Shown here piece after piece: positions 1 through 64,000 of a stretch of DNA of 64,000 nt. The notes beneath the pieces were generated by a model. That model saw only the letters and a list, made by a program, of their open reading frames with translations, was not told the DNA's origin and did not search any database. This stretch comes from a virus. Taxonomy: Duplodnaviria; Caudoviricetes. A program made the position numbers and the translations under genes. Where the stretch lies: the IMG/VR virus record IMGVR_UViG_3300009037_000003, positions 64,001 to 128,000 of that record; one strand, given 5' to 3'. How positions within the stretch are numbered: the stretch's first letter is position 1; each line of letters opens with the position of its first letter.

Positions 1-336
1 ATCCTCACGTACGGCGGAGTTATGCCGAAAGACGCAATGACTACTTGCTCGTCGTGCAAAATGTGGAACGATAATTATCTAGTCGTAAGCTGGGATGGAT
101 TAGTTAGTCCGTGTTTTCTTGATAATGGCATGAAACTGGTCATTGGTTCCGCAGTAGACACAACATTGGAGCATATTCAAAACGGCACAATGCGCAATAA
201 TATTCGCAAAGCGGCTATGGCTAGAACAATAGAACCGTGTGTGAAATGCTGCGACGCGTCACACTCCATCGATACTGTAGTCTACAGGAAAGGTGATACT
301 TACACGGAGAAGACAAGCAAATGGCGACAGCAATAA
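1..336 (+). CDS. Radical SAM protein, C-terminal SPASM/twitch domain (5'-truncated)
   Basis: Frame is open from base 1. Contains C..W...LVVSWDGLVSPC..D.....IG and a terminal CxxC (PCVKC), the SPASM/twitch pattern. Confidence 0.8.
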   Translation: MLTYGGVMPKDAMTTCSSCKMWNDNYLVVSWDGLVSPCFLDNGMKLVIGSAVDTTLEHIQNGTMRNNIRKAAMARTIEPCVKCCDASHSIDTVVYRKGDTYTEKTSKWRQQ

Positions 337-1214
337 TTACACCAGTTGGTAATGAAAAGGTAGAAGATTTGGTCGCTATGTACCAAGATGTCAGAACCAT
401 TGGTGATTGTCGATGGATAGTTGTTGTTGACGAGTCGACAAACCGATTATGTCGGGATTATTTACTAGAGATACAAAACCAAGACACGTCGATCGATTGC
501 GTGTGCAACACTGGGCGAAAAAGGGGAGTTGCAGGAGCATATGTTGCTGGTAATCGACGAGCGATAGAACTAGTGGCAGATAAGATTATCGAAGTCGACG
601 TCGGACATCCAGTGCGTTTAGTCCCAAAGATTCTTAGATTGTTAGATGAATATCCAGTAGTTTTTGGCACTAGAATGGCCAAGGCCGGAGGCGACTCACG
701 GGCTAGCTGGTATCGAAAATTGATCAGCGGACTAGGGACTATTATGTCTAGGAATATCCTTGGTATGAAATTCACCGACTGCACATCTGGATTCCAGGGG
801 TACAGATTGCAAGTAGCACAGTTAATGCCATTCGACGACTTTGTTTCAACAGGGCATTTTTATCAAACAGAGTTTAAATACTATTGTAGATCATTGGGTT
901 TTGCAGAAATACCTTTTATATACAATGGTGGTAGGACGTCGTTACGAGCAAAAGCAATACTCAAAGCATTTTTACAGTTTGTCAAATTACTTATTAAGCA
1001 TGACGAGAGTAACTGCATAACAATGCCAATCGATTTGTCGGTAGAAGAAACTGAGTTATTGACCTCCATTAAGGAAGATGTCAATTATTTCATAGGCAAA
1101 GAAAGAATGTTATGTCCACCTATCCTAGCCACACGTCTTAATGTGCTACTTAGTAAGATTAAAAAATTACTTGAGGAGAAGATAGATGATGTCGGTGACC
1201 GTCGGCGTAATTAG
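321..1214 (+). CDS. Glycosyltransferase family 2 (polyprenol-phosphate mannosyltransferase-like)
   Basis: IITPVGNE, VVVDES, EVDVGH (DxD), VVFGTR and DCTSGFQGYR motifs typical of DPM1-like GT2. Confidence 0.85.
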   Translation: MATAIITPVGNEKVEDLVAMYQDVRTIGDCRWIVVVDESTNRLCRDYLLEIQNQDTSIDCVCNTGRKRGVAGAYVAGNRRAIELVADKIIEVDVGHPVRLVPKILRLLDEYPVVFGTRMAKAGGDSRASWYRKLISGLGTIMSRNILGMKFTDCTSGFQGYRLQVAQLMPFDDFVSTGHFYQTEFKYYCRSLGFAEIPFIYNGGRTSLRAKAILKAFLQFVKLLIKHDESNCITMPIDLSVEETELLTSIKEDVNYFIGKERMLCPPILATRLNVLLSKIKKLLEEKIDDVGDRRRN

Positions 1215-1872
1215 TTGCAATAGGCCAGAACATTTAAGAGCAAGTCTCCGCACAATAGCTTCGCAAACAGTTGCGCCGGACGAAGTTATCATTGCTGACT
1301 GCAGCGATAATTTGACAGAGATTCAAGATGTCGTTATCGAGTTCGAGAAAATCAGCGGGATTCAGTGCCAGCTGAAATGGCGACGGAAGGATCAGATAAC
1401 TAGATCTCAGGGGAGACAATTATCTTTAGGAACGGCGGCATCTCCCATACTTATTTCTACGGAATGCGACATACTTTGGCCTACTGATATCGTAGAAGAA
1501 TCTATGAAGTATTTCCAACAGAGAAAGAAGATCTACGTTCAGCCATGGATTGCAGCATACGGATCGGACGGGAAACTAAGTCCTGTCATCAAGAATCACA
1601 GATGCGGGTTTTACCAGATGTTCTGGAGAAAAGACTTTGAGGCTATCGGTGGGTACAATCCACTGCTAACTGCGGGATGGGGATTCGAGGACGCCGATCT
1701 AAAGGAACGAATGATTGCGTACGGATGCAGTGTGGCGATAGTCGAAACGGTTGTAAAACATCAGTATCATCAAAAATCGGAATCGAATGATACCAATACG
1801 ACTAATCAAAAGATTGCCAGGAATAGTTACTTTGATCAAACCACAAAAACATGGAAGATGAGATGTCCGTAA
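1186..1872 (+). CDS. Glycosyltransferase family 2 with GT7-like C-terminus
   Basis: VGVISCNR, EVIIADCS, ECD, and IGGYN....GWGFED motif. Confidence 0.85.
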   Translation: MMSVTVGVISCNRPEHLRASLRTIASQTVAPDEVIIADCSDNLTEIQDVVIEFEKISGIQCQLKWRRKDQITRSQGRQLSLGTAASPILISTECDILWPTDIVEESMKYFQQRKKIYVQPWIAAYGSDGKLSPVIKNHRCGFYQMFWRKDFEAIGGYNPLLTAGWGFEDADLKERMIAYGCSVAIVETVVKHQYHQKSESNDTNTTNQKIARNSYFDQTTKTWKMRCP

Positions 1873-2594
1873 ATACTGACGTTACGATCATCATTAAGAC
1901 ATTCGAAAGACCGGAATGCCTCAAACGATTAGTTACGAGCATTAGACGGTACTATCCACTAATAAAGATTATTATAGCCGATGACAGTAAAACTCCTGCT
2001 ACATTGCAGGACGAGAACATAGAAATATGTACCATGCCGTTTGCATCCGGCAATTCAAAAGGTAGAAATTTCGCAGTCGCTAGAGTAAAAACGAAATATT
2101 TCATGACCCTAGATGATGATTTTATTTTCACCGAGAAAACTTCGTTGCGGAAACGGTATGATATTCTTGAGACGACGGATATCGATTTAGTCGGTTCAAA
2201 TGTCGACGACGGACAGAAAAGGCCGGGGATGCTTATTCGCATAGTAGATAAATCGCTTTATCGATGGCCTGGATCGAACGGTAGTTCATCGGGGTATCAG
2301 CTTTATGACTATGTGCCGCAATGTTTTATGGCAAGAACCAAACAGTTTGCCGATGCCGGAGGGTGGGACGACGATTTTTTGGTTTGGGATCATCTTGTAC
2401 TTTTTTTGAGATTATTAGGCAAGCTTAAAATTACAATGATACCAGAAGTCGATATTCTCCATAGGCAGGAATCTGGCAAATTGTACAAAGAGCATCGCTG
2501 GGGAGTCCGGCTCCAGAGGGATAGGCAACTGTTGACGACTAAATACGGTTTGATCGAGAAACCACCATTAATGGCGCCGAGAGAAGACAAATGA
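1863..2594 (+). CDS. Glycosyltransferase family 2
   Basis: VTIIIKTFERP, IIIADDS, SKGRN, TLDDDF, GGWD. Start placed at ATG 1863. Confidence 0.88.
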   Translation: MSVNTDVTIIIKTFERPECLKRLVTSIRRYYPLIKIIIADDSKTPATLQDENIEICTMPFASGNSKGRNFAVARVKTKYFMTLDDDFIFTEKTSLRKRYDILETTDIDLVGSNVDDGQKRPGMLIRIVDKSLYRWPGSNGSSSGYQLYDYVPQCFMARTKQFADAGGWDDDFLVWDHLVLFLRLLGKLKITMIPEVDILHRQESGKLYKEHRWGVRLQRDRQLLTTKYGLIEKPPLMAPREDK

Positions 2595-3325
2595 AAAATA
2601 TTTGGATGTACTGGGACAATTACCCTGGGCAAACTACTCCGACATACATACGATTATGCCATGAAACGATTCGTCGGCACTGTTCCAAAAACTTGCAGAT
2701 TAATATCGTGACAACAGAGAATGTTAGAGACTTCTTACCACAGATCGATAATAAATTTTTTGCCATCGCACAGATCAATAACAAGTCGAATTATTTACGA
2801 TACAAGCTACTTAGTGAATTCGGTGGTATCTGGTTAGATTCGGATTTCATTTGTGTCGAAAATCTTGAACCGATGACAGAATTGTTGTATGACGGAATTG
2901 AAGTTGTCGCCACGGCAAGTCTTGGGTTGAAATACGGTGAACCAGAATGCGGGTTTCTAGTGTCAACTCCTGGTAACCAAATAATCAGGAGCGCCATATC
3001 GTATGTCGAACATATGATAGACCTTTATCCGCCAGGACACATATTTCCATGGGGGTCTCTCGGTCCTGCTGCGATCAGGCAGGCGGTTAAGGGTAGAAAA
3101 TATCATCATTTGGACAGCAGACTGACTATGCCTATTCCATCGTGGGAGGCTCATAGGTTCGGTACGTCGGAGTCTCTAGAAAGACTTTGGCCGGGATTTT
3201 ACGGGATAATGTTATACCATCAAATGTTCAAGCAGGAGAAAAGTCCGATACTAACAATGAGCGAAAACGAATTAATGACGTCGCCGCTACTTATATCTCA
3301 AATTTTCAGGAAAGCAGTATCATGA
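2591..3325 (+). CDS. DxD glycosyltransferase, GT32 / capsular polysaccharide synthesis-like
   Basis: NIWMYW, YLRYKLLSEFGGIWLDSD and GSLGP motifs. Confidence 0.85.
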   Translation: MKNIWMYWDNYPGQTTPTYIRLCHETIRRHCSKNLQINIVTTENVRDFLPQIDNKFFAIAQINNKSNYLRYKLLSEFGGIWLDSDFICVENLEPMTELLYDGIEVVATASLGLKYGEPECGFLVSTPGNQIIRSAISYVEHMIDLYPPGHIFPWGSLGPAAIRQAVKGRKYHHLDSRLTMPIPSWEAHRFGTSESLERLWPGFYGIMLYHQMFKQEKSPILTMSENELMTSPLLISQIFRKAVS

Positions 3326-4149
3326 CTTCGTGCAATGAAGAACGAATGTGTTTTTTGACCGTAGCGAATCTAGCTTATCAACACTATATCCCGTGGTATA
3401 TTCTTTTTCTGAACAGAGCTTATCCGCAGGCAAAAAAAATTGTACTGTTAGACAGTAATATATGCGAACACATCAAAAAGAACCTCGATTCCGTCGGAAC
3501 TAATAATTGCGAAATACGCGAATATGCATTTGGTAAGCATAGGTCGGTTGACGGTAATGCGATTAAAATTTTGAGGTGGCTATACTACGAATCATTCCTA
3601 GAAGATTATGATTGTGTTGCTATCGGCGATGTCGATCTTGCGATATGTCGAGAATCACCCTCTTTTATGGAGCAGCATCTTCGGCATTGCGATAAAACGG
3701 GATTGCCATACAGTAATTACGTTAGGAAGTCTAATACAAACCTTAAGCCTAGGATGAGCGGGATGCATGTTATCAGACCTAAAAGATGGTTTGCCGCCGT
3801 TCTCTCAATCATAAACGAATATCGAGAAAAGTTACACACGATAAAGCTATCGAACGAACATATACTATACAGAATAATTGCCGATTCGCCACTTGGTGAA
3901 CCACCAGCAGATCTGTCATCGACATATTGGTCATCTATTGTAACTTCGGCGCATCACGGAATTCATATTCCGATAGCGGTCAATCAGAATGCTATAAAAC
4001 AACTTCGAGCAATTCCAGGATTTATGTATCATAAGTACGAATTCTTGGCATGTATCGATACGAAATCTTTCAAGGAATTGTCTAAAGCTTTCCCTACTAC
4101 CGGTAGAAATTTTGAAGCCGTAAGGAAAATATATCAAAATGAAGATTAA
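3322..4149 (+). CDS. Putative GT-A fold glycosyltransferase
   Basis: ATGA overlap with the upstream stop fixes the start at 3322. IGDVD DxD motif; sits in the GT cluster. Confidence 0.5.
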   Translation: MTSCNEERMCFLTVANLAYQHYIPWYILFLNRAYPQAKKIVLLDSNICEHIKKNLDSVGTNNCEIREYAFGKHRSVDGNAIKILRWLYYESFLEDYDCVAIGDVDLAICRESPSFMEQHLRHCDKTGLPYSNYVRKSNTNLKPRMSGMHVIRPKRWFAAVLSIINEYREKLHTIKLSNEHILYRIIADSPLGEPPADLSSTYWSSIVTSAHHGIHIPIAVNQNAIKQLRAIPGFMYHKYEFLACIDTKSFKELSKAFPTTGRNFEAVRKIYQNED

Positions 4150-5095
4150 AACATTTACATTTCATCCTTCGGCACGTCTACGCATGGCTATTCTCGAACC
4201 GACGCTAATCAGACATGGCCATAGTATTGTCAACAGTCTGTCCGAAGCCGATTTGTGTATATTGGATGTTATGCATGTTCATGACGTTCCGGCGGACGTG
4301 ATGGATTCGGTTTGTAATTTTGGCGGCAAAATAGCGTTGTCATCGCTTGGTGACTGGAATTTATTTCGCCTTACGACGAACGACGTTTCAATCCCCGACG
4401 AATTGATAGAAAAAGCATCGGCATTCTTAAAGGTCCAGTGGTCTTGCGACGACAGTATATATGACAGTCGCATAACAAACAAACGAATAACTGTTCAACC
4501 GTTTTTAATCGGTGGAATTCCAGCTCCAACATCGACATACATGAAAAAACCGGTTATTTCGTTTTACGGTTTACCGACTGGTCACCTTGATGTAGAAAAA
4601 AATACCAGGATCCTGGCATGTCGGACACTAAAAAATCATCCTGCTTTCCGTGGAGGTATTACTGGCCAAGAACCGGGCGCGATAAGGAACGGTATTTCCG
4701 ACATCGTTATATCATCAAGGCCTCGTCCTATCTATCTCAACAATCTTAACACTTCGCTTATCTCTCTTTGTTTACCTGGCAACAGTCCTTTAAGCTATCG
4801 ACATTTTGAATCGCTCGGAGTCGGGTCATGTGTCATGTCTTGCGATTTAAACAACTGCAAATGGCTAAATAGAATGACCCCAGGAATCGACTACTATGAA
4901 GTGAAATCAGATTTATCGGACTTACTGGTAGTCTGCGACCTTGCATTGAGCGATATCGCCAGAACCAGAGAAATAGCAATGAATGGGTATGCGCTGTATC
5001 AAGATTATTACCGATTGCAACCGGATAATTCGATGACCGATAATATGTGGAACGATATCTTGCTTCAGTTTCATAGATGCGGCATAGAATTATAG
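4139..5095 (+). CDS. Putative glycosyltransferase (GT90/CgeB-like C-terminal domain)
   Basis: SLCLPGN...SYRHFESLGVGS, PGIDYY, DLSDL, EIAMNG pattern. Confidence 0.65.
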   Translation: MKIKTFTFHPSARLRMAILEPTLIRHGHSIVNSLSEADLCILDVMHVHDVPADVMDSVCNFGGKIALSSLGDWNLFRLTTNDVSIPDELIEKASAFLKVQWSCDDSIYDSRITNKRITVQPFLIGGIPAPTSTYMKKPVISFYGLPTGHLDVEKNTRILACRTLKNHPAFRGGITGQEPGAIRNGISDIVISSRPRPIYLNNLNTSLISLCLPGNSPLSYRHFESLGVGSCVMSCDLNNCKWLNRMTPGIDYYEVKSDLSDLLVVCDLALSDIARTREIAMNGYALYQDYYRLQPDNSMTDNMWNDILLQFHRCGIEL

Positions 5096-5123
5096 AAAAA
5101 TGGCATTACCGGGAAGGTATAAT
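5095..5123 (+). promoter_or_regulatory. Class II promoter GAAAAA-N17-TATAAT, probably leaderless
   Basis: TATAAT at 5118-5123 lies 5 nt before the ATG at 5129; no Shine-Dalgarno. Confidence 0.55.
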
Positions 5124-5128
5124 CTAGC

Positions 5129-7519
5129 ATGACAATAGCATTCCAAGACTGTCAATGCGTTGTAGATCCGGGACATTTTCACATTGATAATGTCGACCTA
5201 AACTGTCCAGCTACATGGAAACTGATATCGGCCGGTAGCACACTTGGCGTTTTTCAGTTGGAGAAAAAATTAGGACAGGATTGGGCTAAACGGGTAAAGC
5301 CGAACACTATAGACGATCTCGCCGCTTTGATTAGCATGATGAGACCAGGAGCTCTTGAATCTGGGGCTAGCGAAAACTATGTTGGTGTCAAATTTGGTGC
5401 GAAAAAGGCGGAATACATACATCACGCCTTAAAACCGATCTTAGAACCAACTTATGCAAGCATGCTTTACCAGGAGCAAGTATTAAGAATAGCTAATGAC
5501 TTGGCCGGTTTTTCGCTAGAGGAAAGTGATACACTCCGGAAAAGTCTTGGTAAAAAAGATGTTAAGCTTATGGCATCACTCAAAAGCAAATTTGCTCTTG
5601 GATGTCAAAAGAAGGGAATAGAACCAGCTATTGCAGAAGAAATTTTCGGCTGGATCGAAAAATGTCAAAGGTATTTATTCAATAAATGCGTTTCCGGAGA
5701 CACTATACTGAAAAGATCTGCCGGTCAACGTTGTCAAAAAACCGTATCGCACTTATATCATATTAGAAATAATCTCGAATATGCTAAAAAGTACGGTCAT
5801 GAATCACTGCGAAAAAAGTGGAACGGATTGGGACATTACGGGCATGGACTATCTCTATGTTCAGATGGTCGTCTCCGGCCAAATATAATCCGAGACATAC
5901 AACTAGCAGGAACGCAACAATTATATAAAGTTACGCTTGAAAACGGGAGTTCGATTCGTATAACATTGCAGCATAAATTCCCTACCCCGAATGGCGAGAA
6001 AACTTTAGAGCAGCTTCGTATTGGCGATAGCCTATATTTGTGCGGAGAATATGAAAAACTCTGTGCCTCATGCCACAAGAAACACGATTACGGATTAGGA
6101 AGAGTCAAGCGAGGAGAAAAGGGATATCCTCATCAGTTATCCAAGATTAGATCCATAGAATTGGACAAAATAGAAGAGACATTTGACGTCACAATGGATG
6201 GTCCGAACCATAATTTTGTTACCGGCAGCAATATTGTTACATGCAACTCGCACGCCGTAGCTTATGCAGTTTTGGCTTACAAAACAGCATGGTTGAAATG
6301 CCATTTCCCGTTAGAGTTTTTTGCTTCATATCTAACATACTCGAATTATAAAATGGATCCCAAAGAAGAGGTCTACAGACTCGTGCAGGATGCAAGACTC
6401 TTCGATATAAACATTCTACCTCCCGACATCCGACAGAAAAATGTCCAATTTGAGATTGTTCCTGACTCGAACACCATCCGTTTTGGACTTGGAAGTATTA
6501 GGGGGGTAGGAGAAACAGCTATCCAAAAAATTATATCAGAAAACTCGCTAAATTCTTGGCCCGAATTTTTAGCAGCTGTTCCGGATTTGCATCGCAATGT
6601 TGGTGTTGCGCTGATAAAAGCCGGTGCGTGCGATCACTACGGCTTGGAGCGAAATCGCATGGTACAAGAACTAGAGGCGGTTCTGGGAACATCTGATGCG
6701 ATCGACGAGAATGGCGATAAAAAACCAGTCAAGGGCTTGACAGAAAAGGAAAAGGTATATTTTTTCGCAGCCATGACGCAAAACCGCCAAGCAACAGTTG
6801 CCGAAATTTTGTCACAGATGGCATTGCCTGTTCAGAGAACCAAGTCTTTGAGTGCTATGAAAATCGCAGATGTTCGTGCCGTAGCGGAAAAGTTTCTCCA
6901 TCAAATGATTGTCGATCAAAAATCTATTGTAGATATTGATGCGAGCTTATTCGTGTATACGACCGAGACCGAGATAGACGGATGGATTATGGACGCATTG
7001 AAAAGACCGAAAACGGATATTATTCAACTGCTTAAACATAACGGATACGTAGACGATATCGCCAAATCTCCATGCGCAAATGACGCAAGACGGAATATAA
7101 TCGCAGAAAAGGTGCAACAATTAGCAACTACGACAAAAGATACTAAAACTGGTATCGCGGCGGCCGAAAAACATTTTTTGGGAATATCGCTGACTGCGTC
7201 TGCGGTTGACGATATCGATACATCTGATGCGACACATAATTGTATAGATGTTGCAAAAGAATTGAACGGTCCAAGTATAATAGTATGTGCGATAATTGAT
7301 GAAGTCAAATTGACCAAGACGAAACGCGGGAAAACTCCGGGACAAAGCATGTGTTTTTTGACAATCAGTGATTCATCGTATTCCATAGATCATGCAGTCG
7401 TTTTCCCCGATAATTTCGATAGACTGAAAGGACTCTGTAAGGTGGGACACATTTGTCTATTCTACGGATCAAAGAAAAACGGTAGTTTTCTTATAGACGA
7501 TATGACAAAGTTAATTTAA
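5129..7519 (+). CDS. dnaE: DNA polymerase III alpha subunit, C-terminal half (fingers, HhH, OB), intein-containing
   Basis: GVFQLE, RPG, LYQEQ, FNK|SHAVAY, IRFGLGSIRGVG, LIKAGA, EKHFLG and OB-fold MCFLTISD. PHP domain and palm aspartate motifs are absent. Confidence 0.92.
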   Translation: MTIAFQDCQCVVDPGHFHIDNVDLNCPATWKLISAGSTLGVFQLEKKLGQDWAKRVKPNTIDDLAALISMMRPGALESGASENYVGVKFGAKKAEYIHHALKPILEPTYASMLYQEQVLRIANDLAGFSLEESDTLRKSLGKKDVKLMASLKSKFALGCQKKGIEPAIAEEIFGWIEKCQRYLFNKCVSGDTILKRSAGQRCQKTVSHLYHIRNNLEYAKKYGHESLRKKWNGLGHYGHGLSLCSDGRLRPNIIRDIQLAGTQQLYKVTLENGSSIRITLQHKFPTPNGEKTLEQLRIGDSLYLCGEYEKLCASCHKKHDYGLGRVKRGEKGYPHQLSKIRSIELDKIEETFDVTMDGPNHNFVTGSNIVTCNSHAVAYAVLAYKTAWLKCHFPLEFFASYLTYSNYKMDPKEEVYRLVQDARLFDINILPPDIRQKNVQFEIVPDSNTIRFGLGSIRGVGETAIQKIISENSLNSWPEFLAAVPDLHRNVGVALIKAGACDHYGLERNRMVQELEAVLGTSDAIDENGDKKPVKGLTEKEKVYFFAAMTQNRQATVAEILSQMALPVQRTKSLSAMKIADVRAVAEKFLHQMIVDQKSIVDIDASLFVYTTETEIDGWIMDALKRPKTDIIQLLKHNGYVDDIAKSPCANDARRNIIAEKVQQLATTTKDTKTGIAAAEKHFLGISLTASAVDDIDTSDATHNCIDVAKELNGPSIIVCAIIDEVKLTKTKRGKTPGQSMCFLTISDSSYSIDHAVVFPDNFDRLKGLCKVGHICLFYGSKKNGSFLIDDMTKLI
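5687..6247 (+). mobile_element. Intein (187 aa) in DnaE with HNH remnant
   Basis: Starts CVSGDT, block B TLQHKF, ends FDVTM...HNFV....VTCN followed by Ser. Removal restores FNKSH. Confidence 0.9.
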
Positions 7520-7529
7520 GGAGCAAAGT

Positions 7530-7940
7530 ATGTCAGAATTAGCAGTGTATGGTATTGGTTCTGTAGTAGTTGATCCAGAGCTGAAGACAGTTGGTGATTC
7601 ATCTGTGTTACGATTCAAAGCAGCTTTTAACCGTAATTACAAGACCAGAGATGGCGAATGGAAGGAAGACCCCGTTTTTATTCGCTGCGAGCTATGGGGT
7701 GAGCGAGCGACAAAAGTAGCTTTGAAGAAGGGAACATTAGTTTATATTAAGGGGTACGTAAAACAAGACAGCTATGAATCGAAGGACGGGCAGAAGATGA
7801 CTATGCTCTACTTGGCAGTATCTGATCTAAACGTTTGCGAACGCACCAAGGCCGGTTCAGAAGTAAAAACTCAGAAAGCAACCGTTACGGGTACTGTTAG
7901 CATGGCGGATAGCCAAAACATGGACGATATGCCTTTCTAG
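7530..7940 (+). CDS. ssb: Single-stranded DNA-binding protein
   Basis: DPELK, DGEW, FIRCELWG, KKG.LVYIKG and acidic DDMPF tail. Confidence 0.93.
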   Translation: MSELAVYGIGSVVVDPELKTVGDSSVLRFKAAFNRNYKTRDGEWKEDPVFIRCELWGERATKVALKKGTLVYIKGYVKQDSYESKDGQKMTMLYLAVSDLNVCERTKAGSEVKTQKATVTGTVSMADSQNMDDMPF

Positions 7941-7951
7941 GAATTGTTTGT

Positions 7952-10708
7952 ATGACAAAAAGAAGAATATTGTTCGTTGGCGAAGCTTCTTATCTGGCTA
8001 CCGGATTCGGCGTGTATTGGAACGAAGTCTTAAAACGGCTATATCAGGATAAAGATTTGGAGATCGCAGAACTTGGCTCCTACGCCTACAAAGGCGATCC
8101 GAGAAATAGTCGGGTTCCGTGGAAATTTTATCCGGTCATACCAGATCGTAACGATAAAGACGCAATGAATAAATATTCGTCTATAAAGATCAACGAATTC
8201 GGTGCGGGAATATTTGAGGAAGTATGCCTGGAATGGCGCCCGCAAATAATCTGCGCCCTCCGGGACTTCTGGATGGATTCCTTCATCCTAGATTCACCAT
8301 ATCGCGACCTATTCAAGTTTCTGTGGATGGCAACGATAGATGGAGAACCGCAGCGTGATTTATGGTTAGATTACTACAAGCGATGCGACGGTATTTTGAC
8401 ATATTCGCACTATGGAATGGATTTGCTCAAAAAGACAGGAAGGCATGGAACTAAATTAATAGATATCGCGTCTCCTGGTGCTGATTTGGATGTTTTTAAG
8501 CCCCCGGACGATAAGCGTGTCCATAAGGCGAAGCTTGGGATAGATCCTGATGCTATTATTATTGGAACGGTCCAACGCAACCAAGCGCGCAAAAAGTACT
8601 ACGACCTCATCGAAGCCTTTTCTATCTGGCAGAATAAAGCAAACGCCAAAGGACGCACAGATCTTACGAAAAGAACATTTTTGTATCTGCACACCAGTTA
8701 TCCAGACGTTGGTTACGATATAGGAAAAGCTATTCGTGAATTCAATGTCGGCAATAGAGTCGTAATGACTTATTTATGCAGTAATTGCCACACTGCTTAT
8801 CCGGCATTCTTTTCTGGTTCGACGGCTATATGTACAAAATGCAAGCAATACACAGCGCATCCGCCAAATGCGTCTCATGGAGTAAGCAGAGAAGTACTGG
8901 CGGAGATCATGAAAGCGTTTGATCTATACGTCCAATATTCCGTTTGCTTACACCCGGAAACTCCCATTATGACATCGAATGGATGGGAAACTATTGGAAA
9001 TATTAAAATAGATGATCAGGTCATTGGTAGCGATGGCAAATTGCATCGTGTCTATAAGACAATGAAAAATCCATCTGACGCATGTTACGACGTTAAAGTC
9101 AAGGGAAGACCTTGGTCAGTTACGGCCACATGGAATCATCCATGGATGGTAGTAGACCAGACGAAGTCGTCACGAGGTTTAGAGAGCATCGTAAATGAGG
9201 ACAGAGAGTTCAACAAACTGGGTAAGCCGCGTCCAAAATTGAATTTTATCTATAAGCAGACAGAAGAGTTGCAGCCTGGAGATTTGCTAGTCAGTAAAAT
9301 TTCAGAAGAGGAAATCGTACGCAACTATAATTTGCCGTTTCTAGATGAGGACATGGCCTACTATATAGGATTGTTCACAGCAGATGGTCATGCCAATGAA
9401 ACATGTGGGCAATGCACGATTACGTCTCATGTATCAGCACAATCCAACGTTCTTGACATCTCGAAAAGGATCGCTGAAAGATTGGACAAAAACGCGCATC
9501 AACAAAACGTAAAAGGAAGATGTGCTGTTGTCACCAATATTTGTGATACAAAATTGCGCAATGTATTTAGGAAAATGTGTTATCACGAGGATAGAACAAA
9601 ACAATTGCCACCGGGCTGTCATCTGTGGCCAAGAAACTTGCAAGAACAATTAGTGCGCGGCTTAATGGCTGGAGATGGTCACTGGAGCAAGAGGTGTGAA
9701 TGGCTGAATGTTTTTTGTACAACTTCTGTGCATATAGCCAAAACGTTATGCCCTATACTCGAACGACTCGGTTGGTATTATTGTTGCAATGTTCAGCATA
9801 GAGAAGCCAGTGGAAGAATTCCTACATATCGTTTCGAAATTAGGACAGATGGGAAAAAAAGTAACCACGAAACATTATATAGAGATGGATTCGTTTTAAT
9901 AAAAGTAAAGTCATGCGAGAAAAGTGAATATAGCGGAGAAGTCGTCAATATAGACGTTGAAGATGACCATCATTACGTGACACTTGAAGGATTAAAGCAC
10001 AACTGTGAGGGTTATGGCCTTCCAATGGGGGACGCAACAGCATGCGGCGTGCCAGTTGCGGCTGTGGACTATTCGGCCATGCAAGACCATTTGCGGTGTC
10101 CGACGAGTATTCCAATCCCTGTAGGTAGATTTTTCCGAGAATCAGTAGTGGAAACGGAACAGAAAAGAGCGCTACCAGATAACGAAAAATTCGCAGACAT
10201 TATAGATAAATTCGTGCGATTGTCAGAATCAGTCCGTACAGAACGAGCTATAAAGACTAGACAATATGCCATAGAACCTGTCGCAACGTACGGCAAAATG
10301 ATGCCAAGATATAGTTTCGACAGGACGGCGGAAATATGGCGCAATGTTCTAAAAAATACAGAAGTGAACGATATTAGCGAAACTTGGCTTAGCCAAACGC
10401 CAAGAATAATTACTCCTGACTTGAAAGTGCCGAAACAAAATATGAGTAACTCGGAATTTGTGAACTGGGCTATTTCTAATGTTTTGCGAAAACCAGATAT
10501 GCTTAATACATGTTTTGCGAATGACTTGCTTGAGGCGTTGAATACCGGCCTTGTAGTTTCTGGTGATAGAAGAGTACCATTCGACCGCAATGCGCTAATA
10601 CAGCGTTTTCTGGACATAGTTTCAACTTTTAATCATGCGGAATCGCAACGGATTGCAATCGCATCTCCCAACAATAAAAATTGCAGCATAAACGGCATTT
10701 GGCTCTAG
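7952..10708 (+). CDS. GT-B (GT4-like) glycosyltransferase with intein and zinc-ribbon insert
   Basis: TGFG N-terminal loop, GADLDVF, VQRNQARK, FDLYVQYS|CEGYGLP; about 565 aa after splicing. Confidence 0.88.
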   Translation: MTKRRILFVGEASYLATGFGVYWNEVLKRLYQDKDLEIAELGSYAYKGDPRNSRVPWKFYPVIPDRNDKDAMNKYSSIKINEFGAGIFEEVCLEWRPQIICALRDFWMDSFILDSPYRDLFKFLWMATIDGEPQRDLWLDYYKRCDGILTYSHYGMDLLKKTGRHGTKLIDIASPGADLDVFKPPDDKRVHKAKLGIDPDAIIIGTVQRNQARKKYYDLIEAFSIWQNKANAKGRTDLTKRTFLYLHTSYPDVGYDIGKAIREFNVGNRVVMTYLCSNCHTAYPAFFSGSTAICTKCKQYTAHPPNASHGVSREVLAEIMKAFDLYVQYSVCLHPETPIMTSNGWETIGNIKIDDQVIGSDGKLHRVYKTMKNPSDACYDVKVKGRPWSVTATWNHPWMVVDQTKSSRGLESIVNEDREFNKLGKPRPKLNFIYKQTEELQPGDLLVSKISEEEIVRNYNLPFLDEDMAYYIGLFTADGHANETCGQCTITSHVSAQSNVLDISKRIAERLDKNAHQQNVKGRCAVVTNICDTKLRNVFRKMCYHEDRTKQLPPGCHLWPRNLQEQLVRGLMAGDGHWSKRCEWLNVFCTTSVHIAKTLCPILERLGWYYCCNVQHREASGRIPTYRFEIRTDGKKSNHETLYRDGFVLIKVKSCEKSEYSGEVVNIDVEDDHHYVTLEGLKHNCEGYGLPMGDATACGVPVAAVDYSAMQDHLRCPTSIPIPVGRFFRESVVETEQKRALPDNEKFADIIDKFVRLSESVRTERAIKTRQYAIEPVATYGKMMPRYSFDRTAEIWRNVLKNTEVNDISETWLSQTPRIITPDLKVPKQNMSNSEFVNWAISNVLRKPDMLNTCFANDLLEALNTGLVVSGDRRVPFDRNALIQRFLDIVSTFNHAESQRIAIASPNNKNCSINGIWL
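8945..10003 (+). mobile_element. Intein (353 aa) with LAGLIDADG homing endonuclease in a glycosyltransferase
   Basis: CLHPETPI start, ATWNHPW block B, IGLFTADG and VRGLMAGDG, end VNIDVEDDHHY...KHN followed by Cys. Confidence 0.93.
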
Positions 10709-10718
10709 GAGTTCAGAA

Positions 10719-11897
10719 ATGAAGATAGGTTATATCGGTGTATATCGAGACGGTACCGGTTACGCCAAGCAGGCAATAAACAACATAAGGGCAATAAGTA
10801 CCAGCTCTCTAGACGTCGTCGCAAAATATGTTAATCTGGCATCATCACGAAATGACGCGGTGATTCCGGAACTGTTATCGCTAGAAAATAAAAGTCTAGA
10901 CAAGGTCGACGTCGTTATTCAACACGTATTACCGCACATGTTCGAGTACAAGCATGGGGTGAAGAATATAGGTCTATTTGACTGGGAGACAAGCCACTTC
11001 AAAAGATCTATTTGGCCATTCTGCTGCAATCTTATGGACGAAATATGGGTACCGACCATCCAAAATAAGTACGCATGCATAGATAGTGGCGTAACATCGC
11101 CAATACGAATACTACCGTGCGCGTGCGATCCTTTAAGGTTTAAACACAAACCACTTCCGGCCAGGATAGACAAGTCTGGGAAAAGATGCATATTCTATAC
11201 GATTGGCGAAATGACTCGTAGAAAAAATATTATAGCATCAATCCGGGCATTTTACCGTGCGTTCTCCGCCAGAGACGACGTAGTCTTAATTATAAAAACG
11301 AGCATGCCAGGTAAAACGCCGCAGCAGAGCAGCTCCGCCATAAGAGGAATTGTCGAAGACATTAAGGAATCTACGCACATTTACCGCGACAAATCTCAAT
11401 ATCCGCCGATTATGTGCATTACCGAACGTTTGCATGACGAACAAATAGATCAACTCCATGTGTCGTGCGATATTTTTATTTCTTTGAGCCATACCGAGGC
11501 GTGGGGTATCCCAATGCATGATGCTATGGGTTTTGGGAATCCGGTGATTGTCAGCAATCATGGTTCTTATCCGGAAATCGTATATCCGCAGGCTTGTGAC
11601 TATTGGATGCCCGACCAAAGATGCTTTAGACACCCAGGGACGGTTGATAGTGGGTGGCTGGTACCTGGACAGCTATCTCCATGCTTCGGGCAGACGGAGA
11701 GCTTCCCTGACTTGTATACTGGGTCAGAGGACTGGTTTGATCCATGCGTTACATATGCTGCCGAATGTATGCAAGAAGCGTATCGCTTGTGGCAGGATAA
11801 ATCGTTGTCTAGCAAACAAGAAGCGGCGAAAAATCGGGCGACTAGTTTTGACTATCGAAGCGTTGGCAAAATCGCAGAATCATTGCTCCTAGGATAA
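10719..11897 (+). CDS. Glycosyltransferase family 4 (GT-B)
   Basis: TGYA, WET, DEIWVP, RKN and SHTEAWGIPMHDAMGFGNPVI. Confidence 0.9.
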   Translation: MKIGYIGVYRDGTGYAKQAINNIRAISTSSLDVVAKYVNLASSRNDAVIPELLSLENKSLDKVDVVIQHVLPHMFEYKHGVKNIGLFDWETSHFKRSIWPFCCNLMDEIWVPTIQNKYACIDSGVTSPIRILPCACDPLRFKHKPLPARIDKSGKRCIFYTIGEMTRRKNIIASIRAFYRAFSARDDVVLIIKTSMPGKTPQQSSSAIRGIVEDIKESTHIYRDKSQYPPIMCITERLHDEQIDQLHVSCDIFISLSHTEAWGIPMHDAMGFGNPVIVSNHGSYPEIVYPQACDYWMPDQRCFRHPGTVDSGWLVPGQLSPCFGQTESFPDLYTGSEDWFDPCVTYAAECMQEAYRLWQDKSLSSKQEAAKNRATSFDYRSVGKIAESLLLG

Positions 11898-11908
11898 GGG
11901 AACTATCT

Positions 11909-12919
11909 ATGGCTACAATACTGTCTGGAATACTTCGCAGAATAAACAGAGATAAAACAAAGCCGCTGAACATCTTGACTGGACTAGCACATGAGGGATA
12001 CAGCACCACCATGGCCAAAACTGGTCACGAGTTTTACTTTGTCACGAACAAGAGTTGGCCACAATGGAATGTCCAAGAAAGAGATGTGCCGTCGAATATT
12101 CATCTTCTCGGCGGGGAAGATCTAAAACGTCAATTGAACTGCGATATAACTTTTGACCTTGTACTATCTCAAAAATGTTTAGATCACTATCCAGTACTTA
12201 ACCAAGTGGCTTGTCAAATGAATATACCGCTGATCGTGTTGCATCACAGTCTGCCATGGATCCCCCCAGTCGGCAATTGGTCGTGGGAGACGGTCAAGGA
12301 TATTGGGAATCAGCGATGCGACCACAATGTATTTGTAAGTAATTTTAGCGCCGAAGCATGGGGTAGGGATTCCGACGGCGACAATATTTCTATTATTAGA
12401 CACGGCATGGATACCGAGTATTGGCAAGGATGGAGCGGCGGCGACGGCAAGATTATGACAGCCGTATGGGATTTTAAACGACGCGATTCAGTTTGTGGCT
12501 ATTCGTTGTTCCAAGAGGTTACACGTGATTTGCCAGTTAACATCTGGGGCGATTCCCCAGGCGTTTCTGTTATGGCTAAGAACCGCGATCATCTTCGGGA
12601 CTTATATCGGCAAGCTTCGGTATATTTTAATAGCACACTTTGGTCGTCGTGCCCATTTTCGCTACTTGAAGCAATGTCAGTTGGATGTCCGATAGTCACT
12701 ACAGCAACTACCATGATGCCAGAATTCATCCGCGATGGCGTAAATGGTTTTGTATCAAACGACCCAGGAGTTTTGAGGGAAAAGTTGTCGTTGCTTATTT
12801 CCGACCCAGTACTCGGCAAGCAGATAGGCGAAGCTGGTCGACGAACAATACTTGAATTATTCAACGAATCGCAATTTATAAATAAGTGGAATGCTGTTTT
12901 TAATACCGTTATGGAATAA
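11909..12919 (+). CDS. Glycosyltransferase family 4 (GT-B)
   Basis: IRHGMD, LLEAMSVGCPIV and IRDGVNGF. Confidence 0.9.
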   Translation: MATILSGILRRINRDKTKPLNILTGLAHEGYSTTMAKTGHEFYFVTNKSWPQWNVQERDVPSNIHLLGGEDLKRQLNCDITFDLVLSQKCLDHYPVLNQVACQMNIPLIVLHHSLPWIPPVGNWSWETVKDIGNQRCDHNVFVSNFSAEAWGRDSDGDNISIIRHGMDTEYWQGWSGGDGKIMTAVWDFKRRDSVCGYSLFQEVTRDLPVNIWGDSPGVSVMAKNRDHLRDLYRQASVYFNSTLWSSCPFSLLEAMSVGCPIVTTATTMMPEFIRDGVNGFVSNDPGVLREKLSLLISDPVLGKQIGEAGRRTILELFNESQFINKWNAVFNTVME

Positions 12920-12924
12920 TTCCC

Positions 12925-12953
12925 GCAAAAAGTGGTCTCCATAAACGTATAAT
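12925..12953 (+). promoter_or_regulatory. Class II promoter GCAAAA-N17-TATAAT
   Basis: Intergenic; followed by Shine-Dalgarno AAGGAG and ATG 12970. Confidence 0.55.
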
Positions 12954-12969
12954 CCAGTAAGGAGATATT

Positions 12970-13446
12970 ATGAGACTCAATTTCTGCTATGACAATCAGG
13001 CGATGCATAATTTTACAAATATCGGTAAAGAGCCGATAGCGGTATCTGCCGATGGATACGACTACAGACAGGGACAGGTTTTGTGTTTGGATTGGATTGC
13101 CGATGACAATTCTGTCGAACTCATTAACGCAGGATACAGTTTACATTCTATTCCGATCCAAGATTTACCAGATGCGATACGCAATTGGAGCAACAAACTA
13201 ATCAGCAGCGGAGGAGCATTAATAGTAAACATATATGACATCGACGTAGCGGCGATGCATTACTCGAATGGTCAGATCACTCTACGTGAGCTTAACTCTA
13301 TTCTCGGGTATGACCGTACTTATAAGGCGGCAATCAGTAGGTCCGAATTAGAGAAATGTCTCGTACAGGCCGGTTTAGTTATTGAGTCTAAGAGCTACGA
13401 CGGGATTACATTTACCGTTATGGCTGTACGGGGGTGTCGATGCTAG
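12970..13446 (+). CDS. Degenerate class I SAM-dependent methyltransferase-like protein
   Basis: MRLNF, DNSVELI.A.YSLH and W...L.SGG.L resemble type 11 methyltransferases, but the GxG motif is lost. Confidence 0.5.
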   Translation: MRLNFCYDNQAMHNFTNIGKEPIAVSADGYDYRQGQVLCLDWIADDNSVELINAGYSLHSIPIQDLPDAIRNWSNKLISSGGALIVNIYDIDVAAMHYSNGQITLRELNSILGYDRTYKAAISRSELEKCLVQAGLVIESKSYDGITFTVMAVRGCRC

Positions 13447-14150
13447 TAACCCAATGTAGTCGCTGCTGTTTCTTTGTCAGCGAGAACAATGTGTGCGGTT
13501 TTGGATACGATACAACCCTATTAGATGGCAAATCAGTATCGCTTGGATGTTGTAGATACATGCGAAGCATAGCTTGGCTAAAGAGATATGTCTCTGGTTG
13601 GAAAAACAAACTCGATCAAGAAACTTCTTTAAAAATAGATGCCATTGTTGTGTTCGACGACGATAGACATCGATTAGATGATCTGTCGAAGACTATCGGT
13701 AGCAATAGGTACGGCGACATAGTTTCTCATACTATTATCGCTGATGTCACCGGGTCTCATAATCGGCTGAATACAGCTCTCAACTTTATCAGATCTGGTT
13801 GTAAGCAGGTGATCGTCGACATGAGTACGGAGAAAGAATCTCCTATTGAAATAGAAGATACTATTTATCGCATCAATAGACAATTCGTAAAATCGCCATT
13901 CTTTTTGGTAGTCGATGCCGGTAAAGATATACCCGACTTGTTTGTAGCAAAACAGACAATACGCAAAGACCATCGATCGATTCATTGGTATTTTTCAGAA
14001 ACAGATGTGCTTAGCGATGGAATTTTCCTATCACGCGGGTACAGCACAATTATGTCTGGAGCATCCAGTATGACTTTTACGCAGAGACTAAGATCTGTTG
14101 AGACAGAAATGGAAGTAGAACTATCACGGCCACTATATGAATCCAGATAA
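13440..14150 (+). CDS. Hypothetical protein (Cys-rich N-terminus, possible degenerate GT-A)
   Basis: CxxC...C...C N-terminus; FFLVVDAG; coupled to neighbouring genes. Confidence 0.4.
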   Translation: MLVTQCSRCCFFVSENNVCGFGYDTTLLDGKSVSLGCCRYMRSIAWLKRYVSGWKNKLDQETSLKIDAIVVFDDDRHRLDDLSKTIGSNRYGDIVSHTIIADVTGSHNRLNTALNFIRSGCKQVIVDMSTEKESPIEIEDTIYRINRQFVKSPFFLVVDAGKDIPDLFVAKQTIRKDHRSIHWYFSETDVLSDGIFLSRGYSTIMSGASSMTFTQRLRSVETEMEVELSRPLYESR

Positions 14151-14898
14151 AGAAAATATCTCAATAGTAATCCCATCGCACAATAACGAGGCTACAATTG
14201 AAAGGGCCGTACGATCAACGACAATTGGGGCTAGACCTGCAGACGTTGTTGTCGTCGGAGATAACGATAGCAGCGATGGAACATATGACATACTCTGTGG
14301 TATTATCGGAGCTAAACCAGTAACAATTGACGGAAGCACCGGTCTGCCGCCAAAAGCTAGTGGTGTCATTAACGACACAAAGGTGATCATATTCAAAAAG
14401 CGATTTAGCGCGACAGGAAATACTATCAACACAGCCATCCAAACATATTGGAAAGACGTCACTGTATTTGGATTTATGGATCCGACAGCTTATTATGGTC
14501 CAGATAAGATTAAAAGTTCTGTTGAGGTTATGCAGCAATATCCAACAGTGGCATGCGTCGTCAGCGACTGCGATCGTGTACATCCCGATGGTAGAATCGA
14601 GAGAATTTTTCGTCCATCGTTCGATGCAGCGAAATTGATGAACAGTTATTGTTATGATGGAAATTATCTTTTGCGACCGCAAGTTTTTGGCATAATGAAG
14701 TATGGATTTAACGATCAGTTATGGTCTATGCATGACTACGATCTACTATTACGGATTGCTGACATAGGTCTGATCTACCATGTTCCATCATCGCTGCATA
14801 CAATTAAGCCAGCCGTGGACAACATAGAGGAACATTGCGAAATGCTACTAGTCCAGAAATTAGCTCGCGGTAGAAAAGTAAAAAATGAAAAAGGTTAA
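14137..14898 (+). CDS. Glycosyltransferase family 2
   Basis: ISIVIPSHN, VVGDNDSSDGT, FMDP, HDYDLLLR. Confidence 0.88.
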   Translation: MNPDKENISIVIPSHNNEATIERAVRSTTIGARPADVVVVGDNDSSDGTYDILCGIIGAKPVTIDGSTGLPPKASGVINDTKVIIFKKRFSATGNTINTAIQTYWKDVTVFGFMDPTAYYGPDKIKSSVEVMQQYPTVACVVSDCDRVHPDGRIERIFRPSFDAAKLMNSYCYDGNYLLRPQVFGIMKYGFNDQLWSMHDYDLLLRIADIGLIYHVPSSLHTIKPAVDNIEEHCEMLLVQKLARGRKVKNEKG

Positions 14899-15478
14899 AA
14901 ATCAACAGCACAGACTGGCCGTAAGGAGACAGGCGGATGCCATGCAGGAAATGCAAAAGATAGGAGTACCTATAAATGACAAGCGACAGAAGATAGGTAT
15001 TATCTTTGACCATCTTGGTGCTAGTCAATGTGCGTATTTCGGTATTACGAATATCAATAATATATGTCGTACATATGCCGGTATCGATATCGTGATATTT
15101 ACGCCGCATGTCATACCTCCGTGCATAAAGCCATTATGTCCCGTGTTCAATCTATCGTTTCTTGTGTCATGGGATGGTAGTCCGTTGATAACAACATGTC
15201 CATTTACTACGACCATAGGGCTAAGTACACGTTGCCACAATTTATACTATTACGCATTCAGTGTCGATCATGTAAATATCCATAATGATTACAAGAAGTT
15301 AAAATCGACTATTACTGATCCACGAGTCAAGACACTAGTTCAGTGTCCTGATCACAAATCGCTACTAGAGCAGGAATTCGACATATCGGTTTATGATACG
15401 ATAGTGCCAGATTTTGATTTAGAAAAATTGGTCCGGATAGTGATGGAGGATACAAATGCCGGACATCCCAATATATAA
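14885..15478 (+). CDS. Hypothetical protein, possible GT-B N-terminal-like domain
   Basis: 197-aa ORF overlapping both neighbours within the GT cluster. Confidence 0.4.
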   Translation: MKKVKNQQHRLAVRRQADAMQEMQKIGVPINDKRQKIGIIFDHLGASQCAYFGITNINNICRTYAGIDIVIFTPHVIPPCIKPLCPVFNLSFLVSWDGSPLITTCPFTTTIGLSTRCHNLYYYAFSVDHVNIHNDYKKLKSTITDPRVKTLVQCPDHKSLLEQEFDISVYDTIVPDFDLEKLVRIVMEDTNAGHPNI

Positions 15479-16328
15479 GGCAAGTAAGAATGAAATAATC
15501 TCCATGCTTTTATCGGTCGGTTATTCTGATAGAAGTTTACGGGATGGCGTTGGCAAGATGTTGTCAAAATCCCAATTAGCAAAAAAGCTACGAGACTACA
15601 AAATAGACCATAAACCACGAAAAGTAATGAACGATATCGAAGACGAGATAGGGAAACCAGTACGTCAACCAAAGGAGCAATCGGTGGAAGAAACTACATT
15701 ATCTAGCACCCCAAATATGACAGATCAGGGATGGACCCAATATGTTCTTGGGCGGTTTTTCGACGAAGAATTAGACGGACAGAACCCGAGAGTAGAAGGG
15801 CTCAGAAGAGTTGCTAGCTTGCTAGTAGGCGATATAGTAGAGGAAGGATGCGAATTGATACAGGGACCGTGTAGCGATAATGGATATCGTGCATGTGCCA
15901 AAGCGTGGGCGGTGTTTGATACAATTCGCGGAAAGAAACGATTTGAAGCATTGGCGGATGCTTGTCCCGAAAACTGTAGCGAAGGATATACCACCTACAT
16001 AACTGCCATTGCGGATACGCGAGCAAAAGGAAGAGTATATAGGAACGCACTGTATCTACACAGAGTGGTAGCGGCTGAAGAGTTATCGGAATTTACGAAT
16101 ACCCAGTCGGTCAAAATAGAACATAACTGTGCGTCGGAACTGGCCCGACCAGGGCAGATATCCATGATAACCTTGATGTTGCAAAAAACACAGCATGATC
16201 CTAAGACAATTTTGGGAGAACTCGGGATTCCGTACGTCGAAGGGATAAACGGCGAAGTCGAATGGAAAAAGCTTTCCTATCAGCAAGCATTGGATTTTAT
16301 GAACACCCTTAGAGCAAAGAAGGCCTAA
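15456..16328 (+). CDS. Putative single-strand annealing recombinase (Rad52/Sak-like)
   Basis: GLRRVA...ALADA.P.N...AIADTRAKGR.YRNAL...VAAEEL, plus a C-terminal helical QA..F motif. Confidence 0.5.
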   Translation: MPDIPIYKASKNEIISMLLSVGYSDRSLRDGVGKMLSKSQLAKKLRDYKIDHKPRKVMNDIEDEIGKPVRQPKEQSVEETTLSSTPNMTDQGWTQYVLGRFFDEELDGQNPRVEGLRRVASLLVGDIVEEGCELIQGPCSDNGYRACAKAWAVFDTIRGKKRFEALADACPENCSEGYTTYITAIADTRAKGRVYRNALYLHRVVAAEELSEFTNTQSVKIEHNCASELARPGQISMITLMLQKTQHDPKTILGELGIPYVEGINGEVEWKKLSYQQALDFMNTLRAKKA

Positions 16329-16331
16329 TCT

Positions 16332-16823
16332 ATGACAGAACAAAAATTCTTACGAGCACTAGATTTTTACAAACCGAAAAACAATGGGGCCGGAGCGGCA
16401 TCACAGTGGAGCATCGGATCAAAACGGGATTGTGTATTTTTAGAAATGGCTAGTCAAACTACCTCACAGGATGATATTGCCAGATTTGATTGGGATAAAA
16501 AAATCAAATTTAAACTTGATACGACAGATATCGGAGAGATATTAACGGTGATTAGTGGTTATTCGTCGGGGATAGGCCCATTGGAAAAGGATGGCTCCAA
16601 GCACAAGGGGCTATTCCATTCGAGCAAATCTGGTAACGCAGTTCTAAAGTTCTCGTGCATGACAGATGAAGAGCATGGGACGAGACTGTACTATATTGCT
16701 CTTAGTGTCAAGAACGCCGTAACCGATGCCGTTAAGACCGTTTCGCATACTCTGACAGAGGCAGAGGTCATTGTCTTGGGAACAGCTTTGAGAAAAAGCA
16801 TCGAAGCTATTCTTGACTGGTAG
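16332..16823 (+). CDS. Hypothetical protein (possible PC4/Whirly-like ssDNA-binding protein)
   Basis: FYKP, VFLEMA, FDW..KIKFKL...DIGE, GLFH; follows the annealing protein. Confidence 0.35.
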   Translation: MTEQKFLRALDFYKPKNNGAGAASQWSIGSKRDCVFLEMASQTTSQDDIARFDWDKKIKFKLDTTDIGEILTVISGYSSGIGPLEKDGSKHKGLFHSSKSGNAVLKFSCMTDEEHGTRLYYIALSVKNAVTDAVKTVSHTLTEAEVIVLGTALRKSIEAILDW

Positions 16824-17079
16824 GAGACTTATCCTCAATTCTTTCTACGAGAGCCTGCAAGACTCGAACATCGGTTCGCAAATCGCTAATTGCATCAACG
16901 AGATCGGAGATCGACTGGTTAAGGTCTCTGATCTCTTGCTGTTTGAGTTGAAGGTCTAAAATGGCATCTTTGGTGTGCTGAAACTCGCCACCCATAGAAA
17001 ACGCAGTACCTGCTACACCTCCAACTACACCTAGTAACAAACCGATAGCGCTTTGCCACGGGGCTATTTTCTTTACCAT
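16807..17079 (-). CDS. Small membrane-anchored coiled-coil protein (possible lysis accessory)
   Basis: GGAGG Shine-Dalgarno before ATG 17079; one TM segment then heptad repeats; last gene of the late arm. Confidence 0.45.
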   Translation of the reverse strand: MVKKIAPWQSAIGLLLGVVGGVAGTAFSMGGEFQHTKDAILDLQLKQQEIRDLNQSISDLVDAISDLRTDVRVLQALVERIEDKSPTSQE

Positions 17080-17083
17080 TCCA

Positions 17084-17398
17084 TCATCCTCCATCTATCT
17101 TATCAAGAATTGCTGTTTCCCAATCGTTTCTGGTGATGATTAGAAAATTCATTCTACGCTTCCGATAGAACTCTTCCTTTTTAACCAGTTTTAGGTCCGT
17201 ACGAACTTCCATCAAGCCGTCGTACTCTATCCATAGATCAAACTGAGGAAGATAAAAATCACAGAATCCGCGACTCGGTTTAGGCAGCTTCTTATGGGCT
17301 TCATATACTATACCATTACCCATAAGCCAATCTGCAACTCTTGATTCAGATTCCGAATCGTACAACTCGCCGTCTAACCCTATCGCCTTTTTCCACAT
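17084..17398 (-). CDS. PD-(D/E)XK-type endonuclease
   Basis: S.SE..VADWL...I.YE...CDFYLP...LWIEYDG. Confidence 0.75.
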   Translation of the reverse strand: MWKKAIGLDGELYDSESESRVADWLMGNGIVYEAHKKLPKPSRGFCDFYLPQFDLWIEYDGLMEVRTDLKLVKKEEFYRKRRMNFLIITRNDWETAILDKIDGG

Positions 17399-17411
17399 AA
17401 GCTGTTTCTAT

Positions 17412-17460
17412 AAAAAAAAGAATGAAGCTATGATCGTTGGCTGAATCAATGCTTCATTCT
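17412..17460 (-). terminator. Intrinsic terminator
   Basis: AGAATGAAGC...GCTTCATTCT stem followed by a long T run on the - strand. Confidence 0.8.
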
Positions 17461-17482
17461 AGTGTGTCCATCATGCTATGTC

Positions 17483-18121
17483 TTATAGATATTCTAATTG
17501 ACAATACATACCGAATGATGTTTTTGAGCCGATGCTCGTAGGACTAGCCGAAATACCGACATACCAATCGTGTCTGGTGTCTTCTGTATCAACCCCGTTC
17601 GGTGACAATCCACCGCTACCTGGACTGCTTAACAGATTTACCACGACACCGTCGCCTGATGGCGTGATCCATCCGGGATGACTCGCCGGTGCTACTGCTG
17701 TACCAGTCGAGCTAACACCAGAGCCGCCATTGCAAATTTGTACTACTTGCGTTAACACGCCTACCGCCCCAGCGGTAATATCTGATCTATCGTAGATACG
17801 AAGTTCGCAGTTTTGTGTCTTGACGGCACTATCAAAAGTAAATCTGATATTGAGTGTTCCGGACTCGATTGGTACGCCAGACGGATCGATCGCTGTATCG
17901 CCGTTGATGATCACTCCGCTAGCTACTGTGTCAAACTTACAGTTAGTTAGCGATGGTCCCTCTAGTGTTCCGTTGGAACTACAAACAAAAGTGCTATCCT
18001 GATATTCGCCAACTTGCACTGATGTTCCGAAAGATGTTCCGAAAAAGCCGACGCCAGACGAACCAATAGAGTTATACGTACCACCACCCTCGCCACCATA
18101 AAAAGCAATTGTTGCTGCCAT
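17483..18121 (-). CDS. Virion structural protein (paralogue of 21528-22163)
   Basis: Start MAATIAF after the GGGGTG Shine-Dalgarno; beta-rich; has its own promoter and terminator. Confidence 0.6.
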   Translation of the reverse strand: MAATIAFYGGEGGGTYNSIGSSGVGFFGTSFGTSVQVGEYQDSTFVCSSNGTLEGPSLTNCKFDTVASGVIINGDTAIDPSGVPIESGTLNIRFTFDSAVKTQNCELRIYDRSDITAGAVGVLTQVVQICNGGSGVSSTGTAVAPASHPGWITPSGDGVVVNLLSSPGSGGLSPNGVDTEDTRHDWYVGISASPTSIGSKTSFGMYCQLEYL

Positions 18122-18154
18122 ATTTACACCCCCTTTCAAAGGTTCAACCGGTTT

Positions 18155-18163
18155 ATTATACAC
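18155..18163 (-). promoter_or_regulatory. Class I (late) promoter motif GTGTATAAT
   Basis: One of nine copies at gene boundaries on the - strand. Confidence 0.7.
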
Positions 18164-18169
18164 CAGCCG

Positions 18170-21100
18170 TTAGTTATCGTCGGATCCAAGCCAATTCTGC
18201 GGGGCTTCATGTATTCCGTCGCTTATATAACCAGAAGCATTATGTCGCAGCCATATTTCCTCGGCTTTTGTAAGATAAGCTTTAGAAATGCCGGAAGGTA
18301 AAGTGCCGTTTTGCCACGAGATAATGTAGTTAGCCAATTCTTCCGAACTGATAATATTATTAGAGTCAATATCTGCAGGGTGAATGTCATTACCGTCGGA
18401 CGAACCTAGAACGCAGAACGCTCCGTCGAAACAAGCCATGTTTGATGTTCCTCCAAGATTCCCTCCAGGAGAAATATCACTTTCTGTATTTCTGAGAGCT
18501 GTGAACGTAAATCGTATCGACCGTGTGCCAGAAGGAACTCGAACGGTAGTGCTATTTAGATGCCAACCAGCGGTTCCATCTGGTCCAAACGTATATCCAG
18601 ACAGCAAAACATCTGAATAAAATTCGAATTTGCCCTCTCCGGTGTCGTTAATCGTTTTTTCTGTAGTAGTCTGGTATAAGCCGATATAGGCATTAATTAA
18701 TCCACTATCTATAGCGGACGTAGATATACCTGCATCTATCAGGTCTATGTCTTGCCATACCGACCCAGATGGGAGGTTGGGTGCCTGAAAATAATAGTCG
18801 TGGTCATCATAGGATTCGGGGAAAGAGTAATCGAGAGTGTCGTCGGGGTGCGTGACAGCATAGTTCATCACCGAAGATGGACTGAAAGGATGGAAGCAGC
18901 TATCTGGATCTAATTCGAAATCGAACACTCTCTGTGGGGCATTTATTATCCACGTAGTTCCATTAACGCCGCTAACACTGGGCTTTATAATATTAGAGAG
19001 AGCAGCGGCCTGCATTCCTTCTACCGAACTATGTGTCGACTGATTATACAGATGTAGGGGAATAACATACAAAGTCGTATAGTCATAGACAACATACGGA
19101 TATCTATCCAACGGCGATAGGTTTCCATCCGTAGGAAATTTTTTCGTATTCCACTGTAGCACAGGATATCCGAGGAACGTATAATAATTACCATCACAGT
19201 CTTCTATGATTTCGTTCCGCATTGGGTATCTTATAGGCGTTTCTGGCTCTATAGAATCAATTGTGTATACCCAAACGACTGGAAAGTATTCATCGAACTT
19301 GCGGTACTCGTCACCAGGAATAACTTCGCCGTTTATATATCTTATCTTGTATTCGAAGTCTATGGTACCGCTATATCGAGCACCAGAAATGATAGCTTGT
19401 CCGTCTTGCGTCTTTGTGTGTGTTCGGCGAATCGTTGGGGATGGGGAAACATTCCAAATGTTTATATCACGTTCCCCGTAATACATCTTTTTTGTCCCCA
19501 TATAGAACGGAAGATCGTCAGCGACAGACCATGATAATAGATTTTCGCCGAGTTCGCCGGATGAAACATCTTTATTGCTACCATGCTCAACGACCAAAAA
19601 GATTGTGTAGCATGTAGCAGTATCGCCGCTGGAGTGCGTTCCATGACTAACGCCTATCTGTATTTCGTCTAAATCTGCCCATGTCCACGGCAATCCCGTT
19701 ACTGGGTTGTATGGCCAATCGCACATCGAAAAACCGTTTGCTATTGTAGCAGATCCGTTATGATATGCCCGGAAATTTTTATCCCCTGGACATTGATTGT
19801 CAGATACATAGTCGGCATATGTAATTCCGGACGGAACACGTATTATGTGGTATTGACAGTCGATCGGTTCAACGCTTCCGATAGTGTGATCCTGTATGCA
19901 TGTCCAGATACGATAAATCGGTTGCAATGGTGAGCCGTTTGGCAAATAGTCTTTTATACCGCCCAAGCCGTATCCGCCAGCTAATGGCTGTTTACCTGAA
20001 ATTGCCGGTGGACGTTTCAAATAAAATAACGATTGATTGCCAGCTACGGTAGATGAAATACGTGGATCATCTTGATTAACAGAAAAAGGATTGCTTTCAT
20101 TAGGTTGCAAGCATTGATAAGCATAATCTACATCATAATCTGGATAGATAGTACGATTGCCGGTAGCTGTCGTATAATCTTGTGATTCGCCATTCCAGTC
20201 TATATGCACGACAGTCAACTTAGTACCGTGCGGAATCATGCTATCGGTTGGCGCGCCATATCTAGGGGGTGCTTCTACGAAATACGGATCACCGCTAGGA
20301 ACCAGCGCCCCCAATGGGTATTGAGGAAACCATGTATCGTGTTTTCTATCGGTTTCTGCTTCCCAGAAATTCGGATCCATTTGCATGGCCGTGAACTGTA
20401 GTTTATATCGCGGGTCCCATACTAGACTGGGATCATTTGAGAAGACCGGATCAAAGATCTTTGATGGATATGATCCACTGGGTTCTCGGATATCGTTCAT
20501 TATGATGTTGTTGTAGAAAAATCTACCAGTAGACGCATCGTCCGGATCGGAATCTACTACGGAATAGCCTAGGAAAACGCTTTGTTGTGATGTGAAAGTA
20601 CTTTGTTCGTTAACTATATTCGTAGTATGCTGGATGTCCAGTTCCCCGTTAACCCACACATATACCATACCAAGATTAGCACCGTAGAAATACTGGCCGC
20701 TTCCAAAATTGACAGGTGGCCAAATACTCTGATCATTTCCTGGCAACATGGTGTTAGGGAATTTAGGATGACCATTGGCAGGCCACTGATCCATTTGCAG
20801 GGGCCTGTTGTAGTTCTCGCTTTCTGCGTCGCGGATAGATGGACAAGTGCCAGGATTGCTTTCATAAGCTTCGAAAAACGGAACAAATGAATCGACGAAT
20901 TTGGGGACTAGCGATGTGCCTATTTCGCTGATATCCCACCCCTGACAGGCGTGGACAAAGATCTGTATTTCGTGCCACTTGTTTGGGGCAAGGTAAATAT
21001 TGCCGAGTCTATTGTCGCTATTCGGCATCCATGCCGTAGGCAGGTAACCAGTTTCGGGCTGTTGCACATGCCAGCTACCGATAACTTCTAAATATCCGTT

Positions 21101-21526
21101 AACAAGACTTATTGTAAGATCTTCTGAATCCTCATCTCCAAGACCGGTTTTTGTTCTTTGCACGACAACAACACTGCCGCCAGGAGTGTTGGTATACATG
21201 AAATCAAACTTCAGATAAAATGCACGAACATCAAGCGGTGTTGCTAGCGTATCGCCAAATCCACCAGTGTATAGTCTACATGCGTTAGTTGGTTCATCGT
21301 GTGACCAGGTCTCTAGACAGTATTTGCCGTGACCTCCAAGAACCCCGTATCTACTATATATTTCATCGTGTGAAACTATCTGGGCATTGTCTGTCGTCGT
21401 ATTTGGAATACTGCCAGTACTGTTGTTCCACCCAGTATACGCATACGGAAAGTTCCCCTTGATTTGCGAATCGATAGCGCCGGTATGTTCTAAACCGAAA
21501 CCGAAATGTAGAGTGTACATTCTCAT
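18170..21526 (-). CDS. Large tail/receptor-binding protein with lectin-like and dockerin/EF-hand-like domains
   Basis: LamG-like WHEIQI...VWVNG, NPVTGLPWTWADL motif, jelly-roll VPSGTRSIR, C-terminal PADIDSNNIISSEEL. Confidence 0.55.
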   Translation of the reverse strand: MRMYTLHFGFGLEHTGAIDSQIKGNFPYAYTGWNNSTGSIPNTTTDNAQIVSHDEIYSRYGVLGGHGKYCLETWSHDEPTNACRLYTGGFGDTLATPLDVRAFYLKFDFMYTNTPGGSVVVVQRTKTGLGDEDSEDLTISLVNGYLEVIGSWHVQQPETGYLPTAWMPNSDNRLGNIYLAPNKWHEIQIFVHACQGWDISEIGTSLVPKFVDSFVPFFEAYESNPGTCPSIRDAESENYNRPLQMDQWPANGHPKFPNTMLPGNDQSIWPPVNFGSGQYFYGANLGMVYVWVNGELDIQHTTNIVNEQSTFTSQQSVFLGYSVVDSDPDDASTGRFFYNNIIMNDIREPSGSYPSKIFDPVFSNDPSLVWDPRYKLQFTAMQMDPNFWEAETDRKHDTWFPQYPLGALVPSGDPYFVEAPPRYGAPTDSMIPHGTKLTVVHIDWNGESQDYTTATGNRTIYPDYDVDYAYQCLQPNESNPFSVNQDDPRISSTVAGNQSLFYLKRPPAISGKQPLAGGYGLGGIKDYLPNGSPLQPIYRIWTCIQDHTIGSVEPIDCQYHIIRVPSGITYADYVSDNQCPGDKNFRAYHNGSATIANGFSMCDWPYNPVTGLPWTWADLDEIQIGVSHGTHSSGDTATCYTIFLVVEHGSNKDVSSGELGENLLSWSVADDLPFYMGTKKMYYGERDINIWNVSPSPTIRRTHTKTQDGQAIISGARYSGTIDFEYKIRYINGEVIPGDEYRKFDEYFPVVWVYTIDSIEPETPIRYPMRNEIIEDCDGNYYTFLGYPVLQWNTKKFPTDGNLSPLDRYPYVVYDYTTLYVIPLHLYNQSTHSSVEGMQAAALSNIIKPSVSGVNGTTWIINAPQRVFDFELDPDSCFHPFSPSSVMNYAVTHPDDTLDYSFPESYDDHDYYFQAPNLPSGSVWQDIDLIDAGISTSAIDSGLINAYIGLYQTTTEKTINDTGEGKFEFYSDVLLSGYTFGPDGTAGWHLNSTTVRVPSGTRSIRFTFTALRNTESDISPGGNLGGTSNMACFDGAFCVLGSSDGNDIHPADIDSNNIISSEELANYIISWQNGTLPSGISKAYLTKAEEIWLRHNASGYISDGIHEAPQNWLGSDDN

Positions 21527-21527
21527 G

Positions 21528-22163
21528 TTATAGGTATTCGAGCTCAAAACTCATGCCGAAACTTTTATCACCAAGTTGAGTTGGTGAACAGGTAAGGGCT
21601 ACATACCAATCATGGGTCTCGCTTAATTGCTCGAATCCACCCTGTCGAACGCCATTCAGTCCTGGTGAATTCACCAATGCTATGTAGTTCGAACCGACTT
21701 CACTAAGGTCAGACCAAACTGCATCGCTATATGTACTTGTGACGGATTGCAATCTACTTGGATGGCGGATTTCTGCAGCAAAAAACGCGATACCCGTAGC
21801 CGGTATCGTTTTGTTAGCCAAAGAGCCAGTAAATGTTCCATCGAAAATCCATAGTTTAACCTGCTGGCAATATGCTGCCGAGCCATGAGTAAATCTCAAA
21901 TTTATTGTAGCTAATTCGTTCGGTAAGTTCGATAATAATATTCCACTTCCAGTTTGTCCATGAATAACTCCGGAATCTGAAACCCATTTATTATTATTAC
22001 ACTCGAACCCCTGAGTTGTTCCATCGCTATTTACAACAAATGTATGGCCATTGTATTCGCCTATGGATACAGGATCGTCGAATCCATTGTCACCGAAGAA
22101 TCCGATACCGGATCCCGTGGTGACAAGAACATTTTCACCAGCATATAATTCTACTAAAGCCAT
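21528..22163 (-). CDS. Virion structural protein (paralogue of 17483-18121)
   Basis: Shares GFFG, GEY..TFV, N.RFT, SPG, HDWYV..SPT..G.K.FGM...LEYL with its paralogue. Confidence 0.6.
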   Translation of the reverse strand: MALVELYAGENVLVTTGSGIGFFGDNGFDDPVSIGEYNGHTFVVNSDGTTQGFECNNNKWVSDSGVIHGQTGSGILLSNLPNELATINLRFTHGSAAYCQQVKLWIFDGTFTGSLANKTIPATGIAFFAAEIRHPSRLQSVTSTYSDAVWSDLSEVGSNYIALVNSPGLNGVRQGGFEQLSETHDWYVALTCSPTQLGDKSFGMSFELEYL

Positions 22164-22177
22164 ATGTTTCTCCCATT

Positions 22178-22186
22178 ATTATACAC
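22178..22186 (-). promoter_or_regulatory. Class I (late) promoter motif GTGTATAAT
   Basis: Immediately upstream of GGGAG Shine-Dalgarno and ATG 22163. Confidence 0.7.
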
Positions 22187-24204
22187 TACTCTTCAGGCGT
22201 TCCGCCATCGTCATCATCCGACGCTTCTTCGGGTCTATGGGTTTGCGGATCTGTAAATTCGAAATAATGTACTATCTCATCAAAGATTGCTTCGTCGCCC
22301 TCGTCGGGCGACGGAGGGATGATACGTACCCAGCTATACAGATCGTCACAGAATAATGGCTGATCATCAGTTATATTCTCGGTTAGGACTAATGTTTTCA
22401 GCATATTTAGATTCTGGACAATAAACCTAGCTCTGACATTATTACAGCCTGGTTGTAATTCGACTGAAATTTCATGCAACATCGTCGTCGATTCTTCCCA
22501 GTCGATAGTATCACCGAATTGTGAATCGGGCGATACGCCAGGGTATGGATCGGCGCAGATAACTTTTTCAGATATACTAGAATAAGTATTATCATGCGAT
22601 GGTAGTCCGTGCCATGCTCTATCCCACGTAAACTCATTGGTAGCAGATACAAGTAGACACGATTGACGGCCTATAAAATCGTATGTCCATAATTGTTTCC
22701 CGTCATTTGGCTGAGGTTCCTGACCTTCTGGTAACTCCCAACCAGGTATATTGATCGGATCCAGACGATCAGCCCGGTCAAGCGTTCCAGTTGCCTGTAT
22801 TCTAATAGTCGTCGCTGTGGCTACTGTGATATTGAAACACACATCGGTGATGCAGAACATAGTCGGCATGTTGTCCGAAGGATAATAAATTTGCGGGACA
22901 GTACCAGCAACTTTTGGCACCTGTCCTGTCGGCGTATCGTTGAAGCCTTCCCACGGATTATCCCATAATGAGTCGCGATGCAGACGAACCATATACCTCA
23001 TACCGACAGCGCGCGCTGGCAAAATGTTGGTAATAGCATTTAACTCAGGTATTGATCTATATTCGTATACGTTCCTTGTAGAATCGAACGCGTGAAATTC
23101 CGGAGATCCAGTCAATAGTTTGAGAGCTGCTAATGGCGTCAAACGGGTAAAGTTTGTTCTTATAACACCGGGAACATCGTAATAGACAGGTTCCTCTTCC
23201 TCGTCTTCGGACATAATAAGTCCGACACTATTGATAGACACCTTGTCTGGTATAATTGGTTGTAGATGATCCGATTCCGGCCACGGCGTACTTATCGGAT
23301 GAATAGATGCCCCCCATTCGTCGAACGGCTGCGGAGGACGCATTGGGAAAGGTGCATTTTCCGCCTGCCACGACGACCATTCGTCCTGCGAGACAGGGAA
23401 AGATGATGCAAGTATTGATGCCGATAACAATTGATGATCATGCTGGGACACAAAACTGCCAGCATATTCATACATCTGTGACATTAGAGACTGAATAAAT
23501 TCTGGAATACCAAAATAGCTGTAAGTGTAAATCTGATCAAAAAGACCTATAAACGTGATCGGAATTATACTACCTACTTCATATGCTTGGGTGGAATCAT
23601 GATAGAATGGAGAGGTTTCTAAGTCGTATACACTTTTATCCCAATGCGAAACGATATAGCCGCCATCGCCTTCTATTGCGCACTGAATACTCCTTGGATC
23701 TTTCAATAAGTATTGATTACCTAGTGCTGTGAAGTGACTGATATATTTTGTCGGATTCTCTGTGAAAGCGATCGGATCGACATATACCGTTCCATCTTGC
23801 GATTTAAACGGTACGTCGCAGGAAATACTTCTGTCTAAAGTATTCTCTACGTTTGATCCATCATAAATGGCTTTGCATACCCTCAGACCGTAAGACATTC
23901 TATGTATGGTATCAAGTAAGCCCAATAGGTGTCCGGGATTATAATAGTTAACACCGGGGTTGCCTACGCCTAAACCTGGATAAAGATCTCTTGTGCTTGC
24001 CGGAATATATGGCGACGGAAACGGTGAGACGTATAATCTCGGATCGATGTATGTCCCACCGCATGACGCCATAGTAGTTGGAGTCGGATACAATATTCCT
24101 TGATATCCACCACATATAGCACCTATTTCTGGTGTAAATGGATGATAGCCGTGAACGGCAAGAAGTAGCATATTTGAATCGCCGAAACCTTGTAGTATTG
24201 CCAT
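22186..24204 (-). CDS. Hypothetical tail-tip region protein
   Basis: 672-aa acidic, Pro-rich ORF in the tail module. Confidence 0.45.
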   Translation of the reverse strand: MAILQGFGDSNMLLLAVHGYHPFTPEIGAICGGYQGILYPTPTTMASCGGTYIDPRLYVSPFPSPYIPASTRDLYPGLGVGNPGVNYYNPGHLLGLLDTIHRMSYGLRVCKAIYDGSNVENTLDRSISCDVPFKSQDGTVYVDPIAFTENPTKYISHFTALGNQYLLKDPRSIQCAIEGDGGYIVSHWDKSVYDLETSPFYHDSTQAYEVGSIIPITFIGLFDQIYTYSYFGIPEFIQSLMSQMYEYAGSFVSQHDHQLLSASILASSFPVSQDEWSSWQAENAPFPMRPPQPFDEWGASIHPISTPWPESDHLQPIIPDKVSINSVGLIMSEDEEEEPVYYDVPGVIRTNFTRLTPLAALKLLTGSPEFHAFDSTRNVYEYRSIPELNAITNILPARAVGMRYMVRLHRDSLWDNPWEGFNDTPTGQVPKVAGTVPQIYYPSDNMPTMFCITDVCFNITVATATTIRIQATGTLDRADRLDPINIPGWELPEGQEPQPNDGKQLWTYDFIGRQSCLLVSATNEFTWDRAWHGLPSHDNTYSSISEKVICADPYPGVSPDSQFGDTIDWEESTTMLHEISVELQPGCNNVRARFIVQNLNMLKTLVLTENITDDQPLFCDDLYSWVRIIPPSPDEGDEAIFDEIVHYFEFTDPQTHRPEEASDDDDGGTPEE

Positions 24205-24212
24205 AAACCCCT

Positions 24213-26594
24213 CTATGGTAATGGTGGAGCAAAAGTTGGAGGTGTTTGTTCGATGTATTCAACGAACGGACCCAACGGTCCTTCCGAATAGATACTCACA
24301 GTAACCCTAGTACCAATAGGCAACCAACCTGGACTATTAAACGGTTCTGCCAGATTACGAACATGTGTCCATTCCGGAACAAACGCTCTTAAAAGCAAAG
24401 GATCTGTGACACTACCAGCGGCGTCGATGTCTCTATAGTTCAATCTTCTTACTGTATAATACGGTCCACCGCCTTCGACCGCCTGAATAACCCCCATACC
24501 CCCTTCTGGCTTATCCATGGTGACATCCCAGAGTATATCGGTGGGTCCCTGCAAATCTTCCTGCTCTGGTGCAGCTTCGGGAGACGGTGGAGCTTGCAAA
24601 TCATCTTTCACTTCTGGAAATTCGTCGTCTGGTTCTTTCTCTGCCTCGGCCTGATCTGTCTCTCTTTCCTGCTGTCTTTTTCTCTTAAATTCACCTAACT
24701 CACGTGTATACAAATTCATCCCATATCGCGTAGTAACGCCATTATCGTCGAATCTCACAAAAACTTCGGTTATACTACCGCCTAGCCCTACGGCCTGTCC
24801 GATGTTTACTTTTGGGGTACCGACGACTTCCAACTGTCCAGTATTGATAACAGGCATTGCTGGTAAGGTGTCTATCTTTTTGCCAGCCAGATCTGTCAAC
24901 ATGTCCATAGCAGTACTATGAAACATATTTCTATCACCGAATATCCATGGAACCAAATCTTTGTCTACGATCACCTCAGATCGTCCGGGAGATGGCACTC
25001 GGCTCTTGACAAGAGACGTGTTAGACCATGGTCCATAGTGAATACCTCTATCCATTAATGGTATCCACGCCATTGATAACGATTCATGTCGGACCAAAGT
25101 ATCTGAGTCTATCACTCCGGTGTCGGGATCGATATAATACCTCGTCAAAGGTACTGGAAGCACAATGACGACATACCGGCCGTACTGTTCCAGCACGCAC
25201 CTCATATATGCTTCGCCTTCTCTCCATATCGTATTTGTGGAATTGGCCGACAGTGGCGCCCATGTGATATAGTGAGGCTTAATTGGAGATTCTTCTGTCC
25301 CTGAGCCAGTAACGAAAATACTTGGCAAAGAGACGAAAGGCCCCCACCGCCCATCTTCTGTTGTCATTTTCATCAACACATCGGGGTCGAATTGCTGGGC
25401 TCCGTGCGGAGGCGTATCGCCCTCCCACCAGGCTGCTGGAATTATTTCCGGATATGTTGGCATACTGAGCGACGAATCGGACAGGGTATTCTTGTCAAGC
25501 GAAATATAAAATCTTTTTCCCCAAAAATCGTCGACGTATCTTTTTAGTGCGGCCAACTGGTCCTGATCCATATCATCGGCAATGGCACCATTTACAACGT
25601 CGGTAAGTTGCTCAGTTGTCGTACTAACACGCCGATATTGTGGATCATTTGGCATGACGTAGGAAGGTTGAGCGAGCGGCTGTCCGTTTACATCAAGCCC
25701 CCAAAATTGATGAATTGATATGTCGGTAAAAGCACAGAGCTTTCTCTTGACGCCGCCCCATATCACCTTATGAGTAGTAATATCATTGTTTTCGAATCCG
25801 TCAACTCGTCGAATAACTTCATTGTCGTGCAATGCGGCCAAGGCATCCATATCGATCGCAATCGGGTTGCCTATACCGTCTAGCCTTCTGATGACTTTAA
25901 TTGTAATAACAATTGTTTGGTCTGTAACACTTTTGCGATGAGCTTCTACCCACCACTCAGCACCTACAGCTCCACAAAATTCCGTAATAATAGAGACAAG
26001 AGATCTGATTTCACCTTCTATGTAATACTGCTCGATGCCATCGCCACGCCAATTCGTTAGGTCTCTTAGCTCCGTCATATCGACTTCGAATACTTCGCTG
26101 CCATAAGTTAGCGTCGCGGCTTCGACACGATCTATCACCGTACTAAACATTACGCCACAATCTTCTTCTTTGCTGGAGCTATCTTCGTCTACTTCGTCTC
26201 CCGTTGTTGCAACGTAAACAATATTTGCATCTATCAGTGCAACTTCCGATTCCGGATCGTTAACATAAACGTTGGTTATATTTGCAGAATCTAGTACGGT
26301 ACGACAGTCAGTTAGCTTAATCGTATAAATACCGGTACCATTGACGTCTACCGTTGTTCTCTCCCACGACTGAACTATTCCAAGAAGATCAAGTTCCCCG
26401 AAGGAGATATGTTGCACAGATCGGATAGCGGTCATGTCGAGTGTAAAATCTTGGTTATTTTCTTCGACAACAGTAACGGTGAAGACGATGGGCTGACTAT
26501 TAAACCCCATCTGTGCAGTGATACTCTTAAAGGAGCAACCAAAAACCTTAGTGCTCCTTGCCCCCCATTCATGATCGTAGATTACAGTAGCCAT
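24213..26594 (-). CDS. Putative tail-tip / baseplate hub protein
   Basis: Position after the tape measure; LLGIVQSW...YTIKLTD and ITEVFVRFDDNGVTTRY hub-like strands. Confidence 0.5.
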   Translation of the reverse strand: MATVIYDHEWGARSTKVFGCSFKSITAQMGFNSQPIVFTVTVVEENNQDFTLDMTAIRSVQHISFGELDLLGIVQSWERTTVDVNGTGIYTIKLTDCRTVLDSANITNVYVNDPESEVALIDANIVYVATTGDEVDEDSSSKEEDCGVMFSTVIDRVEAATLTYGSEVFEVDMTELRDLTNWRGDGIEQYYIEGEIRSLVSIITEFCGAVGAEWWVEAHRKSVTDQTIVITIKVIRRLDGIGNPIAIDMDALAALHDNEVIRRVDGFENNDITTHKVIWGGVKRKLCAFTDISIHQFWGLDVNGQPLAQPSYVMPNDPQYRRVSTTTEQLTDVVNGAIADDMDQDQLAALKRYVDDFWGKRFYISLDKNTLSDSSLSMPTYPEIIPAAWWEGDTPPHGAQQFDPDVLMKMTTEDGRWGPFVSLPSIFVTGSGTEESPIKPHYITWAPLSANSTNTIWREGEAYMRCVLEQYGRYVVIVLPVPLTRYYIDPDTGVIDSDTLVRHESLSMAWIPLMDRGIHYGPWSNTSLVKSRVPSPGRSEVIVDKDLVPWIFGDRNMFHSTAMDMLTDLAGKKIDTLPAMPVINTGQLEVVGTPKVNIGQAVGLGGSITEVFVRFDDNGVTTRYGMNLYTRELGEFKRKRQQERETDQAEAEKEPDDEFPEVKDDLQAPPSPEAAPEQEDLQGPTDILWDVTMDKPEGGMGVIQAVEGGGPYYTVRRLNYRDIDAAGSVTDPLLLRAFVPEWTHVRNLAEPFNSPGWLPIGTRVTVSIYSEGPLGPFVEYIEQTPPTFAPPLP

Positions 26595-26599
26595 TCAAA

Positions 26600-28339
26600 T
26601 TAACTCTCTGTCACTGTGTGGGTTCTTGTCCTTGTGTACTTGCCAGTAGTAGGATTCCAGGTTTCTCTGTCGCTCTCAAGAATGTACGATCCAGGATACC
26701 ATGGACTAATTGCCGGTCCATACGGAACACCTCCGGCTTCGTCCATAATGTCCGATATCGTATCAGCATCCGGTCTTGTGTCATGTCCATCCGAAGTATA
26801 CGAGACTGTTATTTGTTTTGCCGTAGCAGTATTAATTCGCTGAATAATCGGTCCTGCTATTCTACCAGGTACAATAATTTTAGCGGATATTATTTGAGGA
26901 TAGCTGATTTCGACAGACACTTCGGCATTATTATCATCCCTATCTGTCCATGTCCAGGAGACTCGTACAGTCCCATTCGTTTCGTTTACAGCACTAGATT
27001 TTGCAGTATATGACGATCCGAACGTGATTCCGGCAGGTTTTAATGAGCCAACCAGTGACTGCGCAAGCAATAAGGCCGCTGCATCGGATGGTATACTAGC
27101 CCTAGCGTTAGTAAGTCTTTCGTCTGAAGTAGATCCCTTACCGGTAATATCAACATTCAATACCAGGGTGTAGTTACCACTGTTATTGTCATATGAGATA
27201 GTAGCCTCATTGTTCTGAGAATATGTTTCACTATCGCCCGCATTCCAGTCGTAAGAAAATGTTACTACCCCGTCTTTTTCGTTTACGGTAATATTCTTCT
27301 GTGACGGAGATATGGGCACAGCATAGTCGCCAAGAAAAGCTCCCATCGCATCTATAACGGCTAAGCGGGCCGTATCGTCGTCTGGGACAGCAGCTTTGGC
27401 CGTAGCGACAGCAGACGCATTACCAATATGCCTTCCATCATACAATCCGTAGATGGTACCGGCATAACTCAGATCGATAGTATTATCCTCTACATTGTTA
27501 GTTAATGTAAACGACTGCTCGATATATGTCGCTGCCAACGCCCCAGGCCCGGCCTGTCGGATTGTCCACGTCTCGGTAATTGCATAACTGCCATCCGCTT
27601 CTGCTATCACCGTATTCTTTGTATATCCACCGTTTACCCATGCCGTAAAACCGGTAGCATATGTCACAAAATCGCTGTCTGGTCTACCAGTGATTCTAGC
27701 ATCGCACCATTGTTTCGCGTGCTGATAAGCTTCAGTCGCACTACCGGTAACCTCATCAAATGTCCTGATCCCTTTTGCACTAACTAGGTGGCTTATCTCA
27801 TATACTTTGGCGTCATGCCCCCGCAACTCATTAAACTGCCATTCGTCTGAAATTTCCTGTAATCCAGAAGCGGCAAAATCATCTTCATCTGATACTACGC
27901 CGGTCATAGAGTCGGCAACCAGGTCTATCCGATATTCACAACGATCGACCCATTGTCCATCTATGAAACTGATTGACACAATTCGCGGACGACATTTTGA
28001 TGGCGCTAATGCGCCACCATACCATTCCAAAACTTTACCATCTGTACTAAACAGCCATCTCAGAGCTTCTTGCTTCCGTTCTATTCTCGTAAAAGCTATG
28101 TCGTTTGTTCCATACGATTCATCGGGAGGTGTTCCGCTCAACGTCCAAAACGCCGCAGACGGATTATCGGATGAGAAAACGCCACTCGGAGAACCACGAA
28201 ATGGCAGTAATGTACCGGTTAACGAAATAGCATATTCGGTGCTATATTTGCTGCCACCAGCAGTAGATCGATATACCTTATCAACCGTTACAAGCGGTGC
28301 TGGAATTATTGCCTTACTGTCGTACAATACGTTAGCCAT
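26600..28339 (-). CDS. Putative distal tail/baseplate protein with internal repeats
   Basis: IIPAPLV start; recurring (L/Y)xGT(L/I) and xxG(S/V/T)xxxxxxW units. Confidence 0.5.
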   Translation of the reverse strand: MANVLYDSKAIIPAPLVTVDKVYRSTAGGSKYSTEYAISLTGTLLPFRGSPSGVFSSDNPSAAFWTLSGTPPDESYGTNDIAFTRIERKQEALRWLFSTDGKVLEWYGGALAPSKCRPRIVSISFIDGQWVDRCEYRIDLVADSMTGVVSDEDDFAASGLQEISDEWQFNELRGHDAKVYEISHLVSAKGIRTFDEVTGSATEAYQHAKQWCDARITGRPDSDFVTYATGFTAWVNGGYTKNTVIAEADGSYAITETWTIRQAGPGALAATYIEQSFTLTNNVEDNTIDLSYAGTIYGLYDGRHIGNASAVATAKAAVPDDDTARLAVIDAMGAFLGDYAVPISPSQKNITVNEKDGVVTFSYDWNAGDSETYSQNNEATISYDNNSGNYTLVLNVDITGKGSTSDERLTNARASIPSDAAALLLAQSLVGSLKPAGITFGSSYTAKSSAVNETNGTVRVSWTWTDRDDNNAEVSVEISYPQIISAKIIVPGRIAGPIIQRINTATAKQITVSYTSDGHDTRPDADTISDIMDEAGGVPYGPAISPWYPGSYILESDRETWNPTTGKYTRTRTHTVTES

Positions 28340-28348
28340 AATATCCCC

Positions 28349-31300
28349 TTAGTACCCATGCACGTACAGATTATTGTAAGTGCTGTGCGTTAATGTGCTC
28401 GCATCCATATAAAGGTTGAGTCCACTACCGTACATATCAGTTATACCGCAAACGAATAATGATGATTCACACGTTTCCTGTCCGAAAAGACCTTCGATGA
28501 AGAAACTACTGGCTCCGGAAGCTTCAATAGGCGCATAACCGCTAATAACCAGAGAAATAGTATTATCAATACCTTGATCGACACGGAGCAGGCATGGCCA
28601 TGAAGTCGTATACGGCGTAAATCCTATTCTAGTTGGATCATCTGGATTGACACTGCAAACGAGATCGATATCGGAATATAACTCTCGTCCATGGGGATTC
28701 TGGCCAACGCCATGACCATAAACAAACAAGTTGCATTCCAAACCGGTAGTTGTATCAGCCTTTAAGAAAACCGGCCAGTTACCAACTAATTCCGGCGTAT
28801 CATCTGATGATTTCAGAAATAGTGACCAGTTTTTGGTTCCACCGGCACTGTATGGATAATCTGCGGCAGACGCATCAATGTATAATTCGATGCTGCTGAA
28901 ATTTTGGGAAATCCCAGGATCGCCGATAAAACCGTTAATTAGTAAATCGCAACTAACATCAGCGAGATTATCTTCTGTTTTTAGATAAAGTATCCAATTG
29001 TCGTAGAAAATAGAATTGATATATAGATCAATACCACTGCTGCATGTATCCATACCAGTACAATATAACGGAGCAGAGTCGGTACATTGTTCTGGACCAT
29101 GAGTATACAAATCAGCAGCATCGGTTGCTAGATCTTTGCCGAGTATCGTCAAATCAAGAGGTGGCTCAAATACGCCAGCCATAGTATATAGCGCTATCGA
29201 GTCTTCTGCAAGTCCATGTGCTCCGACATACAGCGGAAATCCCGAAGAACTGATGTCGTGTCCGGCTACGAACAAAATTGAGTACGCAGCGATAGGACCA
29301 CAAGTAACAAACGGACAAGAACCTTCTATAGGTAACGGTCCCATTGTATACAAGGCAGGACCATATTCTATTCCCGCAAATGTATCGAGTCCAGCAAGAC
29401 CATCAGCTTTGTAAATAAAATCTACGATATTAGGTGTTCTGGATGAGCGTCCTATATATGAAGTAGTAATTATTTCAGAAGTTCTGATATATAAGTCGGC
29501 GTGATTATTCGACGACGTTGGTCCGCTAATAAACAGCGATACTTCATCGCAGCTGGTTCCACCATCAATACCAGCCGTGGTGCCAGATTCGTCGCCAGTA
29601 GTAGTTATGCTGAAAATTCCACTACCAGTAGAACCCCCAAAAAACAGGCCGCTACCACTAAAAACGAAATCGTCAGTATAATCGATATTGGGGTATCTTA
29701 TGGGGAATAGCTTATATGTATACGTCTTGGTCGGCGATGCCGATCTGCGTTGGTCTTTCTCCGGATGATTGTCGTGACTAATCCATCTGATTGTTGAATT
29801 ATATGTGTTAGCCCATCCGTACGGCTCGATGACCCCACTTTGGGGATCGTGGAAAATTTGTTGCGCAGCCGGTGGCCTGTCTGCCTGATCTGGATAAGTT
29901 ATTTGAGCCGGACTAATATCACATATATAAAATCCAGAAGGTGGAACTTCTTCAAGCAAATACGCCGACGCATCTTCGCCGTAGCCGCCAATCCCAACTT
30001 CGAGCGTTACCAGCAATCCAGACGTAATATTGCAGGGTGTAGCATCAGAATCGAATTGTACCGGAGGGTAAACGAATGGACTAATTGTCCGATTAACGTA
30101 TGTCGGAAGTGGCGTTACAGTTGGACCATACTCTTCAAGTGGACGGTTATATACTGCGACTATGTCATATAAGAGTTGTAATTCGTCGTTAGTAAATTTT
30201 GATGTATCAGTCCATAGAGCAGCTTCTGAGAAGCCGACACTAACGGCATTTACTCCGGAATCGGCATTATTGGCCGTTAAACGGACACCAACACCTCTTT
30301 CCGAATAGAGGTTGTACGGATTAGAAGTGCTATAGACAGAACTGGCAGGTGGTCCAGTAATACCTGATCCTACGAACGTCCACGGTTGTCCGTTGACGCT
30401 TAAATACACATCCATGTGATCAGGAATATTGTTGCCGCTCGGTACGAATTCTGAACGAATTACGAAAAATGCTACGTCATCGCGATTCACACTGAGTGTC
30501 GGCCACTTTTGAATCCACGTATGATATTCCGCGTCGACGTCCGGATTCCAGGTCCACGAACTACTTGTTGGAGTTCCATAGTGTGTCGTACCACCCCACC
30601 ATAGACCAGTAGAGTCAATTTTATCGTAAGGGATATCTCTGACCGAAGTTATGACAGATAGGTCGTCTCCGTCTCCTATCTCAATACCGACAGTATGTAT
30701 CGGACTACTGTAGCCATTGACTCCGACTCCACTGGCAAATCTCTGCGAACGATAGAACCATCCAAATTCCGCTTTAACGCCCGTACCGTCCTGAACCGGA
30801 GTATTACATCCGGACATCCAGAATGCTGCTGTTATACTGCCAGAACCAGCGAACGAGTAATCCTTCAGTTCGGAATACGGGTATTCGTCGTCTACGACTA
30901 ACCCAAGAATATTTTGTTGGTAAACTTGAGTCCCTGTGAGCGATGAGCCGTATTTATTCGAAGCATATCCTTTGCCAAGACTGTTGTATGCGGGTAGCGT
31001 ACCGTCACCGACAGTGCCGGTAGCGGAACAGTCTCCTATAAGTGGCGTATTGGTGAAATATGACGATACATACCATCCGATACCCCTGACCCATTCTGCC
31101 GTGGCATCGCTACCATCATAATCCTGTAGGTAGAACACGGCGTCGGATTCTCTTATGAGGTTCGGACCTGTGTCCAACGCGCTCCATAAAACAAGAGACA
31201 GTGTATTCGAAAAGACACCACCGGCGTTCAGAAACAGATCGCCCGACCCGACTACGTTTTGGTGTCCTACCGTGACGTAGTCGCACGACAGAGCAAGGTT

Positions 31301-33688
31301 ATCATAACCATGGGTGAATAGGTCCGCTGGTTGTGAGTGCGGAATAATGCCGCTTCCGGAGGTATAGCACGGTGCGTCTCCGATACATTCATCGATACCG
31401 TGGACGAAAAGATAAACTAAGTCATCGTGGTCGTTCGGGATACCGTCTATGAATAGCGAGCATACAGAATGCGGTGTTTGAGTCCCATCTATATACAAAT
31501 TGCCACTTGCTTCGACAATCTGATAGCCTGCGATAAACAACCCAGCACTATTGGAAGCCGAAGCGACAAGTCTATTGTAGTCGTCCCAATACCCTATCGC
31601 TGCAAAATATGTGCCAGTATTGGCTCTTGAATGATAGGTTTGGATACCTTCATTAATAACATTGACATGTGTTCGGAATCCGCACGTTCCGGCATATGTC
31701 CCACCACCTGGGTTTGTTTCTCCGCATCGTTGATATCTAGAGACCGCGCTGCCAGACGCACGAACACCTAACTGATTATAATCGCTAGGGTATGTACTCG
31801 CAACAATCATTTCGGCTGTAGCATCCGATGCCGGAATACTCGTAGATGCTAAGCTCGTATCATTGAATGCGGATGTCCCAGTAGGAGGCGTTATTACTTG
31901 ATTGAGTTCTGTATAGTTGCCTGGTGGGCTATCCCAGTAACCAACGACAATAAAGTCCATCCAGTAGTCATCGCCGGTATAGACCTCGATGGCGGCGTCG
32001 TCGTTGCTAGTGCGAACCTGCATGGTGTTATAAGTAGCACCTTCAAAAGTCGCACCATAGTTATGTATTAAGGATCCTATGTCGATTAATCGTGAGATCG
32101 ACGACCCTTCGGCGCGTACTCCACCAGAGCACGGCAGAGATTGGCCAGAGTGTGCTATAACTATTTCCGCAATCTTGCCTGGCGGAACCCCATATGTATC
32201 CAGCGCCTTGCGAGTCCATCCGCTGCTTTCTCCAGCCTTAAAGGTATCCATCAGGCATGTGTACTTTGCACCAACCCAGTACCCGAGAATGTTGAAACCC
32301 ATCAGGGTGCTGTGATTACTGTATGTCCCCAACTTGCCTTCTGTGTCAAGCGGTACGTGCAAGGAAACAAATTCAAAATCGTTTGTAGTATTCGCACTCT
32401 CGTGTATTCGAAACGATCTTTCTAGCGACGATCCGTTTTCTCTTAAGCCGCCGACCAAAGATCCTGTTGCGTATTGATTACGGATGAGAATGTCTAGAAC
32501 GACGCCCTCGTTCAGTAGATATTGTTCAAAATACGAAGACCAATTCGTCGTATTCCATGAACCAGTCGGAACAGTCAATTCTGAAGCATATGAAGCGGGT
32601 ACTATAGTTTCTTGATAAAAGACCTTTTCCGGCTTTCCGGTAACAATGCAGTCAAGAAAACCAACATGTATGCCACTCGCGGATTGCAGGAAGTCATCCC
32701 AATAGTGTGTAGCTATAAAATATGGGACATCGCTTACATCGCCTGCGTATGCCTGATAGTAACCGTCGACCACCGGTACGTGCATACTAGCCCAGGTCGG
32801 ACCATCACCTTTATTCGGTGCCCGTTCTAGATCAATAACTCGATTGTCTAGGGTACCAGTCTGTCTTACTCCTATCGTTTGGTTATCGTCAGACGTTTGT
32901 GCTAGCAAGAATCCGGCGACGCAATCGGATGGAAGTCCAACAATAGTTTTCGATTGCCACTGCCCATCGGTGGACGGAACGACTCCGGTTAAGTTACAAT
33001 GTGTAAGTTGCCCAGGAGCGTCATCTTTCTCAAAATAACCAAGCAGGTATGCCGTACCGCTTACGCCAGTTTCAAAATATACTTTTCCAGAAGGAGCGGC
33101 TCCAGTAGTGCCTATCATGCGAGATAGACACATCCCGCCACCACCAACCGCTACGCCTATTCCCCTCGCTGTTCTTTCGCTTTCTGTAATCGCTAGAATA
33201 TCTAGTTTATGGTATGTATCTATGTGCTCGGCGGTCATGGTGACGTCCGCAATCGCACTAGCCGGAACCGCCACGGGCAATGCCGTATCGAACCATTTAT
33301 CTTCGGAAGCGCCAGCACCAAATGTGGTCAAGGCTTCCTTATATTCGCAACCAACCCAATAGCCAAGTACTCTGTACTGAACATATCCATTTCTGTCTGC
33401 ATAATACTCTATATCGCCATCACTGTCGACTTGGACATGCGTCGTATAACATGTTTCCCCGTCTGTAGCTTTGACTATCGTAATGCGTCTATCTATCGTA
33501 CTATCAACAGCTCTAACACCGCCAGATAGTTCGTGAAGGTTATCTGTATTTATAATTGCTATTTCTGCTACAGCGCATGGCGGAATATGATTGATAGCAC
33601 AGATGTGATACTTAGCCCATGTCTGGTCTCCGTGCGAGGAGTTATATACGAACTGACTGTATGTCTGTACGTAATATCTGGTAATCAT
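28349..33688 (-). CDS. Giant repeat-rich tail fibre-like protein (1779 aa)
   Basis: Six roughly 110-aa N-terminal repeats ending (G/H)Y(W/F); two arrays of L(F/Y)xxG repeats; directly follows the tape measure. Confidence 0.6.
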   Translation of the reverse strand: MITRYYVQTYSQFVYNSSHGDQTWAKYHICAINHIPPCAVAEIAIINTDNLHELSGGVRAVDSTIDRRITIVKATDGETCYTTHVQVDSDGDIEYYADRNGYVQYRVLGYWVGCEYKEALTTFGAGASEDKWFDTALPVAVPASAIADVTMTAEHIDTYHKLDILAITESERTARGIGVAVGGGGMCLSRMIGTTGAAPSGKVYFETGVSGTAYLLGYFEKDDAPGQLTHCNLTGVVPSTDGQWQSKTIVGLPSDCVAGFLLAQTSDDNQTIGVRQTGTLDNRVIDLERAPNKGDGPTWASMHVPVVDGYYQAYAGDVSDVPYFIATHYWDDFLQSASGIHVGFLDCIVTGKPEKVFYQETIVPASYASELTVPTGSWNTTNWSSYFEQYLLNEGVVLDILIRNQYATGSLVGGLRENGSSLERSFRIHESANTTNDFEFVSLHVPLDTEGKLGTYSNHSTLMGFNILGYWVGAKYTCLMDTFKAGESSGWTRKALDTYGVPPGKIAEIVIAHSGQSLPCSGGVRAEGSSISRLIDIGSLIHNYGATFEGATYNTMQVRTSNDDAAIEVYTGDDYWMDFIVVGYWDSPPGNYTELNQVITPPTGTSAFNDTSLASTSIPASDATAEMIVASTYPSDYNQLGVRASGSAVSRYQRCGETNPGGGTYAGTCGFRTHVNVINEGIQTYHSRANTGTYFAAIGYWDDYNRLVASASNSAGLFIAGYQIVEASGNLYIDGTQTPHSVCSLFIDGIPNDHDDLVYLFVHGIDECIGDAPCYTSGSGIIPHSQPADLFTHGYDNLALSCDYVTVGHQNVVGSGDLFLNAGGVFSNTLSLVLWSALDTGPNLIRESDAVFYLQDYDGSDATAEWVRGIGWYVSSYFTNTPLIGDCSATGTVGDGTLPAYNSLGKGYASNKYGSSLTGTQVYQQNILGLVVDDEYPYSELKDYSFAGSGSITAAFWMSGCNTPVQDGTGVKAEFGWFYRSQRFASGVGVNGYSSPIHTVGIEIGDGDDLSVITSVRDIPYDKIDSTGLWWGGTTHYGTPTSSSWTWNPDVDAEYHTWIQKWPTLSVNRDDVAFFVIRSEFVPSGNNIPDHMDVYLSVNGQPWTFVGSGITGPPASSVYSTSNPYNLYSERGVGVRLTANNADSGVNAVSVGFSEAALWTDTSKFTNDELQLLYDIVAVYNRPLEEYGPTVTPLPTYVNRTISPFVYPPVQFDSDATPCNITSGLLVTLEVGIGGYGEDASAYLLEEVPPSGFYICDISPAQITYPDQADRPPAAQQIFHDPQSGVIEPYGWANTYNSTIRWISHDNHPEKDQRRSASPTKTYTYKLFPIRYPNIDYTDDFVFSGSGLFFGGSTGSGIFSITTTGDESGTTAGIDGGTSCDEVSLFISGPTSSNNHADLYIRTSEIITTSYIGRSSRTPNIVDFIYKADGLAGLDTFAGIEYGPALYTMGPLPIEGSCPFVTCGPIAAYSILFVAGHDISSSGFPLYVGAHGLAEDSIALYTMAGVFEPPLDLTILGKDLATDAADLYTHGPEQCTDSAPLYCTGMDTCSSGIDLYINSIFYDNWILYLKTEDNLADVSCDLLINGFIGDPGISQNFSSIELYIDASAADYPYSAGGTKNWSLFLKSSDDTPELVGNWPVFLKADTTTGLECNLFVYGHGVGQNPHGRELYSDIDLVCSVNPDDPTRIGFTPYTTSWPCLLRVDQGIDNTISLVISGYAPIEASGASSFFIEGLFGQETCESSLFVCGITDMYGSGLNLYMDASTLTHSTYNNLYVHGY

Positions 33689-33696
33689 ACAATCAC

Positions 33697-36600
33697 CTAT
33701 GACACAGTGCTTTCAAACGTATTGGCAAGCTCCGAATTACTAGATGCTCTTGCCAATTTCTGCAAAACTTCATTGATTTGCGCTTTGGCAATTCTTGTCG
33801 CTATGCTTTCGAACTCGGCAGTAAATTCTTTAGCTGCTGCCCCAACTCCTTGAACATCGACTTTGATCGTGCTAATCGTTTCGAGATCTATTCCGAGACC
33901 TTCTTCAAGAGCTCCTGCTATCCGAGTCATCCCGTCGTTCAATCCAAGCATTGCAGTTTGTGATTGACTGGACACAGTTGTATTTTCAGCGATAATGGCA
34001 GTATTTTCGGATAAGCCAGGAATTTCGGGAACTATTGGTGGTGCTTGAACTGCCAAAGTAGCCGTTTGGGTCTCGACAGCACGAGCAACGGCATCCATTC
34101 TGTCGCCAAGGCTATTTACCGCAATTGTTGTTTCGGTAACAGCTTCTCTAACGCCTTCACCTCCGGAAACTACATTACTTGTTTCCTGCAATTCGGGCGC
34201 AACTTGTCTTTGTACGTCTATAACGGTTTGCATCTGGTATGCGGCTTCTGCTAATCTTTGACTGGCTGCTAAAACATCAGAACCACCACTCTGAATGTCA
34301 GTTGATGCCGTTAATATTCTGTCAGCCGACGATGATGTTAGCGATGCTGCGGTTGCTGTTTCTATTGCAGCCTGCTGTATTTGAGATGCCGAAACCACTT
34401 CGTCATCCAACGGCTGATATACAGGAGTAGGAGATGGTAAAACTTGTTCGGTTGGAATCGATGACAGATTTTGTAAGTATTGTTTTAAAGCAGGCGATAA
34501 CTGATCGGATATCAATTCTGGCTTATCCGCAACTTCTGGTCTTGCTATTAACGTTTCGAGACTTTCGCGGAGATCTGTTACGGTCCGTTGTAGTATACCT
34601 ATATTTTCTACTTCCTTCGCACCTAATTCAGTAGATTGTAGCTTCAACCGTTCCAACGCTTGATTAACAATCTCTGTGGAATCTAGACCGCTGTCCTGAA
34701 TCTGTTTGGCTAGCTCTGACCCTGATCCATCAAAATTACGAAAACGATCAGCTATCGCCATAAGTGCGGCGCTATCGCCGGTAAGCGACGCATCAGCCTG
34801 CCCCGCTTTCTCTATCGCAAGTTGATTAGCAGCAGACGATAAGGCCGCAATAACTTTGTCCATACTAGCCCCGAATAGAGCCGATTGCAAGTGTTCAGTT
34901 TCGAGTTGTTGTGTCTGTGGCGATTTCTCGACTGGGAGTTGTGATTCGACCCTGGTCCCACTACCACTTAACACCTTTGCGCCAGCTAACAGATGCTCGA
35001 CAGTTAGAGCTTCGGTAAATATGTGTACAGCATCAGCACTTTTTCTTAGGGCTTCCGCAAAAATATCAGCCGGTTCCTTATATACCTGAGCAACCTCTAT
35101 TGCTGCACCAGCTTCGATAAATTGTCTTTGCCGCTGGATGTATTCAGACATCTCCTTACTGCTCTGATCTAGGTTCGCAACAAATTTCTGAAGACCTACT
35201 GGTTCTGTTGGTATCTGCCATGGAGTAAAAAATGTCTCGCCAGTTTCTTGAGCCAACTTCCGTTTCTCTAATAATTCAGTTAATGCTTGCGGAGCTTGCT
35301 GAGCGGCTTTTTCTAGTTGGGTTAGAGCTATTTGCAAATTTACCACCTCAACAGCTGCCCGCTTATATGCCTGGAATAGCTCTATCGTGACCCCTTCCCC
35401 GGTCTGCTGTGCTTCTGATACACTACGAACAAGCTCGGCATATCTTGCATAACTGTCTTTGTATTTATCCATCGTACGGCCAACCAGATCGCTGCCGTCG
35501 GCGATATTGATCAGGGCGCTGGTGACTTCTCCCGTACTGCTAGCGTAATCTACCGGCAATTGATGCTGGATGCCGGATAGATCCAATGCTTGTCCGAGAC
35601 TATGAACAAGTGTGTCTTTTAATTGCGTAGTACCAACATCAACATTGCCAAGCAACTCTTCGCCAGACAGGGAAAGGTTAAGTTGCTGAACCTGTGCATC
35701 AAGCCACGTTTTAAAAACATTCACGGCGGCTTCGTAGAACGGTTGTTGTTTCCCCAATACGGATTCAAAGGCGTGCTGGACCTCTTCTGCTGTGGGTAAA
35801 ACGCCAGCCTGTTCTGATAGCATCACATTCAGTTGTCCTCCAAGATTTTGTGCTGCCGTCCTGAATGCGTCCACGGCGTCTGGAGGTAGTTGTTGTGGAT
35901 ATTCGCTGATAAACTGATCTATATACTCGTTAATGATATCGAATGGATCTACTTTCTGATCAACAATCCTAGATCTGAGTGAATCAGCCTGCGCTTTGCT
36001 TGCGATAATCGATTGCATGAAAGTTTGTAGGGCTTTGCCAACACTGGCCATATCGGTCGTAAAACCTTCTAGCTCGCTGAATTGGCTCAAATCTATTAGA
36101 TCACCAGTTTTCCCTTCTCTGAATATTTGCTCAACAGCTTTGGTAGTAAATTCTCCTTCTGGCTTAACAATTCCTACGCTCCTGCCAACATTTTGGCTCA
36201 ATTGATCAAACAAGGTCACATTCATTTCTATCGATTTTGCTGCTCTACCAACTGCTTCGCTCAGTAAGCCAAGTTGACTGCTCAGCTCGGCTGGTGTATA
36301 GAATTCTTCAAAACTTTTTGCTACTTTTTCTATAGCTTTAGTTAATTGGAGCGACTGCTTATCTATTTTGATATTAGCAAACGATTGCGACACCTTTTCC
36401 AGGCCGCCGAGTTGTTTAATCATAGCCTGTCTCAATGCCGCCGCAGCTTCGGCGCTAGCACCCGACTCTTTCATGAAGACTTCGTCCAACGAGCTTTCGA
36501 TGTTAGCGCTACCGAATTCTTCTATGGCTTTTCGAAGAATATTATTCAGCAATTGAGGATTAGCCCCAACTATATCGTCGATGATCTGAGTCGCTTGCGT

Positions 36601-38721
36601 ATCGCTTATTGTGACCAATCCTTCGCCTTTAAAAAGGTTTGCTACCCGTTCATAGCTAGAAGCGAAAAATCCACTTAAGCCGTCTTCGTATCTTTTTGCC
36701 GTTTCTGTGATTCCAGACAAAGTATCGCGACCTAGCTGACCAGCCGTTTTCTCCAGATCACCCGTTGTCTCTATCGGTTCAATTGATGCTTCGGATACTT
36801 TCTTGGTGACTGCCTTGATTATACCCTGGACATCTGAATCGACTGCCTGAACAGAGGCATATGTCAGCGCGCCGAGAGCCACTACGGCGGCTGTTGCCGC
36901 TGCGCCAACTGGACCTAGCGCCGCGACAAGCCCCCCTATCGCACCAGTAACACTTTGGCCTGTCAGCAAAGACGTGACAAGCAACATAGTTCCAACCGCT
37001 TTAACGAACTCGGAAGCTAGAAGACCCGACGATCTTCCTGTCTCGGCGAATGATTCGGATAAAGAAGATGCTGCCGTAATGATACCGGCAACAACAGCTA
37101 GTTGCCCCAATTGAGATGTTGCCAGTGTTTTAGCTCCTTGGGCGAGCTTAGCACCGGCTCCTGCAGCTACTGCTGTGGTTGCACCAGATGCGCCAGCGGC
37201 CTGGGTTAAACCAGTTTTTGCCGTAGCGCCTGCAACACCACCGCTACCTATAGCTGCCTGGAATGACGGGAGTATACCAAAACTTACCTTCGATAATCCG
37301 CCAATTGCAGCACCAACCCCAGATATGCTCAATGCTAGAATCTTGAATAAACCAGCATAACCGACTAATGTAGCCATTACTGGAAGTACTGGCCTGATTG
37401 CGTCCAGTATCGTTACAAACGCATGACCAGCTTCTGTCGCATGTTTGATTAGTGGAATGAAAAATGGTTGCGCTAATTCTTGAACCAACCTGCCGAACTC
37501 TGCTCCTAGAATACTCAATTGAGCGTACAGACTCTTCAATCCCTCTTGAGCAACCTTATCGAACTCTCCGCTTGACGAAGCGGCTGCCCGCAGTGTCTCA
37601 TCCAGTAACTTGGTGTTGTTTACCAATGCAAGCAGACGGCTAACTTGTCGTTGCCCGCCAAGCTTGTTGGCTATTTCCATCTTTTCTTGCACTCCGGTTA
37701 TGTTTGCAAGCCCTGCGGCGATTTGTTTGAAAGCGGAAACCGGATCACCTGCCTGAATCGCTTCTCCTATCCTAATCCCCTTCCCTGCCAAAAACTCTAC
37801 TATCTTTGGGTCGGCCAATCTAGCAGAAATCGTCTTCAGGAACGTACCAATTGATTCCGCTCCTTCTCTGGTAACGTGTCTAATTGTCGTAAATATAGCG
37901 GCAAATTCTTCGTAAGAACCGCCAATGGCCGCAAAAGCAGCACCGCCACGAGCAACACCCTGGGCAATATCTTGTGATTCAACAGCAAACTTATTCGACA
38001 ATACTGTCATTACATCTAGAACTTTAGTAGCAGTAAGTCCTTCGCTGCTAAACTGGTTGAGCGCCGCGATCGTCCCCTCTATAGCGACATCCATCGACTC
38101 GAATGTCGGAGCTAGAGGAATTTTCGAAAGAATAGAAACAGTCTCGTCCAATTGTTTGCCAGTATAACCGGCCTGAGCCATTACCTTAGCGACTCTTGAT
38201 ATCTCAGATGTTGCCGTTCCTGTCGCAACAGAGAGGTCGAGAATATTTGTGCGGATTTCATTAATCCGTTGATCCGTTTCTCCTGTAATCTGTTTTAACT
38301 GAACCATCGAATGGTCCAACTCGATAACAGAGTTGGTCGCTTGAGATAACCCCTTCAGAGCTAGTAGTGGACCTATCGTGGCAGAAGTATATGCAGCGTA
38401 CCTTTTGAACGCCAACTGCATGGAATCTCCGAAGTCTTTAGCCCGAACAGTAGCCCTACCCATCGTTTGCGAAGTATTCTGAACCGTAGATGCTGTAATT
38501 TTTTGAGCAGCATTAAGCTGGTTTGTAGCAGCCATCAAGCTCTGTACAGCAGCAGCAGCACCTGTCGCCGCCGTCGCCTGAGCTTTTATTGCGCCAGCGG
38601 CACTTCCGCCTCCAGTTTGAGCCGGTTGTAATGTATTTTGCACCTGAGAAAGAGCGGCACCAACTTTCTGTAAGCCGAGGATATCTTGTATTCTCAGGTT
38701 GACATCTAATACAAACGCCAT
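33697..38721 (-). CDS. Tail tape measure protein (TP901-type core)
   Basis: 1674 aa, Ala-rich and helical; AQAG, VLDVMTVLSNKFAV, TREGAESIGTFLKTISARL, GG.RQ.SR; central hydrophobic region. Confidence 0.92.
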   Translation of the reverse strand: MAFVLDVNLRIQDILGLQKVGAALSQVQNTLQPAQTGGGSAAGAIKAQATAATGAAAAVQSLMAATNQLNAAQKITASTVQNTSQTMGRATVRAKDFGDSMQLAFKRYAAYTSATIGPLLALKGLSQATNSVIELDHSMVQLKQITGETDQRINEIRTNILDLSVATGTATSEISRVAKVMAQAGYTGKQLDETVSILSKIPLAPTFESMDVAIEGTIAALNQFSSEGLTATKVLDVMTVLSNKFAVESQDIAQGVARGGAAFAAIGGSYEEFAAIFTTIRHVTREGAESIGTFLKTISARLADPKIVEFLAGKGIRIGEAIQAGDPVSAFKQIAAGLANITGVQEKMEIANKLGGQRQVSRLLALVNNTKLLDETLRAAASSSGEFDKVAQEGLKSLYAQLSILGAEFGRLVQELAQPFFIPLIKHATEAGHAFVTILDAIRPVLPVMATLVGYAGLFKILALSISGVGAAIGGLSKVSFGILPSFQAAIGSGGVAGATAKTGLTQAAGASGATTAVAAGAGAKLAQGAKTLATSQLGQLAVVAGIITAASSLSESFAETGRSSGLLASEFVKAVGTMLLVTSLLTGQSVTGAIGGLVAALGPVGAAATAAVVALGALTYASVQAVDSDVQGIIKAVTKKVSEASIEPIETTGDLEKTAGQLGRDTLSGITETAKRYEDGLSGFFASSYERVANLFKGEGLVTISDTQATQIIDDIVGANPQLLNNILRKAIEEFGSANIESSLDEVFMKESGASAEAAAALRQAMIKQLGGLEKVSQSFANIKIDKQSLQLTKAIEKVAKSFEEFYTPAELSSQLGLLSEAVGRAAKSIEMNVTLFDQLSQNVGRSVGIVKPEGEFTTKAVEQIFREGKTGDLIDLSQFSELEGFTTDMASVGKALQTFMQSIIASKAQADSLRSRIVDQKVDPFDIINEYIDQFISEYPQQLPPDAVDAFRTAAQNLGGQLNVMLSEQAGVLPTAEEVQHAFESVLGKQQPFYEAAVNVFKTWLDAQVQQLNLSLSGEELLGNVDVGTTQLKDTLVHSLGQALDLSGIQHQLPVDYASSTGEVTSALINIADGSDLVGRTMDKYKDSYARYAELVRSVSEAQQTGEGVTIELFQAYKRAAVEVVNLQIALTQLEKAAQQAPQALTELLEKRKLAQETGETFFTPWQIPTEPVGLQKFVANLDQSSKEMSEYIQRQRQFIEAGAAIEVAQVYKEPADIFAEALRKSADAVHIFTEALTVEHLLAGAKVLSGSGTRVESQLPVEKSPQTQQLETEHLQSALFGASMDKVIAALSSAANQLAIEKAGQADASLTGDSAALMAIADRFRNFDGSGSELAKQIQDSGLDSTEIVNQALERLKLQSTELGAKEVENIGILQRTVTDLRESLETLIARPEVADKPELISDQLSPALKQYLQNLSSIPTEQVLPSPTPVYQPLDDEVVSASQIQQAAIETATAASLTSSSADRILTASTDIQSGGSDVLAASQRLAEAAYQMQTVIDVQRQVAPELQETSNVVSGGEGVREAVTETTIAVNSLGDRMDAVARAVETQTATLAVQAPPIVPEIPGLSENTAIIAENTTVSSQSQTAMLGLNDGMTRIAGALEEGLGIDLETISTIKVDVQGVGAAAKEFTAEFESIATRIAKAQINEVLQKLARASSNSELANTFESTVS

Positions 38722-38724
38722 AGT

Positions 38725-39600
38725 TTAACCCTTCATCTTTTTCTTCGGTTTCTTATGGGTTAAGCCAATTGATCCCACCACAACTTCACGACCGGTCTCA
38801 TCATCAATAAAAGGTTTTGATTCGTTGACGATAAGATTGCCGGACTCATCTATCTTTCGTCCGAAAATATCAACTTTATTACCGTCCTTGTCAATATAAT
38901 TACCATCCTTATCCATAAGTCTACCACTCAGGTCTGTGTATTCGTTATCCTTGTTGACATATCTTCCTTCGTCATTTATTACCCCGGCATCCTTCATCCA
39001 TTGCAGTTCGAACATTTTTGCGTGTAAATCAGACTCTAATCCATATACTAAACCAGCCAGCGCCTTTGCCCCGTCAACAACAGCTACTTCGTCTTGACGG
39101 TCGACGTAATCTGCATGACTTTTAAGGAACTGATGATTGTTTTCCGTAACAAGACACTTGATTAGCAAAGATTCGAACCTCGCATTCTCTGCCTGTGATT
39201 CTATCGTAGCGGAATCAAATTGTTGCCGTTTAGCATACTTTTGCATTATCTCTCGTCGACATGCAGCCATCTGGAGGGCAAGGGCTTTGCCCTCAGATAA
39301 TTTTATGCCACCACGCTTGAGCGTTAGTTCGCTCGCTTTTAACTTTACGGACAGTTGCTCGATCTCCATCTGGTCATTCAGTGTCCATATGCCCATACGT
39401 GTAAGATAGTCTTCTAGCTCGGCTCGCATTAATAGTCTGTGCTGACCATTTTGCGCTCCCATGCGGACTAGTTCTGATACCTTCAGGTTATAAACCATGT
39501 TGGCATCTTGCATCATCTTGTTCGTAGGACGTAATACGATTAAGGTGATAGGTTTCCCATCCTTATCCAGAGTTGACACAAGTACCTTATTGTCGGCCAT
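38725..39600 (-). CDS. Putative tail assembly chaperone
   Basis: Directly upstream of the tape measure; start MADNK after AGGAG; DxxG heptad repeats at the C-terminus. Confidence 0.55.
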   Translation of the reverse strand: MADNKVLVSTLDKDGKPITLIVLRPTNKMMQDANMVYNLKVSELVRMGAQNGQHRLLMRAELEDYLTRMGIWTLNDQMEIEQLSVKLKASELTLKRGGIKLSEGKALALQMAACRREIMQKYAKRQQFDSATIESQAENARFESLLIKCLVTENNHQFLKSHADYVDRQDEVAVVDGAKALAGLVYGLESDLHAKMFELQWMKDAGVINDEGRYVNKDNEYTDLSGRLMDKDGNYIDKDGNKVDIFGRKIDESGNLIVNESKPFIDDETGREVVVGSIGLTHKKPKKKMKG

Positions 39601-39913
39601 TAGGAACTCTCCTGCAAGACATATGATATCCAAGAAACTTAAGTTCGTGCAAATCTAGCTCAGAAAATACACTTCTGATTTGTGCATTCCCCTTGTCCAA
39701 GATGCTTTTTCTGACACGATCCCAAATAATCCTATTATTTCGCTGAGTCTCTGTCAGCGAATCCTCCGAAAGCCCGAATCCCCAAAGAGACGGACCGAAA
39801 ACACTCTCTATCTCGGCAATTGAGAAAATAAAGCATGTTTGCATTTTCTTTTCGACGATACTCTTAAGTCGACACCTTGTACTGTTAGCAACTATTTCAT
39901 TACGTTCTGACAT
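39587..39913 (-). CDS. Hypothetical phage protein
   Basis: 108-aa ORF coupled to both neighbours. Confidence 0.6.
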   Translation of the reverse strand: MSERNEIVANSTRCRLKSIVEKKMQTCFIFSIAEIESVFGPSLWGFGLSEDSLTETQRNNRIIWDRVRKSILDKGNAQIRSVFSELDLHELKFLGYHMSCRRVPNGRQ

Positions 39914-39914
39914 T

Positions 39915-41003
39915 TTAAGACCTCTTTAGTCTATTACGTTGCATTTCAGCCAATTGTTGTTTCATGCCGAGCTGACTATCCGGCATATGCTGCTCTAGCA
40001 CAGTACCATCTGAATTAACCTTTTTTTGCCGAGCTTGTACTGTAATTCTATCCGGACGCTTATTCATTTCGTAGACTATTTTAGCTCCAGCTTTATCCGT
40101 AGGAATGAACTGTTCGCCGATACCATTTTTCACATGCTGATTGGACGATGGCACGGCATGTTGTTTCGACCTATTCTCTATTGCCTCTCCTTGTCTAATG
40201 AACCATGAATCTAGCAAATCGTCATCGTCTATGATTTCCTGACACGGCCTTTCGTATGCCCCGTACACTGAATCGTATATAGTCGACCAATACACTAGTT
40301 CTCGCTGATTAGAAGACCAATTAGCAATAGATGAGTCAAACAGGTGCCCCGCTTGTTGTCTGGCTATCTCCCAATATGATCGCCAGTGTTGAGACCTAGC
40401 GAGCTCTCTAATTGCCTTAGACGGAATCTTTGTCTTATGGAAAAAGAGTTCGCATAATTGATTGATCAGGGAATTGTCTGTATAATTATCAAAATCTTCT
40501 GCGGTTGACCAAAATCTACTATGATCTATAGTTTCCGTAGCGTGGTAGATCAAACTTCTCTGTTTCATTAATTCGGCATGAGCTTCTGCGCTATTCTGAA
40601 GAAGTATATACTTCGCATAAAGATGCCTAGTGAGTATTTCTTCCGCATTTCTCAATACCGATTTCGCCTTTGCCAGTTGGGTCTTATTCAAGAATAAATC
40701 CAAAAGCCCACGACGAATAGTCTTTATGTCATTCTGCAAACCGACAATGGTGGCTTCTTTATCGTTGCTCCATCTGCCAATTTTTATTAGTTCATCTAGA
40801 ACAACATCCTCAGAAGACAAGCCGACCATGAGAGCTTTTTGAAACTCTGTGTCATAAACGACCGCTGCCTTCGCTTGTGCCTCAGCCGTAGGAGTTTTTA
40901 ACAAAAGTGACAATAATTGTTTGTCGACAGTTTGCACAACAACAGGAACGCAGTTCCAGGCAATTCTGGCAATCAATCTTTCTTGTGCGGATGAACTAAG
41001 CAT
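39915..41003 (-). CDS. Putative tail assembly chaperone (paralogue of 38725-39600)
   Basis: Start moved to ATG 41003 because a promoter and terminator lie at 41046-41091; P.QEIIDDDDLLDSW motif. Confidence 0.5.
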   Translation of the reverse strand: MLSSSAQERLIARIAWNCVPVVVQTVDKQLLSLLLKTPTAEAQAKAAVVYDTEFQKALMVGLSSEDVVLDELIKIGRWSNDKEATIVGLQNDIKTIRRGLLDLFLNKTQLAKAKSVLRNAEEILTRHLYAKYILLQNSAEAHAELMKQRSLIYHATETIDHSRFWSTAEDFDNYTDNSLINQLCELFFHKTKIPSKAIRELARSQHWRSYWEIARQQAGHLFDSSIANWSSNQRELVYWSTIYDSVYGAYERPCQEIIDDDDLLDSWFIRQGEAIENRSKQHAVPSSNQHVKNGIGEQFIPTDKAGAKIVYEMNKRPDRITVQARQKKVNSDGTVLEQHMPDSQLGMKQQLAEMQRNRLKRS

Positions 41004-41045
41004 TGTGCAATCCCAGTACAAAAACTGTCCTGCTGTCCTATCGTA

Positions 41046-41054
41046 ATTATACAC
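41046..41054 (-). promoter_or_regulatory. Class I (late) promoter motif GTGTATAAT
   Basis: Immediately downstream of a terminator; heads the chaperone-tape measure operon. Confidence 0.7.
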
Positions 41055-41058
41055 CCCA

Positions 41059-41091
41059 ATAAAAAAAGCCGCAAACAATCGTCTGCGGCTT
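41059..41091 (-). terminator. Intrinsic terminator
   Basis: AAGCCGCAGAC-GATT-GTTTGCGGC followed by T7. Confidence 0.85.
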
Positions 41092-41116
41092 AGTTATGAT
41101 TTACTGACCAGTACTA

Positions 41117-41656
41117 TTAGAAGTACAATTTCTCTTTCAAACCAGTCGGTCTACATTCTACGATTACCAGAACTGTCACTAGAGAGCCGGTACTAACATA
41201 GGCATCCTCTACTTGCGCGCTCAAAGTAGCTCTTAGCGAACCACCCTTAGGTATCGCTACGTATGTCTGATCTAGCACATGCGTACCGTCACCTGGAGCA
41301 GCGACAGCCAAAGCGTCTGTAGCCTTATCTTTGATCGAAGCACTTGCCAATAATGTGTCCCAACCAGGTGTCGTAGGAGCAGCTGGCGATGCGTCCACTT
41401 CGTCTGATCTCTGAACGATGATTGACACAGCACCACCGGTTCCGTTAAAATCTGCTGTAGTTAGTGACTGAACGACGGCTACTACGCTGATAACTTCGAT
41501 CGGAAATGGGCAATCTTTGTTGAAGAAGTTTTCCGTATCGGTTACTGCAGTGCCCGATTCTGTAGGAGTGGCAGAAAGCGTTTTTACCATCTTAAATGTT
41601 TTGGAGGGAGGATTGCTGTTTGTTCCGAATGTGTCTGTTATTAGATTTACTGCCAT
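41117..41656 (-). CDS. Probable abundant virion beta-sandwich protein
   Basis: Ala/Thr/Val-rich 179 aa; monocistronic with its own late promoter and terminator. Confidence 0.5.
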   Translation of the reverse strand: MAVNLITDTFGTNSNPPSKTFKMVKTLSATPTESGTAVTDTENFFNKDCPFPIEVISVVAVVQSLTTADFNGTGGAVSIIVQRSDEVDASPAAPTTPGWDTLLASASIKDKATDALAVAAPGDGTHVLDQTYVAIPKGGSLRATLSAQVEDAYVSTGSLVTVLVIVECRPTGLKEKLYF

Positions 41657-41660
41657 ACTG

Positions 41661-41718
41661 AGACCTTTCTTTGCGATAAGGCCAAAAGAATTCCGATCCG
41701 ACGCCGAATCGAAGGTCT
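41661..41718 (-). promoter_or_regulatory. Structured 5' UTR (three-way junction) sequestering the ribosome-binding site
   Basis: AGACCU/AGGUCU closes hairpins CGAUUCG-GCGU-CGGAUCG and UUCUUU..AAAGAA. Confidence 0.5.
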
Positions 41719-41736
41719 AATGGATTCACCGTTATT

Positions 41737-41745
41737 ATTATACAC
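41737..41745 (-). promoter_or_regulatory. Class I (late) promoter motif GTGTATAAT
   Basis: Overlaps the RNA ligase stop codon. Confidence 0.65.
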
Positions 41746-42790
41746 AAACGTTGTTATCAGGACGAATAATCTTCATTATCAAATCGTCAAGTCTATCAGC
41801 GGCATTGTCAAAAAGAAGGAATAAGATGGCAGGATGCTTAGTCTTACTCGCCAATCTAGCAAAATCAGCACGACAACCAAGGTTCATGTTCACTAATCTG
41901 CCATAATCAGCTAGTGCCTGTTCCATGACAGATGTATATGCAGTTTCGAGAGATGATGAAATTGCCGAAAATAATCCTTGATACTCTGGGTCTATCTGCG
42001 AAGCTACGTCCGATAGTACCTTGCCATCCTTCATGTTGTTCCAAATAGCCAGAGGGGTAAGGCCGTTCAGTAGACGGTGTCGACGCATATAGTCTTCTAG
42101 TTTGAATTTAACCCGTAAACCGTTATCAAACCGAATCACATAACCTTCTTCTGTCGTGCCTCTGCCTGTCTTAATGTTTCCCTTGATGTATCCGAGCCAT
42201 GTTTTATCATAGGTTTTTACTAGACTGAAATGATATCTACTTGCCAGCTCTGACAAATACTCCCAGGAACACTCCTCTCTGGTGAATCTATCATAAGCGG
42301 CAAGTAAAATCAAATCTGTGCAACCTGCGTAATCAACAACAATTTTCGTAGCCGGACAGACGATTTCGAATAACAGGGTAAGATTTTCTGGCAAACCTTC
42401 CAGATTATATCGTTCTAGGAAATCTGTTGCCCACTTAGCCACAGCATTATCAAAAGAACCCCTGGTGGCAATACAGAATTTGCCATTATAGCGATACAAA
42501 ATCCCTAGCCATCCATCTACTTTTTCATAAATTCTGAAACCATCTTTCCAGGGCAAATTACGATCCATCGTATCGTTGCGCTGGTTGACATTAAAAAACT
42601 TGGGGAACGGCTGAGCGACAACTTCACCCGTTTTTCTGTTCAGGATAATGCCTCTCGTGTTCGAAGTAATATCGTCCCACAATTTGCAGGTATCGAGATA
42701 GTTGTAGATACGCAGATCGCCCATGTCCTGATGTCGCAATAGCTTTCTGGCGACATAATCATCTCTTATTGTTACGTGGTCATAATTCAT
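41738..42790 (-). CDS. T4 Rnl1-family RNA ligase
   Basis: RGII...PFPKFFN, motif I EKVDG, ATRGSF, LLFEI, motif IV EGYVI, motif V RVKFK. Confidence 0.88.
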   Translation of the reverse strand: MNYDHVTIRDDYVARKLLRHQDMGDLRIYNYLDTCKLWDDITSNTRGIILNRKTGEVVAQPFPKFFNVNQRNDTMDRNLPWKDGFRIYEKVDGWLGILYRYNGKFCIATRGSFDNAVAKWATDFLERYNLEGLPENLTLLFEIVCPATKIVVDYAGCTDLILLAAYDRFTREECSWEYLSELASRYHFSLVKTYDKTWLGYIKGNIKTGRGTTEEGYVIRFDNGLRVKFKLEDYMRRHRLLNGLTPLAIWNNMKDGKVLSDVASQIDPEYQGLFSAISSSLETAYTSVMEQALADYGRLVNMNLGCRADFARLASKTKHPAILFLLFDNAADRLDDLIMKIIRPDNNVCV

Positions 42791-42984
42791 TTTTTATCGT
42801 CTCGGTGTTCGAAATAATGGATCTGTGCGAGCCGTTCCTTCGCTTCTTTCTCTGTCGCATAACAGCCTAATTTGTTGCCAGTCTTGCCGTATACGCAATA
42901 TGGTTTCCGCGAAGAACCATTTTTCCTTATAACGGCCTGAGCTGAATTCAGAGCTTTTATTAGTTCGTCGATCCAGTCCGTCAT
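42787..42984 (-). CDS. Small phage protein
   Basis: AAGGAG Shine-Dalgarno; IRK.G....YCV...G.KLGCY.T...A..RL.QI motif. Confidence 0.6.
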   Translation of the reverse strand: MTDWIDELIKALNSAQAVIRKNGSSRKPYCVYGKTGNKLGCYATEKEAKERLAQIHYFEHRDDKK

Positions 42985-42994
42985 ATAAAACTCC

Positions 42995-43138
42995 TTACAT
43001 ATTGTCGTACATCAATTCCAGACAGACGTCCCAATCGTTTTCACACGCAGTAATATCGTACCCCCCGACATTCTCTAGCAATGTGCATCCGCTCAGAATT
43101 ATACATACAGCTACAAGCCATAGTCTCTTATCCCGCAT
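42995..43138 (-). CDS. Small lipoprotein (47 aa), absent from the ORF track
   Basis: MRDKRLWLVAVCIILSG|C: basic n-region, hydrophobic h-region, LSGC lipobox; AAAGGA Shine-Dalgarno; fills the gap between neighbours. Confidence 0.7.
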   Translation of the reverse strand: MRDKRLWLVAVCIILSGCTLLENVGGYDITACENDWDVCLELMYDNM

Positions 43139-43325
43139 TGTTTTTTCCTTTTTTCTTAAGATGCCTCGGTTTCTTCATTGGAGGGAACATCTGATAGATT
43201 TCTGACGCAGATAATTTGTCCAATTCGGATAGCCATGATCTTTCAACTGCTTCCGTCCAAACGTTCGGCGAATTCAAATATGATAATACTTCATGGTCTA
43301 TTGGCTGCTGCTTCTTGATTCTCAT
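43128..43325 (-). CDS. Hypothetical protein
   Basis: AAGGAG Shine-Dalgarno; 65 aa; basic C-terminus. Confidence 0.6.
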   Translation of the reverse strand: MRIKKQQPIDHEVLSYLNSPNVWTEAVERSWLSELDKLSASEIYQMFPPMKKPRHLKKKGKNNAG

Positions 43326-43353
43326 TTCGTTACTCCTTTAGGTCATTTTCGAC

Positions 43354-43490
43354 TGGCGACAGGCGGATTCGAACCGACCACCCCATGTTTTCCCTCTTTG
43401 GTCCTAGTAGATACGAGGACGGACTTACGGGGATCAAACCGAATGATTGCTCTCCAGAGCAGCGCCGCCTAACTATGGCGCTTTGTCGCC
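43354..43490 (-). ncRNA. Non-canonical tRNA-like RNA (137 nt)
   Basis: 7-bp acceptor GGCGACA/UGUCGCC plus A discriminator, D-like arm with GG, GGUUCGAAUCC T loop; three internal hairpins instead of one anticodon arm. Confidence 0.75.
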
Positions 43491-43787
43491 TCAGAATGAC
43501 AAATAGCATATCCACCACAAGGATAGCATGACAGTAAAAGTTATGCTGAATGAATTTGCGAATTTTGCCAACCACGTTCCACGTCTTTTGGTTACCGCAA
43601 AGAAAATAGCATAGCATGAGATACAGGTAATAGCGATTTTGAAAACCACTAACCCATAAAGACCATAACTACGCCATATATTATCGGCTATCGGATTAAG
43701 TTCTACGAAGTATGGATTAATGGCATCGCAGTGAATCGTTGCCAGAAGATCTATAATTGATATTAATAGTACCGAAATATAAGCCAT
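43491..43787 (-). CDS. Small three-TM membrane protein (DUF5658-like)
   Basis: IDLLAT...ELNP.A...G...LVVFK pattern. Confidence 0.6.
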   Translation of the reverse strand: MAYISVLLISIIDLLATIHCDAINPYFVELNPIADNIWRSYGLYGLVVFKIAITCISCYAIFFAVTKRRGTWLAKFANSFSITFTVMLSLWWICYLSF

Positions 43788-43796
43788 AAGTCACAT

Positions 43797-43832
43797 AAAA
43801 AAACGGGGCTGATCGCGATGGATGAGCCCCGT
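43797..43832 (-). terminator. Intrinsic terminator / attenuator
   Basis: ACGGGGCT-N14-AGCCCCG followed by T7. Confidence 0.8.
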
Positions 43833-43898
43833 GGTCATAAGGTAGCGAAATCCTGCAGAATGGCGTAACGTGACGCCTGCCCACTGCATTATGATTTC
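43797..43898 (-). ncRNA. Candidate small RNA or attenuator leader (about 100 nt)
   Basis: Bounded by a class I promoter and a terminator; nested stems UGCAG/CUGCA and GGCGU/ACGCC. Confidence 0.5.
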
Positions 43899-43903
43899 AA
43901 CTG

Positions 43904-43912
43904 ATTATACAC
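43904..43912 (-). promoter_or_regulatory. Class I (late) promoter motif GTGTATAAT
   Basis: Intergenic copy of the motif. Confidence 0.7.
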
Positions 43913-43940
43913 CACGACATCCAATCTACTAACTATTTTG

Positions 43941-44222
43941 TTATATTTTGCAACAACGTAGATATTCTTTCCAAATTGCCGCACGGAAAGACTTGTCGAA
44001 CTTTTTGATTGCTCTTGTAAGCGACTTCTTTCTGCCCTCGGCCTTGCAGAAGTTATCATCAGGATGACAATTGGCTTCGGCTACGCTGATAATCTTATCT
44101 CGTCGATATCCATTCGAGTCATCGTCTGGCCTCATTTGATACACAGTCGCTACTGTACGGCGGTCTGTTTCGTAGTGAAATGAAATAGAGGAAATTTGCC
44201 CGTTGTGTTTAACCAATATCAT
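43941..44222 (-). CDS. Hypothetical phage protein
   Basis: GGAG Shine-Dalgarno; A.CHPDDNFCK..GRK.SL.RA motif. Confidence 0.65.
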   Translation of the reverse strand: MILVKHNGQISSISFHYETDRRTVATVYQMRPDDDSNGYRRDKIISVAEANCHPDDNFCKAEGRKKSLTRAIKKFDKSFRAAIWKEYLRCCKI

Positions 44223-44257
44223 TTTATTGCTCCAAAAATCATATTATCTACCATCCT

Positions 44258-44286
44258 ATTATACGCCTATATCGCCCGTATCTTTC
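44258..44286 (-). promoter_or_regulatory. Class II promoter GAAAGA-N17-TATAAT
   Basis: Directly after the tail-tube terminator. Confidence 0.55.
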
Positions 44287-44325
44287 AAAAAAAACAAGGA
44301 TGGAGAGTCGAAACTCTCCATCCTA
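44287..44325 (-). terminator. Intrinsic terminator of the major tail gene
   Basis: AGGATGGAGAGT-TTCG-ACTCTCCATCCT, then TG and T8. Confidence 0.9.
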
Positions 44326-44347
44326 GCTGTTTTGTCTAATTTTATTG

Positions 44348-45463
44348 CTATTGACCAGCGGGATCCTGTGGGTGTGTTACAGTGAGAGTATTGAAGTTGC
44401 TATAATTAAGTGTTACTGCAACAGACCCGCCGCTAGCATCGCCGCCACCGTACGTGATAGAAGTAAGTTTGTTTTTTGTACCAAGGTTAATCTGTGTACC
44501 TTCTTCTATCCAGATGAAAATCTTCTGATTCGTAAGGTTACTGCCACTTGGAGGATCGGCTAGTGCGTCGATCAAATCGCCTTCTTGTGTCGTCATCTCG
44601 ATAGCACATGTAACCTCGATCGGGAATGATACGAATCGATGATATGGGCCGCGACGTCCAAGTTCGAACAGGTCCTCGCGACCAAGATCGGCAGAAATCG
44701 TAACGTTCTGAATGTGAGCAGCATAGGAAGAACCAGACAGAAGGTTGTGACCGTTACTGTCTATGCCTTCCATTTCTGTTGGCCAAATCGAACCGCTAGT
44801 GCCTGTGATAACACCATTATTGTCCATTGAACAACCGTCGCCCATCAAAATATTTTCTCTTCTAGCTACACCACCAGACGAAGTGATAGACAAAGGCTCG
44901 TCTGAACCGGTAAATTCTGTCGGAACAAAGTGTGTTAATCCGCCCGCGACCCATTGCTTGTTGTTGCCTACGAGTGTAAGATCTTCGGTGAAATTCCCAT
45001 CCACCGGAAGCGTATATGTGAGAGCCGATGTGTATAGGCCGGAAAGACCGACACCCTGGTTCGCTATGCCGGACGCATTATCGTTGGTGTCCGGATACAA
45101 GTTCAGGGCCATGAAGCATCTATCATTTGCTCGTCCAGCTAATGTCGGAGACGTTGCAGTCGGCGTAGCTAGGTGATATAGTAATGGGTGTCCATCAAGT
45201 AGTTTCTGCAGTGTTACTTCTATATCGGGAATACCCTCGATGTTTTCATAAAGTTCCAGTTGACCAAGTTCAAAAACTTGTTCAAGATTGAACGTGGTAG
45301 TGATTCCAACACTCTGTACGCCATGTGCTGTTACAAAACCAGATGGGTGCGTTCCGGAGCCAACAACCTCGCATCCGCCGACTCCAGTCGGACAAACCGA
45401 ATCGTGCGGCGCAAACCCAACTGCCTGCAAAGCATAGAACAATCTATTACTCATATTTGACAC
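44348..45463 (-). CDS. Major tail (tube) protein
   Basis: GVQSVGITT.FNLEQVFELGQ and duplicated IQNVTIS..LGREDLFELG; own promoter and strong terminator; synteny. Confidence 0.7.
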   Translation of the reverse strand: MSNMSNRLFYALQAVGFAPHDSVCPTGVGGCEVVGSGTHPSGFVTAHGVQSVGITTTFNLEQVFELGQLELYENIEGIPDIEVTLQKLLDGHPLLYHLATPTATSPTLAGRANDRCFMALNLYPDTNDNASGIANQGVGLSGLYTSALTYTLPVDGNFTEDLTLVGNNKQWVAGGLTHFVPTEFTGSDEPLSITSSGGVARRENILMGDGCSMDNNGVITGTSGSIWPTEMEGIDSNGHNLLSGSSYAAHIQNVTISADLGREDLFELGRRGPYHRFVSFPIEVTCAIEMTTQEGDLIDALADPPSGSNLTNQKIFIWIEEGTQINLGTKNKLTSITYGGGDASGGSVAVTLNYSNFNTLTVTHPQDPAGQ

Positions 45464-45511
45464 GCTGCCTTTCTGTTACCACTATCGTAATTGATAGCTA
45501 TCCAGTACTGT

Positions 45512-45520
45512 TTTATACAC
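45512..45520 (-). promoter_or_regulatory. Class I (late) promoter motif GTGTATAAA
   Basis: Intergenic, upstream of the major tail gene. Confidence 0.65.
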
Positions 45521-45524
45521 AAAA

Positions 45525-46448
45525 TTATATTCCGCCAACATCTACTTCGATCTCGAAAACTACCCGTGATCTGAATAACTTTGCGTTCAATGAATTAATC
45601 ATAGACGGCTTGCTGTTAACGACACGTAATTTTTTCCACGGATATGTAGCAACCATATTCGGCCAATTCGTAATTCCATTAACAATATCGCCGTATTCGT
45701 CGAATGGCGTTGCGATAGCATTCATATCTGCCATCCAAAATGTAGTATGCCCTTGATAATCCAGCCAATCGGTTAGCAGGTTCCTATCGTTTGGGTTATC
45801 TGCAAAAATATGGAAAGTAATGAATCGTGTTTTGATCTGACCACCGCCGAGTTGTAATCCCCTTTGCGACCCATTTCCCATTTCTATGAAAATACTAGGC
45901 AGCCAAACTTGATGTTCTCTGGCGGGCGTACCAGATGGAGAAGTGTCCGTGATGAACTCTTCTACAGCATTAAGCATAATGATACGGAATGCTTCGCTAT
46001 CAGCAAATCCAGTATGAACATATCTACCTACATATTCGAGCCTAATATCTTCGTTTCCAGACTTGGGTTCGTCAAAAATTACCCTGCCATGTAAATAATC
46101 TATATGATGAGTATTCAAACCAACTGTATCGTTGGAGTAGAAGCTTCCATCTATATATACCCCCGATGGTCTAACTGATTCGCTGCCTGGAACCACACCG
46201 CTTTCCCATACGAATTCACGAGCAGAAGCCTCCCAAACGCATCCAGAAGAATACCTATTATCCTCCACAGAATGTAATTTGGTTTCATCACTATCGTACC
46301 AACTGCTAGAGTCATAAGTATTCGTAGTGTAAGCACCGTTACCAAGCATATTGTGATCAATAAAAAACTTAAGATTATGCAATACTTGGTCGGTAAACGC
46401 ATAACCGCCAAATCCGTTAGAATCTATACCGCGAAAGCTAGTAGACAT
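45525..46448 (-). CDS. Putative tail terminator/completion protein
   Basis: LPSIFIE...QLGGG...FHIFA....DRN.L.D pattern; precedes the tube gene. Confidence 0.55.
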   Translation of the reverse strand: MSTSFRGIDSNGFGGYAFTDQVLHNLKFFIDHNMLGNGAYTTNTYDSSSWYDSDETKLHSVEDNRYSSGCVWEASAREFVWESGVVPGSESVRPSGVYIDGSFYSNDTVGLNTHHIDYLHGRVIFDEPKSGNEDIRLEYVGRYVHTGFADSEAFRIIMLNAVEEFITDTSPSGTPAREHQVWLPSIFIEMGNGSQRGLQLGGGQIKTRFITFHIFADNPNDRNLLTDWLDYQGHTTFWMADMNAIATPFDEYGDIVNGITNWPNMVATYPWKKLRVVNSKPSMINSLNAKLFRSRVVFEIEVDVGGI

Positions 46449-46456
46449 ACCGATTC

Positions 46457-47146
46457 CTATCCGATAATATCCATAACAATTGTCCCAATCTCTTCCGCAA
46501 AAGCTCGCTGTCTGATGGCATATTCGATAAAGTTTTGACCAGCGTTCCCTGAAATAATTGCTGGCAGCACATAACCACCACCGCCGCCGAGCTCTTCCAG
46601 GGACACCATAATAGCCCTACGGCTACGAGAACACTTATTGATTCTGGTATCCATCTTCGAACTGTATCCACGGAAAATTATCTCATACGATGCTTGGCCT
46701 ATATCTATGCTCGGATCTATCAACAACCATCCCAAAACCGGGATCTCTATTCCGGATGATTTGGATATATACGTAGCGCCAGGCAGTGATAAATATGTTT
46801 GCCAATTGTCGTCGACAGCTTGGATGCTGATAGAGACAGAATTACCTGTCCCGACACTAGCAAGCCGAAATGAATTCCGAATCATCTCTTCCATGCCATC
46901 GACCAATGACTTAGCTAGTACCGGTGTTAAACCAAGATGCGCTTGAAGATCTATGGATCCTGTGTTCAGAATAGACTGAACTACCTGGGTTTTTCGGAAT
47001 CTATCTACTACCCTGTTCATCACAGCTTTGTCAATTTGCTGCGCGTTCGTCATAACTTTCTGGGAAAAATAGACAGAACCTTCCTGCATAATTCCGGCAG
47101 TAAGTTGCGACTTTGTTTTTCCGCTAACTTCTAGTCTAATCTTCAT
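46457..47146 (-). CDS. Putative neck/tail completion protein
   Basis: Synteny; IP.LGWLL and NFI..AI motifs. Confidence 0.45.
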   Translation of the reverse strand: MKIRLEVSGKTKSQLTAGIMQEGSVYFSQKVMTNAQQIDKAVMNRVVDRFRKTQVVQSILNTGSIDLQAHLGLTPVLAKSLVDGMEEMIRNSFRLASVGTGNSVSISIQAVDDNWQTYLSLPGATYISKSSGIEIPVLGWLLIDPSIDIGQASYEIIFRGYSSKMDTRINKCSRSRRAIMVSLEELGGGGGYVLPAIISGNAGQNFIEYAIRQRAFAEEIGTIVMDIIG

Positions 47147-47148
47147 GA

Positions 47149-47739
47149 TTACAACTGCTCCCAGAAACTAATGCAGTATCTATCTTCTCGTAACCCGACA
47201 GGAATAGGCCCTTTAACTAAACGAACCCTGAATTTAAGTTGACTAGCAATGTCGTGATTAACTAACACTGTTGCAGCCTTTTTTAGGTCATCAGCTTCTG
47301 ATAGGAATGTCTTAAGTCGAACTATACTTTTATGAGATTCAACCGATATTCCGAAATCGCTAGCATCTCGCGGATTCCACTTGAGTAGACATTTGATACA
47401 CTTATTGACGGATGTTTCCAGCAGCCCCTTGCCTTTGCAATATGGGCAGCGAGTGCCAAGAACGAATGGTTGCGGCCCTCCTGCCTTATAGATCCCATTG
47501 GACCGCTTCCTGAGTGAGTCGTATGAACAATTTGGACACGGCGACGTTATTGGGTCAAATTCCAGATACACATTTTTGCCAAGTTGATTGATTAGCGCAT
47601 CGATTCTCGATTGATATATTCGGATCAATGAATCCTTGATTTGAATGGAGGCAGCCGGATCGAGAATTGGACACGATGGAGCAGGCTGCGGAATATATCC
47701 GTTGATGATGAATTCAAAACTTTGATTATGCGTGGCCAT
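47149..47739 (-). CDS. Putative head closure protein with zinc finger
   Basis: CPNC...CPYCKGKG; position in the neck region. Confidence 0.55.
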   Translation of the reverse strand: MATHNQSFEFIINGYIPQPAPSCPILDPAASIQIKDSLIRIYQSRIDALINQLGKNVYLEFDPITSPCPNCSYDSLRKRSNGIYKAGGPQPFVLGTRCPYCKGKGLLETSVNKCIKCLLKWNPRDASDFGISVESHKSIVRLKTFLSEADDLKKAATVLVNHDIASQLKFRVRLVKGPIPVGLREDRYCISFWEQL

Positions 47740-47750
47740 ACATTACTCCG

Positions 47751-50054
47751 TTATCTGATATATTCTTCCATATTTCGTGGATGGTTCGGTTTCGTACCAC
47801 CGAAAACACATTGTCCGCTAAATGTATTTCCCCCGTTATCTGTCATAACGTAAAAGTAATGTTTATAACCTCTTGTTGCTTGTGGCAAATTTACAGTCGA
47901 CCATCCCCAGCGACCAGTATCTCCTATTTGATAGCATGTGTCACTAGTCAATTCTACAGCCTCATTAGCACCATTCGAAACATCCCACACTTGAATGGTA
48001 ACTGTTGATGCCGATGTAAATGTTCCTATAAGCTGTGGAGCATAATCAGAACTAGCCAACAGCCAATCAAGCGAAACGCCTACTGCAGGGGCAGGAGGCG
48101 GACCGAAACAGACAAGATCGCATGACGCAGAATGATGCGGAGACGTGCCGGAGGCAAAAAGATCGCAGCTCTGATCAATTGTCTCAAACGACGCTGTATA
48201 CAAGTCGATGGAATCGTTGGGGGTTCCTGTATATTCCCCATATTTATCCATCGTTTTATCGTACAAACTACCAAGTCTATACGTCTTATCTATTTCGTCA
48301 TCTGTAAATTGTAAGAAACTACCCTTGTCGCCAGCCCAAAGTACTATTTCGTCGATCCACTGGTTCGAAGCTCCATCGTCTATTTCCAGAGCAGGATTGG
48401 TTACCGTTCGTGCCGTATCGAGAGAACCGTCGCTTTGTGTTCCGAGATCTTCGTATCCGCTACCATCTAGAGATACGTATAGATTCCAGTCGCCGTCCGT
48501 ATACTCAAAATCAAGCAGCGCAAAATGGTTGTCGCCGTTGTTGAGATTATCCATCACATCAACTACGTTCGACCCACTCCATACTACTCCGTCTGGCCCT
48601 AAAGCGATCGATCCAGATGCTAAAGATATCTCATAGTCCTTAGTTACAGTAACTTCTGAATTGTCTATGGTAAGATTTCTGGACCACAATCCGAGAGTTA
48701 TACGATCACAGCCGCTAGCAACAGGATATTCCTCTTCGCAAGACAGTGAAGCGGCTTGATCGAGTACGCCTATTTTCGCTACCTGCTTTTCTGAATCCGG
48801 ATATCCGAATACGCATTTTGAGGAAGATAATACTCCGACACTACCGGCCGCAGACTGGACGACCTGCGATCTTCCACCAAATTCTATATTTGTGCCGTCT
48901 ATTCTCCCCGTACGCGCATATAGGTAGTAGTTGCCTGGATGACTAAGTTTATCAACGTATGAAACTACGATCGTAGTATCATCAAGTTTGGCGGCGCTAA
49001 TATGATATATGTGAGCAAATCCGGTATCTGGCTCGAAATAGGCTTGATCGCCAAATGTTATACCGGTACCATCAACCGTAACTACTCTGGCAGCACCTTT
49101 CTTATCGCTAGAGGTAGACCATAAAATTACCGCCGTAGACGAATCTATTCCAACCGCTACGCTGCCTATGTATCCTAGATCGTCCTTTTTGAGGTTGGAT
49201 GTATAGTCATAAGCATTGCCATATGTGATTCCAGTACCATCTATTGTTGCTACTACAGCATAGCCACTAGTAGTTGCTATTTGATAGAAGAGCAGCACGT
49301 GTGTTGAATCTAGTGTAGCGGCGCAGTCGGGAGTTATGTTGCTATAGTCCGGATAGCTGTATTTTGTCCCGACCGTAAATTGTGTGGTACCAATGGTACA
49401 GACGCAAGAATATGCGCCTATCCCCGCATTGGAAGACTTACCGCCAGCGATAAACTTTGTGTCGGTCAGTCTTGCTAGCACTCCTCCGGCGTTAGAATAT
49501 GGGTCTGTTAAATAATATCTCCATCTAGTTTCGGAACTGCCGTCCGTGATAGTGTACAGGTCAGTACTGCCGTAATAATTGCAGAATTGAACGACTTGCC
49601 CATCTTGTCCATCCCAATGCATCAATATACTGGTGTTTGGATAGTTATCGAAACCTCCGCCAGTAAGCGATGGGCCAAAATCTATCGCCGTGCCATCAAC
49701 GGTACCACTAAATGCTCCCGTTTTGCCCATGGCAAAAAATGTGTTCTCATCCAGGCCAACAATTGTTTTCGGATACGTTGTCGTTTCAGAGGCGGTATAT
49801 GCGTCCCCGAATGATACACTATCGGCTGTAACTGCACTTGTTCCACTACCGACTTGTCCTTCGACAAAACCGCAGTCACCGGACCATGCTGTTTGTAATG
49901 TATTTTCTATCCAGTCGTCTAATGGGTGGTAAAAGATAACATTATCAGACCTGAGTATTCCGGAAAGTACAACTAGTGAATCTTCTGTAAGGAAAAATCC
50001 AGAACCGTCCTCAAGCAGGTAGCTGTCGCCGTTTTCAAGTAAGTACTTACCCAT
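47751..50054 (-). CDS. Virion accessory protein: beta-propeller within a LamG-like domain plus shared C-terminal module
   Basis: LLEDG N-terminal repeats; roughly 55-aa blades T(V/I)DGT.I.(F/Y)G; WIDEIVLW; C-terminal GDTGRWGWST. Confidence 0.55.
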   Translation of the reverse strand: MGKYLLENGDSYLLEDGSGFFLTEDSLVVLSGILRSDNVIFYHPLDDWIENTLQTAWSGDCGFVEGQVGSGTSAVTADSVSFGDAYTASETTTYPKTIVGLDENTFFAMGKTGAFSGTVDGTAIDFGPSLTGGGFDNYPNTSILMHWDGQDGQVVQFCNYYGSTDLYTITDGSSETRWRYYLTDPYSNAGGVLARLTDTKFIAGGKSSNAGIGAYSCVCTIGTTQFTVGTKYSYPDYSNITPDCAATLDSTHVLLFYQIATTSGYAVVATIDGTGITYGNAYDYTSNLKKDDLGYIGSVAVGIDSSTAVILWSTSSDKKGAARVVTVDGTGITFGDQAYFEPDTGFAHIYHISAAKLDDTTIVVSYVDKLSHPGNYYLYARTGRIDGTNIEFGGRSQVVQSAAGSVGVLSSSKCVFGYPDSEKQVAKIGVLDQAASLSCEEEYPVASGCDRITLGLWSRNLTIDNSEVTVTKDYEISLASGSIALGPDGVVWSGSNVVDVMDNLNNGDNHFALLDFEYTDGDWNLYVSLDGSGYEDLGTQSDGSLDTARTVTNPALEIDDGASNQWIDEIVLWAGDKGSFLQFTDDEIDKTYRLGSLYDKTMDKYGEYTGTPNDSIDLYTASFETIDQSCDLFASGTSPHHSASCDLVCFGPPPAPAVGVSLDWLLASSDYAPQLIGTFTSASTVTIQVWDVSNGANEAVELTSDTCYQIGDTGRWGWSTVNLPQATRGYKHYFYVMTDNGGNTFSGQCVFGGTKPNHPRNMEEYIR

Positions 50055-50078
50055 AATCGATGGAACCTCTTTTTAGGC

Positions 50079-50717
50079 TTACCCGCCACCTACCGATGAA
50101 ATCTTCGTAAGAATGAGAGCGCTTTCTCCCATAAGCGATACTTCCACATCATCGTTTTCGCTACCGAAGTAAAGCTCAAGAGTACCCGTGTCGGAAACTA
50201 CCATTAGGCCTTCGATGACCAATAACATATCTGAGTCTGCGGTATCGACACCAGATATTGGTCCGATGCCACTACTGCTTTTTGCTCTTACTGAATAGCT
50301 GCTCATAACGTGTGCGTTATCGTCACCAGTAGCCGATTGATCGCCATATACGGTTGCTCCATCTGTACCATTGCATACGAATCTGTAATTTGCCACAAAC
50401 GATGAAACAGTTCCTGCGTAGTTAACCGATATTTTCATGCCGTTACCAGTATTTTCCGATCTGTATCTGATGTAATAATTGAAAACCCAGGTTCCAGCTT
50501 CTAGCTCCTGATCGAAATCTTCTGCCTTAGCCATTTCAGATGTGGATGATTGTGCTGTCGATCCAAGAGATTTAACAGTAACAAGCCCAGTGCCTATGAA
50601 GTTCGCCAATTGTGTGGCTGTAACCTTTTTTGATGTACCATCATCGTTTACTGCGAACTCATTATCTCCAGAAACAGAGTCAGCAGCTGGTAATGCGCTA
50701 ATTTTTGTATCAGCCAT
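50079..50717 (-). CDS. Short fibre/whisker-like virion protein
   Basis: MADTKISALPAA...GTSKKVT N-terminal anchor typical of phage fibres. Confidence 0.55.
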   Translation of the reverse strand: MADTKISALPAADSVSGDNEFAVNDDGTSKKVTATQLANFIGTGLVTVKSLGSTAQSSTSEMAKAEDFDQELEAGTWVFNYYIRYRSENTGNGMKISVNYAGTVSSFVANYRFVCNGTDGATVYGDQSATGDDNAHVMSSYSVRAKSSSGIGPISGVDTADSDMLLVIEGLMVVSDTGTLELYFGSENDDVEVSLMGESALILTKISSVGGG

Positions 50718-50729
50718 AAGTTTCTCCTT

Positions 50730-51266
50730 CTATCTCTGACTCTTTCTGTCAGTTGCAAATTGATCATAATACCACGAAATCGTAGAAGATCCGCTGGTAT
50801 CGGCAGCCCTGTAGGGTCCCAAAACTGCCTTGCCTACTCCTCCGTCGGTAGTAGCGCCAGATGCTAAAAGCGTCCACTTGAGTCTTTCGTACGCGGCACA
50901 CGGGCCAAGTTCTAAGATATCTCTATAACCACGGAAACTAACACTAGTATCGATAGAGCTATCGCCGTCTCGGACCTTAATCCCTTGGCCAAGAGCTTGC
51001 TTAAACTCACCTTGTGTAATGATACAAGCAGCTTTTAACGGAACCAAGGCCATAAAAATCTGATCGCTGCTAACAACAGGATCTGGGGATATGGTTATTC
51101 CACCAATATTGTAAACGTATTCATACGCAAACGGTATCTCTGCGTCAACCATTATTCCAGCCACGACTAGAACCTGTTGGAGATATGCGTCCGAATATGT
51201 CTGAGGCGATGACATATCATTGATGATGAGTCGTACCATTAATGCTAAGTCAGTAGTCCATGCCAT
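50730..51266 (-). CDS. Putative head-tail adaptor
   Basis: MVRLIINDM....YSD..L; ISPDP; synteny downstream of the capsid gene. Confidence 0.55.
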   Translation of the reverse strand: MAWTTDLALMVRLIINDMSSPQTYSDAYLQQVLVVAGIMVDAEIPFAYEYVYNIGGITISPDPVVSSDQIFMALVPLKAACIITQGEFKQALGQGIKVRDGDSSIDTSVSFRGYRDILELGPCAAYERLKWTLLASGATTDGGVGKAVLGPYRAADTSGSSTISWYYDQFATDRKSQR

Positions 51267-51275
51267 TTATCGCTC

Positions 51276-52490
51276 CTAATTCTCAGGCACCCTGATGATG
51301 AACTCGCCATATTGCGATTCACCGATATCTGGTATCATTTCGTAGTAGTAGTGATACTTATCTCGTTCCGATGTAAACGGTAAATTATTCGTAGACCATC
51401 CCCATGCTCCGGTATCGCCTATAGAATAGCATTCGTTATCAGTAATTACCACCTCAGAATTTTGCCCATCGCCGACATCCCACACTCTAATTGATACGGT
51501 TGTTGGTGATGTCTGAAAGTTACAAACCAATTCGGGATCATAGTCTCCGGTTTTGGTTAATCGATTGATACTTCGTAGAGATGTTGTCCCCGGGGATGGA
51601 GTTCCTACACCTCGAATATACAACGATCCTGACCCGGCACAACTATCAACTGGATCTCCGTCACTCCTAGAGAAAAATCTTACACAACGTATATCGTCGT
51701 AATCGTCTGCGAGAAGTTCCTGACTGCCGCCACCGATATCATCGCATAACAATTGACCCGCAGAGTTTGATGTCCAATACAATTTGTCATTCGTCGGATC
51801 GAAAGATACAAAATACGGACTATTTAAGCTTGACAGAACTGTTTCGACATTGCCAGTAATTAACCCCGATGCTTCTATCGAACCTCCGATGAGGTTAGAC
51901 CAGTATATAGTATTACTATCGATATCCAAGTGCAAACCGGCAAATCGTCTTGTCGCATTTACCGCTACGCGGGTGTGTCCTGTTCCGTCATAATTCATTT
52001 TATGAATAGAGTAATCGGAATCGCCAGGATGCCCAGCGCCGACGGCCGTCGACCAGTAGACACACTCATTATCGACATCGATAACTATATCCTCAATGCC
52101 GCCATATCCAATGGAATGGTAACCACTATACATTATCTCAATATTGCCACCGTCTAGGTCGCATTTGATAATACGGTCATAGTACGAATCGCCAAACCAT
52201 ATTTTATCGTTAACGGTATCAACAGCTACGCCGCGAGTATTCATGTAGGTAGCTGTCTCTGGAATGTCGTCTGGCGATATTATCGTTTCCAGATTTGTGC
52301 CGTCTGGATCACATTTCTTTATGTTCCTAAAATCGTTGAAATAGATCTTATTCGCCGACGTATCCAGACAGAATGCGTGCGGTGAGTATAGGTCAGAAAC
52401 AACGACCGACGGACCTTCCAGGCTACTTCCTAGCTGGTTCAGTGTACCGCTACCGACACAAGAAAAATAAATTCCAGCGAAATCAGCCAA
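51276..52490 (-). CDS. YWTD/LDL-receptor class B-like beta-propeller virion protein plus shared C-terminal module
   Basis: Repeats D....K(I/L)Y(W/F)...I.KCD.DG; C-terminal GDTGAWGWST. Confidence 0.65.
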   Translation of the reverse strand: MADFAGIYFSCVGSGTLNQLGSSLEGPSVVVSDLYSPHAFCLDTSANKIYFNDFRNIKKCDPDGTNLETIISPDDIPETATYMNTRGVAVDTVNDKIWFGDSYYDRIIKCDLDGGNIEIMYSGYHSIGYGGIEDIVIDVDNECVYWSTAVGAGHPGDSDYSIHKMNYDGTGHTRVAVNATRRFAGLHLDIDSNTIYWSNLIGGSIEASGLITGNVETVLSSLNSPYFVSFDPTNDKLYWTSNSAGQLLCDDIGGGSQELLADDYDDIRCVRFFSRSDGDPVDSCAGSGSLYIRGVGTPSPGTTSLRSINRLTKTGDYDPELVCNFQTSPTTVSIRVWDVGDGQNSEVVITDNECYSIGDTGAWGWSTNNLPFTSERDKYHYYYEMIPDIGESQYGEFIIRVPEN

Positions 52491-52502
52491 TCCGATTCCC
52501 CT

Positions 52503-52850
52503 TTATATCTGCTTTATATAAGTACCGGTTGCACTAAGTGATGGCATAAAACCGTCTTCACCTTCGTGGGATATGAGGACAAAATCACCATTATCTGTAT
52601 TTGACCCATCGGACATTCTCCAATGGAACTGCTGACGACTAGCAGTTAGAACTGGAATTCCACTAGTTGACCAGCTATATCTACCCGTTTCATCGATCTC
52701 ATTGCATCCGCTGGCAGAAAGAACTATCGGAGTACCGTTTTCCCATAGTTCTATGTTGACTGTCTGCCCAGTGACAAGTTCGCCAATAATAGCCGGTGGT
52801 GATTCTGGAAAAAAATCGAACTCTGCTATAGACTGACCGATCAATGCCAT
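52503..52850 (-). CDS. Stand-alone copy of the shared virion module
   Basis: TVNIELW...CNEIDETGRYSWST..P...FHW.M. Confidence 0.55.
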   Translation of the reverse strand: MALIGQSIAEFDFFPESPPAIIGELVTGQTVNIELWENGTPIVLSASGCNEIDETGRYSWSTSGIPVLTASRQQFHWRMSDGSNTDNGDFVLISHEGEDGFMPSLSATGTYIKQI

Positions 52851-53251
52851 TATCGTTCTCCTGTGTCGCAGATTAGACTGTTGAGTCTATCTATTATTTC
52901 TGGCTGTAGGAAATATTGTCTGAACTCATCGTTTGTGTATCTGATTCTAGCAGCAACGCCTCTCGCCCTCAACGGGAAATCCAGTGATTGCAACCTTTTT
53001 GTAACTGTCGACCCGTCAAGACCCAATATCTGACCTATCTGTGATGACGACAAACCGAGGTTATATAGAACCACGAAAACACGATCTGGGAAACTTTTAT
53101 TTGCTTCTGATCGACTTCTGATTTTAACGCCAAGTAATGTTAATATATTATATACAGTTGTTTCACTACACTGAGCTGTTTTAGATATTTCCTGACAGCT
53201 CAGCCCGCCATGGTAAAGTGCGCAAATTTCAGCATTCGATAAAATCACCAT
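52850..53251 (-). CDS. Tandem helix-turn-helix protein
   Basis: Two LY..GLS..(E/Q)I.......TV...L...(G/D)...R units. Confidence 0.7.
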   Translation of the reverse strand: MVILSNAEICALYHGGLSCQEISKTAQCSETTVYNILTLLGVKIRSRSEANKSFPDRVFVVLYNLGLSSSQIGQILGLDGSTVTKRLQSLDFPLRARGVAARIRYTNDEFRQYFLQPEIIDRLNSLICDTGER

Positions 53252-53286
53252 ACAACTCCAGCCATAAAAGGAGTGTTCACAAGTTG

Positions 53287-53295
53287 ATTATACAC
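53287..53295 (-). promoter_or_regulatory. Class I (late) promoter motif GTGTATAAT
   Basis: Intergenic copy of the motif. Confidence 0.7.
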
Positions 53296-53310
53296 CCAGG
53301 AGCAATAATA

Positions 53311-53931
53311 TCACAGAGATATGGTGTATCGATACTTCTGGCCTAGTCGGATCTTGATGAGATTCCTTTCGGTCGCTAGTTGCTTTTCTGTTTTATCGAT
53401 ACCGGGGATGCGGCGACAACACGACTTGTGTCTTAGTTCCATCTTCGCGGCGTCAAGGTAGGCATAACTTTCTTTAGTATGCCCGTCTTTACTCCATCCA
53501 GCCATCCTATACACTCCGCCATTATGACCGACGGAGCTATCGGCAAACGAAACTAACCTTTTGATTTGAGGATAGTGTTTCTTTATATAGTTACAGCTCT
53601 CGTTTATGAATTCGCACGAGAATGGCTTGACGACAAAGAAGGGGATACACAGTCTGACGAGTTCCCACGTGTCCGGCTTTATATGTTTGTTTGTGCCGTT
53701 TCCGAAAATACTAATACCGATGATGATACCACCCCTCTTGGCAACCAAGATTAACCTGTTAGGTGGTATACTGCCAAGATAGTGTTCGTACCTAATATGG
53801 TCTCTAACATCTCTCGCCGACGCTACCGATATGGTATAATTATTGGCGACTATTGTACCTTGCTGATCAAACAACGCAAAATCGCTGTCTGTTAATCCAC
53901 TCCGTTCGATAGCGAAATCAGGATAAGATCG
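53311..53931 (-). CDS. Mom-like GNAT (adenine modification) domain, in frame with the upstream HTH-HNH ORF
   Basis: HYLG, IG...FG, WELVRLC, LVSFAD...GH.G.VYR.AGW, K.RY. The frame is open right up to the upstream TAG. Confidence 0.75.
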   Translation of the reverse strand, partial: RSYPDFAIERSGLTDSDFALFDQQGTIVANNYTISVASARDVRDHIRYEHYLGSIPPNRLILVAKRGGIIIGISIFGNGTNKHIKPDTWELVRLCIPFFVVKPFSCEFINESCNYIKKHYPQIKRLVSFADSSVGHNGGVYRMAGWSKDGHTKESYAYLDAAKMELRHKSCCRRIPGIDKTEKQLATERNLIKIRLGQKYRYTISL

Positions 53932-54762
53932 CTATATTTTCCACCATGGGTGTCCTAAATGGAATCCGCCCTGTTCAATATTGGAATGCTCGTCTTCTGT
54001 CACCACAAGACAGTTATCTGCAGTATAGAACCTCTTATCGGCAGCGATTATCAAATTCCGATATCGATGTGGTAATGGCAGATTTTTCGTCATCGCCGAT
54101 TTGAGAATGACACGAAACGGGTATATGTGATGGCAATTAAGCGCTCCAGTCTTGCCGGAAATTTCACTCTTAAAGCCACATCTTTTAAGACCATCCTGCC
54201 GCCATTTCATATTCGCAGTACTTGCCCTCACGGCATTCTTCGCACTATTAATCCCACCTTTCCACGCGCCATTATACCATAGGATATTTTTGCGTCGTGC
54301 TTTATTGATACCGATAAATCGTGATCTGACAAAACTATAGCTTTTGCCGTAATAGAAAGAAATCTTGCCGCACGACCACTTTGCGGCATCGTATAGATGA
54401 ATCAACTGCGAATCTGGAATATTATCGCTTTTATGATGCAGCCTGATCCCCGATTTCACCGATCTCGTACCGCGTCCAGATTTCTTTAATCGCATTTTGA
54501 CAAAGTTATCGCTAGTACCTAGCCGCTTCGCCGTTTCTGCAATGCTAAGATTTTGGTTCCAATAGAGGTCGACGACCTGTTCGTCTGTTATATCTGGAAG
54601 AGAATTCTTTATCGACGGTCTGATCTTTATGCCTATTTTCTTAAGATATCTATAAATTACAGAGTAACTTACACCGAGAGCTTTGGCGCAGTCTGTTATC
54701 GTCATGCGACGGTTAACATATAAACCTAGCAGCTTGGCCTCGTCAACTGGTATCTGTTTCAT
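53932..54762 (-). CDS. HTH-repeat HNH endonuclease-like protein
   Basis: Three HTH repeats, N..WKGG, WR...LKR..F, L.CHHI.PF...N..V....EH. Confidence 0.75.
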   Translation of the reverse strand: MKQIPVDEAKLLGLYVNRRMTITDCAKALGVSYSVIYRYLKKIGIKIRPSIKNSLPDITDEQVVDLYWNQNLSIAETAKRLGTSDNFVKMRLKKSGRGTRSVKSGIRLHHKSDNIPDSQLIHLYDAAKWSCGKISFYYGKSYSFVRSRFIGINKARRKNILWYNGAWKGGINSAKNAVRASTANMKWRQDGLKRCGFKSEISGKTGALNCHHIYPFRVILKSAMTKNLPLPHRYRNLIIAADKRFYTADNCLVVTEDEHSNIEQGGFHLGHPWWKI

Positions 54763-54767
54763 GCTAC

Positions 54768-54796
54768 ATTATACTTTGTAGCCCATAACAATTTAC
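54768..54796 (-). promoter_or_regulatory. Class II promoter GTAAAT-N17-TATAAT, probably leaderless
   Basis: TATAAT lies 5 nt before ATG 54762; follows the capsid terminator. Confidence 0.55.
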
Positions 54797-54798
54797 AC

Positions 54799-54828
54799 AA
54801 AAAGAGACGCCGCCCGAAGGCGGCGCCT
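54799..54828 (-). terminator. Intrinsic terminator of the capsid gene
   Basis: AGGCGCCGCC-TTCG-GGCGGCGTCT then CTTTTT. Confidence 0.88.
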
Positions 54829-54861
54829 GTACTTTTTCGACACATGGTCGATAAGCTATTT

Positions 54862-55887
54862 TTAGAAGCTACCGAGAAGAACTTTCATTCCATCGAGAGC
54901 GCCGAAGCCCAAATTTGACCACCCATAAAGTCCTGCTTTTTGTTTTCTGTGAAGAGTATCGTCTTCAAAGATTTCGAGAGGTACTTTCACCGGCATAACG
55001 AACGAATCCTGAGAGGTAAGATCTAGCCCGATAACAATCTCCTCGTCTCCGGTGCCCATAGAGGCGCCAAGAGTTGCGAAGTATGTCTGTAGCTCCTGAC
55101 CGACACCGAGTTCGGTTAGTGGGTGAATGTTAACACCGTAGATCTGAGCCAGAGCGCCTTGCTGATCCTTGGCGACAAAAATTTCCCGACGGGTAACATC
55201 GTCAACTTGATCTTTGTCCCATTCGCGAATATCTTCCAACGCCTCTAGGCTAACATAGAGGTCTGTCAGAACGCCCTGAGTAGAGCTAGCAGTATTACCG
55301 CCAGCCAACCGGGTCATGGTCGTTTTCATGAGAGAGATCAATTTCTTTGTGAACTGTCCAGCCGTAGCGGCAGAGTCATAAACCAATGGTGCTCCACCGT
55401 TGTAGTCTGTGCGACCAGCGCCAGCGGCGATAAGAACACGCCAGCCGTCGGTATTCATTTTCTTAATAAAACCAGCTTCTAGAACTTCCATTGCACGAGC
55501 AACGATGTTCCAGCGTGCTGTCCGAGAATAGCTGAGCGGCCAGTCGATGGCATTACCGATAGGGTAAGTACCGATCGTTACTTCGTCACCACAAACAGTG
55601 CGTTGAGGCAATGCGCCTTCGCTCGGAATCATATACGCAACATAATCATTCGCCTGACCGGATTGATACAGGTCTAGCGGATAAGTTGGTGTTGCCGATG
55701 GATCTAGAACTTCCGGAGTAAAAATACCAGAAACGATATCACCGGCTAACAAAGCCGATCGTAGCGGTACTTGCAACCCCTGAGCTAGCGTATGCATTGC
55801 TGCTAGAGCGACTGATTTGTCGGACGACCCTGTTTGTCTGAGTAGTTCGATTTGTTCTTGCGTTGGTTGTACAATCTTACGTTTCAT
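54862..55887 (-). CDS. Major capsid protein (HK97-like)
   Basis: 341 aa; last gene of the portal-protease-decoration series; strong terminator; IYGV.I and GLYGW...GFGALD C-terminus. Confidence 0.82.
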   Translation of the reverse strand: MKRKIVQPTQEQIELLRQTGSSDKSVALAAMHTLAQGLQVPLRSALLAGDIVSGIFTPEVLDPSATPTYPLDLYQSGQANDYVAYMIPSEGALPQRTVCGDEVTIGTYPIGNAIDWPLSYSRTARWNIVARAMEVLEAGFIKKMNTDGWRVLIAAGAGRTDYNGGAPLVYDSAATAGQFTKKLISLMKTTMTRLAGGNTASSTQGVLTDLYVSLEALEDIREWDKDQVDDVTRREIFVAKDQQGALAQIYGVNIHPLTELGVGQELQTYFATLGASMGTGDEEIVIGLDLTSQDSFVMPVKVPLEIFEDDTLHRKQKAGLYGWSNLGFGALDGMKVLLGSF

Positions 55888-55907
55888 ATACGGTTACACC
55901 CCCTTTA

Positions 55908-56384
55908 TTACTCGATATTGATACTTACTCTGGCAAAACCACTGGAGTCTTTGGCGGTCTCAAAGCGGCCAATCTTGGGAGCTTCATTCGCCTGAACCTT
56001 ACTAATCATACCACTAGCTGCGAGATAGGCTGGATCGCCAGCAGTCGGAGCAGTACCAGTGATCATGTCAGTCACAACCCACCCCTTAGTGACCAGTGTG
56101 CATTTATCGCCAGGACGAATTTCCTGAGCTTCGTAATTGACAAAATCTCTGGTTGCGCTGAGCTTTGCAGCTACTGTCTGTAGCAGAACACCCTTTGCAA
56201 TTGCGCCAGACGGATTGTCAACATAACCTACGACGTTCGGATCGTCGGTGATATTCACACCAAGCGACGCACCGCTATCTGCCGTAACGATACTAGCTAC
56301 GCCGCCCTTCTCAGCGGCTACTGTGGTCCAAAAGTTTGTAATATCAGTCGTTTCGTTGTAATCTCTATCACCTTTTAGTGCCAT
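55908..56384 (-). CDS. Capsid decoration/cement protein
   Basis: GVLL, KGWVVTD, P.AGDPAYL...G, IGRF...KD..GFA.V; lies between protease and capsid genes. Confidence 0.7.
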   Translation of the reverse strand: MALKGDRDYNETTDITNFWTTVAAEKGGVASIVTADSGASLGVNITDDPNVVGYVDNPSGAIAKGVLLQTVAAKLSATRDFVNYEAQEIRPGDKCTLVTKGWVVTDMITGTAPTAGDPAYLAASGMISKVQANEAPKIGRFETAKDSSGFARVSINIE

Positions 56385-56404
56385 ATTAGACTTACCCCCA
56401 TTAA

Positions 56405-57721
56405 TTAGTTACTATCTTGCTGCCCACGAAGGGCATTTGCCAAAGAAACCCACTTACTGATTGTATCTACCGGATCAGCGCTAACACTGAAGTCGGCAAC
56501 GTCATCTACTTCTGCGCTGGCCAATGCAGTATCGTCATCGACTTTGTCTTCAACGCTGGCAACACTGGTATCAGCATACTTCAGAACGATGGCGAAAGCT
56601 TCGTCTGTCATATCTCGCAGTTCAGCCAGAGTAGTTTCGCGGTCAACTACAGACTTTTTCGCAGATAGTTTGGCCAAACGTTCGTTAGCCACAACGTCCT
56701 TCTTCATGTTGACCAAAATGGCTTCGCTGTCAGTAGCTCTCTTAGTGGCCTCGGATATTGCATTCTGCAACTCCGTATTAGCAGCCTTAAGACTCTCCAG
56801 CTCTAGTGATTTCGTTTCGATTTCCTTTACCTTTTCGACAATCGTCGAATCAGCAGTTACCAGTTTGCTCTCTAGTTCTGCCAATTTGTTTTGTAGCTCT
56901 TGTAGCTCTTGCTCCATTTTCGCTACACCCCCTTTCGTAATTTCATCTAATGATGCATGTGCGAACATTTCATTTGCCGCCACTGCTACTTTAATAACAG
57001 ATTCCGGGTTAGCCGGATTGGCCACAAATCCCTGTGCTCCGAAAATAATATTCTTTAGGACTCTTCCTATTTTATAGTTCTCATATACGCCAGAGCCACC
57101 GTAAACGCGTAAATGTTTGGTTAAAAACGCAGTAGAATTATTTCTTTCGATTAGCTTGGTTGTGCCAGTGGCTGGATCTAAAATTCCATACCCGAAATCG
57201 GAAAAGAAACATTCCATAGATACGAACATTTTTCCAGCCTGTGCCTGTGATAGTATTTCGGCTATACGATCTTTGAATTGAGGAAATGCCTTATATAGGA
57301 CGCCTGCTACTTCAAGATCAAACTCTTGTGGCAGCTGTCTGTCGTCGGACACAATTACTTCATCACCGTTCTTATCTACCGGTCGACACTTGACGATATG
57401 TCCTAGGATGCGATCGCCTTGATGGTTATCATTCATAGGTTTGTGTAACGGTGTCGTTCTAGCTTGCCAAACCTCATCAGGAACAAAAATATCGTCGTTT
57501 CGATTCCATCCCGTACTAACAAGAATAGCAACGATTAATGCCAGATCCGGATAAGCTTCTCCTAGCAAATCTTCGACTGTATTAACCATTTGCTTGTCTA
57601 TAGAAGCGTTGGCGATATCCAGTGCGTATTTGGTAGTATCACCGAGACACGCCTTAACTGTCAGATAGGCGGAATCCAGCAATTTAACATCTGCAAGTTT
57701 TTCTGCATCGTATATAATCAC
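56405..57721 (-). CDS. Prohead protease fused to coiled-coil scaffold
   Basis: WNRNDD.F, KPMN.NH, ILGHI, VSMEC, G.GFV.NPANPES, then an acidic coiled coil. Confidence 0.8.
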   Translation of the reverse strand: MIIYDAEKLADVKLLDSAYLTVKACLGDTTKYALDIANASIDKQMVNTVEDLLGEAYPDLALIVAILVSTGWNRNDDIFVPDEVWQARTTPLHKPMNDNHQGDRILGHIVKCRPVDKNGDEVIVSDDRQLPQEFDLEVAGVLYKAFPQFKDRIAEILSQAQAGKMFVSMECFFSDFGYGILDPATGTTKLIERNNSTAFLTKHLRVYGGSGVYENYKIGRVLKNIIFGAQGFVANPANPESVIKVAVAANEMFAHASLDEITKGGVAKMEQELQELQNKLAELESKLVTADSTIVEKVKEIETKSLELESLKAANTELQNAISEATKRATDSEAILVNMKKDVVANERLAKLSAKKSVVDRETTLAELRDMTDEAFAIVLKYADTSVASVEDKVDDDTALASAEVDDVADFSVSADPVDTISKWVSLANALRGQQDSN

Positions 57722-57739
57722 TAGAACCTCCAGTTATTA

Positions 57740-57748
57740 TTTATACAC
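57740..57748 (-). promoter_or_regulatory. Class I (late) promoter motif GTGTATAAA
   Basis: Upstream of GGAGG Shine-Dalgarno of the protease gene. Confidence 0.68.
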
Positions 57749-57779
57749 AAAGAATTTCTAATTACGTCTATAATAAAGA

Positions 57780-58094
57780 CTATTCATTACCTCGTTGATG
57801 TCGTTGTTCCCAATAATCTATTGTGTCGGCCATTGCTTTATCTTTGTCGAGAACTGTTTCTACGACGAAAGCTTTAGACGCATCGGATGTCGGAGACTTC
57901 ATGACGTAACGTCTTGTCTCACGCAGACCCTGAGTATTGGTAGTAGTTTGTTCAAAACAAAAGGTAAATCCTGGATATACGGTCTGTGGGCCAGAATAAT
58001 CGACAATGCAAATAGTGAACTCTATCGGCATGCCGTCAACCTTTAAGACCGGCTTACTATCGTTAGTATCAAATTCAATAACAACTTTCGACAT
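57780..58094 (-). CDS. Hypothetical protein
   Basis: Start MSKVVIEF after AGGAG. Confidence 0.6.
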   Translation of the reverse strand: MSKVVIEFDTNDSKPVLKVDGMPIEFTICIVDYSGPQTVYPGFTFCFEQTTTNTQGLRETRRYVMKSPTSDASKAFVVETVLDKDKAMADTIDYWEQRHQRGNE

Positions 58095-58105
58095 ATGGCT
58101 ATCTC

Positions 58106-60172
58106 CTATGAAACATAACTCGCCCATGTACAAATGGACAACATTCTACGTTCAGATAATGTTGGCGACCTATTGGTGGAGCCAACAAATGACGACAATA
58201 ATTCCTCGAATAGTCCGTTAAACTCTACTGGTTTCGTAGACGCTATGGCTAGTCGCGAGGCAATGAGTTGGTCGGTTATCTCGTCACCAGGAAGCATGAC
58301 AGACAAGATAGCATGTTTCGTTTGTTCGAGCTCGCGTTTTTGGGCGTTTGTAAGCGACCTAATATTTTTCACGCCGTGCAGCTTCAAGTAGTTGGTATCT
58401 ACAATCCTGTCTATTCCGTTATACAAGTTCTCTCCAGCGATATTCAGTAGAGACATCGTCTTTGGAGTTCGAGAGTCTCTTGGCCCAGTGTCCTTAGTCG
58501 ATGGTGGCCTACCTGGACCGTTGATACCATCATTTCTCGGCTGGTCACCAACCAAATTGTCGCCACCGCCAGATTGCTTACTTTGTTCCAGTTTAATAGC
58601 TAATTCTGTCTGTTTCTCCAGTAGCGAAAATGGTCGGTAGTATGGGTTTGATTTTTCAAGGATCCCTGGATTCTCTAGCCTAACTTGCTGTTCGTCCTTC
58701 ATTCGTTCTAGCTCGATCATGTAGTTTACTCCGAACACCTCTGTAGCCTTTTCGGATGAGATAATTCCACGATCTAGCAACTGAATCATTAATTGCTTTT
58801 CAGCCGCTTCGTCTCGAAGAGACATGGTTCCAAAGCAAATAGATGGAATATTTTTGAACCCCATGGCGTCGGCCACTCGTCTTAGTTCGGCTTCGAGCCA
58901 CACGATAGCTCTGCCTCTTACGTATTCCAATCTTTCTACCAATGTTTTTAGTTGTACAAATGCAGACTGAGCGTTTCTCGTACCAAGATCCTCGCCGCCA
59001 ACTAGCGAGTCGGGGATGCCGAGACCTCTTACGATATCGGAATTAACGCTTTTATACTTGTCCTGGCCGAGAATTTTATCCGTAGGAGGATACTCTACTT
59101 TTAGGTCGATCATGTCGTTCCAGACCAGATCCATGACTCCGCCGCCGACATTGCTCTGTAGAATTTCGATTAATTTATCCACAGCGGCTGGAGTTGGCAA
59201 AATCTGCTGATCACTCTTGCCGAGCTTCCATAATCGTATGACGTTAATAACACCATCTAGCGCAGCCATATCTGCCAACCGCATTTTGCTTTTTAACATG
59301 ATGTCTTCTAAGACACCATACAGGAATGGGGTCCCCCAATCCTCCCAGTCGTCCTTTTTATAGTAATCAACGTACATTCTGTCCATCTCTAGCTGGACAA
59401 AGGATGAACCCTTCTTTACGGCTTCGACTACTTCTGCTGGCATCTTCTGGACCAACCGAGCTTCTGCATCGGTAGTTGGATTTTTTATTGCCTTAGATAG
59501 CGATGACGGGATTTTCATCCCGAGAGAATCAGAACCAAAAAACTTACCAATTTCACCGCCGGTCTTTTCAACAATCGCCGGAGAGATAAAGGTATATTTC
59601 CACGGTATAACTCGCTTATTGCTAAACTTTTTCGTGACTTTTAGCTTTTCCGGAACCTCATCATACGCCGTTTCATCTAGCGATTCCAAATTAAGAACAT
59701 TACCCTTAACTAGTTCTTTCTCAACAGGAACGGTTATATAGGCATTCTTTCGTCTGACGATAACGTTGGCGTCTCTCATAAGCAGTTTCATAAAATCATG
59801 AACGCGACCAGCGAGATCGACTTTCTTGGCCCATTGGCGATAGAATTTTTGCTGTTTTTTGATCGGGTGCTGGAGCTCTAATCCCTCAGAGGCAAAATCC
59901 GTCATTAGATCTATTATGTTTCTTACCATGCCAATCTTTCTGTACACACTTTGGCATGCCAATATTACTTCGGAGTGTTTGGTGGGAAGCTTATCATCTA
60001 ACCGTTTCGAATCCATGTCATAGCGATTGAAACCAGACCTATCATTTATCGTTGCCCCAGCTGCCTTATGTGTAAAACAGCACGACTTAGGTATCGTATG
60101 CTGTTCTAATCCTTGCTGACCTGTTGTAAACAGGATGTCGTTCCCTTGATTCTTCTCACTATCTGCTGTCAT
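58106..60172 (-). CDS. Portal protein
   Basis: Y...G.VRNIIDLMTDF; follows the terminase; 688 aa; C-terminal GRP motif. Confidence 0.82.
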   Translation of the reverse strand: MTADSEKNQGNDILFTTGQQGLEQHTIPKSCCFTHKAAGATINDRSGFNRYDMDSKRLDDKLPTKHSEVILACQSVYRKIGMVRNIIDLMTDFASEGLELQHPIKKQQKFYRQWAKKVDLAGRVHDFMKLLMRDANVIVRRKNAYITVPVEKELVKGNVLNLESLDETAYDEVPEKLKVTKKFSNKRVIPWKYTFISPAIVEKTGGEIGKFFGSDSLGMKIPSSLSKAIKNPTTDAEARLVQKMPAEVVEAVKKGSSFVQLEMDRMYVDYYKKDDWEDWGTPFLYGVLEDIMLKSKMRLADMAALDGVINVIRLWKLGKSDQQILPTPAAVDKLIEILQSNVGGGVMDLVWNDMIDLKVEYPPTDKILGQDKYKSVNSDIVRGLGIPDSLVGGEDLGTRNAQSAFVQLKTLVERLEYVRGRAIVWLEAELRRVADAMGFKNIPSICFGTMSLRDEAAEKQLMIQLLDRGIISSEKATEVFGVNYMIELERMKDEQQVRLENPGILEKSNPYYRPFSLLEKQTELAIKLEQSKQSGGGDNLVGDQPRNDGINGPGRPPSTKDTGPRDSRTPKTMSLLNIAGENLYNGIDRIVDTNYLKLHGVKNIRSLTNAQKRELEQTKHAILSVMLPGDEITDQLIASRLAIASTKPVEFNGLFEELLSSFVGSTNRSPTLSERRMLSICTWASYVS

Positions 60173-60217
60173 TTATGTTTTCCCATTCCCATTGTAACGC
60201 AACTACAATCCGAATAG

Positions 60218-60226
60218 ATTATACAC
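60218..60226 (-). promoter_or_regulatory. Class I (late) promoter motif GTGTATAAT
   Basis: Between the terminase and portal genes. Confidence 0.7.
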
Positions 60227-60227
60227 A

Positions 60228-63200
60228 CTAAAGAATTTTTCCGTTCTTTATCGCCCTCGTCAGACTGCCGTCTTTCAGAAATTGTCCGTTGATCAGTCTA
60301 CCAACGCCGGGACCTCGATAGAAAGGTTCTTTGACTGGAATAAGATTTCCCCTAGATCGGTTGTCGCCAGCTGAATCGTAATCCATCGGTTCTACTATTG
60401 TAACTGATTGATCATAAATAAATTTATACCCAAGCAAAAGTGATGTGTATCTATCTTTCCGCAAACGACCGCGACGGGCACGACCCTCCATCGCTCCAGC
60501 CTGTGCAACTTGCGGAGTATCGAATCGTTCTTTGCCGCTCATAGTTTCAGACATCTGTATGGTACATAATTCATTTTTTAACTCTTCGATATTCAATACG
60601 ACATCCTCGTAGGTGTCACACATAATACCAGCGGCCTTTTCCGCTTCAAGTGCCAAATACATTCTAACACTGTCAAAACATGGAAATAATAAAGTATGGG
60701 TTTCGAACGCTTTGTGCAAAGCCATATTTGCCTGATGGTTGAATTCGCTAGATTGTTTGACAAGGTGTAGTATGTGCTTGCCATCTGTTTCACCGTCAGT
60801 CGGCTTCGGGGCAGTATTGTCTATTATTTCATATATCGGGAAATCCCCTTGAGACATATCCATTAGTTTCTTATTTCGAAGCATTTCGGAAATTACGTAG
60901 CCGCCGCCCTGACTATCCATTTCAATCCTAATAGGATTAAACGCCTTTACGATATCTCTTATCTTTGAACAACAATAGGCGTAATAGTCCCCAGCTAGAA
61001 TCAGCCCCCTCTTTTGGCGATCGGCAAATTCCTTCTTGTTAACGGCCCAGCAATATACGACTCTGTTATGAGCTGGCCTTAATTCGATACATGTTACAGC
61101 AAGATTATCTCGTTCCGCTGCCGGATCAATACCGATGGCGTACCTACAATTTTCCTGTCCTGCTATTAACGGAGAGAATGACACAGGACCATCGGGAGTT
61201 TCTATTGGTTTGCTTGGCGTAACGGTGCAGCTTTCTATCAGACTCCTTGGATATATGCCATCCGAATCCTTAACAAAAACAGCCCCAAACTCCATCTGAT
61301 ATACATTTTTGGGCAGCGTTGCTTTTGCGTTAGCCAATTGTCTGGCATCAAGCAATCCGTCTGGCAGCGCCGTGTGTGGAATTCTAATAACGGCATAGTC
61401 GCGATAATCGAAATTGTCGGGGACATTGTGCTCGCCGCCAAAGATACTTGCAATAATCTTCGGATCGCCCTTGCTTTTTACGATATTTCTCCACATATCG
61501 TATTTAACTGCAAAGTGATTAAATGCGTAATATGCGGTTCCCGAATAAATAATTTGGTTACCATGATTCGACGCTTCTGGTTTCAAAATCGCATCCCGTT
61601 CTTCCGACGGCAAATCAAGTTGGGCTATCTGTTTTTCTAGATCGATTCTCTTAGCCTGCTCAACTGGAGTTTTCGACGTAGCGGCGAAACCGCGAACAAC
61701 AACGTCGAAAATATCCGAGGGGATACTGGCACACTCGTCTGCAATTACGCATGTTGCGCGAAAGCCCCTGATTCTCGTATTGTGGCTATAAAAACCTCCT
61801 GCGCAATATTCATGTCCATTCGGTACATGCATATCGAACGTAACACATTCCGAATCCTCTATGGAAACAATTTCGTCATAATAAATATCTGGGTCGGCAA
61901 GACAACGAATGTTGTCGATACGGGAATCGTTCGTATGGCCATAAACTTTCAAAAATTTATCAACAAGCGGATGACTAGCAGATTTCTTAATCCGCAATCG
62001 CCCAGGGCAGACTTGGGTACAACAACCGGTATGCCATTTTGGCTTATTATTCTCTGCGATCTCTATCATATCGTCAAGGATATCTGGAATGGAGTCTTTC
62101 TGATCCATCCATCTCTTTTTTCCAGAGATGCCAGCGAGAAGTTTATCCTGTTTCCTCTTGAGTCGGAATCCTATTTCTGTTGCAAACGTTAAAACATCTT
62201 TACCTGTAATCAAAAGTTCATAACATTCCTCCCATTTTTCGTTTCGCTCACGAGAACTTACATGTGCAACTATCCCGTAATGCAATAAAATGTACTGAAG
62301 TTGTCTTACCAGTTCTTTACTGGTGTTGCAAAAACTAACCGTGATCGCGGTACCACCCTTTGCGTTTTGAACCTGAATGCATCCATCGGTATCCAAAAGT
62401 CCAGAGATAAAGGCAGAAGTGACCTCACGAGAAGATTTCAGAATAGCAGCAGGAAATTGTTTGTCTTTTGTTCTTAAATGATCTATCTCTATTCCGAATT
62501 TTCTGAATAAATTATCGATCTTACGGGAACAATACATATTCCAATGTACAGGATCAGATGGCTGTTGTCTAAATTCACCAAGAATTTGTATAGCATTAGA
62601 CAATTCTTGATCTTGTGTTGCAAATCCTATTCGGTATCCCTGTTGAGCGATAAAACATCCATCTCCGATTAATAAACCTATCCCGTATGCTTCATCGCAT
62701 GTTATATCAGTTACACCACTGTGCCATCTTATAGAACGATCCAAAAGAATTTTGTCCCCTAGCTGCATTTCATCCATTCTTGCCCATACTATTTTCTTGT
62801 CCCTCATAATTTTAAGTTTATGGTTGTGTGTACCTTCAATCTCGAATCCGTGGTGTGTTTTGATTTTTTTTGTCTTAGCAAGACCATTGCAATAAGATTC
62901 ATCTGTTACTCTGAACTCCCCATTGCCCCAAATTTTTCTCTGACGATTAATTATTGTTTTTTCTATTTGTCCTTGTATCTGATCATCATCTATGTAACCA
63001 AAGCAATTGTCATAAGTCATTACTGTATAACGACTTACGCAGCCATCGCCGAGCGGCAACGCGTACACAATACTATCGCCAACTTTGAAATAGCATAGGT
63101 CTACAGACTGTCTTGGGCCAGCCTTTCGTCCACCTCCAACAATACTTCTAAGAACTGGACTAGAATCCCAGATACTTTCGATATAGTTAAATACCAGTTT

Positions 63201-63590
63201 CGCCTGCCGGAGTCCTGCACCAACGATGATGATCTTGGAACCAGGATCAAAAATCGCCCTTAGAATCGAATAAACGGCCAACATAAATGTTTTCGACGCA
63301 CCACGGCTGGCGACAAGCAAAGGAAATGGCGTATTCCATAATGCCTTCAAAACAGTCATCTGAAATGGAAGCAAATCGATATTCAAGAGGACTTTTACGG
63401 TCCATCCAAGATAATCTAGATTGAGCATAGTTTTAACTATAGCACGATCTATTGGTTCTCCATCGCGTCCGAGATCGGAGAAAACATGTTCAACTACGGA
63501 CGGAACATGATGAGAATACGGAAATAAATACCCGAATTTTCCCTGAGGTCCGTGAAGTAATTTCTTTAATGCGATGTCTGAGGTACCCAT
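60228..63590 (-). CDS. terL: Terminase large subunit, intein-containing
   Basis: L.PFQ, Walker A SRGASKT, RQAK, IRG.RA...IADE Walker B, nuclease IGIDPA and KDRY; about 699 aa after splicing. Confidence 0.93.
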   Translation of the reverse strand: MGTSDIALKKLLHGPQGKFGYLFPYSHHVPSVVEHVFSDLGRDGEPIDRAIVKTMLNLDYLGWTVKVLLNIDLLPFQMTVLKALWNTPFPLLVASRGASKTFMLAVYSILRAIFDPGSKIIIVGAGLRQAKLVFNYIESIWDSSPVLRSIVGGGRKAGPRQSVDLCYFKVGDSIVYALPLGDGCVSRYTVMTYDNCFGYIDDDQIQGQIEKTIINRQRKIWGNGEFRVTDESYCNGLAKTKKIKTHHGFEIEGTHNHKLKIMRDKKIVWARMDEMQLGDKILLDRSIRWHSGVTDITCDEAYGIGLLIGDGCFIAQQGYRIGFATQDQELSNAIQILGEFRQQPSDPVHWNMYCSRKIDNLFRKFGIEIDHLRTKDKQFPAAILKSSREVTSAFISGLLDTDGCIQVQNAKGGTAITVSFCNTSKELVRQLQYILLHYGIVAHVSSRERNEKWEECYELLITGKDVLTFATEIGFRLKRKQDKLLAGISGKKRWMDQKDSIPDILDDMIEIAENNKPKWHTGCCTQVCPGRLRIKKSASHPLVDKFLKVYGHTNDSRIDNIRCLADPDIYYDEIVSIEDSECVTFDMHVPNGHEYCAGGFYSHNTRIRGFRATCVIADECASIPSDIFDVVVRGFAATSKTPVEQAKRIDLEKQIAQLDLPSEERDAILKPEASNHGNQIIYSGTAYYAFNHFAVKYDMWRNIVKSKGDPKIIASIFGGEHNVPDNFDYRDYAVIRIPHTALPDGLLDARQLANAKATLPKNVYQMEFGAVFVKDSDGIYPRSLIESCTVTPSKPIETPDGPVSFSPLIAGQENCRYAIGIDPAAERDNLAVTCIELRPAHNRVVYCWAVNKKEFADRQKRGLILAGDYYAYCCSKIRDIVKAFNPIRIEMDSQGGGYVISEMLRNKKLMDMSQGDFPIYEIIDNTAPKPTDGETDGKHILHLVKQSSEFNHQANMALHKAFETHTLLFPCFDSVRMYLALEAEKAAGIMCDTYEDVVLNIEELKNELCTIQMSETMSGKERFDTPQVAQAGAMEGRARRGRLRKDRYTSLLLGYKFIYDQSVTIVEPMDYDSAGDNRSRGNLIPVKEPFYRGPGVGRLINGQFLKDGSLTRAIKNGKIL
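61779..63041 (-). mobile_element. Intein (421 aa) with LAGLIDADG endonuclease in the terminase
   Basis: LGDG|CVS..., GTHNHKL, IGLLIGDG, FISGLLDTDG, TFDMHV...FYSHN followed by Thr. Confidence 0.93.
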
Positions 63591-64000
63591 CTGTCTTTTT
63601 CTATCCTAATAACTTCCTGGAAAATATTCTTAGCAATCCGTCTGCCGCACTGCCCAGCAAAAATTAATTGTATACGATTTTTAATACACAGATTAATTAT
63701 CCATCGAATCAGCGCTGACCCAGGGACATTGGTTTTGATCTGAGGTGGCGACAACTGGAAAATATCATCCTCCAGACTGGCTTCTATTATTAGAAAGGCG
63801 TATTTAAACATAGATAGTCTTGCGCACTCATCGTCGAATCTATCTTTGTTCATGTAATTTACCCACAACTCGGAAAAATCCGCTTTCCGTTCTATCGTAA
63901 GAATATCCTCATATCCGGCAATCGTGTAATCGCCAGTCTCCAAAGTAACGGTTTCCGTGCCAGTACATAATGGCGATTTCTTAGCAGCATCGTCCGCATT
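63566..64000 (-). CDS. ERCC4/XPF-family nuclease (5'-truncated)
   Basis: TLETGDYTI...IERK; the frame is open to the window edge. Confidence 0.82.
   Translation of the reverse strand, partial: NADDAAKKSPLCTGTETVTLETGDYTIAGYEDILTIERKADFSELWVNYMNKDRFDDECARLSMFKYAFLIIEASLEDDIFQLSPPQIKTNVPGSALIRWIINLCIKNRIQLIFAGQCGRRIAKNIFQEVIRIEKDRWVPQTSH

Follow-up and report, generated by a model that had tools for sequence, protein, structure and literature searches.

An uncultured 140-kb phage carries, inside its tail genes, an accessory-gene island that includes a real tRNA-like RNA family, supported by covariation and without a match in Rfam. The window, i.e. the whole stretch of 64,000 nucleotides that was analysed, belongs to this genome (G000, a contig estimated to be 84% complete), and all parts of the island lie on its minus strand. 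We see in the island a probable mosaic of accessory genes that are separate from one another, and not one RNA-centred system. We give about an even chance to the reading that this stretch is a conserved hot-spot in the tail morphogenesis module of a ~140-170-kb phage lineage, equipped with a changing set of tools for counter-defence and for the maintenance of tRNA and other RNA.

Location and gene order of the island

The upstream border of the island is an intrinsic terminator (44297-44324; 12-bp stem with 6 GC pairs, T8 tail) that closes a 371-aa structural gene (44348-45463). At the other end, a terminator with a 9-bp stem and a T-rich tail (41692-41713) closes the island before a 179-aa structural gene (41117-41656). 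An earlier note, made from the sequence, had taken the flanking gene for a tail-tube gene. This identity is not supported, as neither the 371-aa nor the 179-aa gene matched any family or PDB entry and the fold model reached a pLDDT of 28.6; the sole flanking tail gene identified is the tape-measure gene (PF10145, 2.1e-18), four genes downstream of the island. Between the borders, the layout is that of an operon: a single promoter box, one terminator within and another at the end. Every part that the earlier note had listed, from a first small ORF through a leader RNA, a membrane protein, a tRNA-like RNA and three small ORFs to an Rnl1-type ligase, was found in its place and in that order on the minus strand.

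The island sits at the identical junction in five related 160-168-kb phages (G001, G002, G011, G012 and the fragment L149), which together with G000 make up the six RNA-bearing lineages compared, and the Logan contigs L001 and L002 are 91% identical to it over its whole length. Its make-up is thus not accidental. Common to the lineages is the gene order leader-membrane protein, RNA, Acb4-like protein, SPN protein, lipoprotein and MTDW protein. The relatives' islands also hold a varying set of further elements, namely tRNA clusters, an NgrRnl-type ligase with a DUF6899 protein, PRTase and radical SAM genes, homing endonucleases, a cREC cyclic-phosphate-processing domain and a tmRNA, the last being a true tmRNA in L149 (RF00023, 125.8 bits). 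At 2.6 kb, the window's island is the shortest among the complete islands compared.

Promoter, leader RNA and membrane protein

The extended -10 promoter box, TGTATAAT (43904-43911), was recognised by its sequence, is conserved in all lineages and is near-invariant in alignment A8, reading TATAAG in L149. Behind it lies a structured leader or small RNA of ~100 nt (43797-43897), delineated by alignment, motif search and folding. Its architecture consists of a closing helix, an inner helix, an invariant apical hairpin GGCGU/ACGCC and a conserved single-stranded UUCGCUACCUU, followed by the terminator (hairpin 43804-43831 and T7 run 43797-43803). The leader is conserved by alignment in the window, L001, G001, G002 and L149 and by motif in G011 and G012, and its closing helix covaries (GAAAUC/GAUUUC versus GAACGA/UCGUUC). 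The orthologues of the window, G002 and L149 each fold alike independently (z from -2.0 to -2.5, G001 included), and that of G001 has the apical hairpin and the terminator in common with the others and a shifted closing helix. The terminated leader described earlier is thus present, and both conserved and structured in relatives. Searches against Rfam gave no family for it, the best matches being terminator-driven (12-14 bits, E 0.8-9).

The ORF that follows encodes a 98-aa small membrane protein with three hydrophobic segments (43491-43787). No match was found for it in Pfam, PHROG or PADLOC, and its orthologues in G001, G002, L149 and G011 each stand behind the same leader.

A family of tRNA-like RNA

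The 137-nt non-coding RNA (43354-43490), defined by covariance models, covariation and its predicted fold, begins at the base directly 3' of the stop codon of the 98-aa ORF. Its 5' part forms a 7-bp acceptor stem and a 5-bp D arm with a GUUAGG loop. A 4-bp hairpin with a UGGA loop takes the place where the anticodon arm would be, and the 3' part holds a variable hairpin, a long branched arm with GGACCAA and a canonical T arm. The discriminator is A and CCA is not encoded, as is the case for the phage's own tRNA genes. In the window RNA the tRNA-like fold lies within 0.8 kcal/mol of the MFE, and a pseudoknot is possible. Throughout the family, which ranges from 137 to 171 nt, an extension of 70-100 nt follows the tetraloop hairpin.

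Covariance models R1 and R2 found orthologues in the five other lineages (G001, G002, L149, G011 and G012). Over seven distinct sequences, 90.4% of cells were paired and 26 of the 42 pairs carried compensatory changes, these counts coming from alignments fitted to the model. None of 500 shuffles reached the observed values, and slid alignments gave 32-47% paired cells and at most 10 compensatory pairs. The acceptor, D and T arms (helices 1, 2 and 8) were paired in 98%, 90.5% and 94% of cases, again with compensatory changes. The tRNA-like RNA seen by the earlier note is hence real. Both elbow motifs are kept, GUUAGG (GUUGGG in G011 and G012) and GGUUCGA, and near-invariant motifs across the lineages are GUUAGG/GUUGGG, UGGA/AGGUA and GGACCAA/GGACUAA. 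The hairpin in the anticodon-arm position has a 4-bp stem and a loop of 4-5 nt; the canonical 5-bp stem and 7-nt loop are absent and, since there is no anticodon loop, the RNA would be unable to decode. The conservation of its first five acceptor pairs and of several loop motifs points to a putative specific partner. A tRNA array ends with this RNA in G001, L149 and G011; in G001 and L149, tRNA-Glu precedes it by 2-3 nt. ARAGORN and Rfam reported no tRNA and no known family at the locus, even at E 10.

Small proteins

The first small ORF encodes a 93-aa protein (43941-44222), a distant Acb4/PF13876/Rv2632c-like relative and candidate cyclic-nucleotide sponge. A profile search returned 1755 relatives. 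Among the 58 members of family alignment A14, PF13876 matched 5 and PF08962 matched 11; the window protein itself has no Pfam match. Its AF2 model (pLDDT 87.9) had Acb4 of phage SPO1 (9e4w) as top fold match, with a Z of 5.8, weak alone, and an rmsd of 3.3 Å over 64 residues. Foldseek comparison with Acb4 gave probabilities of 0.97-0.99 (E 0.03-0.1), and the family profile recovered 9e4w_A among PDB sequences at E 2.3e-5. Judging from these profile and model comparisons, the protein is likely related, at a distance, to the anti-CBASS sponge Acb4, and likely a sponge itself. Its orthologues lie directly 3' of the tRNA-like RNA in G001, L149, G011 and G012.

Three further small proteins are encoded between the RNA and the ligase. 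The first, a 65-aa ORF of the SPNxWT...FPPMKKP family (43128-43325), lies 28 nt after the RNA and has the SD AAGGAG; orthologues occur in G001, G002, L149, G011 and G012 in unchanged order, and no family match was found. The second is a 47-aa lipoprotein (42995-43138), assigned by its sequence, with the lipobox LSGC and three conserved Cys, and with orthologues in all lineages. The third, a 65-aa ORF of the MTDW...KPYCVY family (42787-42984), has its stop overlapping the ligase start (ATGA) and orthologues in G001 and G011; it gave no significant family match.

RNA ligases

The last gene of the island encodes a 350-aa ATP-dependent RNA ligase (41738-42790) of the T4 Rnl1 type. It matched PF09511 with 62.5 bits (cut-off 28.3, E 7e-17) and phrog_562 at 1.6e-51, and the residues of its covalent nucleotidyltransferase motifs (motif I with the KxDG lysine, motifs IV and V), K90-x-D92-G93, E142, E215-G216 and K228/K230, do not vary among 33 homologues. 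Its profile aligned with the T4 Rnl1 structures 2c5u, 5tt6 and 9do4 at E 2e-37 (residues 32-331 of 374), spanning the NTase domain and most of the C-terminal domain, with the last ~40 residues unaligned. The assignment to the Rnl1 type made in the earlier note is thereby confirmed, catalytic motifs included. In close relatives the ligase stands beside co-oriented tRNA genes, and in some homologues it carries a fused metallophosphoesterase or P-loop kinase domain, which fits the role in RNA repair reviewed in PMC7824862. Ligases of the RNA-bearing lineages are ~50% identical to one another, a value of at most ~50% being found even among metagenomic relatives.

The phage group has a second ligase, of the NgrRnl/Rnl5 type, which in G000 lies outside the window's island (genome ~26.1-27.1 kb) and in G002, G011, G012 and L149 inside it. 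It matched NgrRnl (5cot) over the full length at E 3e-13, with an N-terminal OB domain and PF09414, and in the island copies a DUF6899 protein always comes after it.

No Pnk kinase was found in G000, G001, G002 or G011, so that its absence, reported earlier for the window, holds across the whole 140-kb contig; a Pnk could nevertheless be missing from view, given that this contig is estimated to be 84% complete. The sole AAA_33 match in G000 was rejected as Pnk and is an AAA+ ATPase. G012 has an AAA_33/Pnk-type match far from the island, and G000 encodes a 200-aa metallophosphoesterase (genome 19.5-20.1 kb).

Linkage between RNA and ligase, and alternative explanations

The co-occurrence of RNA and ligase, which the earlier note had put forward as a check, was found for some ATP-dependent RNA ligase, located 0.4-6.3 kb from the RNA in 6 of the 6 lineages, but not for Rnl1. 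This nearby ligase is Rnl1 in G000 and G001; G002, G011 and L149 have the NgrRnl/Rnl5-type enzyme there, and G012 has the two together. Rnl1 is missing altogether from G011 (97% complete) and lies 80 kb away from the RNA in G002, and the Rnl5-type ligase is missing from G001. Furthermore, the complete phages G005, G006, G008 and G009, which have more distant ligase copies, lack the tRNA-like RNA. These swapped ligase families and ligase-bearing phages without RNA indicate that the RNA does not depend on Rnl1, nor the ligase on the RNA, and the single RNA-centred system proposed earlier seems to give way to a mosaic. As the RNA is always within 6.3 kb of some ligase, the two may still have more in common than a shared location.

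The alternative that survives best, unlikely as we consider it, is that the RNA and the adjoining ligase form one module, as the earlier note proposed, in which the RNA would be a decoy that a tRNA-targeting defence nuclease cuts and the ligase reseals, or the ligase would mature the RNA by joining or circularising it. Besides their constant proximity, it is favoured by the order NgrRnl-type ligase, DUF6899, (tRNAs), RNA kept in G002, G012, G011 and L149, by the single predicted operon that includes RNA and Rnl1 in the window, by the cREC cyclic-phosphate-processing protein encoded two genes after the RNA in L149, and by a bacterial parallel, the tRNA-like Y RNAs with Ro60 in RNA-repair systems (PMC7824862). 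It is opposed by the inconstancy of the ligase family and by the four phages that have a ligase without the RNA. The RNA also has no anticodon loop, which PrrC, RloC, colicin-type and VapC nucleases usually target, Pnk is not consistently present, and ligation is not needed to assemble an RNA that is contiguous in the genome.

It is improbable that the element has no function in trans, being either an RNase P processing signal that punctuates the mRNA or a decaying tRNA gene with an insertion, even though it starts right after a stop codon within an operon, its copies in relatives lie in tRNA arrays and further tRNA-like genes that are odd or interrupted occur in the phage group. A cleavage signal requires the acceptor and T arm alone, whereas in this RNA compensatory changes also preserve the D arm, the tetraloop hairpin and the 70-100-nt extension, with near-invariant motifs. 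Between the window and L001/L002, 2 of the 137 RNA positions are changed, the flanks are 9% diverged and conservation ends right after GTCGCCA; purifying selection on the RNA thus exceeds that on the neighbouring coding sequence. Compensatory changes, motifs and selection together disfavour decay as well as a bare signal.

Aminoacylation by a synthetase that ignores the anticodon, for a non-ribosomal purpose or in order to perturb the host's sensing of tRNA charging, appears very improbable. The acceptor stem is complete and conserved in its first five pairs (apart from a one-sided change in a single sequence at the first and likewise at the third), the elbow is canonical and the long arm stands at the variable-arm position, as in class II tRNAs. 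However, the discriminator varies (A in five sequences, G in two), position 3-70 is C-G (U-G in one sequence) with no G3-U70, and no recognisable aminoacyl-tRNA-using enzyme is encoded in the island. Finally, we see hardly any chance that the ligase lies in the tail module to promote tail-fibre attachment in the manner of T4 gp63, its link to the RNA being incidental: its best PHROG is named 'RNA ligase and tail fiber protein attachment catalyst' and it lies directly upstream of the 179-aa structural gene in G000, G001 and G012, but that name only repeats the T4 gp63 annotation, the G002 ligase is 80 kb away from the tail genes, with small ORFs and tRNA genes around it, G011 has no Rnl1-type ligase, and the ligase family is very widespread across phage architectures, in at least 509 viral contigs.

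A proposed mosaic of counter-defence and RNA-maintenance genes

We return to the hot-spot with its separate accessory genes. Starting from anatomy, synteny, covarying RNA structures and family assignments, we infer its expression, its processing and every function as follows. The Acb4-like 93-aa protein would sequester a cyclic-nucleotide immune signal. From the promoter, transcription would yield the ~100-nt structured RNA ending at the terminator, which would act on its own as a small RNA or, as an attenuator, gate the downstream operon, and read-through would give a single transcript for the membrane protein, the tRNA-like RNA, the three small proteins and the ligase. The intact acceptor stem and D/T elbow suggest that host tRNA-maturation enzymes would excise a stable RNA, with RNase P cleaving at G1, 3' trimming and CCA addition. 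This RNA would most likely mimic tRNA and thereby occupy a tRNA-binding factor, its 70-100-nt extension providing specificity. The Rnl1-type ligase would reseal broken tRNA or other RNA with 5'-phosphate and 3'-OH ends; as no phage Pnk kinase was found, healing of the ends would fall to the host or to a phage phosphoesterase. The anti-defence role proposed by the earlier note stands as a flavour of the island, because its first small ORF is a probable distant Acb4 relative.

Phages are now known to use tRNAs, RNA ligases and nucleotide sponges to counter bacterial immunity. To our knowledge, the non-decoding phage tRNA mimics RNAC and RNAD of T4 have gone unexplained for fifty years. The RNA described here adds another tRNA-mimic family, independent of these and clearly supported by covariation, with a defined anatomy and a conserved neighbourhood of RNA-repair and candidate anti-defence genes. 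The analysis further yielded another RNA that is both conserved and structured, the leader or small RNA, and a probable divergent branch of the Acb4 sponge family, and the tail-module hot-spot could mark counter-defence genes in uncultured large phages. Rather doubtful, in our opinion, is a dedicated counter-defence decoy, in which the non-decoding mimic, set free by the tRNA-processing enzymes of the host, would titrate a tRNA-targeting immune nuclease or be cut by it instead of genuine tRNA, the Rnl1- or NgrRnl-type ligases then regenerating it and the upstream small RNA forming a second regulatory layer of the hot-spot. Were the RNA a decoy or a ligase client, it would represent a new kind of RNA-based counter-defence.

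Comparison with known systems

T4 Rnl1 (gp63) and Pnk repair tRNA cut by the anticodon nuclease PrrC. The window ligase belongs to the same enzyme family across the NTase and most of the C-terminal domain, with intact motifs, and its relatives likewise adjoin tRNA genes; unlike T4, G000, G001, G002 and G011 lack the Pnk kinase-phosphatase. The second ligase of the phage group compares with the Naegleria/Deinococcus-type RNA ligases (NgrRnl, DraRnl; Rnl5), matching NgrRnl over its full length, with OB domain and PF09414, and has its DUF6899 neighbour in the island copies. Membership of the Acb4 family would imply a tetramer that binds 3'3'-cGAMP or related signals. Acb4 itself is an anti-CBASS sponge of the Bacillus phage SPO1 (PF13876; PMC11722364). 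The 93-aa protein is of the same size class and phage setting and has Acb4 as a match of its family profile and as top, though weak, structural match, but is ~16% identical to it and without a Pfam match.

Three known RNAs were rejected as identities of the tRNA-like RNA. A canonical tRNA (RF00005) has the acceptor, D and T arms in common with it, but the RNA has no anticodon stem-loop and no ARAGORN or Rfam match. Like tmRNA and YrlA, it joins a tRNA-like acceptor/T-arm module to a large structured domain; tmRNA (RF00023) was discarded for want of G3-U70, of a tag reading frame and of an Rfam or ARAGORN match. YrlA is genomically associated with the RNA-repair enzymes Ro60 and RtcB (PMC7824862), an association with RNA-repair enzymes that the new RNA also displays. 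YrlA was set aside as there is no Rfam match and no Ro60/TROVE (PF05731) in G000-G002; it ends in a Ro-binding stem, the new RNA in an acceptor stem.

The closest parallel in size and setting comes from T4, whose species 1 and 2 RNAs (rnaC and rnaD) are stable RNAs that end its tRNA cluster. Their function is still unknown (PMC9697503). They are similar in size to the new RNA (139 nt versus 137-171 nt) and, as it does in G001, L149 and G011, close a phage tRNA array on its 3' side; in rnaC, moreover, the 3' 92 nt include an acceptor and a T arm that are tRNA-like. Model R1, however, gives rnaC 13.9 bits, less than it gives two ordinary T4 tRNAs, and there is no specific similarity. Unlike rnaC and rnaD, the new RNA has an acceptor stem that encloses the entire molecule, and both its complete D arm and its inserted domain set it apart.

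Results

The window comprises bases 64001-128000 of a single virus contig of 139,974 bp (G000), classed as linear and estimated to be 84% complete, for which megablast and tblastn found no close relatives among 50,697 deposited phage genomes. On its minus strand, the terminase gene (window 60228-63590), the portal gene (58106-60172) and many structural-size genes without a family lead to a 371-aa gene (44348-45463), the upstream flank of an island of accessory genes. On the 3' side of the island come, still on the minus strand, genes of 179, 387, 108 and 302 aa and then a gene for a tape-measure protein of 1674 aa (33697-38721; PF10145, E 2.1e-18). This gene order places the island inside the tail morphogenesis module, as the earlier note had proposed, but the sheath or tube identity of the flanking genes was not borne out: PDB sequence searches with the 371-aa and 179-aa proteins gave no useful match, and the fold of the former was predicted with a pLDDT of only 28.6, from an alignment of 6 sequences. 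The large terminase ORF, 1120 aa long, matches terminase PHROGs and also, at residues ~170-610, HNH endonuclease, endonuclease and helicase families, which suggests that an intein or a mobile domain has been inserted in its middle.

All parts that the earlier note had named were found on the minus strand of the window, between a strong upstream terminator (44297-44324) and a closing terminator (41692-41713). An extended -10 box, TGTATAAT (43904-43911), belongs to a leader of ~100 nt with a terminal hairpin and U7 run (43797-43831), followed by a 98-aa membrane protein and by a non-coding tRNA-like RNA of 137 nt (43354-43490), whose first base comes directly after the stop codon of the 98-aa ORF. 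Next come ORFs of 65, 47 and 65 aa, in that order, the second carrying a lipobox (LSGC), and then a 350-aa ligase, its start overlapping with the stop of the ORF before it. The arrangement reads as a single operon behind the leader, with a separate 93-aa gene ahead of it. PADLOC returned no match for the island proteins.

The tRNA-like RNA proved to be a genuine element, more strongly conserved than its flanks and with covariation-supported orthologues. In three contigs 91% identical to the window it shows 2 substitutions in 137 nt, against ~9% in the flanks, and conservation stops exactly past GTCGCCA. A covariance model based on the tRNA-like fold, which lies within 0.8 kcal/mol of the MFE, detected orthologues of 138-171 nt in two related phages, G001 (43.2 bits) and G002 (34.6 bits), and in metagenome contigs L146/L149 (37.5 bits); strict and loose viral motif scans and one metagenome scan led only to these. 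Members in two further phages, G012 (33.4 bits) and G011 (31.9 bits, both with a refined model), were reached via the leader motif. With one of our covariance models, R2, a search of 81 additional loci and another five phage records turned up ordinary tRNAs only.

Covariation was evaluated on 7 distinct sequences. In alignments fitted to the model, and hence biased toward the proposed structure, 90.4% of cells were paired compared to 32-47% with slid partners, 26 of 42 pairs had changed on both sides compared to at most 10 in slid controls, and none of 500 shuffles attained the observed value. Compensatory changes are also visible by eye, in hairpin A (GCUC/GAGC, UUGU/GCAA, CUGC/GCAG, CGAC/GUCG) and in the D and T stems. 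The acceptor stem has 7 bp, the first five of them conserved, pairs 1 and 3 each varying one-sidedly in one sequence. It is followed by a D arm with loop GUUAGG or GUUGGG, a 4-bp hairpin at the anticodon-arm position with loop UGGA or AGGUA, a variable segment, a long branched arm that carries GGACCAA (or GGACUAA) and ends 1-2 nt ahead of the T arm, and a canonical T arm; the discriminator base varies. CCA is not encoded, a feature that the RNA shares with the tRNA genes of the phage itself. A GGYGG/CCRCC helix, which covaries between two sequence groups, is a plausible pseudoknot with the long arm. From its predicted structure, the RNA is unable to decode.

None of the known RNA classes accounted for this element. 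ARAGORN called no tRNA, and Rfam gave no family at the gathering threshold or at E 10. In intron mode, ARAGORN proposed a tRNA-Asp(atc) with a 1395-nt intron (window 43354-44842, minus strand), joining the 3' half of the RNA to sequence within the 371-aa gene, which we judged implausible and spurious. More generally, an intron-bearing tRNA was rejected because no arm conserves a 7-nt anticodon loop; the relatives lack the window's UUCGGUU loop. Origin from a particular phage tRNA was dismissed, as none of the tRNAs of G000, G001 or L149 is especially similar to the RNA. A Ro/Y RNA was rejected in the absence of a Ro60/TROVE gene in G000, G001 and G002, and a tmRNA identity was likewise rejected; no tmRNA was found elsewhere in G000 at the gathering threshold. 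The L149 island does encode a tmRNA (L149:5493-5843, minus strand; RF00023, 125.8 bits, E 1e-49), flanked by membrane protein and PRTase genes, for which ARAGORN gave no call. In G011, two more long tRNA-like elements of 135-155 nt (L161:1501-1655 and L162:1501-1635) lie 6-8 kb downstream of the tRNA-like RNA; each has two T-arm-like GGUUCGA motifs, and tRNA genes that are interrupted or composite are a possible explanation.

The leader is kept in all lineages, with a near-invariant -10 box (TATAAG in L149). Its closing helix covaries (GAAAUC/GAUUUC versus GAACGA/UCGUUC), its apical hairpin is invariant and a single-stranded UUCGCUACCUU is conserved, while its terminator lies directly ahead of the ribosome-binding site of the membrane protein. 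No Rfam family matched. Possible roles are that of a small RNA in its own right and that of a gate, either an attenuator or a riboswitch-like element. Elsewhere in the genome, the single-stranded motif has a single exact 11-mer complement, AAGGTAGCGAA (plus strand, genome 54350, window -9650; ~0.07 expected by chance), a possible if weak candidate for a small-RNA target.

The four related phages (160-168 kb, 96-100% complete) keep the island at this junction, bordered by orthologues of the 371-aa and the 179-aa gene, and the L149 fragment, as recovered without the flanks, has the same genes in the same order. This common order is leader and membrane protein, RNA, the 93-aa Acb4-like protein, the 65-aa SPN protein, lipoprotein and the 65-aa MTDW protein, except that in the window, whose island is the shortest of the complete islands compared, the Acb4-like protein lies upstream. 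The variable extras are tRNA clusters, the tmRNA of L149, PRTase, a ligase of a second, NgrRnl-type family (PF09414 with an OB domain; PDB 5cot, E 3e-13) followed by DUF6899, a cREC cyclic-phosphate-processing domain, radical SAM genes and homing endonucleases. By prediction, cREC_REC domains prepare RNA for ligases by opening its 2',3'-cyclic ends; a 125-aa protein of this type (L149:1978-2355, minus strand; PF20274, 7.6e-13) is encoded two genes past the RNA in L149, and no cREC domain was found in G000. Between the conserved structural genes flanking the island, G001 carries ORFs of 229-270 aa (L144:10332-11144, 12103-12792 and 8333-9061, minus strand), one with HNH-like cysteine motifs and all without a family assignment. 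The window has none of these ORFs, which marks the island region as a target of mobile elements.

The 93-aa protein belongs to a large family (1755 representatives), some members of which match PF13876 and PF08962; a word-indexed homologue search recovered only the protein itself. PF13876 is the family of the anti-CBASS sponge Acb4 (PMC11722364). The family profile matched the SPO1 Acb4 sequence (E 2.3e-5), and in a structural comparison with the confident predicted model (pLDDT 87.9) Acb4 ranked first (Z 5.8), making the protein a candidate nucleotide-signal sponge with a probable, distant relationship to Acb4.

The 350-aa ligase matched PF09511 (62.5 bits, cut-off 28.3) and the T4 gp63 PHROG (1.6e-51), and its family profile aligned with residues 32-331 of T4 Rnl1 structures (E 2e-37). 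Across 33 homologues there is no variation at motif I (K90-x-D-G), E142, E215-G216 or K228/K230. The family is very widespread: an alignment-based scan confirmed at least 509 matches in viral contigs, whereas a single-protein scan gave none. In some homologues the ligase is joined to a metallophosphoesterase or P-loop kinase domain, and in the closest relatives the gene adjoins co-oriented tRNA genes: a tRNA-Arg ends 31 nt ahead of it in one (L007) and three tRNAs begin 6 nt past it in another (L011). Together these observations fit a putative role in RNA or tRNA repair, such as has been reviewed for large phages (PMC7824862). The lack of a Pnk partner noted in the window extends to the whole G000 contig (estimated 84% complete), as to G001, G002 and G011; the sole AAA_33 match in G000 was rejected as an AAA+ ATPase. 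The tRNA region of the G000 genome contains a 200-aa metallophosphoesterase gene.

The distance between RNA and ligase varied among the six lineages. Rnl1 lies 0.56 kb from the RNA in G000, where the NgrRnl-type ligase is 80 kb away, and 6.3 kb from it in G001, which has no NgrRnl-type ligase. In G002 Rnl1 is 80 kb away and the NgrRnl-type ligase 0.5 kb upstream of the RNA; G011 has no Rnl1 and an NgrRnl-type ligase ~1.2 kb upstream; G012 has both in the island; and in the L149 fragment Rnl1 was not seen and the NgrRnl-type ligase is 0.6 kb upstream. Some RNA ligase is therefore always near the RNA, but no single ligase family always is. The RNA was not found in complete phages whose copies of the ligase are more distant. 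Directly upstream of the G000 NgrRnl-type ligase, outside the window (genome 25069-27084, L145:4-2019), is a MiaB/RimO-like radical SAM gene (UPF0004 and Radical_SAM); in G001 a radical SAM gene directly precedes Rnl1, so that radical SAM and RNA ligase genes form a recurrent pair.

Discussion

The reading with most support is that the island is a mosaic hot-spot, made up of genes for counter-defence and for tRNA maintenance. The tRNA-like RNA within it is a new conserved non-coding RNA, and would most likely act as a processed tRNA mimic. The earlier note had seen one RNA-centred system here, a proposal less well supported than the mosaic hot-spot. Among the alternative readings the most interesting is that RNA and ligase may form a coupled decoy and repair pair. 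The co-occurrence of the two, as the earlier note framed it, breaks down for Rnl1 specifically and persists for RNA ligases in general.

A 137-aa protein of G002 with an N-terminal hydrophobic segment, encoded directly ahead of the island lipoprotein (L143:9011-9616, plus strand), resembles together with it an i-spanin/o-spanin pair, of which the window has the lipoprotein alone. The tRNA-like RNA was rejected as a homologue of T4 rnaC, to which it has no specific similarity. The function of rnaC is unknown (PMC9697503), and the two RNAs are alike in size and in their placement at the ends of tRNA arrays, as seen for the new RNA in G001, L149 and G011.

Follow-up and report, generated by a model that had tools for sequence, protein, structure and literature searches.

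A pseudoknotted non-coding RNA on a tRNA frame defines a small, patchily distributed family in a clade of ~165-kb phages

On balance, the 137-nt element described here appears to be a gene that selection maintains, with a stable non-coding RNA on a tRNA frame as its product. This RNA belongs to a family found in one clade of ~165-kb environmental phages; it is probably processed by the host and would offer a pseudoknot and a GGACC loop as its working surface. The RNA constitutes a new family within a known general kind, the phage tRNA-like stable RNAs. Phage tRNA clusters have long been known to contain stable RNAs other than tRNAs, the species 1 and species 2 RNAs of T4 being the classic cases, for which the T4 record gives no label beyond small stable RNA. 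A literature search found no description of the 137-nt RNA family, and it is in no catalogue searched; a 2023 catalogue of ~8,500 candidate structured RNAs from IMG/VR, which entered this comparison through its text, mentions tRNA-like candidates.

The analysis was conducted on a 64,000-nt stretch of DNA (the window), corresponding to bases 64001-128000 of a 139,974-base IMG/VR virus record with a CheckV completeness of 84%. Four ordinary tRNA genes are present in the record, all of them far upstream, and there are none in the window. RNA position n corresponds to window coordinate 43491-n, and the gene and its setting comprise the following features.

43354-43490, minus strand: whole 137-nt tRNA-framed RNA gene, scoring 62.4 bits with a covariance model (R2) built without the window sequence
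43491-43787, minus strand: upstream ORF for a 98-aa membrane protein, family F2, with weak DUF5658 matches in relatives
43128-43325, minus strand: downstream 65-aa ORF, family F5, with a ribosome-binding site and a start 28 nt past the RNA
41738-42790, minus strand: T4 Rnl1-type RNA ligase (PF09511, 7e-17; phrog_562, 1.6e-51), 564 nt downstream of the RNA
44221-44250, minus strand: promoter-like site, a consensus match only, after the terminator of the gene for a 371-aa structural protein

As a first-pass annotation of this DNA had reported, the RNA starts directly past a stop codon, in that the TGA of the 98-aa ORF abuts the gene and the RNA begins at the very next base. The 65-aa ORF is followed by two further small ORFs and then by the RNA ligase, and no terminator was found between the RNA, the downstream ORFs and the neighbouring genes. 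The promoter-like site is a possible start of the transcription unit that bears the RNA. After the structural gene (window 44297-44324) there is a perfect 12-bp hairpin, which is followed by a T run on the minus strand and by a weaker one on the plus strand; from its sequence, it looks like a strong terminator that would work in both directions. The flanking small ORFs yielded no functional clue in Pfam and PHROG, and TROVE/Ro (PF05731), the CCA-enzyme family (PolyA_pol) and SmpB were absent from the 84%-complete record.

Two further observations concern gene calling in this record. A 95-aa ORF (window 43330-43617, minus strand) spans the entire RNA gene in another frame, overlaps the membrane-protein ORF and has no family match; it is most likely spurious, and a gene caller could choose it and thereby mask the RNA. 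Outside the window, 27 nt after a tRNA-Lys gene, lies a 74-nt tRNA-like gene missed by ARAGORN (G000:C1:15590-15663, plus strand), with a perfect 7-bp acceptor stem, a good T arm and a 5-bp stem carrying the loop CUUCUAA (anticodon UCU). It is without a normal D arm, has a 19-nt segment after the anticodon arm and may be a tRNA-Arg with a rewired D arm; a canonical tRNA-Arg(UCU) is also encoded in the record that carries it.

The RNA was not recognised by existing models. ARAGORN made no call in the RNA stretch of the window, and Rfam 15 returned no match at gathering scores and none at E<=10 on a 351-nt stretch of the window. With an intron allowed and thresholds lowered, ARAGORN produced only a forced ‘tRNA-Asp(atc)’ model, in which the stems are mismatched and an intron of 39 nt has to be assumed; this model was rejected. 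The minimum-free-energy fold reached -53.1 kcal/mol (z = -3.0), but the T arm is broken in that fold; a cloverleaf-like fold of the RNA has an energy of -44.8 kcal/mol.

Relatives were retrieved by way of the 371-aa structural protein, for which over 2,800 homologues exist, the majority on phage contigs of 160-180 kb that derive from sediments, wetlands and soils. Single-protein scans with this protein and with the Rnl1 ligase yielded no loci and an alignment-based scan was needed; an alignment of the structural-protein homologues retrieved 65 related viral loci. A simple search for T arms enclosed in a terminal stem of 7 bp gave candidates of 118-148 nt starting with GGCGA, and a single-sequence covariance model, R1, confirmed these candidates and added more. 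The covariance model R2 was then made from four relatives only, the window element being left out of its building; its match to the window element had an E-value of ~1e-13, and it found further members too. Neither blastn nor nhmmer matched the element to the first relatives, because the sequence alone is too diverged, and no match was obtained with blastn of the 4-kb neighbourhood against the phage collection or with the exact 26-nt T-arm/acceptor pattern in viral contigs. A motif pattern of D-loop, GGACC and T-loop matched 60 stretches in viral contigs, the members among them being only the four already known, and at least 120 stretches and 80 loci in metagenome contigs, with one new member (L168) among the matches listed. 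Four more contigs reached via structural-protein homologues lacked the element.

A total of 10 distinct full-length members (135-171 nt) was assembled, consisting of the window element and nine positional orthologues in related ~165-kb phages, namely L020, L168, L023, L018, L013, L012, L014 (identical to L015), L019 and L025. There is a single copy per record, and R2 matches occurred in 9 of 50 related records, or 6 of the 12 complete ones, both counts including G031, a 25.6-bit match that was set aside as a non-member. The weak R2 match L263 is 105 nt long, scored 25.6 bits and does not resemble a member. At L032:12575-12692, a 118-nt variant occupies the same syntenic slot. Its acceptor, D and T arms are retained around a different interior, which has an 8-bp long arm and no GGACC, and the variant is not matched by R2; the inner module thus seems exchangeable on a constant frame. 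Rfam gave no match at the element in seven relatives at E<=1, and R2 applied to 156 Bacteroidota genomes (5 + 151), with few candidates scored per genome, returned only matches at the level of class II tRNA-Ser. The checks that the first-pass annotation had proposed with ARAGORN and Rfam gave no match for the RNA or for seven relatives. The family is small, with 10 full-length members and one short variant in one phage clade, and is patchy even among close relatives, as is usual for an accessory gene.

A further locus, L387 (CP070695.1), is labelled as a Candidatus Heimdallarchaeota MAG. Its phage structural block, which includes a 77%-identical copy of the 371-aa protein, adjoins ordinary cellular genes in a 4.9-Mb record; the probable reason is either chimeric assembly or mis-binning of a phage fragment.

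Alignment of the members resolved the window element into the following parts, listed from the 5' end of the RNA.

43484-43490, minus strand: acceptor stem, 5' strand GGCGACA, pairing with 43355-43361 (7/7 pairs)
43462-43481, minus strand: D arm with a 5-bp stem, all five pairs covarying, and a 10-nt loop with GUUAGG (equivalents of G18/G19)
43449-43460, minus strand: hairpin H, GCUC-UGGA-GAGC, at the anticodon-arm position; four pairs, 100% paired, three changed on both sides
43439-43441, minus strand: pseudoknot strand i, CGG (GGYGG in relatives), pairing with strand j at 43420-43422
43427-43432, minus strand: long-arm strand k, CCCCGU, pairing with strand l at 43381-43386 beside the T arm; all k/l pairs covary
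43392-43419, minus strand: hairpin X, stem UCCUC/GAGGG with an 18-nt loop; 4-5 bp in 10/10 members, with two to four pair types per position
43400-43404, minus strand: GGACC in the loop of hairpin X, invariant in 10/10 full-length members
43362-43378, minus strand: T arm, GUCGG-UUCGAAU-CCGCC, in which a single U-C mismatch occurs; across the family, 4/5 T-stem pairs covary
43354-43361, minus strand: acceptor stem, 3' strand UGUCGCC, and discriminator A, followed by GUC and not CCA

To assess these helices, each of the 10 sequences was cut into 28 segments by coordinates and the pairs were tabulated. All seven helices (A, the acceptor; D; H; i/j; k/l; X; and T) were present in every sequence, with two to four pair types per position, and six of the seven acceptor positions were paired in all 10 sequences, with compensatory changes present. 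A count of six helices on the model-based alignment A12, which leaves out hairpin X, found 95.6% of cells paired relative to 76.7% after shuffling, and 22 of the 30 pairs had changed on both sides. The A12 covariation score was 0.68 as against 0.28 when shuffled, a value matched in 0 of 500 shuffles, and only 34-46% of cells were paired when the partners were slid. Since A12 aligns X inconsistently, the evidence for this helix is that of the segment table, in which its stem takes the forms UCCUC/GAGGG, CCCC/GGGG, UUCCC/GGGGA, UGCC/GGCA, CUCCG/CGGGG, GUCC/GGAC, GCCCC/GGGGC and GUUC/GAAC.

The strands follow the order i, k, j, X, l, so that i/j and k/l cross and form an H-type pseudoknot, whose linkers are A-rich and whose third loop holds hairpin X and an A-rich linker. 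The variable region is enlarged to about 70-100 nt. The i/j helix has 5 bp in the nine relatives (GGYGG/CCRCC), with a middle pair that swaps from U-A to C-G, whereas in the window only 3 bp (CGG/CCG) are possible. Helix k/l has 4-6 bp and ends zero to two nt, usually one, before the T stem. Hairpin H has a loop of 4-5 nt in all members (UGGA, AGGA or AGGUA; 4 nt in the window), the D-loop carries GUUAGG or GUUGGG in 9/10 members, and the T loop is reduced to 6 nt in the sub-group of L014, L019 and L025. Its T-stem mismatch and 3-bp i/j helix make the window copy the most divergent member. Two further ideas were dropped: a reading of the GGACC loop as an anticodon-like NGG-A-C, as U33 is present in only 7/10 members and no 7-nt loop closes, and a loop-loop pairing of hairpin H with the GGACC loop or the j flank, which was inconsistent across members.

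Much of the frame had been recognised in the first-pass annotation, and the window sequence agrees with it on the 7-bp acceptor and discriminator A, on the 5-bp D stem GCGCC/GGCGC (the loop of which contains GG), on the absence of CCA after the discriminator, on the absence of a G3-U70 pair (the pair being C3-G70) and on the lack of a canonical anticodon arm with a 5-bp stem and 7-nt loop. Of the T arm that it called intact, the loop UUCGAAU stands, but the stem is interrupted by either a U-C mismatch or a bulged U, where relatives mostly have five clean pairs. The hairpin GCUC-UGGA-GAGC and the helix CCCCGU/AUGGGG were both confirmed by covariation across the family, the former across 10 members. 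In contrast, two of the proposed hairpins, AUCA/UGAU and GUCCU/AGGAC, have no counterpart in relatives, and covariation supports helix X and the i/j pseudoknot. The suggested examination of homologue covariation found covarying helices and not the unconstrained decay of an ordinary tRNA, and the overall description as a constrained mimic of the tRNA elbow has held, with seven helices that covary across 10 sequences.

The genomic position of the element is also conserved. The order in the family is structural protein, DUF5658-like membrane protein, phosphoribosyltransferase, Rnl2-type RNA ligase, DUF6899, tRNA(s) and element, and the small ORFs F1, F12, F5, F11 and F9 lie 3' of the element. In relatives the local order is F7 (DUF6899)-tRNA(s)-element-F1-F5-F9, while in the window it is F4-F1-F2-element-F5-F9; the fixed slot of the family, after the RNA-ligase/DUF6899 block and before the F1/F5/F9 small ORFs, is thus also found in the window. 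A local rearrangement in the window has, on the evidence of gene order, put the membrane-protein gene directly upstream of the element. In five of the nine orthologues, the element closes a tRNA array and begins 2-5 nt past the preceding tRNA gene. That gene is tRNA-Glu in L020 and L168, with a gap of 2 nt, and tRNA-Met in L013, L023 and L014, with a gap of 2-5 nt. The gap between tRNA and element equals that between tRNAs in the same arrays. In the close relatives without the element, L011 and L016, the tRNA is followed directly by F1, and the element therefore behaves as an optional last member of the tRNA array. The F1, F5 and F7 proteins are also present in relatives without the element. 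The island of the element in relatives further holds genes for an Rnl2-type ligase, a phosphoribosyltransferase, and macro-domain and Panacea-domain proteins.

Several other features of these islands were observed. The ligase differs, in that an Rnl1-type gene (41738-42790) lies downstream of the small ORFs here, as opposed to an Rnl2/PHA02142-type gene upstream of the tRNA array in relatives; this indicates an exchange of both ligase type and ligase position inside one island. L019 (15772-15909) and L025 (15939-16082) carry, in the interval from the last tRNA to the element, a second conserved structured RNA of ~140 nt, for which Rfam gave no match in either locus; its two copies can be aligned, and the differences in their hairpins are compensatory (for example, GAGCGAGC...GCUCGC vs GAGAGAAUCG...CGAUUCUC). 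The tRNA array of L021 includes an odd 93-nt ‘tRNA-Ala(cgc)’ (L021:14529-14621). Phage tmRNAs with tags ending in MAA are encoded at L011:10724-11069, L021:11796-12146 and L023:11553-11896, and the tmRNAs of relatives sit between the membrane-protein gene and the phosphoribosyltransferase gene.

In environmental libraries, the stretch occurred with hardly any change in DNA runs of freshwater-sediment, soil and wetland origin. Two wetland metatranscriptomes contain contigs that span 43294-43488 and 43265-43408, these being contigs that carry no information on ends, strand or level, and one metatranscriptome contig has a G-to-A change at RNA position 63 that turns the k/l pair G63-U106 into A-U. 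The contigs lend weak support to expression, as the neighbouring genes are covered too and DNA carry-over is possible.

The RNA is unable to decode, since what remains of the anticodon arm is a hairpin of 4 bp and a loop of 4-5 nt. The acceptor/T-arm/elbow module of a tRNA is what RNase P, the 3' trimming enzymes and the CCA-adding enzyme recognise. Because this module is intact, we infer that the RNA is released and finished by the tRNA-processing enzymes of the host. Its place as the last array unit, with tRNA-like spacing, in five relatives makes processing by RNase P and the CCA enzyme plausible. The RNA would be co-transcribed with tRNAs or mRNA, which in the window would mean the upstream membrane-protein gene, the downstream small ORFs and the Rnl1 ligase. 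RNase P would cut its 5' end, and trimming and CCA addition would follow as for a tRNA. The tRNA frame would then mainly provide processing and stability, and the pseudoknot domain with GGACC in its hairpin loop may be the working surface that binds a protein or an RNA.

For the role of the RNA, a tRNA-centred conflict between phage and host is the preferred guess, of rather low probability, because the island combines tRNAs and RNA ligases with a phosphoribosyltransferase and, in relatives, with macro- and Panacea-domain genes. We tentatively propose, from context, that the RNA is a tRNA mimic which titrates a host factor acting on tRNAs, for example a tRNA-targeting defence enzyme or toxin. 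A phage effector working by tRNA mimicry, in which the RNA is excised by the host and its frame and GGACC loop capture and neutralise a host factor that attacks or senses tRNAs, is a possibility that we hold with considerable doubt, with targets such as a defence nuclease, a toxin modifying tRNA ends, or a translation or stress sensor.

Alternatively, the gene could be a cis-acting ‘punctuation mark’ at which RNase P splits a polycistronic transcript, the freed RNA being without a role of its own. Such a mark would suit an RNA that starts right after a stop codon, with the next ORF 28 nt on (and within about 30 nt in relatives too) and no terminator, but it would need the acceptor/T-arm module only, leaving the invariant GGACC loop and the ~70-nt covarying pseudoknot unexplained, and the ordinary tRNA just upstream in relatives could already do the job; we regard it as unlikely. 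The RNA might instead be charged without decoding by a synthetase that ignores the anticodon, and then donate or sequester the amino acid or EF-Tu. SerRS and LeuRS ignore the anticodon with long-armed class II tRNAs, and the intact 7-bp acceptor, the elbow and the long k/l helix one nt before the T stem, which is the class II variable-arm site, are all in keeping with charging. The discriminator base is, however, a main identity mark for most synthetases, and here it is A in seven members and G in three and differs even between the near-identical L020 and L168, making conserved aminoacylation unlikely; G3-U70 is lacking, and beyond G1-C72 and C3-G70 there are no conserved acceptor identity pairs. 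The charging explanation is accordingly rated as quite improbable.

The remaining explanations are weaker. Some relatives encode full tmRNAs in the same region, and one paper cites a phage tmRNA without a CDS, from mycobacteriophage DS6A, that inhibits host tmRNA (PMC11915505), raising the idea of a tmRNA-like molecule, devoid of a tag frame, which would disturb ribosome rescue as reported for DS6A. Against this, pair 3-70 is C3-G70 in the window and eight members and U3-G70 in L019, never G3-U70; a true D stem, absent in tmRNA, is present; no tmRNA model matched (ARAGORN -m, Rfam); and there is no conserved tag frame, stop codons falling in differing frames relative to GGACC. L023 moreover holds both a tmRNA and the element, and the record of the window has no SmpB, all of which leaves this reading highly improbable. 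A Y-RNA-like partner of RNA repair, which would link substrates to a Ro-type protein or to the RNA ligase encoded nearby, is very unlikely. RNA ligase genes are indeed nearby here and in relatives, and Ro with a tRNA-like RNA forms a repair platform in some jumbo phages (PMC7824862), but the record holds no TROVE/Ro gene, YrlA (RF02553) has no match at the element, the ends form an acceptor stem as opposed to the Ro-binding stem of YrlA-type Y RNAs, and ligase genes also occur in relatives without the element. Least credible, to the point of being close to negligible, are the decay of a tRNA gene, a tRNA precursor with an intron, and a fold that arose by chance. No tRNA finder calls the gene, ARAGORN with lowered thresholds forces a poor intron model, and the T stem has a mismatch here; yet ten orthologues keep seven helices by compensatory changes, and the RNA is not a relic, because its helices covary. 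The first-pass annotation had offered a precursor with removable inserts as one option, which is not supported: no inner deletion yields a 7-nt anticodon loop, and the supposed inserts, with the invariant GGACC motif and the pseudoknot, are the best-conserved part. No kind of intron other than group I is known from the tRNA genes of bacteria and phages, and the element is far too short for one of these.

If the preferred reading, a mimic that engages a host tRNA-directed factor, is correct, RNA mimics would join the repertoire of phage counter-defence, and an effector of this type would be an RNA-based counter-defence of a kind not yet described. The family also offers a comparative handle on non-tRNA stable RNAs, through its supported structure, its division into frame and module and its natural presence/absence variants. 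Standard tRNA and Rfam annotation misses such genes.

The RNA was finally compared with known systems. Among pseudoknotted self-cleaving ribozymes and riboswitches (pistol, HDV-like, guanidine-III and others), Rfam gave no match in the window at E<=10 or in seven relatives at E<=1; the strand order resembles that of HDV-like ribozymes, but the 137-nt RNA, as read from the segment table, is without the P3 hairpin. YrlA-type Y RNAs (RF02553) are likewise non-coding, have a tRNA-like T/D elbow and lie near RNA-repair genes, but their topology is permuted, the ends of the Y RNA being the Ro-binding stem. The tRNA-like domain of tmRNA shares an anticodon-less tRNA mimicry and pseudoknots, and tmRNAs exist in the same phage clade, whereas the 137-nt RNA has a true D stem and neither G3-U70 nor a tag frame. 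The likeness to class II tRNAs (Leu, Ser, Tyr; RF00005) extends to the 7-bp acceptor, the D arm with GG, the T arm and a helix one nt before the T stem; the family, however, has no 5-bp stem, 7-nt loop or anticodon, and its variable region is 70-100 nt long and pseudoknotted, in contrast to the 3-7-bp hairpin of class II tRNAs. With respect to the features of a canonical tRNA, the 137-nt RNA has the 7-bp acceptor with unpaired discriminator and the elbow (GG in the D loop, UUCRANY in the T loop), but has no anticodon arm (U33, anticodon, purine 37) and is not recognised by ARAGORN or RF00005. All the features of its own family, that is the acceptor, GUUAGG D arm, H, pseudoknot, X with GGACC and T arm, are found in the window copy, with i/j reduced.

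The closest known analogue is the species 1 RNA of T4 (rnaC), which is 139 nt long and annotated in NC_000866 only as a small stable RNA. The likeness is architectural only, as R2 scored rnaC at 10.7 bits, below the ordinary tRNAs of T4, and no sequence or profile homology was detectable; rnaC also differs in its imperfect terminal stem and in having no GUUAGG-type D arm. No Rfam model for such phage tRNA-like stable RNAs matches either RNA. Both are nonetheless phage-encoded RNAs of about 140 nt at the end of a tRNA gene array, with a tRNA-type T arm (GGGUUCGAAUCCC in T4), pairing between the two ends of the molecule and several hairpins in its interior, and both lack an anticodon arm.
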